A stretch of DNA of 64,000 bases from Candidatus Bathyarchaeia archaeon (GCA_038870595.1 JAVZJU010000002.1:1-64000); one strand, 5' to 3'; positions 1 through 64,000 are shown, counted from the stretch's first letter. The notes: generated from the sequence alone by a model not told the origin. Made by a program: numbers and translations.

Positions 1-1
1 G

Positions 2-292
2 TGCTTTAAGCCGACGGATGGGTGGACTTATGTGAAGGATACTGGCGTAATCAACACATTCTCAGTCTCGTTCTTAGCGGCTGACGCTTCTAGGCTGAAG
101 GAGCCCATAGTGGTGGCTATCATAAACTTGGACGGCGCCTCTGAAGGCATGGGCATAGTCCACCGCATAGAGGAGTATGGCGACTGGAAAGAAATCAAAA
201 TCGGAATGCGAGTAAAAGCCGTCTGGAAGCCGCCAGAAGAGCGCACAGGCGCCATCACAGACATAAAATACTTCAAACTAGTAAAGGAGTGA
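2..292 (+). CDS. DUF35/OB-fold protein, 5'-partial (reading frame is open to the window edge)
   Basis: Frame 2 has no stop from nt 2. The C-terminal OB-fold-like sequence resembles the downstream DUF35 paralog (KIGMRVKAVWKPPEER vs YIGMKVEAVFKPPSER). Confidence 0.55.
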   Translation, partial: CFKPTDGWTYVKDTGVINTFSVSFLAADASRLKEPIVVAIINLDGASEGMGIVHRIEEYGDWKEIKIGMRVKAVWKPPEERTGAITDIKYFKLVKE

Positions 293-298
293 AAACCC

Positions 299-766
299 AT
301 GAGCCTTGAAAAGATAACCAGTCCGTTTGATGCCCGCCACTGGATAGGCCACATGGAAGCAGACTACCGCTACACGCTCGGCATTGCCGGAGAACGCTTC
401 CTCAAAGAGATTAAGGAAAACGCCCGCATAATAGGGGCTAAATGCCCAAAATGCGGCGTTATCTTTGTTCCGCCAAGGCTTTACTGCGAGAAATGTTTCG
501 CAAAGCTTGAAGAGTGGGTTGATGTTGGCAAAATAGGCGAAGTCTACACATACACAATAGCCACAATAGACATCGACGGCAAAAAACTTGAAAAACCCCA
601 AATATACGCGCTAATAAAGTTTGAGGGCACCCACGGCGGAATAATCCACAAAATAAGCGAAACAGAAAAAGTCTACATTGGAATGAAGGTTGAAGCAGTT
701 TTCAAACCGCCCAGCGAAAGAAAAGCCTCAATAAACGACATAGCCTACTTCAAACCAGCCGAATAG
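299..766 (+). CDS. DUF35 family protein (rubredoxin-like Zn ribbon + OB fold; thiolase/HMG-CoA synthase-associated type)
   Basis: CPKCG...CEKC zinc ribbon followed by an OB-fold segment. Domain order is typical of archaeal DUF35 proteins. Confidence 0.65.
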   Translation: MSLEKITSPFDARHWIGHMEADYRYTLGIAGERFLKEIKENARIIGAKCPKCGVIFVPPRLYCEKCFAKLEEWVDVGKIGEVYTYTIATIDIDGKKLEKPQIYALIKFEGTHGGIIHKISETEKVYIGMKVEAVFKPPSERKASINDIAYFKPAE

Positions 767-825
767 CCTACACCCTATCCTCTTTTTATCGTCGAATTCA
801 ACTCTTTTGCCGTGGCTTAACCCCT

Positions 826-1965
826 TCAGCAGTGCTTTCCTCTTTTCCGCCAGACGGTTATTGTGGCTGTGGGAAGCGTTAACAAAGGCAAAAGCGCCAT
901 AAGTGTTTGGAATTCTGGAACGATTGTTATTTCTACCGTTGAGTGGGGGTAGGTGAAATAGATGATGCTTAATGTTTCATTCTCAAATATCAGCGTGTAC
1001 TCCACTTGAACGTCGTTTACTTTTATGATGAATGGCGGTTGCATAAGGCTATGCGGTATCGTGATTCTGCAGTACCCGTGGGTCTGCCCTATTTGCGATT
1101 CAGAGGCATGTATTACAATTGTTCCGTTGGAGGTGAAGTATTGGAAATAGTCTATTGTTGAGTTGGAAACTATGTCAACATTGAAGCCAAGCGGCGTGCT
1201 GAAGCTTCTGAAAGGCCCCATTAGGGGATAATTGTCAAAGTTTTCCTCTGTGATATAGTATGGCGTGTCGCCTATTCCATCCTCATCAGAGTCCTCGCCT
1301 TCATAATCGCTCCAATAGTTGCCTTCTGATGGATTGCCGCTGCTCCAAAAGTTTGCCGATCCATCGCTTCCAACGTGCTCTTTATTGCCTATGAAATTAT
1401 TATGATAGAAAATGTTATTACAAGAATCTCCAATGTGGATGCCGGTCCAATTGTTGTCTATTATGTTGTTTCCAACTATGCGGTTGTGGTCTGATCCCCA
1501 CCAAATTTCCATGCCGTTCTCAGTGTTGTTTATCAGCGTATTGCCGATTATGGTGCAGTTGACGGCGCCTTCAAGCCAGATTCCATAGTCAAAGCGGGTA
1601 ATGATTAAATTTTTGACAGTTACATTCTCGATTTCCATAAGGTATATTCCAGCTGCCCCGCCGCTTCCTTCTATGGTGTAGCCAGCCCCATCAATTATGA
1701 TATTGGCTCGTTCCACGTCGATGCCGTCGCCGGAGGTTGTTATGTTGCCGGTCAATGTGTAAGTGACGTGGTCGTAGGTTATTATCGGCGCGTCAGATGG
1801 TTCTATAGTTCCATCCGCCCTAATGGTTATGGTTCCGCTCCAGGTCTTGACGGTTTTAACGTTAGCCACTAAGGACAAGCCAAACAGCAAAAGTGCTGTC
1901 AACATTGCGATTAGGGCTAGTCTGCAACTTTTATCCACAAATTTTCCTCGCAAGCTAATGGACAC
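826..1965 (-). CDS. Secreted right-handed parallel beta-helix (NosD/PbH1-repeat) protein with PEF-CTERM-like C-terminal anchor
   Basis: N-terminal hydrophobic signal. Repeated GNxIxxN...G motifs (GNTLINNTENG, VGNNIIDNNWTG, HNNFIGN). C-terminus PEFQTLMALLPLLTLPTATITVW-RKRGKHC = PEF + TM + basic tail. Confidence 0.7.
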   Translation of the reverse strand: MSISLRGKFVDKSCRLALIAMLTALLLFGLSLVANVKTVKTWSGTITIRADGTIEPSDAPIITYDHVTYTLTGNITTSGDGIDVERANIIIDGAGYTIEGSGGAAGIYLMEIENVTVKNLIITRFDYGIWLEGAVNCTIIGNTLINNTENGMEIWWGSDHNRIVGNNIIDNNWTGIHIGDSCNNIFYHNNFIGNKEHVGSDGSANFWSSGNPSEGNYWSDYEGEDSDEDGIGDTPYYITEENFDNYPLMGPFRSFSTPLGFNVDIVSNSTIDYFQYFTSNGTIVIHASESQIGQTHGYCRITIPHSLMQPPFIIKVNDVQVEYTLIFENETLSIIYFTYPHSTVEITIVPEFQTLMALLPLLTLPTATITVWRKRGKHC

Positions 1966-2207
1966 ATACTCTAATTAAACTTTCCATAAAAATCTAAAAC
2001 GTTGAAAATCAGTTCACATTAGATGTTCCTTAATTTTCCATAAATTCAAAAGCAAACGTTCTCTTAACAGCGACTAACGGAAGAACATTTTGCAAATATC
2101 ATCGAGGAGCATGTGGGTTTGTTGAGAGGCGCGGGGTTAGGTTTAAACGAGGTTTAAATTTTCCTTTGATTTTTGGTTCCATAAAGTGGGCTCATCGCGC
2201 AACGCAA

Positions 2208-3023
2208 CTATAAGATTTGGAGTGTGATGTCAATTAGATTTGAAGCAATGCTCATTAATACAGCACTGTAAATGTTGCGAGTCTTCCATGTAACCACAAT
2301 TTTTGCAGCTGAGCCAGCAATGTTTATGGCAATCCAAGGCAGCAGGGCTGATATGAACAATTGATTAGCCAATATTGAAATTACTGCTAGCAAGAAGCCG
2401 TTCTCATAATTTAAATGTGCATTGAACAATATTCCTGTGAAAAATAAGGTTTGAGTGAAAATCGAGATAACTGTGACGAACAAAATCCATAGAATAACGC
2501 CTTCGACAGTGTATCCGTTGATCCATCTGAAACCAAAAAACAAATTCGAGAACAAGAAGAGAGCCGCTATGAAAATCACCCCACAGAAGGCGTAAAGTGC
2601 TGTCTGCTTAAGGTTTTGAACTTTTAAACCGATCTCGCTCAAAGAAACATCACGCCTCAATAGGATCAAGAGCGCCGCTGGAAAAAGCAGAAAAGTTAAC
2701 AGGTTTGTCAATGCATAATTGAAAGTTAAATTGTTGTCTACAAGCGGCTTTTCTGGAAGCGAAATTGGGAAGATAAACTGCAATAACCTCCCATGTAAAG
2801 TGGGATAAAGAAACCCCACCAGAAAAAGCAGAAAACAAACATCAAAAAGGCAGGTTCGCTTCACCCTCTGTTTTTGAATAATTGCCAAGACTAAACAAAC
2901 AGTCCCAAGCAAAATAATGCCCAAGTTTATGCCAATCAAACCGAAATAAATGTTCCAAACACCACACAAAAAGCCCACCCCTCGCGAGGCTAATCCAAAC
3001 TCAAATGTATTTTTGCATTTCAT
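2208..3023 (-). CDS. Polytopic membrane protein, possibly degenerate CPBP/Abi-like intramembrane protease
   Basis: At least 7 hydrophobic segments. FNAHLNYEN resembles the CPBP FxxxH/HxxxN motifs. TQTLFFTG weakly resembles the EExxFRG motif but lacks Glu/Arg. Confidence 0.3.
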   Translation of the reverse strand: MKCKNTFEFGLASRGVGFLCGVWNIYFGLIGINLGIILLGTVCLVLAIIQKQRVKRTCLFDVCFLLFLVGFLYPTLHGRLLQFIFPISLPEKPLVDNNLTFNYALTNLLTFLLFPAALLILLRRDVSLSEIGLKVQNLKQTALYAFCGVIFIAALFLFSNLFFGFRWINGYTVEGVILWILFVTVISIFTQTLFFTGILFNAHLNYENGFLLAVISILANQLFISALLPWIAINIAGSAAKIVVTWKTRNIYSAVLMSIASNLIDITLQIL

Positions 3024-3215
3024 TCATATAAGACTAGCGCACATTCATAAACGAGAGTTTAAACGTAGGTTACAAAACTCAGAGCGGAGGAAGGAATTTG
3101 AAGGCAAATCTCCATGCAAAGCAACTTCCCTCATATCATTGAATGCCCGAATTTTCTGTTAGCGATGACTAAAAGAACGCTGGTTGGCGGTTGAGGCTAT
3201 TTTAAAGGGTCTTTG

Positions 3216-4427
3216 TTATATTTTGTTTAGGGCTTGTTTTAAGTCTGCTATTATGTCTTTTGGGTCTTCTATTCCTAGGGCTAGGCGTACCAGCTGGTCT
3301 GTTATGCCAAGCCTTCGGCGTTGTTCCGGAATTATGAAGTAGTGGGATGATGTGGCTGGCTGTGTTGCCAGGGTTTCTGTTCCGCCTAGGCTTGCCGCCA
3401 AAAGGCATAGTTTTAGGCTTTCCACAAACCGCACTGTTTTCTCAAAGTCGCCTTTTATTTCGAAGCTTACAACTCCGCCGAAGCCTCGCATCTGCTTTTT
3501 GGCTAGGCTGTGCTGCGGGTGGCTCGGCAAACCGGGATAGTAGACTTTGGCGACTTTTGGATGCTTTTCTAGGAATTGGGCTACTTTCATTCCATTTTTG
3601 TTGTGCCTTTCCATTCTTAATGTGAGTGTTTTCAAGCCCCTTAGTAGAAGCCAAGCCGTCGCTGGGTCGAGGGTTCCGCCCAAAATCTTTCTGTTTCGCT
3701 TTAAATTTTGGATGAATTCTTTTGAGCCGCAGACAATGCCGGCGGTTACATCGTTGTGTCCGCCCAAGTATTTTGTGGCGCTGTGGACGACTACGTCTAT
3801 GCCAAACTTTATTGGTGTTAAATTGTATGGTGTTGCGAGGGTGCTATCGACAACCGTTGTTATGCCATGTTTTTTGGCTAGGGTTGCCAAGCGCGGCAAA
3901 TCCACAATTTTCAATGTCGGATTGGTTGGAGTTTCAGCATAAACAACTCTTGTGTTCCTTTTTACGGCTTTTTCCACTTCGCCCATGTCGGTGGCGTCTA
4001 CAAGGTTTACTTCAACTCCGAACCTTGGCAGAAATTCTTGGAAGAAGGTTAGGGTTCCACCGTAAAGGTCTCTTGAAGCCACAATATGGTCGCCCTTCGA
4101 AACCGTTGTGAATATAGCCGTTGTTATAGCCGCCATCCCAGACGCGAAGGCAGCCGCATCCTCCGATCCTTCCAGAAGCGCCATTTTCTTTTCAACAGCC
4201 CGCACAGTGGGGTTGTCGAATCTCGTGTATAAGTAGCCCTCAGCCTTTCCGCTTATAACGTCGATTAGCCGTCTAGTGCTTTTGAAGGCGAAAACTGAGG
4301 TTTCATAAATTGGCGTGGAAACAGCCCCAACGGCGTCGGGTTTTTCACCGCCATGCACAGCCCTTGTGGAAAAGCCTTTCCGCTTTAAAGCCATACGCAT
4401 ATTCACCCGTTTAGACCATTGTTTCAT
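3216..4427 (-). CDS. PLP-dependent Cys/Met metabolism enzyme (cystathionine gamma-synthase / O-acetylhomoserine sulfhydrylase family)
   Basis: STRAVHGG, TPIYETSVF, YTRFDNPT and SATKYLGGHNDV (PLP-Lys) motifs. The ORF track extends to 4478 via a TTG; the ATG at 4427 or 4400 is the more likely start. Confidence 0.8.
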   Translation of the reverse strand: MKQWSKRVNMRMALKRKGFSTRAVHGGEKPDAVGAVSTPIYETSVFAFKSTRRLIDVISGKAEGYLYTRFDNPTVRAVEKKMALLEGSEDAAAFASGMAAITTAIFTTVSKGDHIVASRDLYGGTLTFFQEFLPRFGVEVNLVDATDMGEVEKAVKRNTRVVYAETPTNPTLKIVDLPRLATLAKKHGITTVVDSTLATPYNLTPIKFGIDVVVHSATKYLGGHNDVTAGIVCGSKEFIQNLKRNRKILGGTLDPATAWLLLRGLKTLTLRMERHNKNGMKVAQFLEKHPKVAKVYYPGLPSHPQHSLAKKQMRGFGGVVSFEIKGDFEKTVRFVESLKLCLLAASLGGTETLATQPATSSHYFIIPEQRRRLGITDQLVRLALGIEDPKDIIADLKQALNKI

Positions 4428-4464
4428 GGCTTGTTTTAAGAAATAACTTTTTAGGCTTGACGCC

Positions 4465-4475
4465 AATATTTTAGA
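4465..4475 (+). promoter_or_regulatory. TATA-like element upstream of the mutase operon (divergent from the PLP enzyme gene)
   Basis: aatattttaga lies about 32-40 nt upstream of the ATG at 4507. Confidence 0.3.
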
Positions 4476-4506
4476 CAAAACCGCTTGTGTAGAGGTTTAG
4501 CACATC

Positions 4507-6189
4507 ATGTTTGATAGGCAGAAGATTGAGGAAATAGCCAAGGAAAGAGAACGCTGGGAAAAATCAACACTGCCCAACTGGATTAAGCATTGCCCAGAAC
4601 GCCAAAAAGAGTTCAAGAACCATTCTGGCATGACGATTAAAAGGTTGTACACGCCAGAAGACATCAAAGAAATGGATTACATGAAGGATTTGGGATTTCC
4701 AGGCGAGTATCCCTTCACGCGGGGTTTGCACGCCACCATGTACCGTGGACGCTTATGGACAATGCGGATGTTCGCCGGCTACGGCACAGCGGAAGACACT
4801 AACAAACGCTTCAAATACCTATTAAGCGAGGGCGAAACCGGACTGAGCACGGCTTTTGACTATCCAACAATTATGGGTTATGATTCCGACCACCCGATGG
4901 CTAGGGGAGAGGTGGGCGTCTGCGGAGTAGCCATATCATCGCTTCAAGACATGGAAGTACTCTTTGACGGCATACCGCTGGACAAGGTTACAACTTCCAT
5001 GACAATTAATGGTCCAGCATCTGTTCTACTTGCCATGTATATCGCCGTGGGCGACAAGCAAGGCGTTCCAAGAGAAAAATTGGGCGGCACAACCCAAAAC
5101 GACAATTTGAAGGAGTTCTTCGCCCAGAAGCTCTGCATTTTCCCGCCTAAGCCCTCGCTTAAGCTTTCAGTGGATGTCATAGAATACTGTGCTAGGCACT
5201 TGCCGAAGTGGAATCCCATAAGCATCAGCGGCTACCACATCCGAGAGGCGGGTGCCACCGCACTTCAAGAGTTGGCTTTCACCCTTTATGATGGTATAGC
5301 CTACGTTGAGGAAACCCTTAAAAGAGGCTTAAAAGTGGATGAATTCGCACCCCGCTTATCTTTCTTCTTCGCTTCCCACAACGATTTCTTTGAGGAAATT
5401 GCCAAGTTCCGCGCCGCCAGACGCCTATGGGCTAGGATAATGAAGGAGCGTTTCCACGCCAAAAACCCGCGTTCCATGTGGATGCGCATGCACGTCCAAA
5501 CTTCCGGCTGTACCCTAACGGCACAGCAGCCCCTAAACAACATTGTCCGCACAACAATTCAGGCTTTAGCCGCCGTTCTCGGTGGAACCCAGTCGCTGCA
5601 CACAAACTCCTTCGATGAGGCTTTGTGTCTGCCAACAGAGGAATCCGTTAGAGTGGCGTTAAGAACCCAGCAGATAATAGCCTACGAAAGTGGAGTAGCA
5701 AACACCGTTGACCCATTGGCAGGCTCCTATTATGTTGAGGCTTTAACCAACGAGATGGAGGAGAAAGCCATGGAATACATCCAGAAAATCGACGACATGG
5801 GAGGGGTAATCCCAGCCATAGAGAAAGGCTTCTTCCAGAAAGAAATAGCCGACAGCGCCTACCGCTATCAGCGGGAAATAGATGAGAAAAAACGCATATT
5901 GGTAGGCGTAAACGAATACACCATAGAAGGGGAAGAAATCCCAGTTAAGCTTTTAAGGGTTGACCCAAGCGTTGAGAAAAAGCAGATAGAAAGGCTGCAG
6001 AAACTGCGGAGGGAACGCGCCAACAGAAAGGTTAAGGAAGTGCTGGAAAAACTTCACTACGCGGCTGAGAAGGATGAGAATCTCATGCCAACCATTATTG
6101 AGGCTGTTAAGGCTTACGCCACCCTAGGCGAGATTGTAGATGTCCTGCGAAAAGTTTACGGAGAATACAAAGAACTAATAATAATCTAA
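4507..6189 (+). CDS. Methylmalonyl-CoA mutase, large (catalytic) subunit, archaeal split form
   Basis: [37 protein letters not shown]. Length and motifs fit the MCM alpha N-terminal catalytic domain. Confidence 0.85.
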
Positions 6190-6199
6190 AATCTGAATT

Positions 6200-6625
6200 A
6201 TGAAAGGGGCGAAGCACATGCAAAGTGGAAGAAAAATAAGGGTTCTAATAGCCAAGCCAGGACTGGACAGCCACGACAGAGGAGCAAAAGTTGTTGCAAG
6301 AGCCCTACGCGACGCTGGAATGGAAGTAATCTACACTGGACTTAGGCAGACGCCGGAGCAAATCGTTGAAACAGCCTTGCAGGAGGACGTTGACGTCATT
6401 GGATTAAGCATTCTGTCAGGGGCACACATGGCACTTTTCCCAAGGATAATGGAACTGCTAAAAGAGAAGGGCTTAACAGACGTTCTAGTGTTTGCCGGAG
6501 GCATAATCCCAGAGGAAGACATTCCAGAACTTAAAAAAATTGGGATAAGAGAGGTTTTTGGACCCGGAACCCCAACTGAAACAATTATTAAGTATGTATT
6601 AGAGAATGCTTCGAAAAGAAGATAG
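6200..6625 (+). CDS. Methylmalonyl-CoA mutase, B12-binding small subunit
   Basis: DSHDRG (DxHxxG cobalamin-binding motif), GLSILSGAH, and a Rossmann-like B12-binding domain of about 140 aa. Confidence 0.85.
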
Positions 6626-6644
6626 GAAAAGCCGGTAAAAACCA

Positions 6645-7592
6645 TTGCAGAAAATTGAGGAAATAGCTAAAGGCGTGCTCGCCGGGGACAAAAGAAGCAT
6701 AGCAAGAGCCATAACTATGGCTGAGAACAGCCCGGAAGAATCCCAAAGCCTAATCGCAGCAGTTTATCCCCACACTGGAAAAGCCCACATAATAGGCTTG
6801 ACTGGTCCAGGAGGCTCTGGAAAGAGCACCCTAATAGAAAAAATGGTCCGCGAATATAGACGGAAAGGCAAGACTGTTGGCGTTATAGCCGTCGACCCAA
6901 CAAGCCCCTTTACTGGCGGAGCCTTCCTAGGCGACAGAATCCGCATGCAAGAGTTGAGCACAGACGATGGCGTTTTTATTCGCAGCATGGCGACAAGAAA
7001 CAATCCTGGAGGAATAGCCAAAGCCACAAAAGATGCCGTAAAAATACTGGACGCTTCTGGAAGAGACGTGATAATTGTTGAAACTGTTGGCGCTGGACAA
7101 TCGGAAGTGGAGATAATCAAGGTGGCGCAAACAATAATTGTTATTCATGCTCCTGGGCTTGGCGACGAGATTCAAGCCATAAAGGCTGGGATAATGGAAA
7201 TTGCCGACATATTCGTTGTCAATAAGGCTGACCGCGAAAACGCCGACAAAGCTGTCATGGATATTCAAGCCATGCTACAATTGGATAGTAAGGAGAAGGC
7301 TTGGACGCCGCCAGTAGTAAAGACAGTAGCCCTCACAGGAGAAGGCGTGCCACAACTCATTGAGAAGATAGAGGAGCATTGGCAGTACCTCCAGAAAGGG
7401 ATATTGCACAAAAGAAGCTTGGAGAAGGCTGAGGCGGAGCTTGTTGAAGCCATAAAAGATAAAGTAACAAGCTCAATAATTGAGAAGCTAAAGAGGGAAA
7501 AACGCTTCGAGGAAATTTTAAGGCGGATTGTTGACCGCGAAATAGACCCAGCTTCGGCTGCTGAAAAACTCCTAAACCAAATGTTTGAGTAG
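6645..7592 (+). CDS. meaB: MeaB/ArgK-type methylmalonyl-CoA mutase-associated GTPase
   Basis: P-loop GLTGPGGSGKST, a DPTSPFTGGAFLGDRIRM segment and a NKAD G4 motif. The gene sits immediately downstream of the mutase genes. Confidence 0.85.
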   Translation: MQKIEEIAKGVLAGDKRSIARAITMAENSPEESQSLIAAVYPHTGKAHIIGLTGPGGSGKSTLIEKMVREYRRKGKTVGVIAVDPTSPFTGGAFLGDRIRMQELSTDDGVFIRSMATRNNPGGIAKATKDAVKILDASGRDVIIVETVGAGQSEVEIIKVAQTIIVIHAPGLGDEIQAIKAGIMEIADIFVVNKADRENADKAVMDIQAMLQLDSKEKAWTPPVVKTVALTGEGVPQLIEKIEEHWQYLQKGILHKRSLEKAEAELVEAIKDKVTSSIIEKLKREKRFEEILRRIVDREIDPASAAEKLLNQMFE

Positions 7593-7607
7593 AAGGCTGA
7601 AAAACCA

Positions 7608-8138
7608 ATGCCAAAACTTGAAAAAGGTCTTGTACAAGTCTACACCGGAGATGGAAAGGGCAAAACTTCAGCAGCCTTTGGACTGGCTTTAAGGGCTATA
7701 GGCAGAGGATTAAAAGTCTACATCGTACAATTTATCAAAGGCGGATTTGACTATGGAGAACTTTACATTGTGGATAGGCTGCCAAACCTAACGCTGAAAG
7801 CCTTTGGAAGGGGAAAATTTGTGACAACGCAGCCGCCATCAAAAGAGGATGTTAGGCTTGCAGAAGAAGCCTTCCAACTGGCAGAAAAAACCATCAAAAG
7901 TGGAGAATACGACCTAGTCATACTAGACGAGATTAATGTGGCATTAAACCTTAAACTCATAAGCTTAGAAAGGGTACTGGAACTTATTAAAAGCAAGCCA
8001 AAACATGTGGAGCTGGTTTTAACTGGACGTTATGCACCAAAAGAAATAATTGATGTTGCAGACCTCGTCACGGAAATGCGGGAAGTTAAACATCCCTTCA
8101 AGAGGGGATGTCAAGCGAGGGAAGGAATAGAATTTTGA
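7608..8138 (+). CDS. ATP:cob(I)alamin adenosyltransferase (CobA/CobO/BtuR family)
   Basis: GDGKGKTSAAFGLALRAIGRG P-loop, VQFIKGG, DLVILDEINVAL. Confidence 0.8.
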   Translation: MPKLEKGLVQVYTGDGKGKTSAAFGLALRAIGRGLKVYIVQFIKGGFDYGELYIVDRLPNLTLKAFGRGKFVTTQPPSKEDVRLAEEAFQLAEKTIKSGEYDLVILDEINVALNLKLISLERVLELIKSKPKHVELVLTGRYAPKEIIDVADLVTEMREVKHPFKRGCQAREGIEF

Positions 8139-8770
8139 AGAAACCGCAGAATGCAGAAAAAGAAGCAAAGCAAAATTTTTCAGATGTAATTAAGACTTCA
8201 TGGGTTAAATCCGCCATAATCGTTGGGCTAATTTTTCTCGCCATAGGAATAGCCGCAATATTCATCTTCAAAGCTGTGAATATTGGCAGTTTCCAAATTA
8301 TTTCGGATGTGAAGGCTTTTGCAAGGAATTATGGCGTATTAGGCGTTTTCCTCGCCACTATACTTGCTGGAACAGTCATTCCGCTTGGGAGCCCAGCACT
8401 TGTGGTGGCGGCAGCATCCTTAGGAATTCATCCAATACCGCTAGTGGTTGCCGCAACAACCGGCTTCACAGCAGGCATGACAATAAACTATTTTTTGGCT
8501 TATCGCCTAGGAAGACCATTCGTAACCAAGAAATTTGAAGCTGAAAAACTTGAAGAAGCCACGCTCTTATGGAACCGTTGGGGCTGGATTCTTTATACTC
8601 TTTTTGGTTTGGTTCCATTTCTGCCGGTGGAGTTCTTGGCTCGGGTCTGTGGACTTTTAAAAACAAGCATCAAAACCTTTCTTGTTTTGAGTTTTATGCC
8701 TAGGCTGATAGTTTTCGCCGTCCTCGCATATTTTGGGGAAGCCATCGGCAGTTGGATTGGAATAATTTAG
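8108..8770 (+). CDS. DedA/VTT (SNARE-associated)-like membrane protein
   Basis: Several TM segments. The stretch LVPFLPVEFLARVCGLL...FMPRLIVFAVLAYFGEAIG fits the DedA signature pattern. 30-nt overlap with the upstream gene. Confidence 0.45.
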   Translation: MSSEGRNRILKKPQNAEKEAKQNFSDVIKTSWVKSAIIVGLIFLAIGIAAIFIFKAVNIGSFQIISDVKAFARNYGVLGVFLATILAGTVIPLGSPALVVAAASLGIHPIPLVVAATTGFTAGMTINYFLAYRLGRPFVTKKFEAEKLEEATLLWNRWGWILYTLFGLVPFLPVEFLARVCGLLKTSIKTFLVLSFMPRLIVFAVLAYFGEAIGSWIGII

Positions 8771-8795
8771 GCGTTGGGCTAAAGCAACATGCTGA

Positions 8796-9077
8796 CTATT
8801 TTCTTATGGGCGGTGGAACAGCAATCAAGGTTTGTGTGCGACGAACACCCCTAATCTGCTGAACCCTCTCAATTATTTTTCCAAGCTCCTCAACCTTCGC
8901 AAACTCCACATAAACAATAGCATCAAACTGTCCAGTCACAGCGTGAGCCATCTTAACACCGTCAATTTTTAGGGCTGCCTCTGCAACCTCCCAAATCATG
9001 CCAGCCTCAGCATTTATCAAAATATAAGCTTCCAAATCTTTTAGCCTCCAACATAAGGTAGTTAGTCGATCAAACAT
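8796..9077 (-). CDS. Stand-alone Lrp/AsnC C-terminal (RAM) ligand-binding domain protein
   Basis: 93 aa; the pattern ILINAEAG...AHAVTGQFDAIVYVEF...IRGVRRTQTLIA matches an AsnC-type RAM domain without the HTH. Confidence 0.55.
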   Translation of the reverse strand: MFDRLTTLCWRLKDLEAYILINAEAGMIWEVAEAALKIDGVKMAHAVTGQFDAIVYVEFAKVEELGKIIERVQQIRGVRRTQTLIAVPPPIRK

Positions 9078-9138
9078 AAAAAACTTAGGAAAATTTTTCT
9101 ACAACAATCAAGAAAATTAGTTTCAGTTGTGGTGAATT

Positions 9139-9777
9139 ATGAGGATTTTAGGCGTTGTTGGCTCTAATAGAAAGGACGGGAACTCCTATCTTCTGATAAG
9201 GGAAATGTTAAGAAATGTCTCCCATGAAACAAAAATTGTTCAGATGGCAGAGTTAAACATTAAACCATGTGAACTATGCTTCGAAAAATGTGCACCAAAA
9301 CCTTTCGAATGCGCCCTAAACGATGACTTCCAGAAGCTTTTCGCCGAAATGACACAAGCTGACGAGATAATATTGGCATGTCCATTCTACTTTTATGTTC
9401 CATCAAAGTTTCAAGCATTTCTTGAAAGAGTAAGCTGCTTAGACTATTTCACCCAAGAAAGACACGGCGAAGATAAAAATCCATTAAAGGGTAAGCCATG
9501 CCTACTGGTAGCCGTTTCGGCTTCAGGCAGCAGCTTCAACGCCTTCCAAATTCTCCATCACTTACAAGAGTTTGCATTAATGATGCAAATGAAACCAGTT
9601 ACCTCGCGCTTCTGGCCTTTCATAGGTTTTTCGGCAAAGGCTGGCGGAATTGAGAAAGGCTCTATTCTAAAAGAGACGGAAACTATGAAACGGGCGAGGG
9701 AGTGGACTAACCTATTAATAAAGGATGTGAGAACGTCCAAAAGTAAGATTTGTAAGGCGTTCTATTTTGGCTATTGA
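9139..9777 (+). CDS. NADPH-dependent FMN reductase / iron-sulfur flavoprotein (Isf)-like
   Basis: Flavodoxin-like N-terminus MRILGVVGSNRKDGNSY. Compact Cys cluster CELCFEKCAPKPFEC (CX2CX3CX6C) like the Isf 4Fe-4S motif. Confidence 0.55.
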   Translation: MRILGVVGSNRKDGNSYLLIREMLRNVSHETKIVQMAELNIKPCELCFEKCAPKPFECALNDDFQKLFAEMTQADEIILACPFYFYVPSKFQAFLERVSCLDYFTQERHGEDKNPLKGKPCLLVAVSASGSSFNAFQILHHLQEFALMMQMKPVTSRFWPFIGFSAKAGGIEKGSILKETETMKRAREWTNLLIKDVRTSKSKICKAFYFGY

Positions 9778-10379
9778 CGTTTCTTGAGGAAGTTTTTGAG
9801 GGCTTTTCTTATCTCTTTTAATGTTAGGATTCTTTGTTGGAATTCTGGTTTGAAGGGGTGGGTTTCGCTTTCCAGAAGCTCTTTTAGGCGGGTGTAATAG
9901 GCTTCAAACTCCTCCGGCGTGTTGCTCTTAAACTTGAATATGGCTATTTCGCCCTTTGGGTTTTCCCAGCGCTTATCGTAAGCGTCTATGGGGCGGGTTG
10001 TGCCGAACCGCTCAATGCTCCTCTCCATCAAAATTTCCTTCTCAACATTGAGAACTACGAGTAGGCTGTTGACGGGTGAAACCTTTGATGTTAAAAGAAA
10101 TTCGCGGGTAACATTGTCTGGGGCTGTTGAGTCTATAACGACACTGTAGCCCTTCTTTAGAAGGACATCCCGCATTTCGGCAATAAGCGAATAAACGAGA
10201 AATTCGTCTCGGCATGGAAAACTTTCATAAAAGAGCATTTGCCTCAACTCGTCAACCCCCATTCTGGCTATATAGGGGTAGTCGGCGACAAGCCTCTTAG
10301 CAAGCATGGTTTTGCCAGAAACGGGATAGCCGCTTAAAACAATTAGCCATAAACCTTTAAGGCTGCCACCCATACTCAA
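9771..10379 (-). CDS. P-loop kinase-like protein (AAA_33/PSTK/zeta-toxin-like fold)
   Basis: Walker A LSGYPVSGKTMLAKRL and Walker B-like VVIDST. Specificity is unknown. Confidence 0.45.
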   Translation of the reverse strand: MSMGGSLKGLWLIVLSGYPVSGKTMLAKRLVADYPYIARMGVDELRQMLFYESFPCRDEFLVYSLIAEMRDVLLKKGYSVVIDSTAPDNVTREFLLTSKVSPVNSLLVVLNVEKEILMERSIERFGTTRPIDAYDKRWENPKGEIAIFKFKSNTPEEFEAYYTRLKELLESETHPFKPEFQQRILTLKEIRKALKNFLKKRQ

Positions 10380-10457
10380 CCCTTTATAGTCACCGCTAAT
10401 TAAGGCTTAAACTCCTCCAAAATAAAAGAACAAAATAAAGGAAAAAGGAAAGAGAGT

Positions 10458-11498
10458 CTAAGCGAGTTTTTCTCCACAGTTTGGACAGAACTTAGCCCCG
10501 GCTTGAACCTCGCTTCCACACTTTGGACACTTAACGGTTGATTGCAGCGGGTTTCCACAGTTGGAGCAGAACTTGGCTCCAGCAGGATTTGCTGTTCCAC
10601 ATTTAGGGCAGTTAACTCCCCCAGCCGCCACTTGCAGTGGCGCGCCACAATTGCTACAGAATTTGGCTGTCTGCGGATTCTGGAAATTACATTTTGGACA
10701 TAGTACCATGGGCACCGCCGGTGCTGGTGCCGGTGCTGGCTGAAGCACTTGTGGAAGGATCACTGCCCCGGCCCCTACCGCCGCTCCCGGGCTTTTGGAT
10801 AGGCTTTCAGCCGATTTTTGGACCGTCTCCATTCTTAGAACTTCTGTGGCTGCAACACCAGTTTTCACGTAGAACAGCCTATCCCTCCATTCCGGTGTTG
10901 TGTCGATTCCTTCAAATTTGACGTCTATCAGCTCAAGACCTATTCTTGAGAGGGCGTCGAAAAGCGCGTTTTTAGCCACTAGACTTGTTTCGTCCAGCTT
11001 GCCATAAACCTCTGCAAGCGAGTATTGGCTTAAAGTGTCAATAAGCCTCTCGTTGAAGTATCCCCTCAAAAAGTCTTGAAGCTTGTCGGTTGTGAAGGCT
11101 CCTTGTCCGCCAACCACCTCGTTGACAAAGAGGTTCGGCTCTTCAACCCTAAACCAGAAACTGCCAAAGAACTTTATTGGGGCAAGCTCCTTTGTCTGGC
11201 TTTGGGCGCCAAACCTTCCTTGAAACTGTTTAAGCGAAATGAAGATTACGGTGCATCTGAAGGGAACTTTGTCAAAACCGGCAATTTTAGACAGAATCTT
11301 AGTGAGAAGTGGAAGATTTGCTGTCGTCAAAACGTGGCGTCCAGCCCTAAAAACGTCGTAGGCTTTTCCATCTCTAAAGAAGACTGCAGCCTCATACTCG
11401 TGGACTATTAGGTTGTCGCCCCAAGCTATCTCTTCATTAGGATATCTCCAAACGATATCTTCCTCCCTCGCACCGGTCCACTCTATAACTTTAGGCAT
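10458..11498 (-). CDS. SPFH/Band-7 family protein of the YdjI type with three C-terminal zinc-ribbon repeats
   Basis: The N-terminus KVIEW...EDIVWRYPNEEI...LIV...FFRDGK follows the pattern of B. subtilis YdjI-like proteins. A PAPAPAP linker precedes three CPKCxxxxxxxAKFCxNCG repeats. Confidence 0.7.
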   Translation of the reverse strand: MPKVIEWTGAREEDIVWRYPNEEIAWGDNLIVHEYEAAVFFRDGKAYDVFRAGRHVLTTANLPLLTKILSKIAGFDKVPFRCTVIFISLKQFQGRFGAQSQTKELAPIKFFGSFWFRVEEPNLFVNEVVGGQGAFTTDKLQDFLRGYFNERLIDTLSQYSLAEVYGKLDETSLVAKNALFDALSRIGLELIDVKFEGIDTTPEWRDRLFYVKTGVAATEVLRMETVQKSAESLSKSPGAAVGAGAVILPQVLQPAPAPAPAVPMVLCPKCNFQNPQTAKFCSNCGAPLQVAAGGVNCPKCGTANPAGAKFCSNCGNPLQSTVKCPKCGSEVQAGAKFCPNCGEKLA

Positions 11499-11515
11499 TC
11501 AAATTTCACCTCCCT

Positions 11516-12055
11516 CTAACCCTGCAAACCCCTTAAGATTTCGGTCCTCTGGTCAACCAGCCTGTCCAGCTCCTCAACCTTTGATGTTAAACCGTCCATG
11601 GCTTGCCTCCACTCTTCCCCGCCAACATCCATCTTAACTATTTTTTCAACATCCAACCTTATGGACTCAGCCTTCTCAATAAGGTTTACATCATACTGAA
11701 GAACCTGGTCAAGCTTATCCTCCCGCACCTTAACGGCGTCAAACATTCCAGCATACCCGGCAACAGCCCTATCTATTCGTTGGGTCACCCTGTCAAGGCG
11801 GGATAACAGCGCCTCATACCTGTACGTGTCCTCTCCAGAAAGCTTCTGGGCAACCGACGGATTTGCGAAGCTTCTCCTGAAAATTGTTTTCGCGTCCCTA
11901 AGCCTATTTACAACCTCCATCCTGACGAGGCGGTCGCTTTCCCTCCGCAGCTCTTTCTCCTTGTATCCCCTATACCCCGGGATATAGCCCATGATTCTCT
12001 CTAGGAGGCTTCTTTCCCCGCGAACCTTTTCCAAATATTCTTTCCCGCTCATCAC
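11516..12055 (-). CDS. Coiled-coil protein of unknown function, co-transcribed with the SPFH gene
   Basis: Charged heptad-rich sequence; 4-nt overlap with the upstream membrane-protein gene. Confidence 0.45.
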   Translation of the reverse strand: MMSGKEYLEKVRGERSLLERIMGYIPGYRGYKEKELRRESDRLVRMEVVNRLRDAKTIFRRSFANPSVAQKLSGEDTYRYEALLSRLDRVTQRIDRAVAGYAGMFDAVKVREDKLDQVLQYDVNLIEKAESIRLDVEKIVKMDVGGEEWRQAMDGLTSKVEELDRLVDQRTEILRGLQG

Positions 12056-12399
12056 TTACTCCTCTTATATGCGGCTATACCTATGACAGCCATTATAATT
12101 AAAAGTATCCCCAAGATTAGAAGCGGAGGCACGACCGCGTAGGTTGCTGAAACAACGCCAACGCACGTCATGATAATTCCCCAGACAAGATAAAAGATCG
12201 GGTCTTTACGGCTGAAAAACGAATAAAATAGCGTATAAACTCCTAAGGGACCAAAAATCCATGCTAGAAGGTTGAGATAATCGAAGGTAATTATGTTAAC
12301 ACTGTAAATAACCGCGGCAAAACCTAAAGAGGCAACAAGAACTGCAAGGGCGCCTGCGCCATAGCCGAATGAGGACACCTTCTTTTCAGATTTCAACAT
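12052..12399 (-). CDS. Small integral membrane protein (3 TM)
   Basis: Hydrophobic segments; head of the apparent operon with the SPFH gene. Confidence 0.45.
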   Translation of the reverse strand: MLKSEKKVSSFGYGAGALAVLVASLGFAAVIYSVNIITFDYLNLLAWIFGPLGVYTLFYSFFSRKDPIFYLVWGIIMTCVGVVSATYAVVPPLLILGILLIIMAVIGIAAYKRSK

Positions 12400-12500
12400 T
12401 TTTCCTCCAATTCTGCAATGATATTTTCCGGCATCGCCCTATTAAAGTTTCACAAAAATGGCTTTATGGAGGTTTAACTTTACAGAGGCGATTCCAGCTG

Positions 12501-13205
12501 CTACTTTAGGATTAGCGGATATATCTCTTTAGCCACATATTCTAGGTATTTTTCCTTGTCTGTTAAGTTAAAAATGGTTACTGAGGCGTCTCTGGTTATG
12601 CCGACCACATAGCCGTACTCTCTTGATCTTGCCACCATGTACCATAGGTCGCCGTGCTTGCAATAATCCTCAAAAAGCGAAGTGTTCACCAAGTCCGGTC
12701 CATAAAGCGAAAGCTTGTTCACGTTGGGAATATCCACATTGTCGAAAAAAGTGATTTTTGTGTCTTCTGGATTTTTCAGGTGAAACTCGCGGAGGGTTTC
12801 AGGCGGTATGCGGGCTTCCACCACTCCGCCGACACGGTCGAAGAGGATTTCACTTATTTTGTTGGCTATGAAATTGGCTAGGCGTTTCTTCTCAACAACT
12901 GTTAGGAATGTGGCGTCCTCCAGTTTGGAGAAGCTGAAGAGGGCTTCAACCGTGCGGGGAAGGGGTGCGACCTTACCTCTGTGGAAAACGTTAATTATGT
13001 AGTCGTGGGAGTAGACACCCCTAAGCATGTTCTCATCTGGTTTTGGAAGAAGCCCCACAACCTCTGTTACAAGTGTAAACTTGTAGTCGCCCTCCTCATA
13101 GGATTCTTCAACACGGTAGCCTTCAAGCCTAGAAGCAACATCGTCCAAGGGAAGCGGTTCTGAAAGTCGAAAGACCTTTCCGGCAACAACCATTAATATC
13201 GCCAA
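12501..13205 (-). CDS. Hypothetical protein, divergent from the SMC-like operon
   Basis: Long ORF with no recognised motif. Confidence 0.4.
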   Translation of the reverse strand: MAILMVVAGKVFRLSEPLPLDDVASRLEGYRVEESYEEGDYKFTLVTEVVGLLPKPDENMLRGVYSHDYIINVFHRGKVAPLPRTVEALFSFSKLEDATFLTVVEKKRLANFIANKISEILFDRVGGVVEARIPPETLREFHLKNPEDTKITFFDNVDIPNVNKLSLYGPDLVNTSLFEDYCKHGDLWYMVARSREYGYVVGITRDASVTIFNLTDKEKYLEYVAKEIYPLILK

Positions 13206-13402
13206 ACACGTATAATGGCGCGTTGAAGACTAAAGCCTTACGCTTGAGCATTTTAATCGTAGCAATAGTAACTTTAATCCGTCTAAGAATTTGTTAAAAT
13301 ATAGGTTCGCCTTAGTTGCAAGTTGCCTAATTGTTTTAATAAGAGTTTTTATCCTCTATTTTATACTGCATAAGGGCAAGGCGTTAGAGGAAAAGAAAAC
13401 AG

Positions 13403-15325
13403 ATGCTAGTCAGCGAGGTGATCCTTGAAAACTTCATGAGCTATGAGTATGCTAGGGTGCCCTTTAAACCCGGAGTGAACGTGGTTTGTGGTCCCAATGG
13501 TGCTGGGAAGTCCTCGCTTTTGTTGGCTATTTCTGTGGCTCTTGGGCAGTCTTACACTGAGCGTTCCAGGAAGCTCAGCGACTTGATCCGTTGGGGTAAG
13601 GATCAAGCCCGTGTTACGCTTATACTTGATAATTCTAAGAGGGGCGGGAAACGCCCAGTTCCAAAGTTTAACAAGGACCAGATTTTTTTGACGAGGGTTT
13701 TGAGGCGGGATGGCAAGTACTGGTTTGAGTTGGAGAATAGGGCTGCTTCAAAGCAGGACGTGGAGAGGCTTTTGGCTAGGCTGGGCGTTGACCCGGACAA
13801 CATGCTTATTATTATGCATCAGAACATGGTGGAACAGTTTACAGTGCTTTCCCCCCAAGATAAGCTGAAAATGGTCGAGGCGGCTGTTGGGCTTGAGGCT
13901 TACCGCGAAAACGTTTTGGAAGCCCAGAAAAAGCTCACTCGCATATTAAGCCAAGAAGAGTCCATAAGCAAGCTTTTGGAGTCGGCGGAGCAGACCCTCA
14001 ACTATTGGAGAGAGCAATACGAAAGGTTTCAAGAGAAGAAGCAGTTGATGGCTAAGAGGCACTTCTTGGAGCGAGAACTTGCCTGGGCTGAGGTAAACCG
14101 AAGAGAAGACATGGTTAAAGATTTAGAGGCAAAACTTGAGGAAGAATTATCCCTGTTAAGGCAGATTGAAGGAGAAGCCAAAATCGCCCATGAACAGCTT
14201 CAAACACAGCAGAGCCAGCTTGAAAGGCTTAAGGGCGAATGGAAGAGAAGCCTCAACGAAACCATAGCTCTCGAACGGGAAAAAGCTGGAAGCCAAGCCA
14301 CAGTCTCGCTTTGTGAACAGCTACTGGCAGAGGCAGCCTTCATAGAAAACGAGGCTCAAAGCGGCAAACAGCATTTGAAGCTTTTAAAAACTGAAAGCTT
14401 AAAGGAGCTTATAGAAAGCTCGCGGTTGAAGGTTTCAAAGCTTGATGAGGAGCTGGGCAGAAAACTGTCGGAGACGCGGATTCTTGAGGAGCAGATGGAG
14501 AAGGTTGGAAGCCAGATTCTTGACGCTCGGGTTAGGCTTGCACTTTTAAATTATAGGATGGAAAATTCGAAGGCAAACATTGAGGGTTTGGACAAAGCGC
14601 TTAAAGATGCAAAAGCCCAGCTGGATGTGGCTGTTAAGAGGGCTGAGGAAACTGGACCAAGAATCGCCGTAGTTAAGAGTGTTGGCGAAATCTTAGATGA
14701 AATCCGTGTCATTGATGGGCACTTGGCGGCTTTGGCTGGAGTTTCAGAAGATGTGGAACGCATGTACGAGTCTTACTCACAGCTTTACTTGGAGCTTAAG
14801 GAGAAAGCGCGGCTAGTGGCTGAAAACCGTGAAAAAGCTTTAGAAGAGGTTAAGGCTCGGATGCAAGCTTGGCGAACAGTAATCCAAAACCTTCTAGACC
14901 GTGTAAATTTGGAGTATCAGAAGATTTTGGTGAGTTCTCAGGCTGTTGGCGAGGTTAGGCTTGTGAATGAGCATGACATTGAGGCGGCTGGACTTGAAAT
15001 TCTTGTGGGGTTTAAGGGTGGAAAACCAGTGCCGCTTAATGCTTACACGCAGAGCGGAGGCGAAAGAACAACAGCCACCATGAGCTTCTTGTTGGCTTTG
15101 CAGCAGCATGTGCGCTCGCCCTTCCGCGCAGTGGACGAGTACGATGTGCACATGGACCCGAAGAACCGAGAAATAATAGCTCAAATGCTGATTTCAATGG
15201 TTAAGAATGCGAACGCTCAATATGTGGTGATTACTCCAAGCCAAGTGACTTTCGCGAAGGATAATGTTAACATTATTACTGTTCAGAATGTTGAAGGAAA
15301 GTCGATAATCAAAGAGGTTGCCTAA
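13403..15325 (+). CDS. SMC/Rad50-like ABC ATPase, half-length and hinge-less
   Basis: Walker A GPNGAGKSSLLLA, Q-loop IMHQNMVEQF, about 330 aa of predicted coiled coil, ABC signature QSGGERTTATMSFLLAL, Walker B RAVDEYDVHMD. No hinge or Zn-hook motif. Confidence 0.75.
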   Translation: MLVSEVILENFMSYEYARVPFKPGVNVVCGPNGAGKSSLLLAISVALGQSYTERSRKLSDLIRWGKDQARVTLILDNSKRGGKRPVPKFNKDQIFLTRVLRRDGKYWFELENRAASKQDVERLLARLGVDPDNMLIIMHQNMVEQFTVLSPQDKLKMVEAAVGLEAYRENVLEAQKKLTRILSQEESISKLLESAEQTLNYWREQYERFQEKKQLMAKRHFLERELAWAEVNRREDMVKDLEAKLEEELSLLRQIEGEAKIAHEQLQTQQSQLERLKGEWKRSLNETIALEREKAGSQATVSLCEQLLAEAAFIENEAQSGKQHLKLLKTESLKELIESSRLKVSKLDEELGRKLSETRILEEQMEKVGSQILDARVRLALLNYRMENSKANIEGLDKALKDAKAQLDVAVKRAEETGPRIAVVKSVGEILDEIRVIDGHLAALAGVSEDVERMYESYSQLYLELKEKARLVAENREKALEEVKARMQAWRTVIQNLLDRVNLEYQKILVSSQAVGEVRLVNEHDIEAAGLEILVGFKGGKPVPLNAYTQSGGERTTATMSFLLALQQHVRSPFRAVDEYDVHMDPKNREIIAQMLISMVKNANAQYVVITPSQVTFAKDNVNIITVQNVEGKSIIKEVA

Positions 15326-16155
15326 TGCAGTCAAAGCGGGAACGCGTCAAAATTGGGCGGGAGAGGCTTCAGCGGGTTATTGAGATGTGCCGAGCTGTTG
15401 AGGAGCGCTCCCTAGACCCCTTTCTGGTGGATGTGGACGAGATAATTAGGGTTGTTAGGGAGTTTTTCCCAGAGTGGGAGCAGCCTGAAGACCTATGCCT
15501 AGACGCAGAGGCAATAAACCGCCTCGCATCGGTTGTTAGGCTTCAAAGCGAATGGGTTAGACACCGCTCAACATCCCTTTACACAGACCCCTTTCTCCTA
15601 GAGGAGAAGATAAAACGAATGGAGAAAGAAGCCATTGTAGATGCTTTTGTTGGCTCTTGGCACCCAATAGTGGAGTTTGAACAGATTTCGCTCCACAGCC
15701 TAAAAGAAGCGCTGCGCTATTGGGAAAGTCTCCCGCCACTAAAAGATAGGTGGAAAGAGTTCCCACCACCAGAAGAGGCTGGCGGAGCCGCCACCCGAGA
15801 GGAGCTTATAAGGCTTAGGATTTTGCAGGATAAAGCCTTCACAGAGGAATTGGAAAACTTTTGGAATGAGTTGAAAAGGCTGGTTGGGGAGAAGGGCGAG
15901 AATGGCAGAATCCGATACTGGGATTTTGTTGGTGCTGAAACCTATGAGGAGACAACCCGCAGAGCTTTCATGACAAGTTTTCTTGTAACTTATGGTTATG
16001 CAACCCTTGAGGTTCACCCATTGGAGGAAGAAATCTTCGTTAAGCCTTTTGAGAGGCAACAGAGGCGCATTGCCAAAAAACAGCTGGTTTCGATACCCAT
16101 AGCCATAACTGTTGAGGAGTGGGAAAAGTGGAAGAGGGGAAACCAAAATGAGTAG
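15325..16155 (+). CDS. scpA: ScpA-like kleisin
   Basis: N-terminal SLDPFLVDVDEII...ASVVRLQSEW resembles archaeal ScpA (IDPWxIDIxE...AS.L.R.KSE). C-terminal FMTSFLVTYGYATLEVHPLEEEIFVK resembles the ScpA C-terminal winged helix. Start overlaps the SMC-like stop. Confidence 0.55.
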   Translation: MQSKRERVKIGRERLQRVIEMCRAVEERSLDPFLVDVDEIIRVVREFFPEWEQPEDLCLDAEAINRLASVVRLQSEWVRHRSTSLYTDPFLLEEKIKRMEKEAIVDAFVGSWHPIVEFEQISLHSLKEALRYWESLPPLKDRWKEFPPPEEAGGAATREELIRLRILQDKAFTEELENFWNELKRLVGEKGENGRIRYWDFVGAETYEETTRRAFMTSFLVTYGYATLEVHPLEEEIFVKPFERQQRRIAKKQLVSIPIAITVEEWEKWKRGNQNE

Positions 16156-16705
16156 GAGGAAAGCTGTCTACGCCAGCAAAATGAAACGCGCCGTCCACAT
16201 GCTTTTCTACCGAAGACATAAAAAGCCCGGAGTGAAAGGCTGGGAACTCCGAAAAGCCTTGGGCTCAGACTACCCAAAAGTCCTAAACATTTTGGATGAG
16301 TACTTGAAACCTTTGGACTTGCAGGTTAAAATGGTTTTTGAAGAGGAGAAGCCAGCCGCTGAAAAGCCAACGCTGGAAGAATTGGACAAGGCGAGGTTTT
16401 ACATAACCCTAAGGGGTGATTTAACGCCTAAAGAGGCTAAGATGGTTGGTTGGCGCATAGACGACTTGGCTGGACTAGCCATAACAATAGCCTACATAAT
16501 CTCGAAAAAGGGAAAAGCACCCCGCAAAGAGGTGGAAGAACTTTTACGCGAGAAGCTGCCGGGCTGGAAGGTGGGCTTAAACATAGACCGCTACATACGT
16601 TATGGCTATTTAACCCAAGATGAAAACGAACAGCTGTACCTGGACTGGAGAACAAGAGCGGAAGTAGACCAAAAAGCACTGATAGACTTAATTTTATCCA
16701 AGTAA
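16148..16705 (+). CDS. scpB: ScpB-like winged-helix protein (tentative)
   Basis: About 185 aa with two winged-helix-like segments. Its position after the kleisin is the main argument. The ORF track starts at 16112; the ATG at 16148 is more likely. Confidence 0.35.
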   Translation: MSRRKAVYASKMKRAVHMLFYRRHKKPGVKGWELRKALGSDYPKVLNILDEYLKPLDLQVKMVFEEEKPAAEKPTLEELDKARFYITLRGDLTPKEAKMVGWRIDDLAGLAITIAYIISKKGKAPRKEVEELLREKLPGWKVGLNIDRYIRYGYLTQDENEQLYLDWRTRAEVDQKALIDLILSK

Positions 16706-16849
16706 AAACTAAACTGTTTTTCTTCTCCCCACTAATCTTGTAAGCAATCAGTCTTTAGCTGAGCTTTAGACCATTTGACCATTTAAGGCCAAATATCAAG
16801 AGACGAAACACCAACGCAGAATCCCAGACTTATTAAAAAAGGATAGCTA

Positions 16850-17386
16850 TCAGAAGAGCCAACCACTGCTCTTCCGCCATTTCTTCTTAGGTTTGGTTTT
16901 TGGTTTAGGCATATTATTTATTTCTCGATTAATTTGTTCTATTGTTAGTTCTTTAGCTAGAGCATTGACATATTGACGCTTAGTTGGAGGCGATCTTGTT
17001 TCACCGAACAAGCCCTCAGAAACTCTTCCTTTAACCCTTATCCTGTGCCTTTGTGCAAGATATTTGAGCTCGCTCAAGTTCAATTTTTGCAAAAGTTTCT
17101 TGGCTCTTTTTTCTGGTGTCTCGGGTAAACCAAGCTTTTTCCTAACTTCTTTTAATGAAAGAGTTCTCATCGACTTGTTGCATGTAGGACAAAGTAGGAT
17201 GGCGTTCCTTAAGGTCAATTTTCCTCCTTTCGCGTGGGCTCTGTTGTGACCTATTTCAAAGTTGAAAGGGTCGACTTTTTTCCCACAAATTTGACATATG
17301 CCCCTATCTCTTTCGTAAACCATTTTCTTCAGAATTTTGCTAGGGGTTGGTCTTCTTTCTTCCTCCCAGAACAACACCAATCCCAA
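16850..17386 (-). CDS. HNH endonuclease with Lys-rich C-terminal tail
   Basis: CQICGKK...HNRAHAKGG...LLCPTCN (CxxC...HN...H...CxxCN). The tail is KPKTKPKKKWRK. Likely start at the internal Met MVYERDRG. Confidence 0.65.
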   Translation of the reverse strand: MGLVLFWEEERRPTPSKILKKMVYERDRGICQICGKKVDPFNFEIGHNRAHAKGGKLTLRNAILLCPTCNKSMRTLSLKEVRKKLGLPETPEKRAKKLLQKLNLSELKYLAQRHRIRVKGRVSEGLFGETRSPPTKRQYVNALAKELTIEQINREINNMPKPKTKPKKKWRKSSGWLF

Positions 17387-17548
17387 AATAAAATGCCAAA
17401 TTAAACTTTAAATAATTATTGTTTAAGAAGCCTTTTCACGTACTTGTTTTATTTTGTTCGATGTCTATGTGTGTGATACGTGTTGGTATTATGTGACCGG
17501 AGAGTTAGAGTTGGTTAAAAACGAAGCCATTTAAGAATATAGCTGATT

Positions 17549-17734
17549 CTATTTTCTGATTTTTCTGTAGAGATAGGCTATTATGTCAATTATAATTATT
17601 GCTGTGAGAACTAAGAGGGGGCTTCCTAAAAACTGGCTTAGGAAAGATTCTTCTGCCGCGTAAACACGGTTGATTAAGGCGGACGCTATCAGTAATATGT
17701 GAATAGTGATGATTGTAGCTAAATTTTTCTTCAT
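17549..17734 (-). CDS. Small membrane protein (possible)
   Basis: 61 aa with two hydrophobic segments immediately downstream of nusA. Unsupported otherwise. Confidence 0.2.
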   Translation of the reverse strand: MKKNLATIITIHILLIASALINRVYAAEESFLSQFLGSPLLVLTAIIIIDIIAYLYRKIRK

Positions 17735-17770
17735 GTTTGCTTCGCCCTTCTTTTCTGTTTTTGGCGCGTT

Positions 17771-18208
17771 TTAGACTATGCTGACGTTTTGTATCTGGAA
17801 GTAGCGTTTCACCAGCATGCGGAGGCGCTCAGCGTTCCTTCCATTCTTCCCTATGGCTACACCCTTGTCTCTTGGGTGAACTGACACAACGGCTATTGTT
17901 CTGCCGTCTGGTCTCTCGGTTATCCTAACCTCTTGGACGTTGGCTGGTTTCAAAGCGTTTTTAATGAACTGGACTGGGTCTTCAGAGTACTCTATTATCT
18001 CGTGTTTTTTGCCCGTCATTCGCTCCAGAAGCCTAATGTTTCTTCCGCCCTTGCCTATGGCTGCGCCGATGTCGCCTTCTTTTACAACCATGATTACGCG
18101 TCCCTGCTCATCGTCAACTATGCAGTCTTTGACGCTGGCGCCGCTTACACTTTCGAAGAGGGCTATATACTTCATTTCTGTGCTGGTGATTTTTATGCCG
18201 CTACTCAT
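17771..18208 (-). CDS. nusA: Archaeal NusA-like transcription termination factor (two KH domains)
   Basis: GxxGxxI KH motifs (IGKGGRNIRLL, IGKNGRNAERL). Canonical position after rpl30e. Confidence 0.85.
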   Translation of the reverse strand: MSSGIKITSTEMKYIALFESVSGASVKDCIVDDEQGRVIMVVKEGDIGAAIGKGGRNIRLLERMTGKKHEIIEYSEDPVQFIKNALKPANVQEVRITERPDGRTIAVVSVHPRDKGVAIGKNGRNAERLRMLVKRYFQIQNVSIV

Positions 18209-18543
18209 TCGCTTCCTCCTTCGGACTCCTCTGCTTCCTCCATAGGCTCTACTAACTTAAGAATTTCTGAATCGCCGGGCTCTCTTATAGTTAACGCTGA
18301 AACAAGGAAGGGTTTTCCACAAACAGCAGCCAAATCCGTCGAAGAACCCCTATAAACAATTAATGGAACATTGGAAAGCTTGCAGTAATACTCCAAGTCG
18401 CTGCGAATCTTAGCTGGACAATTAGAAGCCACAATAATCATCTTCGCCTTTCCAGTTTTAGCGCTTTGAATCGCGAAATTAGAGCCAAAAGAAACCTTGC
18501 CGGTTTTCACAGCTGTTGAAATAGCCTTGTCAATGTCTATCAT
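18205..18543 (-). CDS. rpl30e: Ribosomal protein L30e
   Basis: 112 aa with VKTGKVSFGSN...AKMIIVASNCP...YYCKLSNVPLIVYRGSS; between rpoA and nusA as in archaea. Confidence 0.85.
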   Translation of the reverse strand: MIDIDKAISTAVKTGKVSFGSNFAIQSAKTGKAKMIIVASNCPAKIRSDLEYYCKLSNVPLIVYRGSSTDLAAVCGKPFLVSALTIREPGDSEILKLVEPMEEAEESEGGSE

Positions 18544-21500
18544 TTGCTCTCTCTCCTAAGATCAGAAGTGGACATAAACAACTCCACAAGCCCGGTGCCG
18601 ACAGGTATGGACTGCCCAACAATAACGTTTTCAGTTACGCCTTCCAGCGGGTCGCTTTCCCCTCTTATGGCAGCCTCAACAATGTTTGGAACAGTAATCT
18701 CGAAGGCAGCCCTCGCCAATACACTTGCCTTTTTGCCGCTGACACCGTGCCTGCCGATTTGCTGCACCTCGCCCGTCGCAGTCATCATATCAGCCACGAG
18801 CATAACGTGGCGGATGTCAACGTCCAATCCTTGCTCCTCTAAAACGCTCTTAGCCTCCTGGATTAAGACGTTTCTGGCAGCCTCGATGCCCAAGGTTTTG
18901 GCTATTTCATGAACGTTATTGGTCGTCGTCCTAGTGGTGTCAACTCCGTAAACTTCTAAAACTTTGGGAAGGTTTGAGCCGTCGGTGCGTATAACCCATT
19001 CGCCATGCTCCTCTGTCACAAGGACACGTTTTATGCCCGGTACACCCTTAATGTAAAATGATGAGACCTTGTCGAGAAGCCTTTTTAGGGCTTCTGGCTT
19101 TTTAGGCTTAACGTGGATGCGGTTTCCAGCCATCTTCACCGTGCAGTTGGCAATCTTCACCTTCTCCTTAAGCTCCTGTATTGTGACGCCCCTATCCTCC
19201 ATCATAGCCTTATTCAATTCAACGATAATTTCTCCGCGCACAGGGTCTTGGTATATGGCCTGGGCAATGTTTTCGACAGTGGTGTGAAGTATGTTTCTGG
19301 CTATTTTTACAGCCGTTTCTCTACTTTTACGGTGCTTCTCATCTAGGTAAATTACCATTATAGGTGTTGATGGAATCCTCCTCGCGTCAACAATTTCTAT
19401 GAGTCGAGGCAAACCTAAGGTAACGTTTTGCTCTCTAACACCAGCATAATGGAACGTTCTAAGGGTCATCTGCGTGCCCGGCTCACCTATGGACTGGGCG
19501 GAAACTATTCCCACGGCTTCACCCGGCTCCATTAAAGCACGTTTGTAGTGCTCAACGGTTAGCTCTATGGCTTTGTCAATGCCTTCCTTGCTGAGTTTCG
19601 CCTCTGTTAAGCTCTGCTTTAGCTCGCTTATCAGCAAGGGTGTGAGCTGGTCTTCAACAGCTTTAAGCTTTTCCTTAATGTATTCTGGAGACGCTGGCTT
19701 GCCCTTCTCCATGCCAATTCTTATTTGTTCAACGAGGCGGCTGACGTTCACAGCCTTTCCATGGTCGCTTTTAGCCGGGTCAACGCCGTCTTCGCCATAC
19801 TTGAACTGGATTATGTCGCCGGTCGAGCTTCTAACAGTGCCGTCATATTCTAGGCGTAGATGTTCCAAAGCGTTAATTAGGCGTCTCTGCATGTAACCGC
19901 TCTGTTGTGTTCGGACAGCTGTGTCCACAAGCCCTTCACGTCCACCCATGGCGTGGAAGAAGAATTCTATGGCATCTAAACCCTTCTGGTATGAGGAGTA
20001 AACGAAACCCCTCGCCTTTGGAGACGGGTCGCCGAACTTGAAGTGGGGCAGTGTTCTCCCCAAATAGCCGCGCATTATACGTTTTCCACGAACAGCTTGT
20101 TGCCCAACACAAGCACTCATCTGCCCAATATTGAGGCTTGACCCTCTGGCGCCGGTCCTCGTCATGACTATGCCAGAATTGTCAAGGGTGAAGTCCTCGT
20201 CGGCGATTTTTCCAGATTCGTCTCTGGCTTTAGCCAGTTCATTCATAACATAGATTTCAAATGAGTCTTCAAGGGTTTGTCCAGGAAGCCTCGGCAGTGT
20301 GCCGTCGCGGTAACTCTTGATAAGCTCCTCAATCTTCTTTTCAACCCTCTCCATTACCTTCTTTATTTTTGTTTCAGCTTGAGGAGAAAGAACCAGCTCG
20401 TCGTAGGAGTAGGAGAAGCCCCGCATTGTTATGAAAAGCTTCAAAAGCCTCGTAATCTTGTTTATAAATCCGCGTCCAGCAGCCGTCCCATAATCCTTAA
20501 TTATTCTGTGAAGGAGGCTTTCAGACTGCTCAGCACCTACAGCCTTTCTGTCAATCACACCGCATATTAGTTGACCGTTCTTGACAACCACGTAGGCGTC
20601 GTAGGGGCACTCCTCCTTTAGGCATTTGACACATCCACGGCAGGTGTTTGCCTTCAAAACATAGTTCAAATCCTCTGGCAAGAATAGGCTGAAAATTTGT
20701 TTGCCGCTCCACATGGGCTGAGGTTCTTTGATTTGGGGTTTTGGAAGCGGACCATTATAGCCAGCAGCGATTAAGAGTCGGCTTACTTCATCTCTTGTTA
20801 GGTAGTTTGATTTTCTTGTGAAAAGATATGCAGCCGTTATAAAGTCTCTTATAGCCCCAATTATTGGACCGCCGAAGCGTGGAGAAAGAATTTGGTCTTG
20901 AACTTGCATTAGGAGAAGCGCCTCTGTTTGGGCTTCCTCGCTTTGCGGTATGTGAAGGTTCATCTCGTCCCCGTCGAAATCTGCGTTATATGGTGGACAG
21001 ACGCATAAGTGCAGGCGGAAAGTCTTGTAAGGCAAGACTCGCACGTAATGCGCCATAATAGACATTCTGTGGAGGGATGGTTGACGGTTAAAAATGGCTA
21101 TATCACCATTTCTTAGGTGGCGTTCAACAATGTAGCCCGGCTCTAAAGATTCAGCAATCTTCTCCCGGTCAGTGACAAATTCAAGTCTTATCCTTTTGCC
21201 GTCTGGACGGATAATGTAAAGGGCTCCGGGATATTTAGAGGGGCCGTTTATGACAAGTTTTCGCATTTCCTCAATGTTCCACGAGGTCACCTTTTCCGGA
21301 ACTGAAAGCCTCATGGCAACCTCCAACGGAACACCAACCTCGTTAATGTCGAGGTTTGGGTCTGGAGAAATCACTGTACGCGCTGAGAAGTCAACACGTT
21401 TCCCGGAGAGGTTGCTTCTGAACCTTCCCTCTTTGCCCTTAAGCCTCTGGGAAAGCGTTTTAAGAGCCCTTCCAGAGCGGTGCCGTGCCGGCGGAATACC

Positions 21501-22361
21501 CGAAGCCTCATTGTTAAAGTACGTTGTCACATGGTATTGGAGAAGCTCCGATAAGTCTTGAATTATAAGGGTTGGGGCACCAGCCTCCATGTTCTCTTTT
21601 AAGCGCTGGTTTATGCGAATTATGTCCACAAGCTTGTGGGTTAAGTCGTCCTCGGAACGTATGCCAGACTCCAAAGTTATTGAGGGACGCACATATACTG
21701 GTGGGACTGGTAAGACTTGGAGAACCATCCATTCCGGACGGGCTGTTTTGGAATCGAAACCCAAAAGTTCCAAATCGTCGTTCGGTATGCGTTCAAGTCT
21801 TTCTCTAACCATACTGGGCGTTAGAGGCTGAGAACCGCTTTCAGGAATTTCCTCGCTGAACTTTGTGGGCTTTTCAAAGGTTATTTTATATTGGGGAGAG
21901 TTGCAGTGAGGGCAAGTTTTAGCCCTTATTTCTTGGGTAATTCGCTTAAATATTTCATCTGGAACAGTTCCCAACAGCTGGCGGGTTCTATCGATTCTTG
22001 TCCTCAACTTTTTAACGGCGTCTTCTGGAAGTAGAATTCGCCCACAGTTTCTGCATGTAACCCTAAGAAGGTCGTATATTATTTTTGCAAATTCTATGTG
22101 GATTATTGGGACGGCTAGCTCTATATGTCCGAAATGTCCAGGACAGCGTATAGCCGTGTTGCCACACGTCTTGCATCGCTGTCTCGGTTCAAGAGTGCCA
22201 AGCCTTCCATCCATAAGCCCAGCGGTTATTGGAGCGCCATCCTCATCGTAGGTGTCCGGCGTTTGAATTTCAACCACTGAAAGTTTACGTATTTCCTGAG
22301 GTGAGAATAAGCCGAAACGGATTTCGTCAACAACTTTATGGGCGACTTCCTCAACCGCCAT
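18540..22361 (-). CDS. rpoA: DNA-directed RNA polymerase subunit A, fused A'+A'' (single 1273-aa ORF)
   Basis: The N-terminus has the Zn-binding CxxC...CPGHFGH clamp and the NADFDGDEMN active site. The C-terminus has the trigger loop GEPGTQMTLRTFHYAGV and an A''-type end IPVGTGLVELF. One uninterrupted frame. Confidence 0.85.
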   Translation of the reverse strand: MAVEEVAHKVVDEIRFGLFSPQEIRKLSVVEIQTPDTYDEDGAPITAGLMDGRLGTLEPRQRCKTCGNTAIRCPGHFGHIELAVPIIHIEFAKIIYDLLRVTCRNCGRILLPEDAVKKLRTRIDRTRQLLGTVPDEIFKRITQEIRAKTCPHCNSPQYKITFEKPTKFSEEIPESGSQPLTPSMVRERLERIPNDDLELLGFDSKTARPEWMVLQVLPVPPVYVRPSITLESGIRSEDDLTHKLVDIIRINQRLKENMEAGAPTLIIQDLSELLQYHVTTYFNNEASGIPPARHRSGRALKTLSQRLKGKEGRFRSNLSGKRVDFSARTVISPDPNLDINEVGVPLEVAMRLSVPEKVTSWNIEEMRKLVINGPSKYPGALYIIRPDGKRIRLEFVTDREKIAESLEPGYIVERHLRNGDIAIFNRQPSLHRMSIMAHYVRVLPYKTFRLHLCVCPPYNADFDGDEMNLHIPQSEEAQTEALLLMQVQDQILSPRFGGPIIGAIRDFITAAYLFTRKSNYLTRDEVSRLLIAAGYNGPLPKPQIKEPQPMWSGKQIFSLFLPEDLNYVLKANTCRGCVKCLKEECPYDAYVVVKNGQLICGVIDRKAVGAEQSESLLHRIIKDYGTAAGRGFINKITRLLKLFITMRGFSYSYDELVLSPQAETKIKKVMERVEKKIEELIKSYRDGTLPRLPGQTLEDSFEIYVMNELAKARDESGKIADEDFTLDNSGIVMTRTGARGSSLNIGQMSACVGQQAVRGKRIMRGYLGRTLPHFKFGDPSPKARGFVYSSYQKGLDAIEFFFHAMGGREGLVDTAVRTQQSGYMQRRLINALEHLRLEYDGTVRSSTGDIIQFKYGEDGVDPAKSDHGKAVNVSRLVEQIRIGMEKGKPASPEYIKEKLKAVEDQLTPLLISELKQSLTEAKLSKEGIDKAIELTVEHYKRALMEPGEAVGIVSAQSIGEPGTQMTLRTFHYAGVREQNVTLGLPRLIEIVDARRIPSTPIMVIYLDEKHRKSRETAVKIARNILHTTVENIAQAIYQDPVRGEIIVELNKAMMEDRGVTIQELKEKVKIANCTVKMAGNRIHVKPKKPEALKRLLDKVSSFYIKGVPGIKRVLVTEEHGEWVIRTDGSNLPKVLEVYGVDTTRTTTNNVHEIAKTLGIEAARNVLIQEAKSVLEEQGLDVDIRHVMLVADMMTATGEVQQIGRHGVSGKKASVLARAAFEITVPNIVEAAIRGESDPLEGVTENVIVGQSIPVGTGLVELFMSTSDLRRESK

Positions 22362-22362
22362 G

Positions 22363-25300
22363 TTAGGCCCTCTCCTTAAGCTTTAATTTTGGCGCTACAC
22401 AAAGGCTCATCAGTTCTTGTAGAAGAAGCTTAAAGGCATAGGAGACTATTACAGGCGAGATTTTAGCCTTGTCTTCGCATATTCTGCAAACATATTTCCT
22501 CTGTTTTAGGTCGTAGTAGGCTATGTAGCCGCAGTTCTCACAAATGTAAAGAGTATACTTATCCGACTCCTCCAAAAGCCTGTCACGTAGGAGCATGGCA
22601 GCTCCATGTCCGATAAGGCAGTCCCTCTCCATTTCGCCGAAGCGCAGTCCACCTCCGCGGGCTCTTCCTTCCGTCGGCTGCCTCGTTAACATTTGCACTT
22701 GTCCTCTGGCCCTTGCGTGGATTTTGTCTGCAACCATGTGGTGGAGCTTCTGATAGTAGACTATGCCCACGAAAACATCTGCCACAAACTTTTCACCCGT
22801 CACGCCGTTGTAGAAGACCTCTTCCCCACTGTGGCTGAAACCAAGCTTTATTAGGGCTTTTCTCAAGTCCTCTGCCTTCTCGTTTGAGAAGGGTGTTCCA
22901 TCAACCGGCTTGCCCCTCATGGCTGCAACTTTGCCAGCTATAGACTCTATAAACTGTCCAATAGTCATTCTCGACGGGATGGCGTGGGGATTAATTATAA
23001 TGTCTGGAACTGTACCGTCCTCCGTGAAGGGCATATCCTCTTGTGGCACAATAAGCCCTATAACGCCTTTCTGTCCGTGGCGGGATGCAAACTTGTCGCC
23101 AAGCTCTGGGATTCTCTGGTCTCTAACCCTAACCTTCACGAGTTTACTTCCCTCGCCAGACTCTGTTATGAAGACGGCGTCTACGATTCCTGTTTCTGAT
23201 GGGCGCATGTCCACGGAGGTGTCCCGCATTGAAGGCCCCTTAACCTCAAACTCCTTATATTCTTCTAGGAATCTTGGCGGGCTTGTTCTTCCTATCAGAA
23301 CGTCTCCACCGGTAACTTGGGCTTCTAGGCTTATTATGCCGTCTGGCTCCAAAAGCCTATAATATTGTTCGCCTCTGAAACCCCTTGTTCCCGGTTCTGG
23401 TATGACAAATTTGTCTTTAAGTCCGCCCATATATTGGCGGCATTCAGCTTCATATATGCGGTAGAATGTGGATCGCCCCAAGCCCCTTTCAATTGAGGCT
23501 TTGTTGAAGATTAGGGCGTCCTCCATGTTGTAGCCTTCATAGGATAGAACCGCCACTATACAGTTCTGCCCTGATGGGCGAAGCTTATAGCCCATAACTT
23601 CCATTAGAGTTGTTTCAACCAGCGGCGTCTGTGGATAATGCAGTATATGCGACCTTGAATCAACACGTAATGGGAAGTTTGTGGCGAAGATTCCGAGCGC
23701 CTGCTTTGCCATAGCTGCTTGATAAGAGTTGCGGGGTGACTGATTGTGCTCCGCATAGGGTATTGTTGAGGCGCAAATTCCGAGAATTGTGTGGGTTGAA
23801 ATTTCCAGGTGGGTGTGTTCTGGGGTTATTTCTTCAGCGCTTATGGCGACGTAGGCGTTTTCCTCCTCCTCAGCATCCAAATATTCAATTATGCCATCTT
23901 TAACAAGGTCTTCAAAGGACAACCCGCCATGGTTAATCTTTTCTATATGCTCTGGCTGAAGCCTCGGGGTGCCATTTTCAACTATTATTAGTGGTCTTCT
24001 AACCCTTCCCTCGTCGCAGTTAACGTATATTTCCTCTCTTTCACCATACTCCTTAGGGAAGTAAGCGATGTTAACTTCTGTTGAGATTTCTCCCATGCGC
24101 CGGCGTTGCCTAAACTCTTGAACCACCTTTTCTGGAGTGGCACAATAGCCAACAATTGTTCCATCCACGAAGACTTTTGCACCGTAACGCTTGAGCGTTT
24201 CATTTGCCTCGTAGACCGGCGTGACGCCCATGCTAAACAGTATTTGCTTAATCTTTTCGGGGTTTACTCCGACGGATATGGAGGCTGATAAGGCAAGGTT
24301 CTTAACCAAGCCGCAGTTTGAGCCTTCCGGCGTCTCATTCGGGCATAGGCGCCCCCAATGGGTTGAGTGCAAGTCTCTAGCTTCAAAGTTTGGCTGGCTT
24401 CTGCTGAGCGGCGACTGAAGCCTTCTCAAATGGCTTAGGGTGGAAAGGTAATTTGTCCTATCGAGAAGCTGGGTTACACCAACGCGTCCTCTTCCCCAGT
24501 TTCCCGTGGCAAGTGCGTGCTGAAGCCTTTCGGTTATTATGCCTGGGCGCACGGCAGCCGAAACAGTAATTATTGGTCCTTTGACACCTATCCTTTCAAG
24601 CTGGTATTTTATATCTCTTATAAGGTTTCGGAAGGCTACGCGGAACAAGTCTGCCAGCAGTGGTCCAGCAAGCCTCAAACGCTTGTTTTTGAAGTGGTCT
24701 TTGTCGTCTGGTTTCCGCCTTCCAAGCTTTAGCTCGATGACTCTGCACGCCATCTCGCCCAAGAATATGGCTTTTTCACGGCGGCTCTGGTTTGTCCTTC
24801 CAAGGTGAGGTAAGAAGTTCTTATCTATGGCTGCTTCAGCCTTCTGAATACGGTATTCCTCAACTTGCCCGTGGGCTACGCGATTTCCAATAAATAATAT
24901 TGCGTCTCTAACGGTGTCGACGCCCAAAGCCTTCTCGAAGGATGGCTCCAGCTCACTTTGGATTTCCTCGTCAACCGAGACGGCTTCGGCAATCTCTTTG
25001 TCAGACTCAAGTCCCAAGGCTCGCATAACAATGACGAAGGGGACTTCTGTTGGCACTCCTGGCATCGTGACGTATAGGGCGCCATCAGACTTCATCTTCA
25101 GCTCTATTCTTGCTCTAAAGCCAACGGTTGTGGAGAAGAGTTTGGCTTGGTAGACAGGAGTTGCGCCCTTTTCGTCTATGTCAACGATTATGCGGTTTGG
25201 AGCTAAATCCTCCATAGCCACTATGACACGTTCAGAACCATTAACAATGAAGTAGCCGCCTGGGTCGTCTGGGTCTTCGCCAACGGCTATTAGTTCTTCG

Positions 25301-25728
25301 CGGGAAAGCTGCGACAAGAAGCAAAGTTTAGACTTAAGCATTACGGGAATGTTGCCGATAAAAACGAGTTCCGTGTCCTGCTCTCTGCCGTCTACAACCG
25401 GCGTCATTTCAAGGGCTATTGGCGCCGCGTAGGTGAGGTTTCGAACCCTAGCCTCTATTGGGTAAATTTCATGTTTTGTGCCGTCAACCTCAGTCACATA
25501 CGGACCGCTTATCCTCGTCTGGGGGTCGATTATCCAGATTTGTCCGAGCTTAACAGTGTAGGGGCATTCCGGAACCTCTATTGGGATTTCTCCAACCTCG
25601 TCTATAACCTCTTGCAAGCCATGATCTATAAACTCATTGTAGGAGTCCAGGTGCTGGCGAACCAGCCCCTTCTCTTTGAAGAAAGCCTTTAACAGCGTAT
25701 TCACATCTTCTTTTGAACATTTAACCAT
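22363..25728 (-). CDS. rpoB: DNA-directed RNA polymerase subunit B (unsplit)
   Basis: 1121 aa with GEMERDCLIGHGAA and a C-terminal CxxCG Zn motif. Stops 1 nt before the rpoA start. Confidence 0.9.
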   Translation of the reverse strand: MVKCSKEDVNTLLKAFFKEKGLVRQHLDSYNEFIDHGLQEVIDEVGEIPIEVPECPYTVKLGQIWIIDPQTRISGPYVTEVDGTKHEIYPIEARVRNLTYAAPIALEMTPVVDGREQDTELVFIGNIPVMLKSKLCFLSQLSREELIAVGEDPDDPGGYFIVNGSERVIVAMEDLAPNRIIVDIDEKGATPVYQAKLFSTTVGFRARIELKMKSDGALYVTMPGVPTEVPFVIVMRALGLESDKEIAEAVSVDEEIQSELEPSFEKALGVDTVRDAILFIGNRVAHGQVEEYRIQKAEAAIDKNFLPHLGRTNQSRREKAIFLGEMACRVIELKLGRRKPDDKDHFKNKRLRLAGPLLADLFRVAFRNLIRDIKYQLERIGVKGPIITVSAAVRPGIITERLQHALATGNWGRGRVGVTQLLDRTNYLSTLSHLRRLQSPLSRSQPNFEARDLHSTHWGRLCPNETPEGSNCGLVKNLALSASISVGVNPEKIKQILFSMGVTPVYEANETLKRYGAKVFVDGTIVGYCATPEKVVQEFRQRRRMGEISTEVNIAYFPKEYGEREEIYVNCDEGRVRRPLIIVENGTPRLQPEHIEKINHGGLSFEDLVKDGIIEYLDAEEEENAYVAISAEEITPEHTHLEISTHTILGICASTIPYAEHNQSPRNSYQAAMAKQALGIFATNFPLRVDSRSHILHYPQTPLVETTLMEVMGYKLRPSGQNCIVAVLSYEGYNMEDALIFNKASIERGLGRSTFYRIYEAECRQYMGGLKDKFVIPEPGTRGFRGEQYYRLLEPDGIISLEAQVTGGDVLIGRTSPPRFLEEYKEFEVKGPSMRDTSVDMRPSETGIVDAVFITESGEGSKLVKVRVRDQRIPELGDKFASRHGQKGVIGLIVPQEDMPFTEDGTVPDIIINPHAIPSRMTIGQFIESIAGKVAAMRGKPVDGTPFSNEKAEDLRKALIKLGFSHSGEEVFYNGVTGEKFVADVFVGIVYYQKLHHMVADKIHARARGQVQMLTRQPTEGRARGGGLRFGEMERDCLIGHGAAMLLRDRLLEESDKYTLYICENCGYIAYYDLKQRKYVCRICEDKAKISPVIVSYAFKLLLQELMSLCVAPKLKLKERA

Positions 25729-25752
25729 TATGAATCAACCCCGCAATTTCCA

Positions 25753-25762
25753 CTTTAAATCG
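25753..25762 (-). promoter_or_regulatory. TATA-like element upstream of rpoB
   Basis: ctttaaatcg on the plus strand (gatttaaag on the coding strand), about 25-30 nt upstream of the rpoB ATG. Confidence 0.3.
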
Positions 25763-26053
25763 ACGATGGAGGGATGAACGTGGTGCGGGTTTCCTCAAAC
25801 TTTTAATTTCCTCCGCTTTTGGGTCATCCAGTTTTAAAAAGTCTCCAATAGATTGAAGCTAAACACGTAAAACTGCACAGCTCACTAATAAACTTTTTTG
25901 TGGAAAAATCCATGTCCTCAGCCCCACAAAGCCAAGAAAACCAACATTTATTGGGCTTTTCCAAATTCAATAGAAGCCCGCTCCTCTAGTTTTCCGGTTT
26001 AGAAAATGCAGACGGTAAGCTTAAATCTCATCATTCCATTCTTTGAAAAATGG

Positions 26054-26174
26054 GCGGCGGTAGCCAAGCTAGGTCAAAGGCGGAGGACTCAAGATCGGCA
26101 TTTAAAAAGGCTAAACCCTATGAGTCATCCTCTCCCGTAGGGGTTCGCCGGTTCAAATCCGGCCCGCCGCACCA
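26054..26174 (+). tRNA. tRNA-Leu(CAA), class II with long variable arm, 33-nt intron after position 37, encoded CCA
   Basis: Acceptor GCGGCGG/CCGCCGC. Anticodon stem GAGGA/TCCTC with loop CTCAAGA split by the intron 26095..26127. Variable arm CCCGTAGGG. T-arm GCCGG-TTCAAAT-CCGGC. Discriminator A then CCA. Confidence 0.8.
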
Positions 26175-26176
26175 TT

Positions 26177-26196
26177 TGAGCAACTAAAGTTGCTCA
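26177..26196 (+). terminator. Hairpin (8-bp stem, TAAA loop) followed by a T-rich tract downstream of the tRNA
   Basis: tgagcaac-taaa-gttgctca followed by aaatttactcattttacttcttt. Confidence 0.4.
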
Positions 26197-26322
26197 AAAT
26201 TTACTCATTTTACTTCTTTGATGTGCTCTAGGATGGAGAATTAACAAAATCGGTGTTAATAGAAAAGATTTTGTGCTAAAAAGACCATATTTAATTAGGC
26301 TAAATTCTGGACGGATACTAGA

Positions 26323-27387
26323 GTGACAATTAGCAAGAAGGGCGAAGTTAAATTAGATGCGCCTCTTATTCATTCTGATGCTCAGCTTTGCCACGTAGAT
26401 AGCCTTTCAATGACTTTAAGGTACATAGGGGATAGATATGAACCTTGGTATATTGGCGGGACATCGAGGCGTTTCTTCGGATTCGGATATTATCCAAGCA
26501 AAGAATACGTCCAAATTCGAACGGGTACTTTTCCTTTAAAAGCCCTATTAACCTTCCTTAAAGAACATGGTTACTCGTTTCAATTCCTTCAGGGAAAATC
26601 ATGGAATGACGCTTTTCCTATTCTGAAAAAATTTCTATTGAATGGTTTGCCTGTTTTAGTGATAAGTCACATGGGCTGGCTTTCATATAACAAAGAATAT
26701 GAGATATTTAGAAAGTTAGGTGGTGTTGTAGACCATTACGTTGTAATCACAGGTTTAAGGGATGATGAGGTGGTCTACGTGAATGACCCTAATCCAGATT
26801 TCTTCAGAAAGGATGCAGAATTAGCCATACAAGACTTCAGGATTGGATGGGCTGAAAAGATACCAGAAATATATCAGTCTTGCCCGATGCTTGTTGTAAG
26901 TAGGAGAAAACACAAACCAGAGTTAAAGAAAATTCTAGCAAAATCGCTGCAGCGCGCGTTAAAACAGATGCACACAAAGAGAGGTGCAACGGGAATCGCG
27001 GGCTTAAAGAAGGCAAGCAAAGAAATACCCGAACTTCTTCGAGAAGATGCGCTTTCAATTAGGAATTCACTTGAAGAATTTGCCTATTTCAGGTTTAGGG
27101 TGATAGCAACCGAAGCCAAATATGCCAGCAAATTCTTGGATTATGCAGCTAAAGAGCTCAATATTCCCGAGCTGAAAATTTCTGCAAAAAAGTTGCTAAT
27201 CGCATCAGACTGTTTTAAAGGGCTAAGAAACCTTTTTATAAATTGCGTGCAGGGTCAAAGAAAATTAACCGATATTGCAGATGATACAGAAATATTATTG
27301 GTCAAAGCTTACGAAGCAGAAAGGGACTGTTTTCTCAATTTAGCATCATTAAAGTATGCCCTATTTCGCCACAACGAATATGAGTAA
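26323..27387 (+). CDS. BtrH-N/DUF4872-like protein (papain-like fold, tentative)
   Basis: Architecture and size match proteins with BtrH_N plus a C-terminal helical domain. Candidate Cys in AQLCHVDS. Confidence 0.35.
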   Translation: MTISKKGEVKLDAPLIHSDAQLCHVDSLSMTLRYIGDRYEPWYIGGTSRRFFGFGYYPSKEYVQIRTGTFPLKALLTFLKEHGYSFQFLQGKSWNDAFPILKKFLLNGLPVLVISHMGWLSYNKEYEIFRKLGGVVDHYVVITGLRDDEVVYVNDPNPDFFRKDAELAIQDFRIGWAEKIPEIYQSCPMLVVSRRKHKPELKKILAKSLQRALKQMHTKRGATGIAGLKKASKEIPELLREDALSIRNSLEEFAYFRFRVIATEAKYASKFLDYAAKELNIPELKISAKKLLIASDCFKGLRNLFINCVQGQRKLTDIADDTEILLVKAYEAERDCFLNLASLKYALFRHNEYE

Positions 27388-27402
27388 TGGGGATGAGAGG
27401 CG

Positions 27403-27609
27403 ATGATACACTCGACGATGGTGCATAGGCAGCATGCCAAGCAAGGTATCGGCTCACTGCTTGTCCAAAGCTTTGCAGAACTCGCCTTCGAACGAGGCGC
27501 TAATGTGATAGAAGATGATGTTGAAGAGGGTCCCGACAAGTTCTATGAAAAATGCGGGTTCAAGAAGACATGCATCTGGTATTCAATGGTATTAAAAAAG
27601 AAAGTTTGA
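27403..27609 (+). pseudogene. GNAT acetyltransferase remnant (C-terminal motif A/B only)
   Basis: 68 aa with HAKQGIGSLLVQSFAELAFERGA...FYEKCGFK (acetyl-CoA-binding motif A and the C-terminal motif). It lacks the N-terminal half; the upstream gene leaves no space for it. Confidence 0.45.
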
Positions 27610-28121
27610 ATCTTTTCAAAAGATGAAGTTGACGATGTGCAATAGGCTTCGAAAAATAAATATCTAGGACCAAAAGGGTGTTGCATATTTGGAAGATCCC
27701 TCTCGTTGTATTTTTGTTGCACTTTTATACCATAATGTTTATTAAGACTTGCGATATAGTGGCTGAAAGCAGGATGAAAGAATGAGAAAAAGACTAGACA
27801 CAAAAATAACCCAGAAACTTGAAGAGGCGAAATCTGAAACGTTAACGGTTGAATTTCTCATATGCGAGACTCTGATTCGCAACAAAACAGTTTAAGAAAA
27901 CATAAAACGTGCAAAACGTACTCAAATTTTTAAAGCAGCTTCTCGTTTTCTACCATAACAAAAGTGGAAGAAGAACATGGTTAATAAAAAAAGTCTTGCA
28001 GGTAGATGCGGACTGTATCGTGGCGCATGAGGAATCTATAGGAACTACAAAGAGCCTTTTACTGGGCAAAGGATATATCCTACTGTTGGTTTAGAAACCC
28101 TACAATTCAAAAAACAATTGC

Positions 28122-29054
28122 GTGTTAGAAAGGCGAATACGTGTGGAGTTGAGAGATAAGGTACTTAAACTGAAGAAAGAGAAGAAAGCCATAATACTCG
28201 CACACAACTACCAGCGACCAGAGATTCAGGACATTGCAGACTACGTCGGCGACAGCATAGAACTAAGCAAAAAAGCCATGGAAGAGAAAGAAGCGGAAAT
28301 AATTGTTTTTGCAGCTGTGGATTTTATGGCTGAATCCGCAGCTATTCTGAACCCTGAAAAGAAGGTTTTGCTGCCCTCTGCTGGCGCCCGCTGTCCTATG
28401 GCTCAGATGCTGACTGTTGATGAGATTAAGAGGTGGCGTGTGCTTTACCCGCTTGTGCCGCTGGTTTTGTATGTTAACACTTTGGCTTCTGCAAAAGCTT
28501 ATTGCGATGTCTGTTGCACGTCAGCCAACGCCGTCGAAGTGATAAACGCCTTGGATGCTGAAACGGTTCTTTTTGGACCGGACCACAACTTGGCGGAGTA
28601 CGTACAGGAAAAGACTGGAAAAACAGTTATTCCGATTCCAGAACGTGGTTTTTGCCCAACCCATCTCCTCTTCCAACCGGAAGAAGTGCAGATTCTCAGG
28701 GCTGATTACCCGGATGCTGTTGTCATGGTTCATCCGGAGTGTACGGCTGAAATGCGGAAAATAGCCGACTTCATTGGGAGCACGTCCCAAATGTGCCGAT
28801 ACGCAAAGGAAAGTAACGCTGAAACATTTATTGTGGCAACAGAGGAAGGGCTTCTGCACCGTTTGAGGAAGGATAATCCTGGTAAACGTTTTGTTTTGGC
28901 TTATGAGGGCGCCGTCTGCCCCAACATGAAGCTTAACACTCTTGAAAGAATTTACACAGCCCTTAAAGAGGAGAAGCACGTGGTCACTGTTCCAGAGCCA
29001 ATAGCAAGCAAAGCTAGAAAAGCCCTAGAAAAAATGTTTGAAATAACGCATTAA
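28122..29054 (+). CDS. nadA: Quinolinate synthase A
   Basis: ILAHNYQRPEIQDIADYVGDS, FMAESA, the Cys ligands CPMAQM, FCPTH and HPEC. GTG start. Confidence 0.85.
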   Translation: MLERRIRVELRDKVLKLKKEKKAIILAHNYQRPEIQDIADYVGDSIELSKKAMEEKEAEIIVFAAVDFMAESAAILNPEKKVLLPSAGARCPMAQMLTVDEIKRWRVLYPLVPLVLYVNTLASAKAYCDVCCTSANAVEVINALDAETVLFGPDHNLAEYVQEKTGKTVIPIPERGFCPTHLLFQPEEVQILRADYPDAVVMVHPECTAEMRKIADFIGSTSQMCRYAKESNAETFIVATEEGLLHRLRKDNPGKRFVLAYEGAVCPNMKLNTLERIYTALKEEKHVVTVPEPIASKARKALEKMFEITH

Positions 29055-29068
29055 AAGCTCTCATCTTT

Positions 29069-29485
29069 TCAAAGCGAGACAATCATTGTTTTTAGAAGCT
29101 TAACACCCCGCTTTGATGAAAGTTCATCGCTTAACCGTCGAATTTCAGCAGCGTCACCCTTAACCGCTATGGCTTCTAAGCAATCCCGCTCTGTCAAGTG
29201 AATATGCATTGTTGAAGAGATTATGCCAGCATAATGGTGCTGTACATCCGTGAGGGCGTCTTCTAAACCCCTAACCTCATGGTCATAGAGAAGCATTAAA
29301 ACCCCGGCTTGAAGACCTTTTTCCTCTTGAAGCCACTTACGCTCGGAAACAAAGAGTCTAACAGCGTCTTGAACAGCCTTGGAGCGATTTTCGTAGCCCA
29401 TTTTTTGGATAACCCCATCGAAGTCTCTTAAAAGGTTTGGCGGAAAGGTCACGCTTACTCGCACTATTTTTTCAGTTTTCGCCAT
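29069..29485 (-). CDS. nikR: NikR-type nickel-responsive regulator (ribbon-helix-helix + C-terminal metal-binding domain)
   Basis: RHH N-terminus VRVSVTFPPNLLRDFDGVI...SKAVQDAVRLF. C-terminal HHYAGIISSTMHIHLTERDCLE (H-x13-HxH-x5-C pattern). Confidence 0.7.
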   Translation of the reverse strand: MAKTEKIVRVSVTFPPNLLRDFDGVIQKMGYENRSKAVQDAVRLFVSERKWLQEEKGLQAGVLMLLYDHEVRGLEDALTDVQHHYAGIISSTMHIHLTERDCLEAIAVKGDAAEIRRLSDELSSKRGVKLLKTMIVSL

Positions 29486-29570
29486 GAAGACCACGTTTTT
29501 ATTTTGTGTTTTTGACCATAAAGTTTTTATGCAATGGATATTACGTTTTTATAAAAAAGTATTACTAAGG

Positions 29571-30104
29571 ATGAAAATGCACCACTTTAAACCAATTGAC
29601 ATAGCCATAATAGCCATATTCTCAGCCTTGTGGGCGGCATTAAACCTTACAGTAGGACCCTTAGGATTCACGCTGTTTCATTTGCCCATATTTTGCGATT
29701 TCTCTGTCTATTTTACTTTGCTTTTGGCTACTTGGGCTTCTGGAAGAACTGGAATACCGTCAATGGTCGGCGTAATAGGCGCATTAATAGTGCTGGCAAT
29801 GAGGCCAGAATCAACGCAGATGATAGGTTTTCTAGCGTCAGCCATCTTCTTTGACGCCTTAATGACGCTGTGCAAACATAAAATTAACCTCAAACCCTAC
29901 AATATGGCTGTAGCAGCCATTGCAACAATAATATCTGCCTATTTTGCAGGTGTAGTCATTGGAACAGTTTTCATGGCTAGATCTTTGGAGTGGTCGCTGA
30001 CATTTTGGGGCGCGTGGCACTTGATGGGTGGAATAATAAGCCTAGTAATTGCTCTACCAGTGATAGGAGCGCTTGAAAAGGCGAAGGGAATAAAAAGTGC
30101 TTGA
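29571..30104 (+). CDS. Polytopic membrane protein, ECF-transporter S-component-like (putative metal/cofactor uptake)
   Basis: Five or six TM helices, about 180 aa, divergent from nikR. The ATG at 29571 has a tttttataaaa element about 25 nt upstream; the track start at 29484 would overlap the nikR start. Confidence 0.4.
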   Translation: MKMHHFKPIDIAIIAIFSALWAALNLTVGPLGFTLFHLPIFCDFSVYFTLLLATWASGRTGIPSMVGVIGALIVLAMRPESTQMIGFLASAIFFDALMTLCKHKINLKPYNMAVAAIATIISAYFAGVVIGTVFMARSLEWSLTFWGAWHLMGGIISLVIALPVIGALEKAKGIKSA

Positions 30105-30546
30105 TGAAAAAGAAGCCCTAACGCTTGAAATTAGGAACGCTGAAAACCTTCATGGGCATCTTGGACCATTCCTAGTTATAGGAGTAAAAATGGCGAGGTT
30201 GGCAAAGAAAACGTTAAACGTGGACAGGGACAAACAGTGGGACTTGCAGGTTATGGCGGAGCTCCCATTAACAGCACCTTTTTCATGCGTCCTCGACGGC
30301 ATCCAGGCAACCACTCAATGCACCGTGGGGAATAGAAAACTTGAGGTAAAGAATTCTAACGAAGGCATGGTGGCAATTTTTAAACTCAAAAGTCAAAACA
30401 AGGCCTTGAAAATTCACGTAAACAAGCAAATGGTAGAAATGCTTAAACAACAACTTTTAAAAGGCGTGTCCAACGAGGAGCTTGCTTGGAAAATAGCGAA
30501 CACGCCAGAAAATCAGCTATTTAAGTTGAAAATGAATAAATTCTAA
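30097..30546 (+). CDS. FmdE-domain protein
   Basis: NLHGHLGPFLVIGVKMA matches the FmdE HGHxCPG-type motif region. 8-nt overlap with the upstream membrane gene. Confidence 0.55.
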   Translation: MLDEKEALTLEIRNAENLHGHLGPFLVIGVKMARLAKKTLNVDRDKQWDLQVMAELPLTAPFSCVLDGIQATTQCTVGNRKLEVKNSNEGMVAIFKLKSQNKALKIHVNKQMVEMLKQQLLKGVSNEELAWKIANTPENQLFKLKMNKF

Positions 30547-30565
30547 TCTTTGCCACCATATTTTA

Positions 30566-31387
30566 GTGTCTGGCATGCTTAGATGGGAATGCATCACCAA
30601 AGATTTCGTGGCTGTCAGTGTTGGCAAAGAATACAACGGAGAGCCATATTATTGGACAACCTTCTACTATTACAATGGATTGGTCGTAGACACTGGCTGT
30701 CCGCACACGGCGGAAGAAGCTGCAAAATTTATAGAAGATATGAGGTTAAATGTTAGGGCTGTCCTATTAACCCATCATCATGAGGACCACTGTGGCGGAG
30801 CCCCAATTTTCAGAGAAAGGTTCGGCATTGAAGTTTTTGCCTCGCAAAAGTCGCTGGAAATCTTGGCAAAACCTCCAGAAATCCCAACTTATAGGCAAGT
30901 GGTTTGGGGTCAACCTAAACCAGTCAAAGCTACCCCGCTCAAGGAAACCATCAAGGTCGGCGACTTAATGGTTAAAACTTTTGAGACGCCAGGGCACAGC
31001 TTTGACAGCGTCTCCTTTCTAGTTGAAGACTACTTATTTATTGGAGATTTGGTGACGAACCCTAGTCCAGTTATTATGATGCGGGATGAAAACCTAGCGG
31101 AAACGGTAAATTCGCTTAAAATGATTACAAATTTAGATTTTGAGAAAGCCTATGGAGGACACGATCTTTTGGACAAAAACGCCCTCATTAAGGTTTTAGA
31201 AAACATTTCAGCGTTGAAAAATAATGTTGAAGCTCTCCAGAGTGAAGGGCTAAATGTGGAGCAGATTGTGGAAAGGCTCTTTTCAAAAGTGCCTAAAAAG
31301 GTTTTGCAGATGGAAATTGTAAGCCAAGGTGAATGGTCAAGGAAGAACCTTGTTGAAGCGCTTTTAAAATGGGACAAGAATGATTGA
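30566..31387 (+). CDS. MBL-fold metallo-hydrolase
   Basis: LTHHHEDHCGG (HxHxDH) plus downstream His/Asp ligands (PGHS, GGHD). Confidence 0.75.
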   Translation: MSGMLRWECITKDFVAVSVGKEYNGEPYYWTTFYYYNGLVVDTGCPHTAEEAAKFIEDMRLNVRAVLLTHHHEDHCGGAPIFRERFGIEVFASQKSLEILAKPPEIPTYRQVVWGQPKPVKATPLKETIKVGDLMVKTFETPGHSFDSVSFLVEDYLFIGDLVTNPSPVIMMRDENLAETVNSLKMITNLDFEKAYGGHDLLDKNALIKVLENISALKNNVEALQSEGLNVEQIVERLFSKVPKKVLQMEIVSQGEWSRKNLVEALLKWDKND

Positions 31388-31817
31388 AGATCTCAAAACA
31401 GCCAAAAAGAAACTCCTCGAAAATGGTTTAACACTTGTAATAGTTAGGGATTCCAAGGTGCTCTTTGAAAGTAATGCCCACGGAGTTTCCGCCTTCCTAG
31501 AAGCTTTAGAAAAACTTGGAAAAAAAATGAGAGAAGCGTCGATTGCGGATAAAGTCGTTGGAAAGGCTGTAGCATTACTCTGCATTTACGCTAAAGTTAG
31601 GGCTGTCTACGCTTCAACCCTCAGCATTAAAGCCAAACAAATATTTGAAAACTACAACGTCCATTTCGAATGGAATAGGCTTGTAGAAAAGATACTGGAT
31701 GCTTCTGGAAAGGATGTTTGCCCCTTTGAAAAAGCCGCCATAGAGGTTAACGATCCAAAAGATGCTTATAGAAAGTTTAAAGCGCTTCTGGAAAACCTTA
31801 AAAGCGATAAAAAATGA
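31380..31817 (+). CDS. DUF1893-family protein
   Basis: 145 aa; the pattern TLVIVRDSKVLFES...DKVVGKAVALLC...CPFE matches the DUF1893 profile as recalled. Confidence 0.4.
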   Translation: MIEDLKTAKKKLLENGLTLVIVRDSKVLFESNAHGVSAFLEALEKLGKKMREASIADKVVGKAVALLCIYAKVRAVYASTLSIKAKQIFENYNVHFEWNRLVEKILDASGKDVCPFEKAAIEVNDPKDAYRKFKALLENLKSDKK

Positions 31818-31826
31818 GGATGCGGT

Positions 31827-32261
31827 ATGTTTGGGGAGCGCGAAGGGTTTATATCAGAAAACGACGTTGAACTGAAACATATCAGAGAAAGAAAGCTGCG
31901 CGAATTAATGAAAGAATTTGAGGAGAAGAAAAGTTTGAGCGGACAAGTAATTCACATCACAGATTCAAATTTCAAAGAAATAGTGGGCAAAAATCCACTT
32001 GTGCTGGTTGACTTTTTTGCAGACTGGTGCATGCCCTGCAGAATGATGGCACCAGTTATAGAGGAACTGGCAAGGGAGTATGCTGGCAAAGTTCTTGTTG
32101 GAAAAATCAATGTTGACGAAAATCCGGCAACAGCCGACCGATTTCAAGTTTTCAGCATACCAACCCTTGTAATCTTGAAAGCTGGAGAAGAAGTTGATAG
32201 GATAGTGGGCTTTGTACCAAAAAGCCAAATTGAAGTCCGCCTCAAAAAATATTTGGAGTGA
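31827..32261 (+). CDS. Thioredoxin
   Basis: FFADWCMPCRMMAP (WCxPC) and FSIPTL, with an N-terminal extension of about 40 aa. Confidence 0.8.
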   Translation: MFGEREGFISENDVELKHIRERKLRELMKEFEEKKSLSGQVIHITDSNFKEIVGKNPLVLVDFFADWCMPCRMMAPVIEELAREYAGKVLVGKINVDENPATADRFQVFSIPTLVILKAGEEVDRIVGFVPKSQIEVRLKKYLE

Positions 32262-32452
32262 AAAAGGGACATGGACTTGCATGAGCGCAGAGTTATAGGC
32301 GCCCTTCTACTTCTTTTAGGTGTATCCCTATTCGCCATAGGCTTATACACTGGACAGGTAAACGCCATAATTGAACTTTTAAAGAGAGCCTTTAGACCTT
32401 TAGGCTTTTAGGCGGAAAATGAAAAAACTTAACTTCACGTAGCCTAATCTAA

Positions 32453-33043
32453 TTGGTTTATTTGACGGGTGAATGCATGAGCCCAAAAGTTGAAGGTGAA
32501 AATGGCGAGAAGGAGGCAATCCTTGAAGTTGCAAAGCTTATGCTGGCCGCAGCGAGAACAGCCCCAAAAACGGCCGGGATAGACGACATTTTAACGCTGA
32601 TTGTTTATGGCGAGGAGAAGGACGCCATAGCCGAAAAGATGGAAGAGATAGCCGAACAAAGAAAAATTGACGGATTTAAACGAGACGCGAAAAATGTGAA
32701 GGACTCTGAAGCCGTAGTTTTAATAGGAGTTAGGGGGAGCAAAAGCATAGGAATCAGTTGCGGAGCATGCGGTTACAAAAACTGTAGTGAGTTTGAAGAA
32801 GCAAAAAAACTGGCGGGACAAGACTTTACTGGTCCAACATGCCTTTTTAAGGCTTTAGACCTTGGAATAGCCCTAGGCTCAGCGGTTAAAATTGCAAGTC
32901 TCTTAAACATTGACAACCGCATAATGTACCGTATAGGCACAGCGGCACTAAAGTTGAACCTGCTACCTGAAGCAACAGTTGCAATGGGTATACCGCTTTC
33001 GGCAAAGGGCAAAAACATATACTTTGACAGAAGATGGCCTTAA
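32453..33043 (+). CDS. DUF2148-like protein with CxxCx5C motif
   Basis: ISCGACGYKNC cluster. Likely start at MSPKVEG (32477). Confidence 0.4.
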   Translation: MVYLTGECMSPKVEGENGEKEAILEVAKLMLAAARTAPKTAGIDDILTLIVYGEEKDAIAEKMEEIAEQRKIDGFKRDAKNVKDSEAVVLIGVRGSKSIGISCGACGYKNCSEFEEAKKLAGQDFTGPTCLFKALDLGIALGSAVKIASLLNIDNRIMYRIGTAALKLNLLPEATVAMGIPLSAKGKNIYFDRRWP

Positions 33044-33072
33044 GCCTTAAAGCTTTGTAGCCGCTTTCAGCC

Positions 33073-33681
33073 TTAGCTTTGGCTCTTCATTTTCTCATAC
33101 ATTTTCTCTAATGTCCACTTGACACTTGACTTAAGCTCTTTTAGTCGTTCTGCATCAAAATTTTTGACGTGAATTTCGCGGATAATTTCGCCGTCCCTAA
33201 CAATATTGTAGGAAAAAATTTCTTCGGGCTTTAGCTTTCCAGCCTTAGCTAGTTCGCCATCCTTCTGTTGCATCCTCGCCAAAACCCTTTCCACCAAAAA
33301 CTGATTAAACGGCGGCGTGTTAACATTGAATTTTTTGTCTTCGGCTAAGACAATTTTTAGGAAGGCTTCACCCACGTAGAGTGTTGCAAGCAGTTCACCA
33401 GCAGCAGTTTTCAAGGGGATAACTTCTTTAAACTCTGGCATCTGCGCCGGTAGCTGAATCACCATCTCCTCTTCTTTTGTTGGCACAGCCACTGCTGGAA
33501 GTGTCGGCGCTGGGGCTTTAGCAATTTCAGCTCGTTTAAATCCTTTAGCCAAAAGAACAGAGTTCACAGCTTCTAAAATTGATTTTAGCTCTCTAAGCTC
33601 TGATTCAAGTTTTTCAACTCTTCTTTCAAGCTTCTTTTTGAAGGCTAGAAGCCTCTTAACCTCTTCAGCCTCTTCAGACAT
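33073..33681 (-). CDS. Hypothetical protein, coiled-coil N-terminus
   Basis: ORF only. Confidence 0.4.
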   Translation of the reverse strand: MSEEAEEVKRLLAFKKKLERRVEKLESELRELKSILEAVNSVLLAKGFKRAEIAKAPAPTLPAVAVPTKEEEMVIQLPAQMPEFKEVIPLKTAAGELLATLYVGEAFLKIVLAEDKKFNVNTPPFNQFLVERVLARMQQKDGELAKAGKLKPEEIFSYNIVRDGEIIREIHVKNFDAERLKELKSSVKWTLEKMYEKMKSQS

Positions 33682-33743
33682 GCCCGCCCACAGCTAAGGA
33701 TATGGCGCTTTCTACTTATCAAATCTTTGCTAAACCAAAAATT

Positions 33744-34232
33744 TCAGAGAGTCTCCGCTAACGTGCAATCCTCAAGGCTGGGCTTTAGGTTGGCGTACTC
33801 TTCAATTTTTATTCCAAACTCTTTTTCAAGAAAGTTTTCAAACTCTTGGAAAACTGTGCTGTCTGTAAAATTCAGTTTAACACAAGTGTTCCGCCCATGT
33901 GTGAGGGGACTCAAATCGTAGAGGGCAATCCTTTTTGAGAAGTCCGGATTTTCAAGGAAAAAGTTTAAGAGGGTTTCGGGCGGCGTTTCGGAGAAAACCC
34001 AAGCCATATAAGAGGCTTCCACAACTCGGTAGGATAGGCCTTCACGAACAACACACTTTCTGTTTTGGGCAATATTCCGAAAGGATGAGGGGTGAATGTT
34101 TCGAGTTAATAGGAAATTGTGATATTTGCGGTCAACCTCAACCCAGTCTTCACTTTCAGAGGTTTTCCAACCACGGAACCTGCAAGTTTCCTTAAACTTT
34201 TTCAGAATTTCCCAAATCCTTGATGTTTTCAT
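33744..34232 (-). CDS. Hypothetical protein
   Basis: ORF. The ATG at 34232 is preferred over the TTG at 34244. Confidence 0.4.
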   Translation of the reverse strand: MKTSRIWEILKKFKETCRFRGWKTSESEDWVEVDRKYHNFLLTRNIHPSSFRNIAQNRKCVVREGLSYRVVEASYMAWVFSETPPETLLNFFLENPDFSKRIALYDLSPLTHGRNTCVKLNFTDSTVFQEFENFLEKEFGIKIEEYANLKPSLEDCTLAETL

Positions 34233-34254
34233 CTTCTGACACAAACCTCTCTGT

Positions 34255-34279
34255 TAGAATCTTCTAGAAGAATATTCTA
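34255..34279. promoter_or_regulatory. Nested palindromes in the divergent intergenic region upstream of the Lrp/AsnC gene
   Basis: TTCTAGAA (34262..34269) and AGAATATTCT (34269..34278), flanked by TAGAAT/ATTCTA. An AAAATTG x3 cluster sits nearby at about 34327..34360. Confidence 0.3.
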
Positions 34280-34587
34280 TCCCACAGATTTAAACTTATT
34301 TGTCAGTTTATCTGCAAAAATGTAGCTTTAAAAATCAAAAATTGAAAAATTGTAGGTTAAAAATTGTTTTTATGACAATTTTCCGGAAAATGCAAAGGAA
34401 GTTTTTGGAGCATTATTTAAGAATAGGAAACACGCGTACAGATTTTACCATAGCTATTTCATTGCTTTTTCCGGTGCTATTTAATCGAACATTTTCCAAT
34501 TTTAAACTGTTTTTTCTACATTTTTCCGACAACAAACGATATATTGCTTAGGCGTTTCTAGATAGGGAGTATTAGCAGGGCTATAAG

Positions 34588-35109
34588 TTGCGCGTCAAAA
34601 ACAACATGTTAAGCCTCGACTCAACGGACATCAAAATATTGGAAATGCTGCAAGAGGACGCCAGACAAACCTATATGACTATTGGCAAACGCTTAGGAAT
34701 AGCCCACTCCACAGTCTACGACAGAATAAAGCGGATGGAGCAGCACGGCATAATAAAAAAGTACACAGCCCTCATAGACTCTGAAAAAGCTGGAGCCAAA
34801 AACGTAACAGCTATAATGACAATAATCACAGACCCAAAAGAAAGCGAGAAAGTAGCTGAAAAACTCTGCAGGGTTCCCCAAGTCGCAGAAGTCTACACAT
34901 CCCTATCAGAAGAACTCCAAATAATAGCAAAAGTCATAGCCGAAAACCAGGAAAGTCTCCACGAGTTTATCGCCAGCACAGTTGCTCCGCTTCCGGGAGT
35001 TCTGCGAATCCGCACATCCATAATTACAAAAAAGTTTAAGGAAACCCAACCTTTAATAATAAATGACCCGAAAAAGTTAACACCAACAGAGGACAAAAAT
35101 AGACAATAA
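34588..35109 (+). CDS. Lrp/AsnC family transcriptional regulator (full length: HTH + RAM)
   Basis: LDSTDIKILEMLQEDARQTYMTIGKRLGIAHSTVYDRIKRMEQHGIIKKY, then a RAM domain. Confidence 0.8.
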   Translation: MRVKNNMLSLDSTDIKILEMLQEDARQTYMTIGKRLGIAHSTVYDRIKRMEQHGIIKKYTALIDSEKAGAKNVTAIMTIITDPKESEKVAEKLCRVPQVAEVYTSLSEELQIIAKVIAENQESLHEFIASTVAPLPGVLRIRTSIITKKFKETQPLIINDPKKLTPTEDKNRQ

Positions 35110-35125
35110 GAAGGGAGAAACAAAA

Positions 35126-35464
35126 GTGAAAAAGGAAACGGAAATAAAAGCCTTAAAAATTGTTCCGAGAGAGAAAGCCTTCTATTTCTTTACATCGATA
35201 GGGAACTATACTGGCGAAAGCGCCTCATCGCTGGAAGAGTTTATGGAAAAAATAAACGAAGTTAACGTGAAATCTTTAGAGTTTCACCTTTACCGCGGAG
35301 ACTTCGAAAAATGGATAAACGAAGTCCTAGAGGATGCAGTGCTAGCTGAAGAAGTAAGAAAATTGAAAACGGCAAGCTTGACAGGGGAAAACCTTCGAAA
35401 CCAATTATACATGACGGTAGCTAGAGAATTAAAGCGTTTAACAAACGCAGTCTCACTCACATAA
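35126..35464 (+). CDS. Small hypothetical protein (GTG start, GGGAG upstream)
   Basis: ORF with an RBS-like GGGAGA 8 nt upstream. Its 3' end overlaps the convergent gene 35290..36357 by 175 nt, so one of the two ends is uncertain. Confidence 0.3.
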   Translation: MKKETEIKALKIVPREKAFYFFTSIGNYTGESASSLEEFMEKINEVNVKSLEFHLYRGDFEKWINEVLEDAVLAEEVRKLKTASLTGENLRNQLYMTVARELKRLTNAVSLT

Positions 35465-36357
35465 AAATTCTTAGACAATGCTGATTTTAAGGACACTTCT
35501 GATTCTTGCGCTTCTTTAATCAAGTCTGATATTTTCAAGTTGCTAACAGGTGGAGAGTCAGGATAAAATCGGAGATGTGAAGGAATTTTAAACGACCAGT
35601 CCGGATAGGCCTCTCTAACGGCTTGCCCTATAGTTTTATTTCCATAGAAAAGGCGTTGTATCAGTTTTATTATTTCCCAATCTGAATGCGTTATTGAAAC
35701 CCAGCTATCCCAGCCTATATAAACAGTTGCACCCTTACTACGGAAAGCTTCTGCCATATGTATACCTGCTGTTTGGTTCAGGGTTTGACATCCCATCGCA
35801 ATAACTATGCTCTTGGGAAAAGTGCCCTCTAACTCCTTTACGAAATCTGATGCGAAAGCAAAATACTTTTTAATTGTTCCAGAAATATTTAGCTCGCCCA
35901 TAACCAGAAGCCCTTTATTTTGCAGTTCTCCGTATTTCCAAGAATCATACCGCTCGGATGTAAAGAAGTCTACTGCTGAACCGTCTTTTCGCAGTGCGGC
36001 ATGGGTTCTTAAAATTATTATGCCATAATTGCCTTTAGCCAGTCCCTTGAAAAATTCAACTTTGGTCTGAGTATAATTGTAATATGCAACTGTAAAATTG
36101 TGTTCTTCCAAAAGGTCGGTCATAGCATCAACAAAAGTTTGATTGTAAAAATCTTCGCTGAGCTGGTCGATTATCGCAGCTTTAAGTGAGAACTTAACCT
36201 CGCTTTCTGAGGCTCGCCAGAAAAACTGGTATATTACCGCGCCTAAAATTATGATGACAGCTAGCGTTATTGAAATCGCTAGCAATTTCTTGTTTAATAG
36301 TGGTTTTTTTGCCTCTTTTCCCTGAGCTTTTTTCATTTTTCGAGTTTTCTCCGACAT
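35290..36357 (-). CDS. N-terminally membrane-anchored extracellular protein, possible clan-CD-like His/Cys dyad
   Basis: Lys-rich N-terminus plus a TM segment. His in IIILRTHAA and Cys in VIAMGCQT after hydrophobic strands. The C-terminal 58 aa may be read-through. Confidence 0.3.
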   Translation of the reverse strand: MSEKTRKMKKAQGKEAKKPLLNKKLLAISITLAVIIILGAVIYQFFWRASESEVKFSLKAAIIDQLSEDFYNQTFVDAMTDLLEEHNFTVAYYNYTQTKVEFFKGLAKGNYGIIILRTHAALRKDGSAVDFFTSERYDSWKYGELQNKGLLVMGELNISGTIKKYFAFASDFVKELEGTFPKSIVIAMGCQTLNQTAGIHMAEAFRSKGATVYIGWDSWVSITHSDWEIIKLIQRLFYGNKTIGQAVREAYPDWSFKIPSHLRFYPDSPPVSNLKISDLIKEAQESEVSLKSALSKNFYVSETAFVKRFNSLATVMYNWFRRFSPVKLAVFNFLTSSASTASSRTSFIHFSKSPR

Positions 36358-36413
36358 AGGCTATGGTAGCCTCTAACCGGGTTTTTATGTATAGAATAAG
36401 AAGGGTTAAAGGG

Positions 36414-39400
36414 TTATTTTCTCTTGCGTTTTGTTAGGCTTAAAAGCGAGGCGAATAGTGCCATCAGCATTGTGTACGCCATTGCTGGTGTTATTGGAGT
36501 GTTTTTAGTTAGGGCTATTGAGTATCCTCCAACTGGGACGGATGAGACTGTTACTCGGGCGGGGTCTGATTGGGCTGGGTTGCCCGCAGCATCCGTAACC
36601 TTCAGCATTACGTAATATGTGCCGGTTGCTGTCGGCGTAAAGACAAAGCTGCTGGATGTCGCTCCTGGGACTGGATTGTTGTTTACGAACCATTGGTATG
36701 TGTAGGGTGGTGTTCCGCCGCTAGCGGTGGATGTGAAGGTTACTTGTTGCCCCACCAGTATTGAGACGCTCATGGGGCTTATCGAAACTGTTGGCGGTGT
36801 TGGCGCCGTCTTAAAGAAGGCTTTTAATACGTAGTTGTTGTTCATTGTGACCGTGTAAGTTGTGGCTGTGCCCACATTTGTGCCATTAAGCTCCCAATGG
36901 TCAAAAATATAGCCGCTGTTTGGAATTGCCGTGACTTGAACCAGCGAGCCAGCAGAATAAGTGTATGTGCCCGGAGCCGGATTCGTTGTGCCGCCCGTTG
37001 TTGTCTCGATTTTCAGCGTGTAGGTTGGCACCACTGCAGTGTAGTGGGCGGTGGCGGTATGGGGTGCATTCATAACCACTGTTATTGGGTTTACCCCGCT
37101 TCCCTGCGATGCGCCGTCGACATCCCAGTATTGGAACGTGTAACCCGCCACAGTTGGCGCGGTGAGCTGAACGCTCTGCGCGGAATCATACCAGCCCTCT
37201 CCCGGAATCGTCGCAATGCCTGGCGGGTCGGTGCGCACAGTCAAATAGTATTGGACTTGGTAGGAGGCGCTTACAGTGAAGGGTGCATTCACGGTTTGTG
37301 GCGATGGCGGATTAACGCCTATTAGGATGTAGCGTACTCCTAGAACCGCCCCTGGAACAATGTCTTGGTAGGCGTATGTGATTTGGGAGCCCGCAAGAAC
37401 CCAGACTGTGAAGGGCACTGTTTCTGTTGGGTCTGTGTCAGCCGTGTAGGTGACTGTTGGAGCCACGCCAGAACCCGTCTGCGTGAAAGTTACAGCATAC
37501 TGGGTCTTCCAGTTTGCCACAGCCGTTTTTGGACCATCCATAATTATTGGGTTGCTTTGGGCGTAGTTTGTTCCGGAGGCGTCGCCGCCCCAGCTTACAA
37601 AAACTCTGCGGGTTCCGTTCCCATGGTCAACCAAGCCTGTATTCAGTGTTGCGTAGGCTGTTGCTCCGCTTGGATACCAGCCTTCTCCGCCCACTGTGCC
37701 GAAGGGGGAGGTAACCGTCAAATAATATTCTAGGGTGTAGTGGGCGGTGGCTGTGTGATTAGCGTCCATAACCACTGTTATCGGGTTGCCATTCTTTGGC
37801 GTTCCGTCAATATCCCAATAGCTAAACTTGTAACGCACACCAAGCGAAACTGGGACAGAATCTGGAGCTGTAAGCTCTACTCCTGTGCCTTCGTTATACC
37901 AGCCTTCACCTGGAATTGTCGTTACGCCAGCGGGGTCTGTCTTAACTGTTAGGTAGTATCTGCGTAAAACAACCGTGACTGTTTTCGTTTCTGTGTCCCA
38001 TCTGCCCTCACTATCTGTAACGTTTAGCGTTACGATGTAGTCGCCTGCTGATTCATAAACATGAGTTGTTATCGGATCACTTTCTTCAACTATTGGCGTA
38101 CCATCACCAAAATCCCAAGCATAGGTGACTATCGTTCCGCCGTCGGGTGTGGATGCTGAAGCATCAAAAGTAACCGTTTCGCCTCTCTGGGGATAGTAGG
38201 GAGTCCACCAGAAATCTGCAATGGGAGCCTTCTCAACAGTTATCTTCTTTGACGCGGTGTCCCATTTTCCTTCGCTGTCAGTAACGTTTAATGTAACTGT
38301 GAAAGTGCCATAAGTTGAATACGCATGGGTTATTACTGGACTGCTTGTTGTTGTGACGTTACCATCACCAAAATCCCAAGTATAACTGACTATTACTCCT
38401 CCATCTGGTGAGGAGGCAGAGGCATCAAAAGTAACAAGCTCATGGACAAGCGGGTCTGGCGGCGAAAAAGTGAACGCGGCAACTGGATGTTGGCTAACAT
38501 GGATTGTGGCGGTTTCATCATCCGTCAAGCCATCGTTATCCGTGACTGTTAGCTTAACAGAATAGTCTCCATAAGATGTGTACTTGTGGGTTATTATCGG
38601 GTTAGATGTTGTAGTAATGTTGCCATCACCAAAATCCCACTTATAGCTTACAATATAGCCGTCTGGGTCATAGCTTCCAGAAGCATCAAAAGTAACAAGC
38701 TCATTAACCTCCGGATAAGTTGGAGCATACGTGAACGCTGCGAAGGGTGGCTGAGGTGGCGGAGGCCCTGCTTGAAAGAAAACTGTGGAGTCGGCTGAAA
38801 GCGGGTTGTGAACTATCTGACCATCCCAGGTCACGCTTCCAGAAGTCGACTTTCCATAAGCGTCAAAATGCATTCTCACACCAGTAGGATCGGAAAAAGC
38901 CACAGAAACAACCAATGTTTTATAGCCTTTTTTAGGAATCAAACCCACATTAATGACGGTGTCGTTAAAATAGGTTGGGTAAACATCGCCACTAGGCCAA
39001 GTCCAAAGCTTATAGGGTTTAGGCGTACCCCAATGAAAAGCGGATTTAGGCACGCTCGTGCCATTAACAACCAAAGAAACAAGCTTACCATAACCAGCAT
39101 CGTTAAGTGCAATAACCAAACGAGTATCATAAGACCTCAAAGAACTACTCGTATTATTAATTCGGACAAGAAAAGTTTGAGAAGCCCCGGTCAAATTCAA
39201 AAACCAACACTCAGAAAGCCAAGGATCCGTGTTATAACCTAGATAAGTACCTTCAGGCAAAGAAACCTTAAGAATAGCACAGGGCGTCGCACTAACAGGA
39301 TGAACAAAAACCGTGCAAACCACCAGAAAATCCAGTAAAAACATTAATAGTAACAAATGCTTAAACTTTGAATGCAGATGCCCTCTCCCCTTCGGCAAAA

Positions 39401-39473
39401 AATAATTACGCCTCAAACACATATAAGCCTTACTAGAATTATCTTCTAGCGTGCAACCCCAAACAGAGCGCAA
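36414..39473 (-). CDS. Large secreted surface protein with three PKD domains, Ig-like domains and a C-terminal TM anchor + KRKRK tail
   Basis: WDFGDG...T/V.D PKD motifs x3, an Ig-like GGTPPYTYQWF domain, and the C-terminus AMAYTMLMALFASLLSLTKRKRK. Confidence 0.75.
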   Translation of the reverse strand: MRSVWGCTLEDNSSKAYMCLRRNYFLPKGRGHLHSKFKHLLLLMFLLDFLVVCTVFVHPVSATPCAILKVSLPEGTYLGYNTDPWLSECWFLNLTGASQTFLVRINNTSSSLRSYDTRLVIALNDAGYGKLVSLVVNGTSVPKSAFHWGTPKPYKLWTWPSGDVYPTYFNDTVINVGLIPKKGYKTLVVSVAFSDPTGVRMHFDAYGKSTSGSVTWDGQIVHNPLSADSTVFFQAGPPPPQPPFAAFTYAPTYPEVNELVTFDASGSYDPDGYIVSYKWDFGDGNITTTSNPIITHKYTSYGDYSVKLTVTDNDGLTDDETATIHVSQHPVAAFTFSPPDPLVHELVTFDASASSPDGGVIVSYTWDFGDGNVTTTSSPVITHAYSTYGTFTVTLNVTDSEGKWDTASKKITVEKAPIADFWWTPYYPQRGETVTFDASASTPDGGTIVTYAWDFGDGTPIVEESDPITTHVYESAGDYIVTLNVTDSEGRWDTETKTVTVVLRRYYLTVKTDPAGVTTIPGEGWYNEGTGVELTAPDSVPVSLGVRYKFSYWDIDGTPKNGNPITVVMDANHTATAHYTLEYYLTVTSPFGTVGGEGWYPSGATAYATLNTGLVDHGNGTRRVFVSWGGDASGTNYAQSNPIIMDGPKTAVANWKTQYAVTFTQTGSGVAPTVTYTADTDPTETVPFTVWVLAGSQITYAYQDIVPGAVLGVRYILIGVNPPSPQTVNAPFTVSASYQVQYYLTVRTDPPGIATIPGEGWYDSAQSVQLTAPTVAGYTFQYWDVDGASQGSGVNPITVVMNAPHTATAHYTAVVPTYTLKIETTTGGTTNPAPGTYTYSAGSLVQVTAIPNSGYIFDHWELNGTNVGTATTYTVTMNNNYVLKAFFKTAPTPPTVSISPMSVSILVGQQVTFTSTASGGTPPYTYQWFVNNNPVPGATSSSFVFTPTATGTYYVMLKVTDAAGNPAQSDPARVTVSSVPVGGYSIALTKNTPITPAMAYTMLMALFASLLSLTKRKRK

Positions 39474-39552
39474 CTTTGAAAATTAAAGAGAATTTTCGAG
39501 CTTCGGAATCTAGTTTATAAGACACTATTTTCAATTTTAACGTTAGAGTCTG

Positions 39553-40833
39553 GTGAAAACATTGAGGCAAAAAACTCTTCCAAAAACATTCTTAACTTTT
39601 ATGATTTTAGCATCAGCGTTCGCCTATGCACTCTCAACCACCATTTCTTCAAGCGGAAAGTCCATTTCTAGCAATGAAATTCGGGTGGGTTCAGGCGAAT
39701 CCATTCAAGAGGCAATAAACAACGCCAACCCCGGAGACACCATCATAGTTTCGCAAGGAACCTATAAGCAGTGGGATATAGTTGTTAACAAGACTTTAAA
39801 GATTGTTGGAGAAAACCCCGAAAACACCATTCTAGATGGAAATGGTACTGCACAGTACATTTTTCATGTAATTGCAAATAATGTATTTATAGGAAACTTT
39901 ACCCTTAAAGGCATGAACCCCGACCCGAACACTTATAGTTATGCCCTTGGAATAGCCAATACTTTGAACGTCACAGCAAAAAATCTCATAATCACCGATA
40001 CAGTAATTGGAATCGATGTGCAATCGTCAAACTTCAGTAAAGTGTTAAACAATCAATTTAGGGAATGCAAAGGTTGGGCTTTACGCTTACACAAAGCAGG
40101 TTGCAATAATACCATCGTGAGCAACAATTTTGAAAATAATACCATAGCCATAACCTTTGCAGATGCTTCAAGCAAATTTAACAAAATTTACCATAACAAC
40201 TTTATCAACAACACGAGGAATGTTGTATCATATTCAATAAATTATTTTGATAACGGTTATCCTTCCGGCGGAAACTACTGGAGTAATCATACCAAAACAG
40301 ACTTGAAGCACGGAGTCTATCAAAACGAAAGTGGCAGCGACGGCATAGTGGACGAAGTTTATTATGAATGGGGGGCAACAGATAACTATCCTTTAGTGTA
40401 CCCGCTTACAATCCTTAAAATCATCGTTGACGAGAAAATATTTGAGATTGAAGTTTCAACAAATTCAAGTTTAAACTCCTACACGTTTAACTTTGAAATG
40501 AAAAGCTTAAAACTGTTCTTAATGGGTGGAGAAGACGCTGTTGGAGCTTGTAGAATCTCGATTCCTAAGGAGCTTTTATCATGTGACCAGCTATCACAGT
40601 GGAATATTACGCTATCTAGCAATGGACAATTGAGCTTCTTGGAATATTTAGCCTTAGAGGATGCTGAAACAACATATCTGTACTTTACGTACAATCAATC
40701 AGACAGTTTCGAAATAGAGGTGATAGGGATAAATGCCGTACCAGAATTTCCGTCAATAGCATCAATAATTATTTTACTTGTGGCAGCCACAGCGATTATT
40801 CTGTTTAAAAGCAAATTTTCTAAAAAGCGTTAA
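39553..40833 (+). CDS. Secreted parallel beta-helix (NosD-like) protein with PEF-CTERM-like anchor
   Basis: Signal peptide and PbH1-like repeats. C-terminus NAVPEFPSIASIIILLVAATAIILF-KSKFSKKR. Confidence 0.7.
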   Translation: MKTLRQKTLPKTFLTFMILASAFAYALSTTISSSGKSISSNEIRVGSGESIQEAINNANPGDTIIVSQGTYKQWDIVVNKTLKIVGENPENTILDGNGTAQYIFHVIANNVFIGNFTLKGMNPDPNTYSYALGIANTLNVTAKNLIITDTVIGIDVQSSNFSKVLNNQFRECKGWALRLHKAGCNNTIVSNNFENNTIAITFADASSKFNKIYHNNFINNTRNVVSYSINYFDNGYPSGGNYWSNHTKTDLKHGVYQNESGSDGIVDEVYYEWGATDNYPLVYPLTILKIIVDEKIFEIEVSTNSSLNSYTFNFEMKSLKLFLMGGEDAVGACRISIPKELLSCDQLSQWNITLSSNGQLSFLEYLALEDAETTYLYFTYNQSDSFEIEVIGINAVPEFPSIASIIILLVAATAIILFKSKFSKKR

Positions 40834-40841
40834 AATTTCAC

Positions 40842-41342
40842 CTACTTTTGCCAGACATCTTTGGGAATGTGAAGAGTTATTGTTGCGCTTTCTGTTTCCT
40901 TGCAGCCAATTGTTAAAACATCGTCTAGCACAATTTCGCCATTATCGTTAATTGGAACTATATAATTTTCGAAATAGAGGGTAGATAGATCATTGCACCA
41001 TGACTCTCCTTTATTGAGGTGGGGATGAGGGCTCACATACTCTTCATGGGGCGACTGATTATTCTGCATTATTATCGAGGTGGCTTCGCCTCCTATGGCT
41101 GTTATGTTCAGGTATACACGTTTAACAATAATCGACTTGTTCGTGCCTGGATTCGGCTCCCAATCTACTTTCCACACTTTTATGTCGAAGTAATCTTTAG
41201 CTGATGGTCTTGGCTGTTGTGACTGTCTTACGGCTGATAAAACCGTCAATGTAATGAATATTAATGCTAAAGCGACAAGTAAATGTTTTAATTTTAACTT
41301 GAACTTCTTCCTTTCTTTACGCAACTCTCTAAGCCCTTCCAA
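40842..41342 (-). CDS. N-terminally anchored hypothetical extracellular protein
   Basis: Lys-rich N-terminus plus TM; no motif recognised. Confidence 0.35.
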   Translation of the reverse strand: MEGLRELRKERKKFKLKLKHLLVALALIFITLTVLSAVRQSQQPRPSAKDYFDIKVWKVDWEPNPGTNKSIIVKRVYLNITAIGGEATSIIMQNNQSPHEEYVSPHPHLNKGESWCNDLSTLYFENYIVPINDNGEIVLDDVLTIGCKETESATITLHIPKDVWQK

Positions 41343-41370
41343 TTTTAAAAAAGGAAAACAAAGATAAAAA

Positions 41371-41577
41371 TTAAGCGGTTAAGCCCCCGAGGTAGTAGAA
41401 TAGTATTCCACCTAAAAGGAGTGTTAAGGCAACGGATATTATCACGAGGGCGTCTTTTCTCTCAATGTTTCCGCCTAATTTCTTCACGCTAATATAAAGT
41501 GCGAGGAAAAAGTTCACCACAACGATTCCGCATAAAGTTAAAATCATTCCAGTTATTTGTAGTAACGGGTTTGCCAA
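41371..41577 (-). CDS. Small two-TM membrane protein
   Basis: 68 aa with two hydrophobic helices. Confidence 0.3.
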   Translation of the reverse strand: MANPLLQITGMILTLCGIVVVNFFLALYISVKKLGGNIERKDALVIISVALTLLLGGILFYYLGGLTA

Positions 41578-41619
41578 AGCTAAACAGCCTTCAATAGGAT
41601 ATAAAAAGATAGGGAAATT

Positions 41620-43671
41620 TTAAATTTTTGATGTTTTGAAAACTTTTTTCTTGGGAAAAGTTTTTGTTGCAGCTATTATGAGCGACGCCATCAACAGAGC
41701 CATCAGTAGCAGGTGGATTTGCTCAGACACCATACCTGACCCTTGAACTTTTACGACTGCATCGTAGTCTTCGAATACAAATTCTACGTAAATGTAAGTG
41801 TTTGTGTTGTCAGAGGTTATTTGGGGTGTGACTTCTACACCGTCTATGTAAACTTTCCAGCTGTCCCATATGAGATCTTTTGGAAGGGTTATGTTTACAT
41901 AAGCTGATGTGCCCGGAGCACCAGTGACTTGTAGAAATTCAATCCATGCGCCTGCAATGTTGTGGTTTATTGCGTTTGCAATTACTGATGTATTAGTGTG
42001 GGTTAAGATTGTGAAACCGAGCAGTTGATGGGCTACGGGGGAGACCAGCTTGTAAGTGTAAGTGGCGTTTTCTATCGTGAATGGTATGTCATTTTCTGCA
42101 GCGTTTAGTATAAATGTGTCCTCATACGGGTTGACCAAGCCCACTGTACATGTAGATTGAGGTGAAAGTGGTTGACGAATTATTTTTAGTTTTACTTGGC
42201 ATAGGACACCTGTGCCGTTAAACGTCCAATAGGGGTCGTTTATGTACGTGCAACCCCAGCTTACATAACCTGGACCAACATCTAGTGACGGAGTTATCAT
42301 TGCCCTGTTGGCACCAGCGAAAACGTGGTCTGATGGAAGAGATATTTCTGTGAAGTTTAGGAGTGTTGGGTCCCAGGTTAGATGGATCTGCCAGTTCTGC
42401 AAGTCCTCAACATCAACAACAGTGACATTGAAGGTTATTTCATCTCCCACTTTAGTCATGTTTGAGTAGTAGGTTGTTACTCCGTTGGCTGCCGTGACTC
42501 TGATGATGGCTGTGGGTGTTACCACTCTGACCGTGGCTGTTTTTTCTAATGTGGTACCTGCTGAGTCTGTCACCTTAACTTTTACATATTCAACGCCTTC
42601 GGTTGAGAAGGTGAAGGTTGCGGATGTCTGGTTTTCGTACGCCGTTTCTTCTATGTCGTTTCGGAACCATTGTATTTTATAAGGCGGCACTCCGCCTGAA
42701 ATTGTGGCAGTGAATGTTTTACTTCCACCAACATTAATGATAACCGTAGCTGGCATCAATTGTAATGATAATTCTGCAAGTTTCAGATAGGATGAAGCAT
42801 TTTTGCTAACCCCGACATAGTCGGTTACTTGGACTGTCACTTTATGAAGACCTGCCACTGTTATTGGGTAGCATTCCCAAGAAGTTTGGTTAAAGGCTTC
42901 TGTGACTTCTATTTCCGTGCCATTTGGCCATTGGAAGAACCATTGATATGTGTAGGGCAATGCTCCGTAAAGTGCTGTGGCTGTAAAGGTTTTGGTTTCG
43001 CCATAGTTCACTTTTATTGGGCTTGTATACGTGCCTAAGGGACTTATAGAAACCGTCAAATCGTCAATGTATGTGTAGGTTGCATCTTCCACCGTGAAGA
43101 GTATGTCGTATCCCGGTCCATTTAGTAGGAACGTGCTGTATCCGATTTCTGCTAAGGTGAGGTTGCAGGTTGCTGGGAAGGATGGTGGGGTTAAGATTTT
43201 TAATTTCACTTGGCATAGGACGCCTGTTCCGTTAAACGTCCAATAGGGGTCATTGATATATGTGCAGCCCCACATAACGTAGCCTGGACCAACATCTGGT
43301 GGTGGGGTTATCATAGATCTTGCTCCCGGAGTGCCTGGGGGTTGGATCGCTGAATCAATTGGGGCGAAAACGTGATCCCTAGGCAGATAAATGCTCGAGT
43401 ACTCAAGGAGTACTGGGTCCCAGGTTAGTTTAATCTGCCAGTTCTGCAAGTCCTCAACATCAACAACAGTTATGTTAACGATGAACGTGTCTCCTGGCTT
43501 AGTAGTGTTGGCGTAAAATGTGTTATTAACAGGTAAGACCACAATTTTTGTTCCGTCCTGCGCACTTGTTTGGGGCGTGAAGAGTGGAATCATGCCTAGC
43601 ATCAGAAAAGCAGAGATTAACATTGGAAAAACTTTCCTTATACTTTTATGTAAGTTCATCTGAATTTTCAC
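41620..43671 (-). CDS. Membrane-anchored scaffoldin-like protein with two cohesin-like modules
   Basis: Signal peptide. Two ~150-aa modules: PGDTFIVNITVVDVEDLQNWQIKLTWDPVLLEY...WGCTYINDPYWTFNGTGVLCQVKLKI, repeated at aa ~390-520. Two Ig-like PPYxYQWF domains. C-terminal TM plus KKK. Confidence 0.65.
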   Translation of the reverse strand: MKIQMNLHKSIRKVFPMLISAFLMLGMIPLFTPQTSAQDGTKIVVLPVNNTFYANTTKPGDTFIVNITVVDVEDLQNWQIKLTWDPVLLEYSSIYLPRDHVFAPIDSAIQPPGTPGARSMITPPPDVGPGYVMWGCTYINDPYWTFNGTGVLCQVKLKILTPPSFPATCNLTLAEIGYSTFLLNGPGYDILFTVEDATYTYIDDLTVSISPLGTYTSPIKVNYGETKTFTATALYGALPYTYQWFFQWPNGTEIEVTEAFNQTSWECYPITVAGLHKVTVQVTDYVGVSKNASSYLKLAELSLQLMPATVIINVGGSKTFTATISGGVPPYKIQWFRNDIEETAYENQTSATFTFSTEGVEYVKVKVTDSAGTTLEKTATVRVVTPTAIIRVTAANGVTTYYSNMTKVGDEITFNVTVVDVEDLQNWQIHLTWDPTLLNFTEISLPSDHVFAGANRAMITPSLDVGPGYVSWGCTYINDPYWTFNGTGVLCQVKLKIIRQPLSPQSTCTVGLVNPYEDTFILNAAENDIPFTIENATYTYKLVSPVAHQLLGFTILTHTNTSVIANAINHNIAGAWIEFLQVTGAPGTSAYVNITLPKDLIWDSWKVYIDGVEVTPQITSDNTNTYIYVEFVFEDYDAVVKVQGSGMVSEQIHLLLMALLMASLIIAATKTFPKKKVFKTSKI

Positions 43672-43726
43672 CTAGCAAACCTTTTTCATTCTATGCCATA
43701 TTTTAGCTTTACGGTTTAAAAATAGG

Positions 43727-45397
43727 CTATATAACTCTGTATCGCTCTTTTGGACTAGGCTCCTTTTCAGGTCTCTTCTTGTACCAGACAACAGTAACCC
43801 CGAGGGCTCCAAAAAAGGCTATAGCTGCATATAATTCCCAGCCTGTGCCGGATTCGCTTTGAGCTTGTATTACGGTTACATGTATGTCATGTGATATTGA
43901 TGAGTATAGTCCTTCGTCGTCGAAGACTATGAGGGTGACTGTATAGTCTCCTCCTTGTCCAGTATATGTAAATGTCGCTACTAGTTCTGTTGGCTTGGTT
44001 ATGTTGTAGGCTTGCATTTGGGTTTCTTCCATTTCTCCGTAGAAGTCCCATATGGCGTATACGATTTCTCCGTCTTCATCATACGTGTATCTTTCAGTTT
44101 CTGTGCCATATGCGTTGAAGATGACTTCTTGGTCTGGCATAGGTTGCAGTGGTGTCCATGTAAAGTTGACTATTGGGCGCTGTCCCACAAAGATTATTTT
44201 GCTTGTTGAATTGTAAAGTCCGTCGTTGTCAAAGGCTGTTAGGGTGACGTTGTAAAGGCTGTTTTTGGAGAGGGTGAACGTTACGTTTTCATCCGTCGTG
44301 GTTTCGTTCCAGAACTCAACGGGTACATAGTTTATTTTTACGCCTTTTGGCTTGAATTGTAGGCGGGTTAAGTTCCATAAGTATTGGGTGATGGTTCCAT
44401 CTGGGTCAAAGCTTCCTGTCGCGTTAAGCGTTATTGTTGCATTAGCCCCTATTGGTACGTAGGGGTTTTCAGGGTCGTAAGTGAAGCTTATCTGTGGGGG
44501 AATTCCAACAAAAATTACTTGCGTTTTTGAACTGTTTTGGTTTTCGTTGTCTGTCACCGTAAGGTTGACGTACTTTATTCCGTATGTTGTATATGTGTGA
44601 TTGACGCTTTGCTGGTTTGTTGTTGTGTTTGTTCCGTCTCCAAAGTCCCAAGTGTAGTTTGCAATATAGCCGTCTGGGTCGTAGCTTCCAGAAGCGTCAA
44701 AGGTCACTGGTTGGTTTGGTTTTGGGTATTGGGGCTGCCATGTGAAAGCCGCTATTGGCGGAGATTTAGCCCCATAAACTGTGACTTGGAAGGATTCGGA
44801 TGTAAACGGAATTTCAATTGAATCTGAGTTCCATAAGAAGGAGTCATCGTCATAGTCTGGGCTTCCTGTTGGAATTATGCTCAGCGTGAAGGTTCCTATT
44901 TTTATGGCTGTGAAGTTTATTTGGCAAAGTATTGCCTGAGAAGTTGTTACGGCGTCGTTCCAGTTGAGGAGGCTTGCGCCTAGAAAGACGTAGCCATAGC
45001 CTGGAGGAGCCTTTCGGGGTTGTTGATTATAGATCTCCGGTTGTACCTGCTGTATTTTTTTGTTGTAGAATACGAAGTTTGGGTTGTTTGTGGGTAGCCA
45101 TGCACCTGTACATTTAACTTTGCTATATTCGAAGCTTATTGCCACTTGAAAAGTAACTATGTTTTGTGTTAAACCCGTAAGTGTAACATTCACGGTGAAT
45201 GAATAGCCCCCTAACGGGATGGGAGTGGATTCGTTGCCCAATATGACGCTGTTCTCTCCAGTTTTTGAATCGATAATCCGGATTGTCCTCTCTTGAGCTT
45301 CTGCAAAAAATCTTAATTGGCTGGAAACGGTTAAAAGCATAATTTGACCTAATATCAAAATAATGAGAGCTTTGTTAAGTAATTTCACCATTTTCAC
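43727..45397 (-). CDS. Membrane-anchored surface protein: divergent cohesin-like N-domain + PKD domains + C-terminal TM
   Basis: N-terminal TM. FTVNVTLTGLTQNIVTFQVAISFEY...ILCQINFTAIK resembles the cohesin-like pattern. ANYTWDFGDGTNTTTNQQSVNHT PKD. C-terminal TM plus KKRPEK. Paralog of 52962..54506. Confidence 0.6.
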   Translation of the reverse strand: MKMVKLLNKALIILILGQIMLLTVSSQLRFFAEAQERTIRIIDSKTGENSVILGNESTPIPLGGYSFTVNVTLTGLTQNIVTFQVAISFEYSKVKCTGAWLPTNNPNFVFYNKKIQQVQPEIYNQQPRKAPPGYGYVFLGASLLNWNDAVTTSQAILCQINFTAIKIGTFTLSIIPTGSPDYDDDSFLWNSDSIEIPFTSESFQVTVYGAKSPPIAAFTWQPQYPKPNQPVTFDASGSYDPDGYIANYTWDFGDGTNTTTNQQSVNHTYTTYGIKYVNLTVTDNENQNSSKTQVIFVGIPPQISFTYDPENPYVPIGANATITLNATGSFDPDGTITQYLWNLTRLQFKPKGVKINYVPVEFWNETTTDENVTFTLSKNSLYNVTLTAFDNDGLYNSTSKIIFVGQRPIVNFTWTPLQPMPDQEVIFNAYGTETERYTYDEDGEIVYAIWDFYGEMEETQMQAYNITKPTELVATFTYTGQGGDYTVTLIVFDDEGLYSSISHDIHVTVIQAQSESGTGWELYAAIAFFGALGVTVVWYKKRPEKEPSPKERYRVI

Positions 45398-45495
45398 CCT
45401 TGATTATCTTAAAGTCTCTTGGATAAATGAGATTAAGTTGAATATTTATGTTTGTTGCCCAGAAGGATTTAAAGCGGTATGGAAAAATGGGGGTA

Positions 45496-47685
45496 TTAGC
45501 AGCGTTTCATAAAGTTCATGCAGCATGTACCAATGTCTCGAAGGTCGATTCTCCCATCCCTGTTCAAGTCATAGTAGTGGTCCCACCTTGGATCACCTGG
45601 TTTTGCCCCGTAGCGGCTGCATACGTCGTTAATGTCCCGCATATCCACGACTCCATCGCCGTTAACGTCGCCCATGATTCTTATTTTGACTTTACCATCT
45701 TCAAGGGTGTTGTCTGACAAGTTGAATTCGTATGGTACTGGTCCAGCCAGAGCTGAGATTGTGTAATTGTGACAGTATGGAACATTCTTGGTGTCCCAAC
45801 TTATGATTATTGTTAATTCTTCGTTAGGCGGCAAGTCGTTAACTGTGACTGTTGGTCCGAGATTGCTGTCATAGTAGATTTTCACTTCAAAAGTTTCTGT
45901 TATGTTTCCCTTGTTTTTAACCGTCACAGTGATGTTAACTATCCAGCCTTGATAAGCGATATTCAAATCCGTGGACAAAGAGGTGACTGCTACATCCCTT
46001 ATTAATCCTATAAATATTCCGTGGTGGACTTCATGAGTTACTGGCTCATTATTGATGTTTAGAAGCAGCGTATCGGTGAGGTTTATGGGGCTTACACCCA
46101 AAGCTACAACGACGAACTCGACCCTCATTACGGGTTTAGGCTCGTATGTTGTTATTCCTTGGCGATATGTTATGTTTGCCCAGATATAGCCAGCCTCATC
46201 GTCTATCAAAATTTTCTTGAGAGGCGTTTGTCCGGATATGGGTAAAACTGCCACATTAATCTCCAGTATTACTGATGGAATATATGTCAAATTGAATATG
46301 CATGTTTTAAGGTTTTCAACATCATCCACCGTCACATTTATTGTAAATGTTGTTCCAGGCAAGTATTCCGGACCGCTGACTTCGCTTGGGTCAATTGCCA
46401 GCGTAGCGAGTAGAACATTATTGAAATATCCGTCTTCACTTGTCGCCGGAATAGGATTGCCTAACGGGTCTCGCAAATCAACATCAGCAAGTTTCAGGAT
46501 CGTCCGCCCTAAGTCTAAGACTTGAAATGTCACCGTTGCAAGTTTTCCGTTTCCCTCCGCCACATCTGATGGGGAAGTTAGTTGGCAACTCATGTAAACA
46601 CGACCATGAGTGGAGTTGTAATCATTCTCGATTGTAAAGGTGAAGCTTGTTGGACCTATCGATGATAAGAAGTCTCCTTCATACACGTCTGTGGCTGATA
46701 GTAGAGTTCTGTTAAAGAATATTGCTGCTTCCCAAGAATGGAGGGTTACAGCATCCCTTATCAAAAGGCTTATGTTAAATGCTTTCCCAGGCGTAAGGGA
46801 CGGGTCAACAATACTATGCGGGTCTATATAAACAACAGGTCCACCAGTCCTTCGGACGATTGCCGTGGCGTTAGCTTTCGCACTTGCCTTGTCTGTAACT
46901 TTCACTGTTACTTTATGGTCGCCCAACAATGTTATTGGCGGAGTTGTCCAAACCGTTGAGTTTTCAGCGTTTTTGTCCTCTATTTCCGTGCCATTAGGAT
47001 ATCTAAAATACCATTGATACTTGTAGGGGGTTGGACCGTTTTTGGCTGTTGCCGTGAAAGTTACTTGACCGCCTGGATCAACTACAACAGGTCCAGGAGG
47101 GCTTAAAGTAACTTTCAGCTCATCAATGTACGTGTAGGTTGCATCTTCCACCGTGAAGGGTATGTCGTATCCAGGTCCATTTATTAAGAACGTGTTGTAT
47201 CCGATTTCTGCCAAGGCGAGGTTGCATGTTGCTGGGAAGGACGGAGGCGATAGGATTTTCAGTTTTACTTGGCATAGAGTCCCTGTGCCGTTAAATGTCC
47301 AGTATGGCTCATTAATATATGTGCAGCCCCAAATCACGTAGCCGGGGCCTGTTTCTGGCGGTGGAGTTATCATTGCTTTTCCAGAACCGGCGAAGACGTG
47401 GTCTGGTGGAAGGGAAACCGACACGTATGCCAGTAGTGCTGGATCCCATGTTAATTTTATTTGCCAATTTTGCAAGTCAACAACGTCAACAACAGTTATG
47501 TTAACTGTGAATGTGGATCCTGGAAGGGTCACATTTGCATAAAATTTGTTTGTGGCGGGCAAAACCTTCAATTTTGTGCTGCCAGGTCCAGATTTTACTG
47601 GGATTGCTGGTAACAAGGCAAGAGTCAATGTTAAAAGAATTAAAGCTGTTGAGAGCTTGGCTCCCCTTTTAGCATTTAGAAGCAT
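45496..47685 (-). CDS. Adaptor scaffoldin-like protein: three cohesin-like modules + CARDB-like domain + C-terminal type-I-like dockerin
   Basis: Signal peptide. Cohesin-like 1 (GSTFTVNITVVDVVDLQNWQIKLTWDPALL...WGCTYINEPYWTFNGTG), 2 (PGKAFNISLLIRDAVTLHSWEAAIFF) and 3 (PGTTFTINVTVDDVENLKTCIFNLTY). Dockerin DVNGDGVVDMRD...DLNRDGRIDLRD. Confidence 0.7.
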   Translation of the reverse strand: MLLNAKRGAKLSTALILLTLTLALLPAIPVKSGPGSTKLKVLPATNKFYANVTLPGSTFTVNITVVDVVDLQNWQIKLTWDPALLAYVSVSLPPDHVFAGSGKAMITPPPETGPGYVIWGCTYINEPYWTFNGTGTLCQVKLKILSPPSFPATCNLALAEIGYNTFLINGPGYDIPFTVEDATYTYIDELKVTLSPPGPVVVDPGGQVTFTATAKNGPTPYKYQWYFRYPNGTEIEDKNAENSTVWTTPPITLLGDHKVTVKVTDKASAKANATAIVRRTGGPVVYIDPHSIVDPSLTPGKAFNISLLIRDAVTLHSWEAAIFFNRTLLSATDVYEGDFLSSIGPTSFTFTIENDYNSTHGRVYMSCQLTSPSDVAEGNGKLATVTFQVLDLGRTILKLADVDLRDPLGNPIPATSEDGYFNNVLLATLAIDPSEVSGPEYLPGTTFTINVTVDDVENLKTCIFNLTYIPSVILEINVAVLPISGQTPLKKILIDDEAGYIWANITYRQGITTYEPKPVMRVEFVVVALGVSPINLTDTLLLNINNEPVTHEVHHGIFIGLIRDVAVTSLSTDLNIAYQGWIVNITVTVKNKGNITETFEVKIYYDSNLGPTVTVNDLPPNEELTIIISWDTKNVPYCHNYTISALAGPVPYEFNLSDNTLEDGKVKIRIMGDVNGDGVVDMRDINDVCSRYGAKPGDPRWDHYYDLNRDGRIDLRDIGTCCMNFMKRC

Positions 47686-47767
47686 TTTCTTCTCCTCTCC
47701 TCGTTATTACTGCTCACTATTTTGATATAAAGATTCTGGAAATAAATTCTACCGAGAGGATGCCGTT

Positions 47768-50700
47768 CTAGTAATATTTGGCAGTCTTGCCATAGTTGCC
47801 ACAGGCGATGCCGATGTCACGCATATCTACTTTGCCATCATTATTCACATCTTTATTGGGGTCCCAGTTGGGCTTTGACGGGTTTGTTCCGAACTTGTTA
47901 CATATCGCCCCCACATCGCGCATATCCACTTTGCCCTCTGGAACTCCTTGAGCTATGCTTGTTACATCTCCTGAGATTACTATTAGAACCGAACATTTGA
48001 TGTAAAGGTTGTTTGAGATGTTGCCTTCTCCTAAAACCGGCACTGCATAAGCACTAACAGTATAATTTCCATATGCCAAGTTTGTTGTGTCCCAAGATAA
48101 ACTGGTAATTATAGATTGCCCAGGCAGTATCGTTTGGATAAATTTTGTTCCTATGGTCTGGTTGGCATACGTGTTATTGGACCAGTAAACGATTATTTGA
48201 ACATTTGACTCTGTAAAGTTACCGTTATTTTTTGTCGTTACGTAAATTAGGGTTCCATAATCTCTACCTATATATTTTTTCATGGGAATTGGTTTACTTA
48301 GGTTCACGTTTGGTGTGCTAGCTGTAACATTTTCTATACTTATGTCAGCGTATTCTACTCTGATTTGGCAGGATTTACTATTGTCAGACGGGTTTTCATC
48401 CACAATTGGTGGTTGGAGAGTGGCGCTAACAGATATTATGTAATTTCCAGCAGACAGACTTGTCGTGTCTAAATAGATTGTGAGGGTTTGCTGTTTTCCC
48501 CTTCCAAGGTTTATAGAAGTTGTGTAGAAGTTTGTGGTATTGTATGATGCTGTAACACTTATTGTTTCAGTGAATGATCCTTTATTCCATATAGTTGCGT
48601 TGATTGTTGCTGTTTCACCTTTTTTGACCGGCGTCTTTAGAGGTATGACTTTTAAGACGGCTACATCATGGTTTGAGCCTTGTATCGCATAGAGTTTGCC
48701 ATCTTTGGAGGTTACGTATATGATGTCATTTAGTACAGCTGGTGATGAGTCAATTATTCCTCCAGTTTGGTAGCTCCACCAAATTTCGCCACTTTCTTCT
48801 TCTATTGCGTAAAGCCTTCCTGTTGTCGTTCCCACTATAACTTTGCGTTCGGCCACTAGAGGAGATGACCATTTTATTGGTCCAATTTCTTTACTCCAAA
48901 GTAAGTTGCCAGTCAACGCGTTAAGGGCATATAGTTTACCGTCTGTTGAGCCTACAAAAACTGTATTGTCAGCTATCGCTGGTGAAGAGTATATCTCGCT
49001 GTTCGTCGTTAAGTTCCATAAAATTGTGCCAGTTTGGGCGTCTAAAGCATAGATTTTCTTGTCTCTTGAACCTGTGAAAACTCTATCGTTGGCAAACGAT
49101 GGGGATGAGTAGATACCGACTCCTGGTGCTAGGTTTTTCCTCCATAGAATTCCCCCAGTTATTTCATTTAATGCGTATATACTGCCATTTTGGGTTGCCA
49201 CGAACACCTTGCCGCTTGCTGCAGCGGGAGACGTGTAGACCGCTCCGTCGAGGGTGCTTGTCCAGATAGTTGTTCCGTTTATATAAAAGGCGTAGACTTT
49301 TCCATCTGTGGAACCGATAAATACTTTATTACCATAGATGACTGGAGAGGAATAGACTGGACCTCCAGTTGTTATGCTATATTTTACGCTACCATTTGTT
49401 GCATTTACTGCATATACAAGTCCATTTTCTGATCCTATGAAGAGTAAGTTGTCTGTGTAGGCTGGGGAGGAGTAGATTTTGTATCCTGGGGCTGGTGTTG
49501 TTTTCCATATGAGCGCTCCGTTTGTTGCATTAAAAGCGTATAGTGTTCCGTTTATTGACCCTATGAAAACTTTATTTCCAACAATTGCGGGGGAGGATTG
49601 CATCCATTGTTCGGTGCTTGTTGACCCTATTGTTTTTTGCCATTTGGTTGAGTTAGCTGTCGATGCTAACGAGGAGGATGAGCCTTTGTGTTTGGGGTCG
49701 TGGCGGAACATGGGCCAAGCTTCTGTTACTATTACTAGTCTTTCAGTTGAGTTGTATATTCCTTTATTGTTGGTTACTGTTAATTTGACCGTGTAGTATC
49801 CGCCCATGTCGTATATGTGGGTAACTATCTGGCCTTTCGCTGTGGTTCCGTCGCCAAATTGCCATGTATAGTCTATGATGGTTCCGGTTGGGTCGTAACT
49901 TGCTGAGCCGTCGAAGGTGACTGTTTGGCAGACCATTGGATTACTTGGAGAATATGTAAACTGTGGAACGGGCCCTAGAACTAAGAAGCTTTTTATGTCA
50001 ATCGCTGTTGAAATTTGATATTCGGTTGTTGCATATATCACATATTTGTCAGCAGGTATATCCGTTGCTGGGAGTTTAAATGTTACATTAAAGTATTGGG
50101 GTTGCGGTGGCATTGAGGGAGTTGTTGTGCTTATATAGAATTTTGCCTTTTTTTCTGGACAATATGGGGCTCCTAGATTTTTTGGGTAGTCCTTGAATAG
50201 GCTTACTGATACTTGTGCTTCGCCAGTTGGCGCGTGACTTGGTATTGGCATCGAGGAAAGAAGCTTTACGGTTTGACCTCCTTCAATTGTAAAACCTGAC
50301 GTAAAGAATGCTGTTAGGGGTGTGTTATCAGAGCATTGCACATAAACGGCTATTAATACATACCTGTTTACTACGTCGAAGTTTTTTATTGTTATATTGA
50401 GGTAGGCCGTGGTTCCACGGCTAAAAAGGTTCTTTGGTGTTCCTTGTGAGTCGCAGGTGTACATGTCTAAGATTTGTACGCGCCAGTATCTGCCTGAAAC
50501 GTCGCCTGTTTCAACCGTTCTTAAGACAAAGGGGTTTCCGTTTGGGAAGTCTACCTGGATGGCAGCTATTGTGTCGGTTTTTAGTGCTCCGTCCAAGGTT
50601 ACGTTTCCTGTTATTATTACTGTTTCTCCTGCGTTGTAGGTTGGTTTGTTTGTTGTTATGTTTATGTCTAGTATGTAGGCTTTTGCTTGTTGTGTTAATA

Positions 50701-50794
50701 TGCTTATGTGAAGGGTTAGAATTATTAATATTAAGAACGTTGTGATTGTGAGTTTTTTGATTTGGTTTTTTGGGGATGAATTCATAAGCTTCAC
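47768..50794 (-). CDS. Secreted PKD + PQQ-like beta-propeller + CARDB-like protein with C-terminal dockerin
   Basis: YTWQFGDGTTAKG...KLTVTNNKG PKD. Eight or more repeats of the G.LYA.NA.NG...W type (PQQ-like blades). Dockerin GKVDMRD...DVNNDGKVDMRD. Confidence 0.7.
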   Translation of the reverse strand: MKLMNSSPKNQIKKLTITTFLILIILTLHISILTQQAKAYILDINITTNKPTYNAGETVIITGNVTLDGALKTDTIAAIQVDFPNGNPFVLRTVETGDVSGRYWRVQILDMYTCDSQGTPKNLFSRGTTAYLNITIKNFDVVNRYVLIAVYVQCSDNTPLTAFFTSGFTIEGGQTVKLLSSMPIPSHAPTGEAQVSVSLFKDYPKNLGAPYCPEKKAKFYISTTTPSMPPQPQYFNVTFKLPATDIPADKYVIYATTEYQISTAIDIKSFLVLGPVPQFTYSPSNPMVCQTVTFDGSASYDPTGTIIDYTWQFGDGTTAKGQIVTHIYDMGGYYTVKLTVTNNKGIYNSTERLVIVTEAWPMFRHDPKHKGSSSSLASTANSTKWQKTIGSTSTEQWMQSSPAIVGNKVFIGSINGTLYAFNATNGALIWKTTPAPGYKIYSSPAYTDNLLFIGSENGLVYAVNATNGSVKYSITTGGPVYSSPVIYGNKVFIGSTDGKVYAFYINGTTIWTSTLDGAVYTSPAAASGKVFVATQNGSIYALNEITGGILWRKNLAPGVGIYSSPSFANDRVFTGSRDKKIYALDAQTGTILWNLTTNSEIYSSPAIADNTVFVGSTDGKLYALNALTGNLLWSKEIGPIKWSSPLVAERKVIVGTTTGRLYAIEEESGEIWWSYQTGGIIDSSPAVLNDIIYVTSKDGKLYAIQGSNHDVAVLKVIPLKTPVKKGETATINATIWNKGSFTETISVTASYNTTNFYTTSINLGRGKQQTLTIYLDTTSLSAGNYIISVSATLQPPIVDENPSDNSKSCQIRVEYADISIENVTASTPNVNLSKPIPMKKYIGRDYGTLIYVTTKNNGNFTESNVQIIVYWSNNTYANQTIGTKFIQTILPGQSIITSLSWDTTNLAYGNYTVSAYAVPVLGEGNISNNLYIKCSVLIVISGDVTSIAQGVPEGKVDMRDVGAICNKFGTNPSKPNWDPNKDVNNDGKVDMRDIGIACGNYGKTAKYY

Positions 50795-50880
50795 ACCTAA
50801 TATTTTCTGAAGGTTTGATTTAGCTTTTATTTTTGTTTTTACACAAAAAATGGGGGTGTTGGTGGGGTTTGGCGTTTATT

Positions 50881-52839
50881 TTATGGTTTGACTATGTAGA
50901 AGTCTATGGTGTTGGTTACTTCTGGGCAGTAGGGTACTCCGCCGTTCCATGGGAATTTGTCGAAGGCGTTGGCGAAGACTTTTCCTTTGCCTACTACGGC
51001 GTTGGTTGGTAGTGGTATGACTGGTTCCCATGGGTCATATGTCTTGAAGGGTGGTGTTTCGCATGCTAGGTAGTCGTAGTATATGTATTCGCCCCATCCT
51101 ACCTCTGTTTGCAGGTAGTCTGAGCCTATGAAGAATCCTAGTTCGTCGTAGACGGTTACTGTTAGGGTTACGTTGAGCTTTTGCATGCTGTAGGTTCCAT
51201 ATATTACTGTGAAGTCTAATGGGTCTCCGCCTGTCTTGCGTTGCACGTACTGCGTGTGTTTGGGTTCAACGCTTAAGACGTCCACCTTCCACCATACCCA
51301 GAAGCCTAAGGTGTCATTAACTTTTTGTTGGGCTACTTCAACTGTGGCTATTACGCGCCATTTGCCGAAGATTTCGTCTTCTGGGTTTTCGCATGGCCAT
51401 GGTATCCTGAAGGATACATGGGCTATGCCGTTTTGGTCTGTTGTTGCTTCTCTATATATGTCGTAGCCGTTGTGAATTATGTGGAAGCCTACAAGCTTCT
51501 GTTGTACTGGATACTCATTGTATTCTACTTTCGCGAATAGGTCAACAAGCTCTTGTGGCGCGAACATGTCGCTGGGCATGTGTGGGCCTTGTCCGCCATA
51601 TGGGCTTGGGTATTGCGTGTACAGGTCTATTTTGAGACCGAGAATCCTCATTGGCGCCCTGTAGTGGCAGTCCACCGTCGAGCTTGATATGGCCATCATG
51701 TACTGGTTTAATGCGTATGTGTCTTCGTCGAATTTGAAGTCTATAAACTCGATCCAAGTCCAATCTTCTTTGGGTGATATTGTTTCGTAGATGGCTTTGA
51801 AGTAAACCGTCATCAGCCTTGCTCCGTCAGGTCCAACACTTACGAATGGCGGGTGATATGGTTCGGCAGGTGGACTGTCTGGCAATAGTATGGCGCCAAA
51901 CATTGAGTAGTTGTAGCCGTCTGGAATCGGTGTTAATGGCGGTGGCCTGTTATGCTGGTTTATGTCTGCTACATACATGACTCCGCCTGGGTAGTATTGG
52001 AATGCCTCTAGAAGTGTTCCATTCGCATAGTACATGCCCGTGGGACCTGGGTCTGGCACTATGAAGGTTGTGTTCCACATGAGGCTGAACTGGAAGCCTA
52101 TTATCTCCCAGCCTGCAGCAACATTTTTAACCCATATTTCAAGTCCGAAGACGTCGCCTATCTTTTCTGGTTTGCAGACGGCTGGCTTAATGAAGAATGT
52201 TGGGTAGTAGGGTGGAGCAACCCACTCATACTTGTAGTGGGCATCAACCCCTGTGAAGGTAATGTCATAGCCAGCACCGTTCAATAGGAATGTGCTTTCG
52301 CCCTCCCCTGCAATTTGAATGTCGCACTCCAAAACCTTTGGTGAAATTTGAGAAACTCCTTTTTTAACCTTCAATTCCAGCCTGAAGAGGGTTCCAGTGC
52401 CGTTGAAAGTCCAGTAGGGGTCATTGATGTATGTGCAACCCCAAACAAACATGCCTGTTCCTATTGTCGGGGTTGGAGTTATCATCGACCTTGCAGCTCC
52501 GGCGAAAACATGGTCTGCTGGAAGCTCATGACCAGCGTACTCAAGGAGCGATCCATCCCATGTTACGTTAACTTGCCACAGTTGCAGGTCGGTTACATCC
52601 CTAACAGTGATGTTTACCCAGAAAGTACCCCCGACGCCGATCATCTCTGATGTGAAGTAGAACAGATGATCTCCGTCTGTAGGATCAACAACCTCAACAG
52701 TTGTCCCGGGCTCAGCTTTACCAGAGGGTACAAAGACCAGCAGTGTGCTTAATGTCAGTAGAACAGCCAATGTGATACTAGAAAGTTTGCTAAATTTCCT
52801 TTCCATTTTCTCCCTTCTCCTTCTATTCAGCAATATCAA
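50881..52839 (-). CDS. Secreted protein with two cohesin-like modules and a large uncharacterised domain
   Basis: Signal peptide (likely start MERKF). GGTFWVNITVRDVTDLQLWQVNVTWDGSLLEY...WGCTYINDPYWTFNGTGTLF, and a second module GDVFGLEIWVKNVAAGWEIIGFQFSLMW. No TM and no dockerin. Confidence 0.6.
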   Translation of the reverse strand: MILLNRRRREKMERKFSKLSSITLAVLLTLSTLLVFVPSGKAEPGTTVEVVDPTDGDHLFYFTSEMIGVGGTFWVNITVRDVTDLQLWQVNVTWDGSLLEYAGHELPADHVFAGAARSMITPTPTIGTGMFVWGCTYINDPYWTFNGTGTLFRLELKVKKGVSQISPKVLECDIQIAGEGESTFLLNGAGYDITFTGVDAHYKYEWVAPPYYPTFFIKPAVCKPEKIGDVFGLEIWVKNVAAGWEIIGFQFSLMWNTTFIVPDPGPTGMYYANGTLLEAFQYYPGGVMYVADINQHNRPPPLTPIPDGYNYSMFGAILLPDSPPAEPYHPPFVSVGPDGARLMTVYFKAIYETISPKEDWTWIEFIDFKFDEDTYALNQYMMAISSSTVDCHYRAPMRILGLKIDLYTQYPSPYGGQGPHMPSDMFAPQELVDLFAKVEYNEYPVQQKLVGFHIIHNGYDIYREATTDQNGIAHVSFRIPWPCENPEDEIFGKWRVIATVEVAQQKVNDTLGFWVWWKVDVLSVEPKHTQYVQRKTGGDPLDFTVIYGTYSMQKLNVTLTVTVYDELGFFIGSDYLQTEVGWGEYIYYDYLACETPPFKTYDPWEPVIPLPTNAVVGKGKVFANAFDKFPWNGGVPYCPEVTNTIDFYIVKP

Positions 52840-52961
52840 TTTTGTCGCTAGTAAAATTTAAGGATTCCGGAATTATCTTCTATCCAAAACAAAAATAAGC
52901 ATGCATCAACATTTTAATTCAAGATAAACTAAAAACACAAAAGCCCAAGGAGGACAAACAC

Positions 52962-54506
52962 GTGCAAAAAAGGCGGACATCAACAATAATAATCATTGCG
53001 GCAATCCTATCTATTGGAATCCTGTCCCAGTCGCTAAATCTTCAATCCTTAGCACAAACACGTGTAATAAAGATTGCTGATATGAAAACAGGCTCAAATT
53101 TCATAACCCTCGGAAGTCAAAGTAATCCAATACCTTTAGGCGGATACCAATTCACGGTTAACGTCACCCTAGAAGGCCTAACAAACAACCTTTACGTTTA
53201 TCAAATCGCAGTTAAATTTGACAAAGACAAAATTCGCTGCACATCCGCGTGGATAAACAGAAACGACCCAAATTTTGTCTTCTACTCCCACAAAAGCCTC
53301 ACCTACATTCCACCCGCTGCCATAGACAACACTGAAGGATACGTGGTTTTAGGCGCCTCATTGATAGGCGACCGCCAAGTAGACGTTTCAAAGGGGCTGT
53401 TATGCCAAATAAACTTCACAGCCATAAAAAAGGGCGAAACACAAATTGAACTCATTCCAACTGGTTACGAACCCTACGACACATTTTTAGGATACTTTGA
53501 AGACGATAATTTAAGGTACATATCCTTCACAACAGAGAACTTTAACTGTATAGTTCAAGCATCACAAACTCCACCATTAGCTTCATTCACATTTAACCCA
53601 AAAAACCCCGAAGCAAACCAACCAGTGACCTTTGACGCTTCTGGAAGCTACGACCCAGACGGCTATATTGCAAACTACACTTGGGACTTTGGAGACGGAA
53701 CAAACACAACAACAAACCAGCAAAGCGTCAATCACACATTCACATCGAACGGCGCCTACAACGTCACGCTGACAGTTTACGATAATAGCACCCGCAGCAG
53801 TTCAACACGCGAAGAAGTGCAGGTGGGACGCCTCCCTATCGTTAAATTTACATATCAACCCGCCCAAATACAACCGTTCCAACCAGTTACATTCAACGCC
53901 GCCGAAAGCCAAGACCCCGATGGAACAATAGCCAGATACGTCTGGAATTTTGGAGACGGCAACACGACAACCACTTACACCCATCAAATAACACACATCT
54001 TCAATAGCAGAGGCGCTTTCAGAGTTAATTTAACAGTTTATGATAATGAAGGACTACACAACTCAACGGCTAAAGAAATTTTTGTTGGAAAACCCCCATC
54101 TCCAAACTTCACCTACACCACTCCGCGAGCCGTCGAAGACTACTTTATCGTAACCTTTAATGCATCACAAAGCCAAGCTGGAGAAGAAGATGGCTATATT
54201 GTTTCCTACGTGTGGGATTTCGACGACCACATCGGCATAGTAGAAACACAATCTCCAATAATAGAACACATTTACATGGAGGGAGACTATGAGGTAAAAC
54301 TCACAGTTTACGACAACAACGGATTACACAATTCAATCACAAAAACTATAAAAGTTAAGGTAGAGAAAACGAAAGAAACGAATGGAACAGATATAACAAT
54401 CTACCTCGTCGCAGCTGCGGCCGCGATATTAGTTATTATTGTGGTGTTAAAACTGGTTAGAAAAAAATCCACATCTATAAAACAAAAGAAGAAAAAGAGA
54501 AAGTAA
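52962..54506 (+). CDS. Membrane-anchored surface protein: cohesin-like N-domain + 3-4 PKD domains + C-terminal TM/KKKKRK (paralog of 43727..45397)
   Basis: N-terminal TM. YQFTVNVTLEGLTNNLYVYQIAVKFD...LLCQINFTAIKKG. WDFGDG / WNFGDGN PKD motifs. C-terminal TM. Confidence 0.6.
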   Translation: MQKRRTSTIIIIAAILSIGILSQSLNLQSLAQTRVIKIADMKTGSNFITLGSQSNPIPLGGYQFTVNVTLEGLTNNLYVYQIAVKFDKDKIRCTSAWINRNDPNFVFYSHKSLTYIPPAAIDNTEGYVVLGASLIGDRQVDVSKGLLCQINFTAIKKGETQIELIPTGYEPYDTFLGYFEDDNLRYISFTTENFNCIVQASQTPPLASFTFNPKNPEANQPVTFDASGSYDPDGYIANYTWDFGDGTNTTTNQQSVNHTFTSNGAYNVTLTVYDNSTRSSSTREEVQVGRLPIVKFTYQPAQIQPFQPVTFNAAESQDPDGTIARYVWNFGDGNTTTTYTHQITHIFNSRGAFRVNLTVYDNEGLHNSTAKEIFVGKPPSPNFTYTTPRAVEDYFIVTFNASQSQAGEEDGYIVSYVWDFDDHIGIVETQSPIIEHIYMEGDYEVKLTVYDNNGLHNSITKTIKVKVEKTKETNGTDITIYLVAAAAAILVIIVVLKLVRKKSTSIKQKKKKRK

Positions 54507-54538
54507 ATTCTCAAAAGTTGGAAACTGTTTAACTATTT

Positions 54539-55723
54539 CTATTTGCTTACTGCGTAGCAAGCAACAAAATGCCCGTCACCAACATCAACCAGCTTAGGTT
54601 CTGAACTCTTACAAACATCCATGGCTTTGGGACATCTCGGATGGAATCTACAACCGGGAGGGGGATTAACAGGACTCGGAACCTCACCAGTAATGGGTGG
54701 ACGCTCCCTTCTCTTTGTTGGATCTGGAATTGGAATAGCTGCAAACAACGCTTGTGCATAAGGATGCAGAGGCTCTTTGTAGAGCGTTTCAGTTTTTGCT
54801 AGCTCCACAATTTTACCAAGATACATAACAGCTACTCGGCGACTTATACATTCAACAACGCTTAAGTCGTGGCTTACAAACATGTAGGTGATGCCTAGCC
54901 TCTTTTGAAGATCTTGGAATAAGTCTAGAAGTTGGGCTCTAACTGAAACATCGACAGATGATGTGGGCTCATCTAAAACAATGAATGCAGGACGTGTGAT
55001 AATTGCCCTTGCAACGGCAATCCTTTGCCTTTGACCTCCGCTGAACTCATGTGGATACCTATAAAGATGCTTTTCAGTTAAGCCCACGTTTTCAAGCGCC
55101 TCAACAACCATATCATAGACTTTTCGTCCAGTGGCTATTCCCTGTGCAACGATTGGCTCAGCGACTATGTCCTTAACAAGCATTCTGGGATCCAGCGATG
55201 TTGTTGGGTCCTGGTAGACTATTTGCATAAATCTCCTCAACTTTCTCAATGATGAGAATGAGGCTTTCGTTAAGTCGTATTGCCTATGACGGGGGATTTT
55301 GTCCCGCAAATAGGAAATTAGTTCCTGTTCTTTCATGTTCCTAACTTTGGTAACTTCATCTTTGGATAGATATTTCATGCCATAGCTTTTTATAGCATTC
55401 TTAAACTTTTCAGAAACCGCTTTAGCGCGCTTTGGATCTGAAGTTTTTGCTTCCTCCTCAAGCCTTTCAATTTCCAGAAATTCGTAATTGGGTGCATTAA
55501 ATATTATTTTTCCATCGTTTGGTTTGTAAAGCCTTAGGATAGTTTTTCCCAGCGTTGTTTTTCCACATCCAGATTCTCCCACTACTCCGAAGGTTTCGCC
55601 TTTAAATATTTTGAAGGACACTCCGTCAACTGCTTTAACTTCGGCTACTTTCCTTTTCAAAACGCCGCCGAGGATGGGGAAGTATTTTTTAAGATTCTCA
55701 ATTTCTAGAAGGGTAGTTTCCAC
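54539..55723 (-). CDS. Oligopeptide/dipeptide ABC transporter ATPase (OppF/DppF-like)
   Basis: GESGCGKTT Walker A, LSGGQRQR signature, C-terminal oligopeptide-type extension with [12 protein letters not shown]. Confidence 0.85.
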
Positions 55724-55725
55724 TT

Positions 55726-56889
55726 TTATTCCTCCACTTTAGTATATAAGTGGCATGCAACTTCGTGTCCTTTTTCTACTTCAACAAGATTCGGCTTAAC
55801 TTTTCGGCATATTTCCATAGCGTATGCGCATCTCTCATGAAATCTGCATCCAGGAGGCGGGTTGATCAGGCTTGGAACAGTGCCTGGTATAGAGACAAAG
55901 GGGTGGCCTGGTCTCGGTATTGACTGTAGTAAAGCTTGCGCATAGGGGTGTAGGGGTTTCTTGAAGAATGTCATAACATCTGCAACTTCAACAACGTTTC
56001 CAGCATACATGACTGCAACTCTTTCGCATAGCTCTGCAACCACGCCCAAGTCGTGCGTCACATATAATATTGATGAGCCAAATTTGTCTCTAAGTTCCTT
56101 TATAAGATGTAATATTTGCATCTGCACCGTAACATCGAGGTTTGTGGTGGGCTCGTCGGCTATCAATAATGTTGGATTGCATGTTAACGCCATTGCAATT
56201 ACAACTCTTTGGGCCATGCCGCCGCTTAATTCGTGGGGGTACATGTCAACAACCCTTTCAGGGTCGGGGATTCTGAGAATCCTGAGAAGCTCAACTGTTT
56301 CTTTTCTAACAACCTGTTGAATTCTTTTCTTGAATCCTCTTAATAGAGGGATTTTTGAGGCCATTCTAACGGTTAGTGCTTTGGGGTTTCGTAACATTTT
56401 ATTTAGCAACGATAAGTGGCGTTTGTAAAGCCATCTCTTCGTTCCCCTAGCGGTTTTAAGGCTTTCTTCAACGTTGTGTATGGCTTTTTTTGTGATTTCT
56501 TCCATTCGGTGGTGATAGAAAACTTCAGCGATTTGATCGCCTACTGTGTAGACTGGGTTTAATGCTGCTCTTGGTTCCTGGAATATCATTGAGATGTATC
56601 TGCCTCTTATTTTTAGAAGTTCGCTGGTTTTCAGATGCAGCAGGTCAAGCTCCTTTTCCTCTGTATTGAATTTTATACTACCCTTTTCTATGCTTCCGGG
56701 CGATATTACCATCGCTAGCATTGATAGGCTTGTTACGCTTTTTCCACATCCTGTTTCGCCCACTAGTCCTAGGACTTCGCCTTTTTTGATGTAAAGTTTT
56801 ACTCCGTCAAGGGCTTTTACAATTCCGTCGTAGGTGTAGAAGTTTATGTACAGATCCCTTATTTCAGCGATGGTTTCTTTTTCTTCCAA
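55726..56889 (-). CDS. Oligopeptide/dipeptide ABC transporter ATPase (OppD/DppD-like)
   Basis: GETGCGKS Walker A, LSGGMAQR signature, C-terminal [11 protein letters not shown]. Confidence 0.85.
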
Positions 56890-56894
56890 GGCTT

Positions 56895-57860
56895 TTATCT
56901 CCTCCTATACAATGGATCCAATATGTCCCTGAAGGCGTCGCCTAACAAGTTCCATCCCAAGCAGAACAAGGTTATGAATAGCCCCGGATACATAAAAGTC
57001 CACCAATACTTAAATCCATACGTGGCCCAGTTTATTGACATATTGATTAGCTGTCCCCAGTCGGCATATCTTGGCGGAGCTCCGAGGCCGAGGAAACTTA
57101 GAGCTGCCGCAAAGAGCACTATGGAACCAAAGTCGAGGGAAGCCACAATTATTACCGGGTATATGGCGTTTGGAAGTATATGCCGCGTTATTATTCTAAG
57201 GTCTGATGCTCCTGACGCTTTTGCGGCTTCAATGTAGTCTTCTGTTCTTACTCTTAAAACTTCGCCTCTAATAAGCCTTGTATATGAGGGCCATCCAACA
57301 AGTATGATTGAAAGGATTGCAGCGTCTATTCTTGTCCATTGGCCGGTTCTTGTCAGGGTTACGATTAAAGCCATCGTTAATATGAGCCCGGGAAATGCTA
57401 GGATTATGTCTGTGAAGCGCATTATTATTTCGTCTATTATTCCGCCATAGTATCCCGCAATTGTTCCTAAGGTTATTCCTATTGCGAGGATTGCGGGGAT
57501 TATTAGTAGGCCTAGTCTGAATGCGTAGATTGTTCCCCATATGCAGCCGTAGTACAAGTTTATGTTTAATGGTGTTATTCCGAAGGGGTACTCTGAACTT
57601 GGTGGTTGCGGAAGCTGATATATTTTGTTTTCGCGTAACGGTGGGATTTCAAAGGGATCTCTTAGAGGTGTTCCAAAATCGGGATGAATTGGGGGTGCTA
57701 AAACTGGCGCTAGTATGGCTACGAAAGCAAAGAAAATCACCAGTCCTAACCCTATGAGGGATAACGGAGTTTCGATTATCCTTTTCAGTGTGAATTTTAA
57801 CTCTTTTATTCTGGGTTGCATCCTTCTCTTGAATTCTGAAACCTTTTTTTCTTTGGCCAT
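56895..57860 (-). CDS. ABC transporter permease (OppC/DppC-like)
   Basis: Six TM segments and an EAA-like loop (AAKASGASDLRII). Confidence 0.8.
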   Translation of the reverse strand: MAKEKKVSEFKRRMQPRIKELKFTLKRIIETPLSLIGLGLVIFFAFVAILAPVLAPPIHPDFGTPLRDPFEIPPLRENKIYQLPQPPSSEYPFGITPLNINLYYGCIWGTIYAFRLGLLIIPAILAIGITLGTIAGYYGGIIDEIIMRFTDIILAFPGLILTMALIVTLTRTGQWTRIDAAILSIILVGWPSYTRLIRGEVLRVRTEDYIEAAKASGASDLRIITRHILPNAIYPVIIVASLDFGSIVLFAAALSFLGLGAPPRYADWGQLINMSINWATYGFKYWWTFMYPGLFITLFCLGWNLLGDAFRDILDPLYRRR

Positions 57861-57862
57861 CT

Positions 57863-58903
57863 TTACCCCAACCTTATTCTTGGATCTATATAGGCGTAAA
57901 GAATGTCTACTATCAAGTTGGATATGACGAAAATTATGGCTGAAAAGAAGGCGTATGCTATTACAATAGGTACATCCATAGCTATAGCCGCGTAGGCAGC
58001 CCAGTTTCCTATTCCGCCAAAACGGAAAACAGTTTCTGTTATTGTTAGTCCTGTTAACATGCCGCTTACGAGGAGCCCTGAAATTGTTACGACTGGGATT
58101 AGGGCGTTTCTTCTTGCATGTTTGTAGATTACTTCTTTTCTTGATAGTCCTTTTGCCCTTGCTGCAACAATGTATGTTTTGCTTAATGCTTCGAGCATGC
58201 TTGACCTCGTTACTCTAACCATTGTGGCGGATTGGATGAAGACTAAAACGGTAACCGGTAATATTAGGTGCTTTAACGCGTCTAGGAAGGTTGCAAAGTC
58301 TCCATTTATGAGGGAGTCTATTGTTATTAGTCCTGTATATTCTCGAATTTGCCCGGTGCTGATTCCGAGTAAGTACTTTCCAATGTTTGTTAGCCTTCCA
58401 GTAGTTGTCCATCTTAACTGGGCTACAAATATGCTGATTAGTATGACTCCGAAGAAGAAGGATGGGAGGGAAGTCCCCAATATTGAGGCTACTCTTGAAA
58501 CGTGGTCTGGGAGTTTGTCACGGTTTGCGGCTGAAACTGTGCCAAGCCATATTCCGAAAAACACTATTATTGGAGCGCTATATAGCACTATTTCTAGTGT
58601 TGCCGGAAACCTTTTGGCAAAGCCTTCTAAAACTGGTTCGCCGCCGTATATCTCTGAGTATCCAAAATTTCCCTGAAACATTTGGGTAATCCAGTTGTAG
58701 AATTGGACAAAAACAGATTCGTTTAAACCGTACTGTTTTATGACGATGTCTATTTGGCGGAACTGCTTAGGGTCTGTTATATAAATTGATGCTCTTGCTT
58801 CTGGGGGGATAAGCTGCATCACGGCGAAAATTAGAAGTATGACACCAAATAGTACAGGGATTAAAAGTAACAGTCTACGGATAATGTATTCCCTTAAGCC
58901 CAT
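57863..58903 (-). CDS. ABC transporter permease (OppB/DppB-like)
   Basis: Six TM segments and the EAA-like motif EALSKTYIVAARAKG. Confidence 0.8.
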   Translation of the reverse strand: MGLREYIIRRLLLLIPVLFGVILLIFAVMQLIPPEARASIYITDPKQFRQIDIVIKQYGLNESVFVQFYNWITQMFQGNFGYSEIYGGEPVLEGFAKRFPATLEIVLYSAPIIVFFGIWLGTVSAANRDKLPDHVSRVASILGTSLPSFFFGVILISIFVAQLRWTTTGRLTNIGKYLLGISTGQIREYTGLITIDSLINGDFATFLDALKHLILPVTVLVFIQSATMVRVTRSSMLEALSKTYIVAARAKGLSRKEVIYKHARRNALIPVVTISGLLVSGMLTGLTITETVFRFGGIGNWAAYAAIAMDVPIVIAYAFFSAIIFVISNLIVDILYAYIDPRIRLG

Positions 58904-59045
58904 ACTAATCCCTTTGTTAAAGAAGTTTGAGGAATTTATAACCTTGTCGCATTAAATGTGTGGTTTGGGTTGAGTAAAAGAAGTTCTTACTAATTTTGGT
59001 TCTATTGGCACAAAAAAGGGGGGGAGGTTTACGGTGAATACAGTT

Positions 59046-61673
59046 TTATGGTTGGGTTGTATGTCCGAAGTGTTTGCTGGCTAAGCCTATGTCTCTCATG
59101 TCGATTTTGCGGTCTCCGTAGATGTCTGAGCCTCCGCAGCCATATGTGCCTGGGGCCCATCTAGGATCGTATGGTGGTGTTGCGGCTGGGTCTGGTGCTT
59201 TTGCTCCGAAGTGTTTGGATATGTAGCCTATGTCTCTCATGTTGCATACTCCGTCAGGTATGCCTACTGTGGGGCCTGTTATGTCAGCCCAGCATGCAGG
59301 GCTTGGTTGTGGAACTGTTGGATTTACAGCTTTGTATTGTTTGTAGAAATACGCTGACGGGTATAGGCCGTTGTAGTACCAGCCTTTCAGCCAGTACTTT
59401 TGCCATCTTCTTCCTGTGGTTTGGATTATTGGGAAGCTTGGGCAGTCGGCGATGTAGATGTCGTCTAGGTCTGCGTAGTATGTGGCTCTTTGTGGGCCGT
59501 CTGGTGTTTTAACTGCTATGTCTATTAGTTGGTCTTTGTTTAGGTGTGTTCTTGGGCCGAGTGTTCCGCACCATCCGTTCCAAGCTGTGTAGTTTTGGTA
59601 GTAGCTGAAGTCTCCGTAGCTGTGCATGTATGGGCGGACCCAGTTGTCGGCGTCTGCAAAGTCTGCCAGCCAGCCGATTAAGTATAATGGCATTTCATAG
59701 GCTTCCAGCATTTCTAGGTATGTTGCCCAGTCTGGTCCTTGAACTTCAATTATGAAGCTTTTGCCGTACTGGCTGTTTATGGCGTCGAAGGCTGCTTTTA
59801 TGTATTCGCATGCCAGCCTTCTCGGGTCGTTGCCGCTGTTGTAGTAGATGATCATTTTGAAGCCGCCCCAATCCCAGACGCTCTTTGTTTCGCCGTCTTG
59901 TGTGAACATGGCTTGTTGAAGTTCAGTCTTTATCTTTTCTAGGTCGTAGTTGTAGGTCCATGGTGGGTCTGGCTTCTTTGTATAGTAGTCTGGCACTAGA
60001 CCGTAGATTAGTGGTGTTTCTCTGCATATGCCCTCGTCCATCCAGACGTCGTGTATGTATTTGCCGTGGTCGAATGCGTAGGCGAAGGCCCTCCTAGTGT
60101 GGGTGTTGTTGAAGAAGTCTGTTGGTATGCCGTCTGGGAACCTTCCGCTGTATATGGCTGGCGATTCTGGACTGATGGTGAATGTGAAGAATACTGCGTC
60201 CATGGCTAGTACTGGCGATATGTTCTTTATCGTTATTATTGCAGGGTCTATTGTTATCATTCTAGCCGGGTCGTTGGGGTCTAGGAGCTCCATCATGTTG
60301 GCTCTTGGCACGGCACAGACGTCCAGCTGGCATGCCAAGAAGGCTGTTTTTCTGGTGGTCCAGTCTGCAATGTATTCTATGTCTACGTATTCGAGGTAGC
60401 CTGGCAGGCGGACCAGTTCACCTGTGCTCTGAACCGTGTAGAAGGGTGCTGGCCAGCCTCTCCAGTAGTTGGGGTTCCTCTGGAGCACCACTAGGTTTTG
60501 GGCTGCGCTTGCAACCACAACTCTGTAGGGGCCTGTACCGGCATAGTTTTCAGGCTTTATAGACTGGATTGGTGAGACGTAGCCGAAGGCTATGCAGTGG
60601 CGCCATGACTCAAACCAGTCTGGTATGCCGTTTTCTGCCACTGAGCCTGTATAGCGTCCGTCGTCGCTGAAGAGTTCATCGTCCCAGCATCCCTTGCCCA
60701 TACACCAGTCTTTGTCCAATATTGATGCCCATGTTTGGCTCATGATTTGTTTGAAGGCTGCATCTGGGAAGGTTATTCCCAGGTTGAAGCGTACAATTGG
60801 TGGGTCTGGGTCTGTGCTGACAATTTCAATGGCGCTATCTATCAGGAATGAGAGTTCCAGCGCATCTTCTGGGTTGCCTGTGTCCCAGAAGTCGCTGTTC
60901 ATTTGGTCGAAGAAGGGTTTGTAGAACATCCACATGGGGCTGCCGTACTGGTCTTGGACAAGTCCACGCCTGAAGGAGTATAAAACGTCGCCGATGTCGA
61001 ATTGACCCACAACGTTGCCATCTTTATCATAGAAGAATATCGCAGGGTCTGTTCTTAATCGGAAGTCGTAGTAGAAGCGGTGCGCCACTATCTTTCCAAT
61101 GTTGGCATCGACGCTGATGGTTTGCCATGTGCGGATTTTAGTATTTCCACCCTCTACCCCTCTTACGTAGATGACATCAACTGGGCCGAAAACTCCGTCT
61201 GGGTTGTTGTCAACCCAGCCGACAATTTCAAAGGCTGAGTTGTTCAAATATATACCGGTAGGGTCTGCTGGAATTGGCACAGTATCGCTCATGAACGTAG
61301 CAATTATTTCTTGGCGGTTTGGAACGTTTACGGCTAAGCGTGGTCTGAACTCCCAATACTGCTCTTCAACATCCCATACAATGCCCGGATACAACGGGTT
61401 GACAACATCGCCGCCCATCTCAATCAAAGTATCATAAACATTGAAAAGCAGCTCGCCGCTGGCCGTATCATAAGCCCTCACAGGGTCAGCTCGCCTGGGA
61501 CCCCAAGCAATAGTCCCTTCATATATCGTTGTCGGATCATAATTTTCTGGCTGTGGTGGACCGGTAGCAAATACAGGAGCAAACACTGGAATTAGAAGTG
61601 CAGCTGTAGCAACTAATGCGAACAAACTTGCCTTCTTCATATCTCTCCTTCTCCCATTTTCCAATTTCCGCAA
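59046..61673 (-). CDS. Family-5 ABC substrate-binding protein (Opp/Dpp/Nik type), unusually long, with C-terminal dockerin
   Basis: Signal peptide (MKKASLFALVATAALL), SBP_5-like core (LQRNPNYWRGW), several insertions giving 875 aa, and a C-terminal PDGVCNMRDIGYISKHFG...DIYGDRKIDMRDIGLASKHFG dockerin. First gene of the opp operon. Confidence 0.75.
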   Translation of the reverse strand: MRKLENGRRRDMKKASLFALVATAALLIPVFAPVFATGPPQPENYDPTTIYEGTIAWGPRRADPVRAYDTASGELLFNVYDTLIEMGGDVVNPLYPGIVWDVEEQYWEFRPRLAVNVPNRQEIIATFMSDTVPIPADPTGIYLNNSAFEIVGWVDNNPDGVFGPVDVIYVRGVEGGNTKIRTWQTISVDANIGKIVAHRFYYDFRLRTDPAIFFYDKDGNVVGQFDIGDVLYSFRRGLVQDQYGSPMWMFYKPFFDQMNSDFWDTGNPEDALELSFLIDSAIEIVSTDPDPPIVRFNLGITFPDAAFKQIMSQTWASILDKDWCMGKGCWDDELFSDDGRYTGSVAENGIPDWFESWRHCIAFGYVSPIQSIKPENYAGTGPYRVVVASAAQNLVVLQRNPNYWRGWPAPFYTVQSTGELVRLPGYLEYVDIEYIADWTTRKTAFLACQLDVCAVPRANMMELLDPNDPARMITIDPAIITIKNISPVLAMDAVFFTFTISPESPAIYSGRFPDGIPTDFFNNTHTRRAFAYAFDHGKYIHDVWMDEGICRETPLIYGLVPDYYTKKPDPPWTYNYDLEKIKTELQQAMFTQDGETKSVWDWGGFKMIIYYNSGNDPRRLACEYIKAAFDAINSQYGKSFIIEVQGPDWATYLEMLEAYEMPLYLIGWLADFADADNWVRPYMHSYGDFSYYQNYTAWNGWCGTLGPRTHLNKDQLIDIAVKTPDGPQRATYYADLDDIYIADCPSFPIIQTTGRRWQKYWLKGWYYNGLYPSAYFYKQYKAVNPTVPQPSPACWADITGPTVGIPDGVCNMRDIGYISKHFGAKAPDPAATPPYDPRWAPGTYGCGGSDIYGDRKIDMRDIGLASKHFGHTTQP

Positions 61674-61693
61674 AACAATTATCCTCTGACTGG

Positions 61694-61704
61694 TATATAA
61701 ATTT
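61694..61704 (-). promoter_or_regulatory. TATA box for the SBP/opp operon (leaderless geometry)
   Basis: tatataaattt, centred about 26 nt upstream of the ATG at 61673. Confidence 0.35.
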
Positions 61705-61770
61705 GATGGAAAAAAGTTTCAGTACAACCTTCTATAAGCAAAACCAAACCACCAATCAAAAACAATAGAG

Positions 61771-61780
61771 TTTTATATTA
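61771..61780 (+). promoter_or_regulatory. TATA box for the divergent gene 61797..62069
   Basis: ttttatatta, about 22 nt upstream of the ATG. Confidence 0.3.
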
Positions 61781-61796
61781 CAGAAAATCATAAAAT

Positions 61797-62069
61797 ATGA
61801 GGGGAAGGGGCGCTCAAATGAGCTGGCTAATAGTGGAACTCAAATGCCCCGAACACGGCCTAGAACGTTTCAAAATAAAAGTAATAAAAAAGTACAACAT
61901 AAACCCCCGACAAATAATGCCAAAATTCAGAACCAGACCAAAACACGAACTCAGCGGCATTGTGGTAGGGAGATACGTACATGAAAAAGAAATAAGGGAC
62001 TATGTAATCCGCTACTTCGCCCAAACAGGACTACTAGACAACGTCTTAAGCATAAGACTAAAAGTTTAA
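61797..62069 (+). CDS. Small hypothetical protein
   Basis: ORF with an adjacent TATA element. Confidence 0.35.
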   Translation: MRGRGAQMSWLIVELKCPEHGLERFKIKVIKKYNINPRQIMPKFRTRPKHELSGIVVGRYVHEKEIRDYVIRYFAQTGLLDNVLSIRLKV

Positions 62070-62132
62070 AAATTTATAAACAAAAGTGCACATAATTAAT
62101 TTAGGGAAACTTCTAGGAAGAACGCAAGGAAA

Positions 62133-62630
62133 ATGTACGGTTTAAGAGAGCAACTTAAAGAAAGGATAGCAGATCTTACCATCTGCACAGCCATAGTTAT
62201 ATATGTAATTGGACTATGTAACCTAACAGCATTAGGTTCATTCATTTTTATTGCTTGTAGCTACCTTGGAACCATACTATTATTAATTGGAATGCTAACA
62301 AAAATAGGAATGCTCCCAACAAAATTAAAGTCAAAAAATGGCGCCACAGTTATACTACTAACGATTTCTGCCCTAACGATTACATCCGCCATCCTCATAT
62401 TCTTTATAGACATACAAATAACTTACACCTATTCAAGTCCAAGACCAATGACCACCCCGCCATCAGCAACATATGCAGGCGACTTCTTCGACCTGCCAGG
62501 ACCAGAATTATACAAGCTAGGAGGAACCAATGTAACCCTCCGCAGACCCTACACTTGGCTACTACAACCATTATTAATTATCGGAGGACTACTCTTCATA
62601 GCCGCCATAGCAATCCAATTTATTCTATAA
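62133..62630 (+). CDS. Integral membrane protein (4-5 TM)
   Basis: Hydrophobic segments. Confidence 0.4.
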   Translation: MYGLREQLKERIADLTICTAIVIYVIGLCNLTALGSFIFIACSYLGTILLLIGMLTKIGMLPTKLKSKNGATVILLTISALTITSAILIFFIDIQITYTYSSPRPMTTPPSATYAGDFFDLPGPELYKLGGTNVTLRRPYTWLLQPLLIIGGLLFIAAIAIQFIL

Positions 62631-62632
62631 AA

Positions 62633-63079
62633 CTAAAAACCCACAAAATGCAGAATCTTAAATAAAACACCCAACCCGAAAGATGCAAGACCAGCACGCA
62701 TAAGAAGAACACTCAACCAAAGATACGGACGCTCTGTAGATAAAATCACTTTAAAACCCAAAACAGCCCCTTTAAAAATTTCTGCTACAATTCGATAAGA
62801 TTCAACGGTTAAAAATCCAAAAAGAGTGATCGAAGCCGTTACAAAAACAATAGCTAAGCAAATCAGAATTGTGCCAACACCACTAAACGAACGCAAACCA
62901 CCGGCAAAGAAACCAAGTTGTATAAGTAAACCGAAAGCCGAAAAAACTATCCCGATAAAAAAGCTCGCAGCGAAAAAAAGAGAGCCGAACCCATTATAAA
63001 TGGACAAGCTTACGATGAGAAGTATCACACCTATCAAAAAAACAATCTTTCCAACATTATCCATAAGCCAATCCAGCAT
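62633..63079 (-). CDS. Integral membrane protein (4 TM)
   Basis: Hydrophobic segments. Confidence 0.4.
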   Translation of the reverse strand: MLDWLMDNVGKIVFLIGVILLIVSLSIYNGFGSLFFAASFFIGIVFSAFGLLIQLGFFAGGLRSFSGVGTILICLAIVFVTASITLFGFLTVESYRIVAEIFKGAVLGFKVILSTERPYLWLSVLLMRAGLASFGLGVLFKILHFVGF

Positions 63080-63156
63080 ACACTCAACCAGATAAAAAAA
63101 TACAAGACCATACTTAAATTTTTAACTAACAAAAGCTAAGTCACAGAACGTTTATA

Positions 63157-63594
63157 TTGTCGCAGAATAGAATTAAAATAAAGTTCGGAATAACAATGAA
63201 ACGCTACTGGTCCAATAGAAACATCGATCTGAAAGCTCTAAAAGAAGAGGTAATCGAACTCTTAAAAGAAGATTACTTTGACATAGATACACATGAAATG
63301 GAAGACGCCTATCAAATAATTGCAAAATCCTCCCCAAATTATAACCTAGACGGACATGTAATAATTACGCTGCAAGGGAAACCAGAAGAAGTTTCAATCG
63401 AAATAGAGCTCCAGAGGAAAAGACAAAGAATCTTTACAGCCCCCCTCCTGCTAACTTTCCTAGGAGGTGGATACTGGCTCTCACAACGCCTAAAATCCGA
63501 CGAGGAATGGCTAGAATTTAAAAGAAGGTTCTGGGAACGGATAGACGTAATTATAACAAATTTAGGCAGCTCGGTTAATCAACATACCACATAA
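63157..63594 (+). CDS. Hypothetical protein with one TM segment
   Basis: ORF. Confidence 0.35.
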   Translation: MSQNRIKIKFGITMKRYWSNRNIDLKALKEEVIELLKEDYFDIDTHEMEDAYQIIAKSSPNYNLDGHVIITLQGKPEEVSIEIELQRKRQRIFTAPLLLTFLGGGYWLSQRLKSDEEWLEFKRRFWERIDVIITNLGSSVNQHTT

Positions 63595-63756
63595 AGTTTT
63601 GATTCTCCCAAAAAACCAAAAGCCTACACGCCAACATAAACTTGGCCCTCTTCAAAAAGCCTCATTTAAAATAACTACGTAGCCCAGGCCGCGCCAAAAA
63701 GCGACATTTCAAAACGTAAAAAAGAAAGGTCGGTAATGGAATGGAAATGGAACGCC

Positions 63757-64000
63757 CTACATGCCCTTCTTACCAAAGTTTAGAATTGCTATGCCAACGT
63801 CGCGCATATTAATTATCCCATCAGCGTCAAGGTCGCATTGAGGCTTATACCGCTCATCACCCTCCTTAGCGTTAAAAACACGCACCACTTCGCCGATGTC
63901 TCTCATATTAACTATGCCATCACCGTTAACGTCTGGACTTCTAACATCGCTTCGCATGCAAATGTAGAGGTCACATGTAGCATATGGCGGTCCAAGGTAG
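63757..64000 (-). CDS. Dockerin-containing protein, C-terminal fragment (gene continues beyond the window end)
   Basis: The reading frame stays open to nt 64000. DVNGDGIVNMRDIG...DLDADGIINMRDVG forms two Ca-binding dockerin loops. Confidence 0.65.
   Translation of the reverse strand, partial: YLGPPYATCDLYICMRSDVRSPDVNGDGIVNMRDIGEVVRVFNAKEGDERYKPQCDLDADGIINMRDVGIAILNFGKKGM

Follow-up and report, generated by a model that had tools for sequence, protein, structure and literature searches.

The substrate-binding protein (SBP) that heads an Opp-type ABC importer operon in a Candidatus Bathyarchaeia archaeon ends, as judged by sequence profiles and structural models, in a real but divergent dockerin, and we consider it reasonably probable (about 60%) that this domain serves as a non-covalent surface tether by plugging into a cohesin of a neighbouring surface protein. 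The gene lies in a 64,000-nucleotide stretch of DNA (GCA_038870595.1, JAVZJU010000002.1:1-64000; hereafter the window) that also encodes several cohesin- and dockerin-containing proteins. Docking onto a cohesin is the best-supported reading because the dockerin is C-terminal, because its position is that of the membrane anchor in close relatives and because the cohesin/dockerin neighbourhood is conserved.

The receptor gene and its operon

The SBP gene, its parts and the remainder of the operon are as follows.

59046..61673, minus strand: SBP gene (intact ORF, Pfam SBP_bac_5, NCBI identity, AF2 and Foldseek)
61566..61640, minus strand: Sec signal peptide, probably cleaved (M12-A36; MKK, hydrophobic core, PVFA/TG)
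59334..61565, minus strand: SBP body (residues 37-780; Pfam, AF2, Foldseek)
59301..59333, minus strand: short Pro-rich linker (residues 781-791, AVNPTVPQPSP)
59049..59300, minus strand: divergent dockerin, the A1-type tail (residues 792-875, 84 aa; profile, hhalign, AF2/Foldseek)
59205..59285, minus strand: dockerin repeat 1 (Ca-loop DITG[PTVGIP]DGVCNMRD, then helix IGYISKHFG)
59061..59126, minus strand: dockerin repeat 2 (loop DIYGDRKIDMRD, then helix IGLASKHFGH)
58904..59045, minus strand: SBP-oppB spacer of 142 nt, containing the oligo-T tract CCCCCCCTTTTTTG
57863..58903, minus strand: oppB permease (Pfam BPD_transp_1, E=2.7e-35, and BPD_transp_1_N)
56895..57860, minus strand: oppC permease (Pfam BPD_transp_1, E=4.9e-35, and OppC_N)
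55726..56889, minus strand: oppD ATPase (Pfam ABC_tran and oligo_HPY)
54539..55723, minus strand: oppF ATPase (Pfam ABC_tran and oligo_HPY)

The ORF runs without internal stops to a stop codon at 59046..59048, encodes 875 aa if translation begins at the TTG at 61673, and is 100% identical to the NCBI entry 'MAG: ABC transporter substrate-binding protein [Candidatus Bathyarchaeia archaeon]'; the interruption by a stop codon that the earlier note had named as grounds for doubt is therefore absent. The ATG at 61640 (M12, 864 aa) is more likely to be the true start, since it is preceded by GGAG at 6-9 nt and by a TTTATATA box at ~50 nt, and homologues begin at the corresponding MKKASLF. From this methionine the protein would carry a signal peptide that is removed upon export, and its homologues share this n-h-c layout, positions -1 and -3 being occupied by small residues. 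At 22 aa the hydrophobic stretch is long and could instead be an uncleaved anchor. A lipobox was ruled out because the signal peptide has no Cys close to its end, and a class III (pilin-like) signal peptide of the Sulfolobus type was ruled out by eye because the residues past the KK motif do not resemble the class III cleavage pattern. As previously claimed for this gene, lipobox and transmembrane (TM) anchor are lacking: neither a C-terminal TM helix nor a lipobox cysteine was found in the SBP or its 120 best homologues. An NCBIfam search of the SBP and the cohesin proteins added nothing.

The SBP gene is the first of a tightly spaced oppBCDF operon, an arrangement that is conserved, and because all four downstream genes carry the expected Pfam domains, the description of 54539..61673 (minus strand) as a complete oppABCDF-type operon stands. 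It is conceivable from its sequence that the oligo-T tract CCCCCCCTTTTTTG acts as a partial archaeal terminator and so yields an excess of SBP transcript. At one related locus (L085) OppC is 848 aa long owing to a ~570-aa extracellular insertion; this was considered as a 'Rosetta stone' and rejected, as no profile used gave a cohesin or dockerin signal in it.

Pfam SBP_bac_5 (PF00496) matches residues 218-687 (E=9.2e-35, 120.9 bits, cut-off 32.4), and Foldseek searches with the full-length AF2 model (pLDDT 93, pTM 0.91) returned DppA, GbpA, OppA, MppA and NikZ at E~1e-24 with TMt of 0.67-0.81 (6ofq, 3m8u and 1dpe among the matches). The modelled body is thus a full two-lobed cluster-C fold with DppA/OppA topology, which shares fold and Pfam family with these five proteins at only 12-17% identity and differs from them by ~230 aa of body insertions, part of which is a beta-rich region (approximately residues 84-224), and by the dockerin tail. 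A GW.AD motif aligns with GbpA and H. pylori DppA. The substrate is likely to be peptides, given that three members of the family are fused to subtilase S8 domains and that the nearest solved folds are peptide binders. The earlier note had described the protein as ~300 aa longer than typical. This is correct relative to solved DppA/OppA structures (474-602 aa) but not relative to the protein's own family, in which ~800 aa is the norm. Most of the extra length has nothing to do with docking, as the ~230 aa are body insertions partly common to bacterial relatives without any dockerin.

A divergent dockerin in the place of a membrane anchor

The tail consists of two internal repeats, NMRDIGYISKHFG and DMRDIGLASKHFG, which form a tandem duplication of a ~22-residue segment, each copy an EF-hand-like loop with a helix behind it (helices at residues 812-820 and 859-867 in the model). 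Loop 1 carries a 6-residue insertion, also seen in Bathyarchaeial dockerins that score with Pfam, and its ligand positions 1, 3, 5, 9 and 12 (D, T/S, D, N/D and D) are kept in 39-54 of the 54 homologues examined. In loop 2 the same homologues retain D1 (54), D5 (51), N/D9 (52) and D12 (52), with Tyr instead of Asn/Asp at position 3 in 45 of them, and a family-specific 12-residue insert (APGTYGCGG...) precedes repeat 2. The conserved ligand positions speak for a two-repeat dockerin that would probably bind Ca2+, and the loop 1 insertion and the loop 2 Tyr speak against the tether reading.

Pfam Dockerin_1 (PF00404) scored the isolated tail at 12.2 bits (E=0.22), below its cut-off of 22.9, found nothing in the full-length SBP and produced sub-threshold matches in 12 of the 54 homologous tails (best 0.0026). 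These weak scores could speak for a chance resemblance, in which the D-rich loops would be a low-complexity coincidence and the tail unrelated to dockerins. Against this, every sensitive test, by sequence or by structure, returned dockerins only. A profile of the 54 tails searched against 177,635 PDB sequences matched dockerins exclusively (best E=6.7e-4); hhalign paired it with canonical Bathyarchaeial dockerins, two of them from the window, at 99.7% (E=3e-25), and the profile of these canonical dockerins (A2) itself matches PDB dockerins (4.5e-10). When the AF2 model of the tail (pLDDT 85) was searched against the PDB with Foldseek, the top 19 matches were all dockerins, the best being 4wi0_B (probability 1.00, TMq 0.64, rmsd 2.4 A), and the model superposes on type II dockerins. 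Together with the internal duplication typical of dockerins, these results effectively refute coincidence, to which we assign almost no weight. The earlier description of the tail as a two-loop C-terminal dockerin is upheld by internal repeats, profile, hhalign and Foldseek alike. The refuting outcome that the earlier note had named, a tail that does not score as a dockerin by HMM, did occur in the literal sense with Pfam Dockerin_1, and the more sensitive profile comparisons identified a dockerin. A motif scan of the window yielded exactly three dockerin-bearing ORFs.

Contrary to the impression that such a tail is peculiar to this gene, virtually all proteins of a large SBP family in Bathyarchaeia end in it; several paralogues occur per genome, and among 1.84 billion representatives searched the A1 subtype was restricted to this family. 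The tail is at least as conserved as the SBP body (identity to the query is 57% for the tail and 51% for the body, and the tail is the higher of the two in 65 of 78 homologues), which indicates that it is under constraint. Bacterial relatives, which are 25-31% identical, can be aligned over residues ~200-781 (some over 8-781) and terminate just before the tail position with neither a dockerin nor a TM helix. Two family members that lack the tail (L022 and L023) have in its stead, from the same residue, ~782, a spacer, a TM helix and RKRG. The dockerin of the SBP therefore occupies the place of the membrane anchor in close relatives.

The same comparisons bear on a different explanation, namely that the tail is a domesticated structural module: a dockerin-derived, Ca2+-stabilised C-terminal subdomain that would not bind cohesin, with the receptor retained by an uncleaved N-terminal anchor or beneath the S-layer. 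The linker at residues 781-791 is particular to this SBP (low alignment occupancy and conservation, 0.14; pLDDT drops to 77), the tail being fused directly to the body in most homologues, and because the full-length model is in addition rigid (pTM 0.91), the cohesin-binding face of the tail could be occluded. The N-terminal hydrophobic segment of 22 residues, modelled as a helix, would suit such retention, as would the non-canonical loop 2 suit a loss of binding, and no cohesin lies within 10 kb of ~13 orphan SBPs that bear the tail. Furthermore, ~10% of the family have a spacer and a canonical dockerin (in one case a cohesin too) appended behind a retained A1 tail, which would be redundant if that tail already anchors the protein and so leaves room for a structural role. 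In these members, on the other hand, the profile match of the internal tail ends at position 69-78 of 82, so that part of the final helix and of the terminal HF.H...P motif is missing, consistent with functional replacement. The structural reading also fits poorly with the TM anchor that tail-less relatives possess at the same position, with the family-wide retention of both repeats and nearly all Ca ligands, and with the tight operon-cohesin synteny described below, which holds in both directions and across three dockerin subtypes. On balance we regard a purely structural tail as unlikely, though it is the alternative to tethering that we take most seriously.

Cohesin genes next to the operon

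The genes beyond oppF encode cohesin proteins, among them candidate partners for the tail, and a further dockerin-bearing protein.

52962..54506, plus strand: candidate membrane anchor, cohesin-PKD-TM (Pfam PKD; hhalign to cohesin profile A4)
50881..52839, minus strand: operon-linked conserved cohesin protein, ~640 aa (cohesin profile A4; synteny)
47768..50794, minus strand: dockerin-bearing cargo protein (PKD, PQQ/BamB-like beta-propeller, CARDB, C-terminal dockerin)
45496..47685, minus strand: adaptor-like protein (cohesin modules, CARDB, canonical dockerin)
43727..45397, minus strand: paralogue of 52962..54506 (cohesin-like module, PKD domains, C-terminal TM helix)
41620..43671, minus strand: membrane-anchored protein (two cohesin modules, Ig-like domains, C-terminal TM helix)

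Single-sequence PDB searches of the cohesin-like neighbours returned PKD domains or nothing, and profiles were required. Cohesin profile A4, to which module 1 of 50881..52839 belongs, matched cohesins exclusively in the PDB (best E=6.7e-8). The product of 50881..52839 comprises a signal peptide, this cohesin module, a second cohesin-like module in the middle (81% to A4, E=1.3e-5) and a 255-aa C-terminal domain for which no sequence relatives were found in the PDB; it has no TM helix, no dockerin and no recognisable membrane anchor, a point against the tether reading. That of 52962..54506 consists of a signal peptide, an N-terminal cohesin-like module, PKD domains, a C-terminal TM helix and a Lys-rich tail, and its N-terminal module aligned to A4 in hhalign at 97.6% (E=4e-12), while a direct PDB match to this module was not found. 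Its paralogue 43727..45397, in which Pfam detects PKD, is 43% identical to it over 504 aa by BLASTP. Pfam recognises both a cohesin (E=7.8e-10) and Dockerin_1 (E=6.7e-7) in 45496..47685, and the two modules of 41620..43671, both part of A4, are 62-64% identical to the cohesin module that Pfam scores in that protein. The tail of 47768..50794 scores below threshold with Dockerin_1 (E=5e-4) and belongs to profile A2. Pfam finds no glycoside hydrolase or carbohydrate-binding module in any protein of 36414..61673, which marks the cohesin-dockerin system here as non-cellulosomal, nor does it find a protease gene in this cluster.

The link between receptor and cohesin extends well beyond the window. 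A cohesin gene follows oppF in all six GTDB Bathyarchaeia loci that contain the SBP with oppBCDF and a downstream flank, and likewise in L001, L003, L005 and L006. Orthologues of 50881..52839 lie directly after oppF in L001, L005/L015, L006, L007, L018, L024, L029, L083 and L084, and after the SBP gene in L085; orthologues of 52962..54506 adjoin the operon in L001, L003, L006, L007 and L083. In the reverse direction, three of three distant orthologues of 50881..52839 (31-44% identity) are found directly after an Opp operon, and the SBPs of these operons all end in dockerins, of three different subtypes. At least 10 further SBP/cohesin pairs come from contigs of matching length, and the two genes of each pair probably lie on the same contig. 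Where the earlier note had proposed 41620..43671 and 45496..47685 as binding partners, synteny favours 50881..52839 first and then 52962..54506 and 43727..45397.

Under the tether model, the SBP would be the extracytoplasmic receptor of an Opp/Dpp-type importer that, once exported by way of its cleavable signal peptide, has neither a covalent nor a TM anchor. Its two-repeat dockerin, fused almost rigidly to the body, would plug into a cohesin module of a surface protein from the same conserved neighbourhood, be it the double-cohesin protein 50881..52839, the cohesin-PKD-TM proteins 52962..54506 and 43727..45397, or both kinds, and the receptor would thereby be held at the surface of a presumably outer-membrane-less cell within reach of the OppBC permease. 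In one genome, several orphan SBP paralogues with the A1 tail coexist with apparently a single permease operon beside the cohesin cluster, which raises the prospect that the cohesin is a common socket for interchangeable receptors. Tentatively, then, Bathyarchaeia may have set aside a Pfam-invisible dockerin subtype for one receptor family and added the cognate cohesin as a sixth opp gene, giving a plug-in 'receptor socket' that exchanges paralogous SBPs, some of them subtilase-fused; we hold this wider proposal to be possible and less secure than tethering itself.

It could also be that the SBP is mainly a subunit of an extracellular 'peptidosome', analogous to a cellulosome, where it would concentrate substrate and not shuttle it to OppBC. 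In favour of this, the window encodes adaptor and cargo proteins of the sort that characterise assemblies of many components, fusions to S8 subtilases, or to a cohesin together with a dockerin, occur in the family, and many SBP paralogues are orphans. Yet the SBP gene heads a complete, tightly spaced and conserved oppBCDF operon, its body is a full two-lobed SBP of DppA/OppA topology, and the cluster has no protease gene. This role, which is compatible with tethering and does not exclude it, strikes us as improbable as the main one, more so than a structural tail.

Relation to known systems and implications

Archaeal Opp-type SBPs with C-terminal TM anchors, Gram-positive lipoprotein OppA and the permease-fused SBPs of OpuA and GlnPQ illustrate how monoderm cells tether receptors near the translocator. 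In contrast to these, the tether proposed here would be non-covalent, modular and exchangeable among paralogous receptors, and TM-anchored versions occur inside this very family (L022 and L023). Another archaeal solution is the Sulfolobus bindosome (Bas system), in which sugar-binding proteins with class III signal peptides are assembled at the surface in a pilin-like manner. It resembles the present case in organising several binding proteins in a surface structure, but by an entirely different mechanism, and neither Bas-like genes nor a class III signal peptide were seen here.

The best matches in structure and sequence for the tail and the neighbouring cohesins are type II (X-)dockerin/cohesin pairs of cellulosomal scaffoldins, such as Acetivibrio thermocellus CipA XDoc-SdbA (2b59) and A. 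cellulolyticus ScaA XDoc-ScaB (4wi0/4u3s). As in type II XDoc, the dockerin abuts the preceding module without a long linker and would have a role in cell-surface anchoring. Unlike the type II scaffoldin pairs, the system here lacks glycoside hydrolases, an X-module and an SLH anchor, and its cargo is a transporter receptor; relative to type II dockerins, the tail has six more residues in loop 1, twelve more in the inter-repeat linker and Tyr at position 3 of loop 2.

The SBP-dockerin architecture itself is already known, as NikA/OppA- and TroA-type SBPs with dockerins are 'common' in ANME archaea (Chadwick et al. 2022, PLoS Biol, PMC9012536), and the Bathyarchaeia subtype is a variant of it. 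In both cases a dockerin is borne by an archaeal importer SBP, and the genomes encode many non-cellulosomal cohesin and dockerin proteins. The ANME lineages belong to the phylum Halobacterota and not to Bathyarchaeia, and their SBP dockerins are presumably canonical, having been detected by standard domain annotation, whereas the subtype here is derived and missed by Pfam; this distinction is drawn from description and not from sequence comparison. A further difference from ANME is that the Bathyarchaeia dockerin occurs in a single SBP family only and goes with a conserved cohesin gene beside the operon. Literature searches on Bathyarchaeota/Bathyarchaeia dockerins and on dockerin-bearing solute- or substrate-binding proteins brought up the ANME sentence and no account of the present family.

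Interest in the finding is tempered by this ANME precedent, by the family-wide and not singular occurrence of the tail, and by cohesin binding being deduced. Since standard annotation misses the A1 dockerin, counts of dockerin-bearing proteins for these genomes are too low. Bathyarchaeia rank with the most abundant archaea of sediments and are regarded as consumers of detrital protein, which would make their main peptide-uptake receptors ecologically relevant. To our knowledge, lipid and TM anchors are the only means of receptor retention known in archaea without an outer membrane. If the tether model is true, cohesin-dockerin pairing would be a third, modular and non-covalent way to hold the receptors of ABC transporters. 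The many 'enigmatic' genes for non-cellulosomal cohesins and dockerins in archaea would then gain a definite role, and a cohesin-dockerin system would here serve chiefly to take up nutrients and not to degrade polymers.

The substrate-binding protein and its opp operon

The substrate-binding protein (SBP) is encoded by a single uninterrupted reading frame, free of the stop codon whose possible presence the earlier note had raised, and translation from its TTG start yields 875 aa identical to a deposited Candidatus Bathyarchaeia MAG protein that is annotated there merely as 'ABC transporter substrate-binding protein'. The ATG at 61640 (M12) is more likely to be the true start than the TTG, given the GGAG preceding this codon, the TTTATATA box ~50 nt upstream and the homologues that begin with MKKASLF at this point. 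A signal-like sequence is present at the N-terminus of all of the 120 best homologues, and the n-h-c pattern of the window protein suggests cleavage after PVFA.

Receptor gene and transporter genes
59046..61673, minus strand: SBP_bac_5 receptor with the C-terminal tail under study (residues 792-875)
142-nt spacer containing an oligo-T tract, between the SBP gene and oppB
oppB, oppC, oppD and oppF, 3' of the SBP gene with 2-5 nt between them: expected domains, including oligo_HPY

The earlier note's claim of a complete operon is confirmed, since oppB, oppC, oppD and oppF are all present with the expected domains. The SBP_bac_5 domain spans residues 218-687 (Pfam, E=9e-35), and a full-length AlphaFold2 model of the protein built from 79 homologues (pLDDT 93, pTM 0.91) matches DppA, GbpA, OppA, MppA and NikZ (Foldseek E~1e-24; TM 0.7-0.8 relative to the targets). 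Compared with solved relatives of 474-602 aa, the receptor is indeed ~300 aa longer than typical. Bacterial relatives from Thermotogae, Anaerolineales, Chloroflexota and other groups (25-31% identity) can be aligned over the body but end at residue ~781, right before the tail, which argues that ~230 aa of this extra length belong to an enlarged body that predates the dockerin fusion.

Our best guess is that the substrate is peptides. Among solved structures, those closest in fold bind peptides, and a GW.AD motif lines up with its counterpart in GbpA and H. pylori DppA, the Asp of this motif presumably being the contact for the ligand amino group in DppA/OppA. Moreover, three family members with the same tail (P0128, P0138 and P0140) are fused to a subtilase S8 domain and are protease-receptor chimeras; that of P0128 carries a fervidolysin-type propeptide and sits within the N-terminal region, with the SBP body partly lost. 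Oligosaccharides would be a conceivable, less favored alternative, since some archaeal Opp-type systems transport sugars.

Nature and distribution of the C-terminal tail

The earlier note had read the tail as a two-loop dockerin, a reading to be dropped if the tail did not score as one by HMM. With Pfam Dockerin_1 the tail formally fails, as the whole protein gives no match and the isolated tail, at 12.2 bits (E=0.22), stays below the threshold of 22.9, but three independent, more sensitive tests recover a dockerin. When 54 homologous tails were combined into a profile (A1) and compared with all PDB sequences, seven matches at E<=10 resulted, every one a dockerin (best 5k39_B, E=6.7e-4). This profile aligns end-to-end (hhalign probability 99.7%, E=3e-25) with a second one, A2, built from 11 canonical Bathyarchaeial dockerins including the Pfam-detectable pair of the window (45496..47685 and 47768..50794), which itself matches PDB dockerins at 4.5e-10. 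Lastly, when the tail was modeled by itself with AF2 (pLDDT 85), its 19 best Foldseek PDB matches were all dockerins, headed by the type II X-dockerin 4wi0_B (probability 1.00, TM 0.64, rmsd 2.4 Å).

The tail also possesses the internal duplication typical of dockerins (NMRDIGYISKHFG and DMRDIGLASKHFG), with calcium-ligand positions kept across the family (loop 1, D/T-S/D/N-D/D; loop 2, D/Y/D/N-D/D). Three features set it apart from the canonical form. Loop 1 carries a six-residue insertion, which Pfam-scoring dockerins from this lineage share; another 12 residues (W..GTYG.GG) are inserted ahead of repeat 2; and in loop 2, ligand position 3 is occupied by Tyr. Profiles and models together point to a genuine though derived dockerin, which we name A1-type, and we consider the structural description of an SBP ending in such a module to be nearly certain. 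In most homologues the tail joins the body without a linker, while the window SBP has an 11-residue Pro-rich insert; its rigid full-length model recalls type II X-dockerins.

The A1 module directly follows the SBP body in all but one of the 120 best homologues, the sole exception being a sequence that ends short of its C-terminus. These homologues are ~800 aa long, belong to Bathyarchaeia wherever the organism is named and include none with a C-terminal hydrophobic helix; the tail is conserved at least as well as the body. Searched exhaustively by HMMER against 1.84 billion cluster representatives, the A1 profile matched 479 proteins at E<=0.001, whose scores show a sharp break. Approximately 34 matches were full-length and high-scoring, all inspected ones being members or fragments of the SBP family, and those under the break are canonical dockerins aligned without the insertion. 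When one genome per GTDB species was scanned, tail-covering matches were confined to Bathyarchaeia. Individual MAGs harbor several SBP loci, one of them at least seven and a second one four. Judged from these sequences, the A1 tail is a family trait and not a peculiarity of the window gene.

Alternative C-terminal endings and the cohesin neighborhood

The strongest clue to function comes from within the family. Two Bathyarchaeial members with 38-42% identity (loci L022 and L023) lack the tail; past residue ~782 a spacer of ~100 aa leads to a hydrophobic helix of 20 residues and then RKRG, an ending that we take to be the classical archaeal C-terminal membrane anchor. Dockerin and TM anchor are thus alternative C-termini at one position within the family. 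In approximately one family member out of ten, the A1 module is retained and followed by a CARDB-like spacer and a canonical dockerin, with one member adding a cohesin too. The end of A1 (second helix and HF.H...P terminus) is partly missing in variants with an appended canonical dockerin, a loss that would fit replacement; the two dockerins may recognize distinct cohesins, or else A1 is not what anchors these proteins. One protein, P0088, consists of SBP, A1 tail, Cohesin and Dockerin_1, and could itself serve as an adaptor scaffold.

The stretch 41620..54506 is densely packed with cohesin and dockerin genes. Three of the encoded cohesin proteins are TM-anchored, and alongside them are an adaptor, a secreted protein with two cohesins and a beta-propeller that bears a dockerin.

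Genes of the cohesin/dockerin cluster
52962..54506, adjoining the operon: signal peptide, cohesin-like module, PKD stalk and C-terminal TM helix
50881..52839: signal peptide followed by a clear cohesin, a second module that is cohesin-like, and 255 aa forming a domain without recognized fold
47768..50794: dockerin-bearing PQQ/BamB-like beta-propeller protein
45496..47685: cohesin-CARDB-dockerin adaptor
43727..45397 and 41620..43671: two further TM-anchored cohesin proteins

No glycoside hydrolase or CBM was found among the Pfam domains of the cluster proteins, and the cluster is therefore non-cellulosomal, unlike a cellulosome. The same operon-cohesin layout surrounds SBPs just 46-82% identical to that of the window. 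A cohesin gene lies directly 3' of oppF in all six GTDB Bathyarchaeia loci having SBP and oppBCDF with downstream flank, and in five of the six it is an orthologue of 50881..52839, which has >100 full-length orthologues. In the reverse test, three distant orthologues (44, 40 and 31% identity) picked on long contigs were each immediately preceded by an Opp operon whose SBP ends in a dockerin. The three dockerins differ in subtype: A1-type, canonical and divergent. The pairing of a dockerin-bearing Opp receptor with an adjacent cohesin protein thus outlasts change of dockerin subtype. Approximately 13 tail-bearing SBP paralogues are orphans, as no permease gene and no cohesin lies within 10 kb of them; these may be extra receptors using one shared permease and socket, an arrangement whose shared permease is known from multi-OppA systems.

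The product of 50881..52839, the partner favored by synteny, has no recognized membrane anchor. Its residues 396-652 are its most conserved part (73% pairwise identity over residues 396-520) and have no sequence relative in the PDB; a short stretch of this domain is similar to an N-terminal part of 47768..50794 and to small dockerin proteins of related loci. An ORF of 80 aa that stands alone and is annotated with Dockerin_1 lies ~2 kb upstream of the SBP gene on the most closely related contigs (L001:7805-8047 and L002:2171-2413). The 848-aa OppC of another Bathyarchaeial operon (L085:1514-4060) has ~570 aa inserted on the extracellular side, between TM1 and TM2; comparison of this insertion with cohesin and dockerin profiles detected no similarity.

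The window encodes further surface proteins, namely a 1019-aa protein that combines four PKD domains with InlB B-repeats and an Ig domain and has a TM helix at its C-terminus (36414..39473, minus strand) and NosD/beta-helix proteins (39553..40833, plus strand; 826..1965, minus strand), whose genes recur beside the opp-cohesin cluster in other Bathyarchaeia loci. Elsewhere, rpoA (18540..22361, minus strand) directly follows rpoB (22363..25728, minus strand) as a single 1273-aa ORF with Rpb1 domains 1-5; RpoA is split into A' and A'' in most archaea, and the undivided form serves as a lineage marker. The large subunit of methylmalonyl-CoA mutase and the MeaB GTPase are encoded at 4507..6189 and 6645..7592 (plus strand), with a Cys/Met-metabolism PLP enzyme upstream (3216..4478), and 26323..27387 (plus strand) has a weak Peptidase_C39-like/BtrH_N match (E~2e-6).

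A putative receptor tether

The earlier note had interpreted the receptor as docked on a cohesin scaffold. The dockerin tail, the TM-anchored endings of relatives and the cohesin neighbors lend this reading partial support, the key interaction is one that we infer, and we give a cohesin-dockerin tether, in which a surface protein encoded near the operon would hold the SBP, a probability of roughly 0.6. Dockerin-bearing SBPs of NikA/OppA and TroA type have precedent in ANME archaea, for which Chadwick et al. (PMC9012536) describe them as common. We found no description of an SBP-dockerin fusion in Bathyarchaeia in the literature searched, and four features appear to be new: a derived dockerin subtype that standard annotation misses, its exclusivity to one expanded SBP family, its alternation with a TM anchor, and the conserved cohesin gene adjoining the opp operon. 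The tether hypothesis is clean and testable, and it touches on how the archaeal cell surface is organized.
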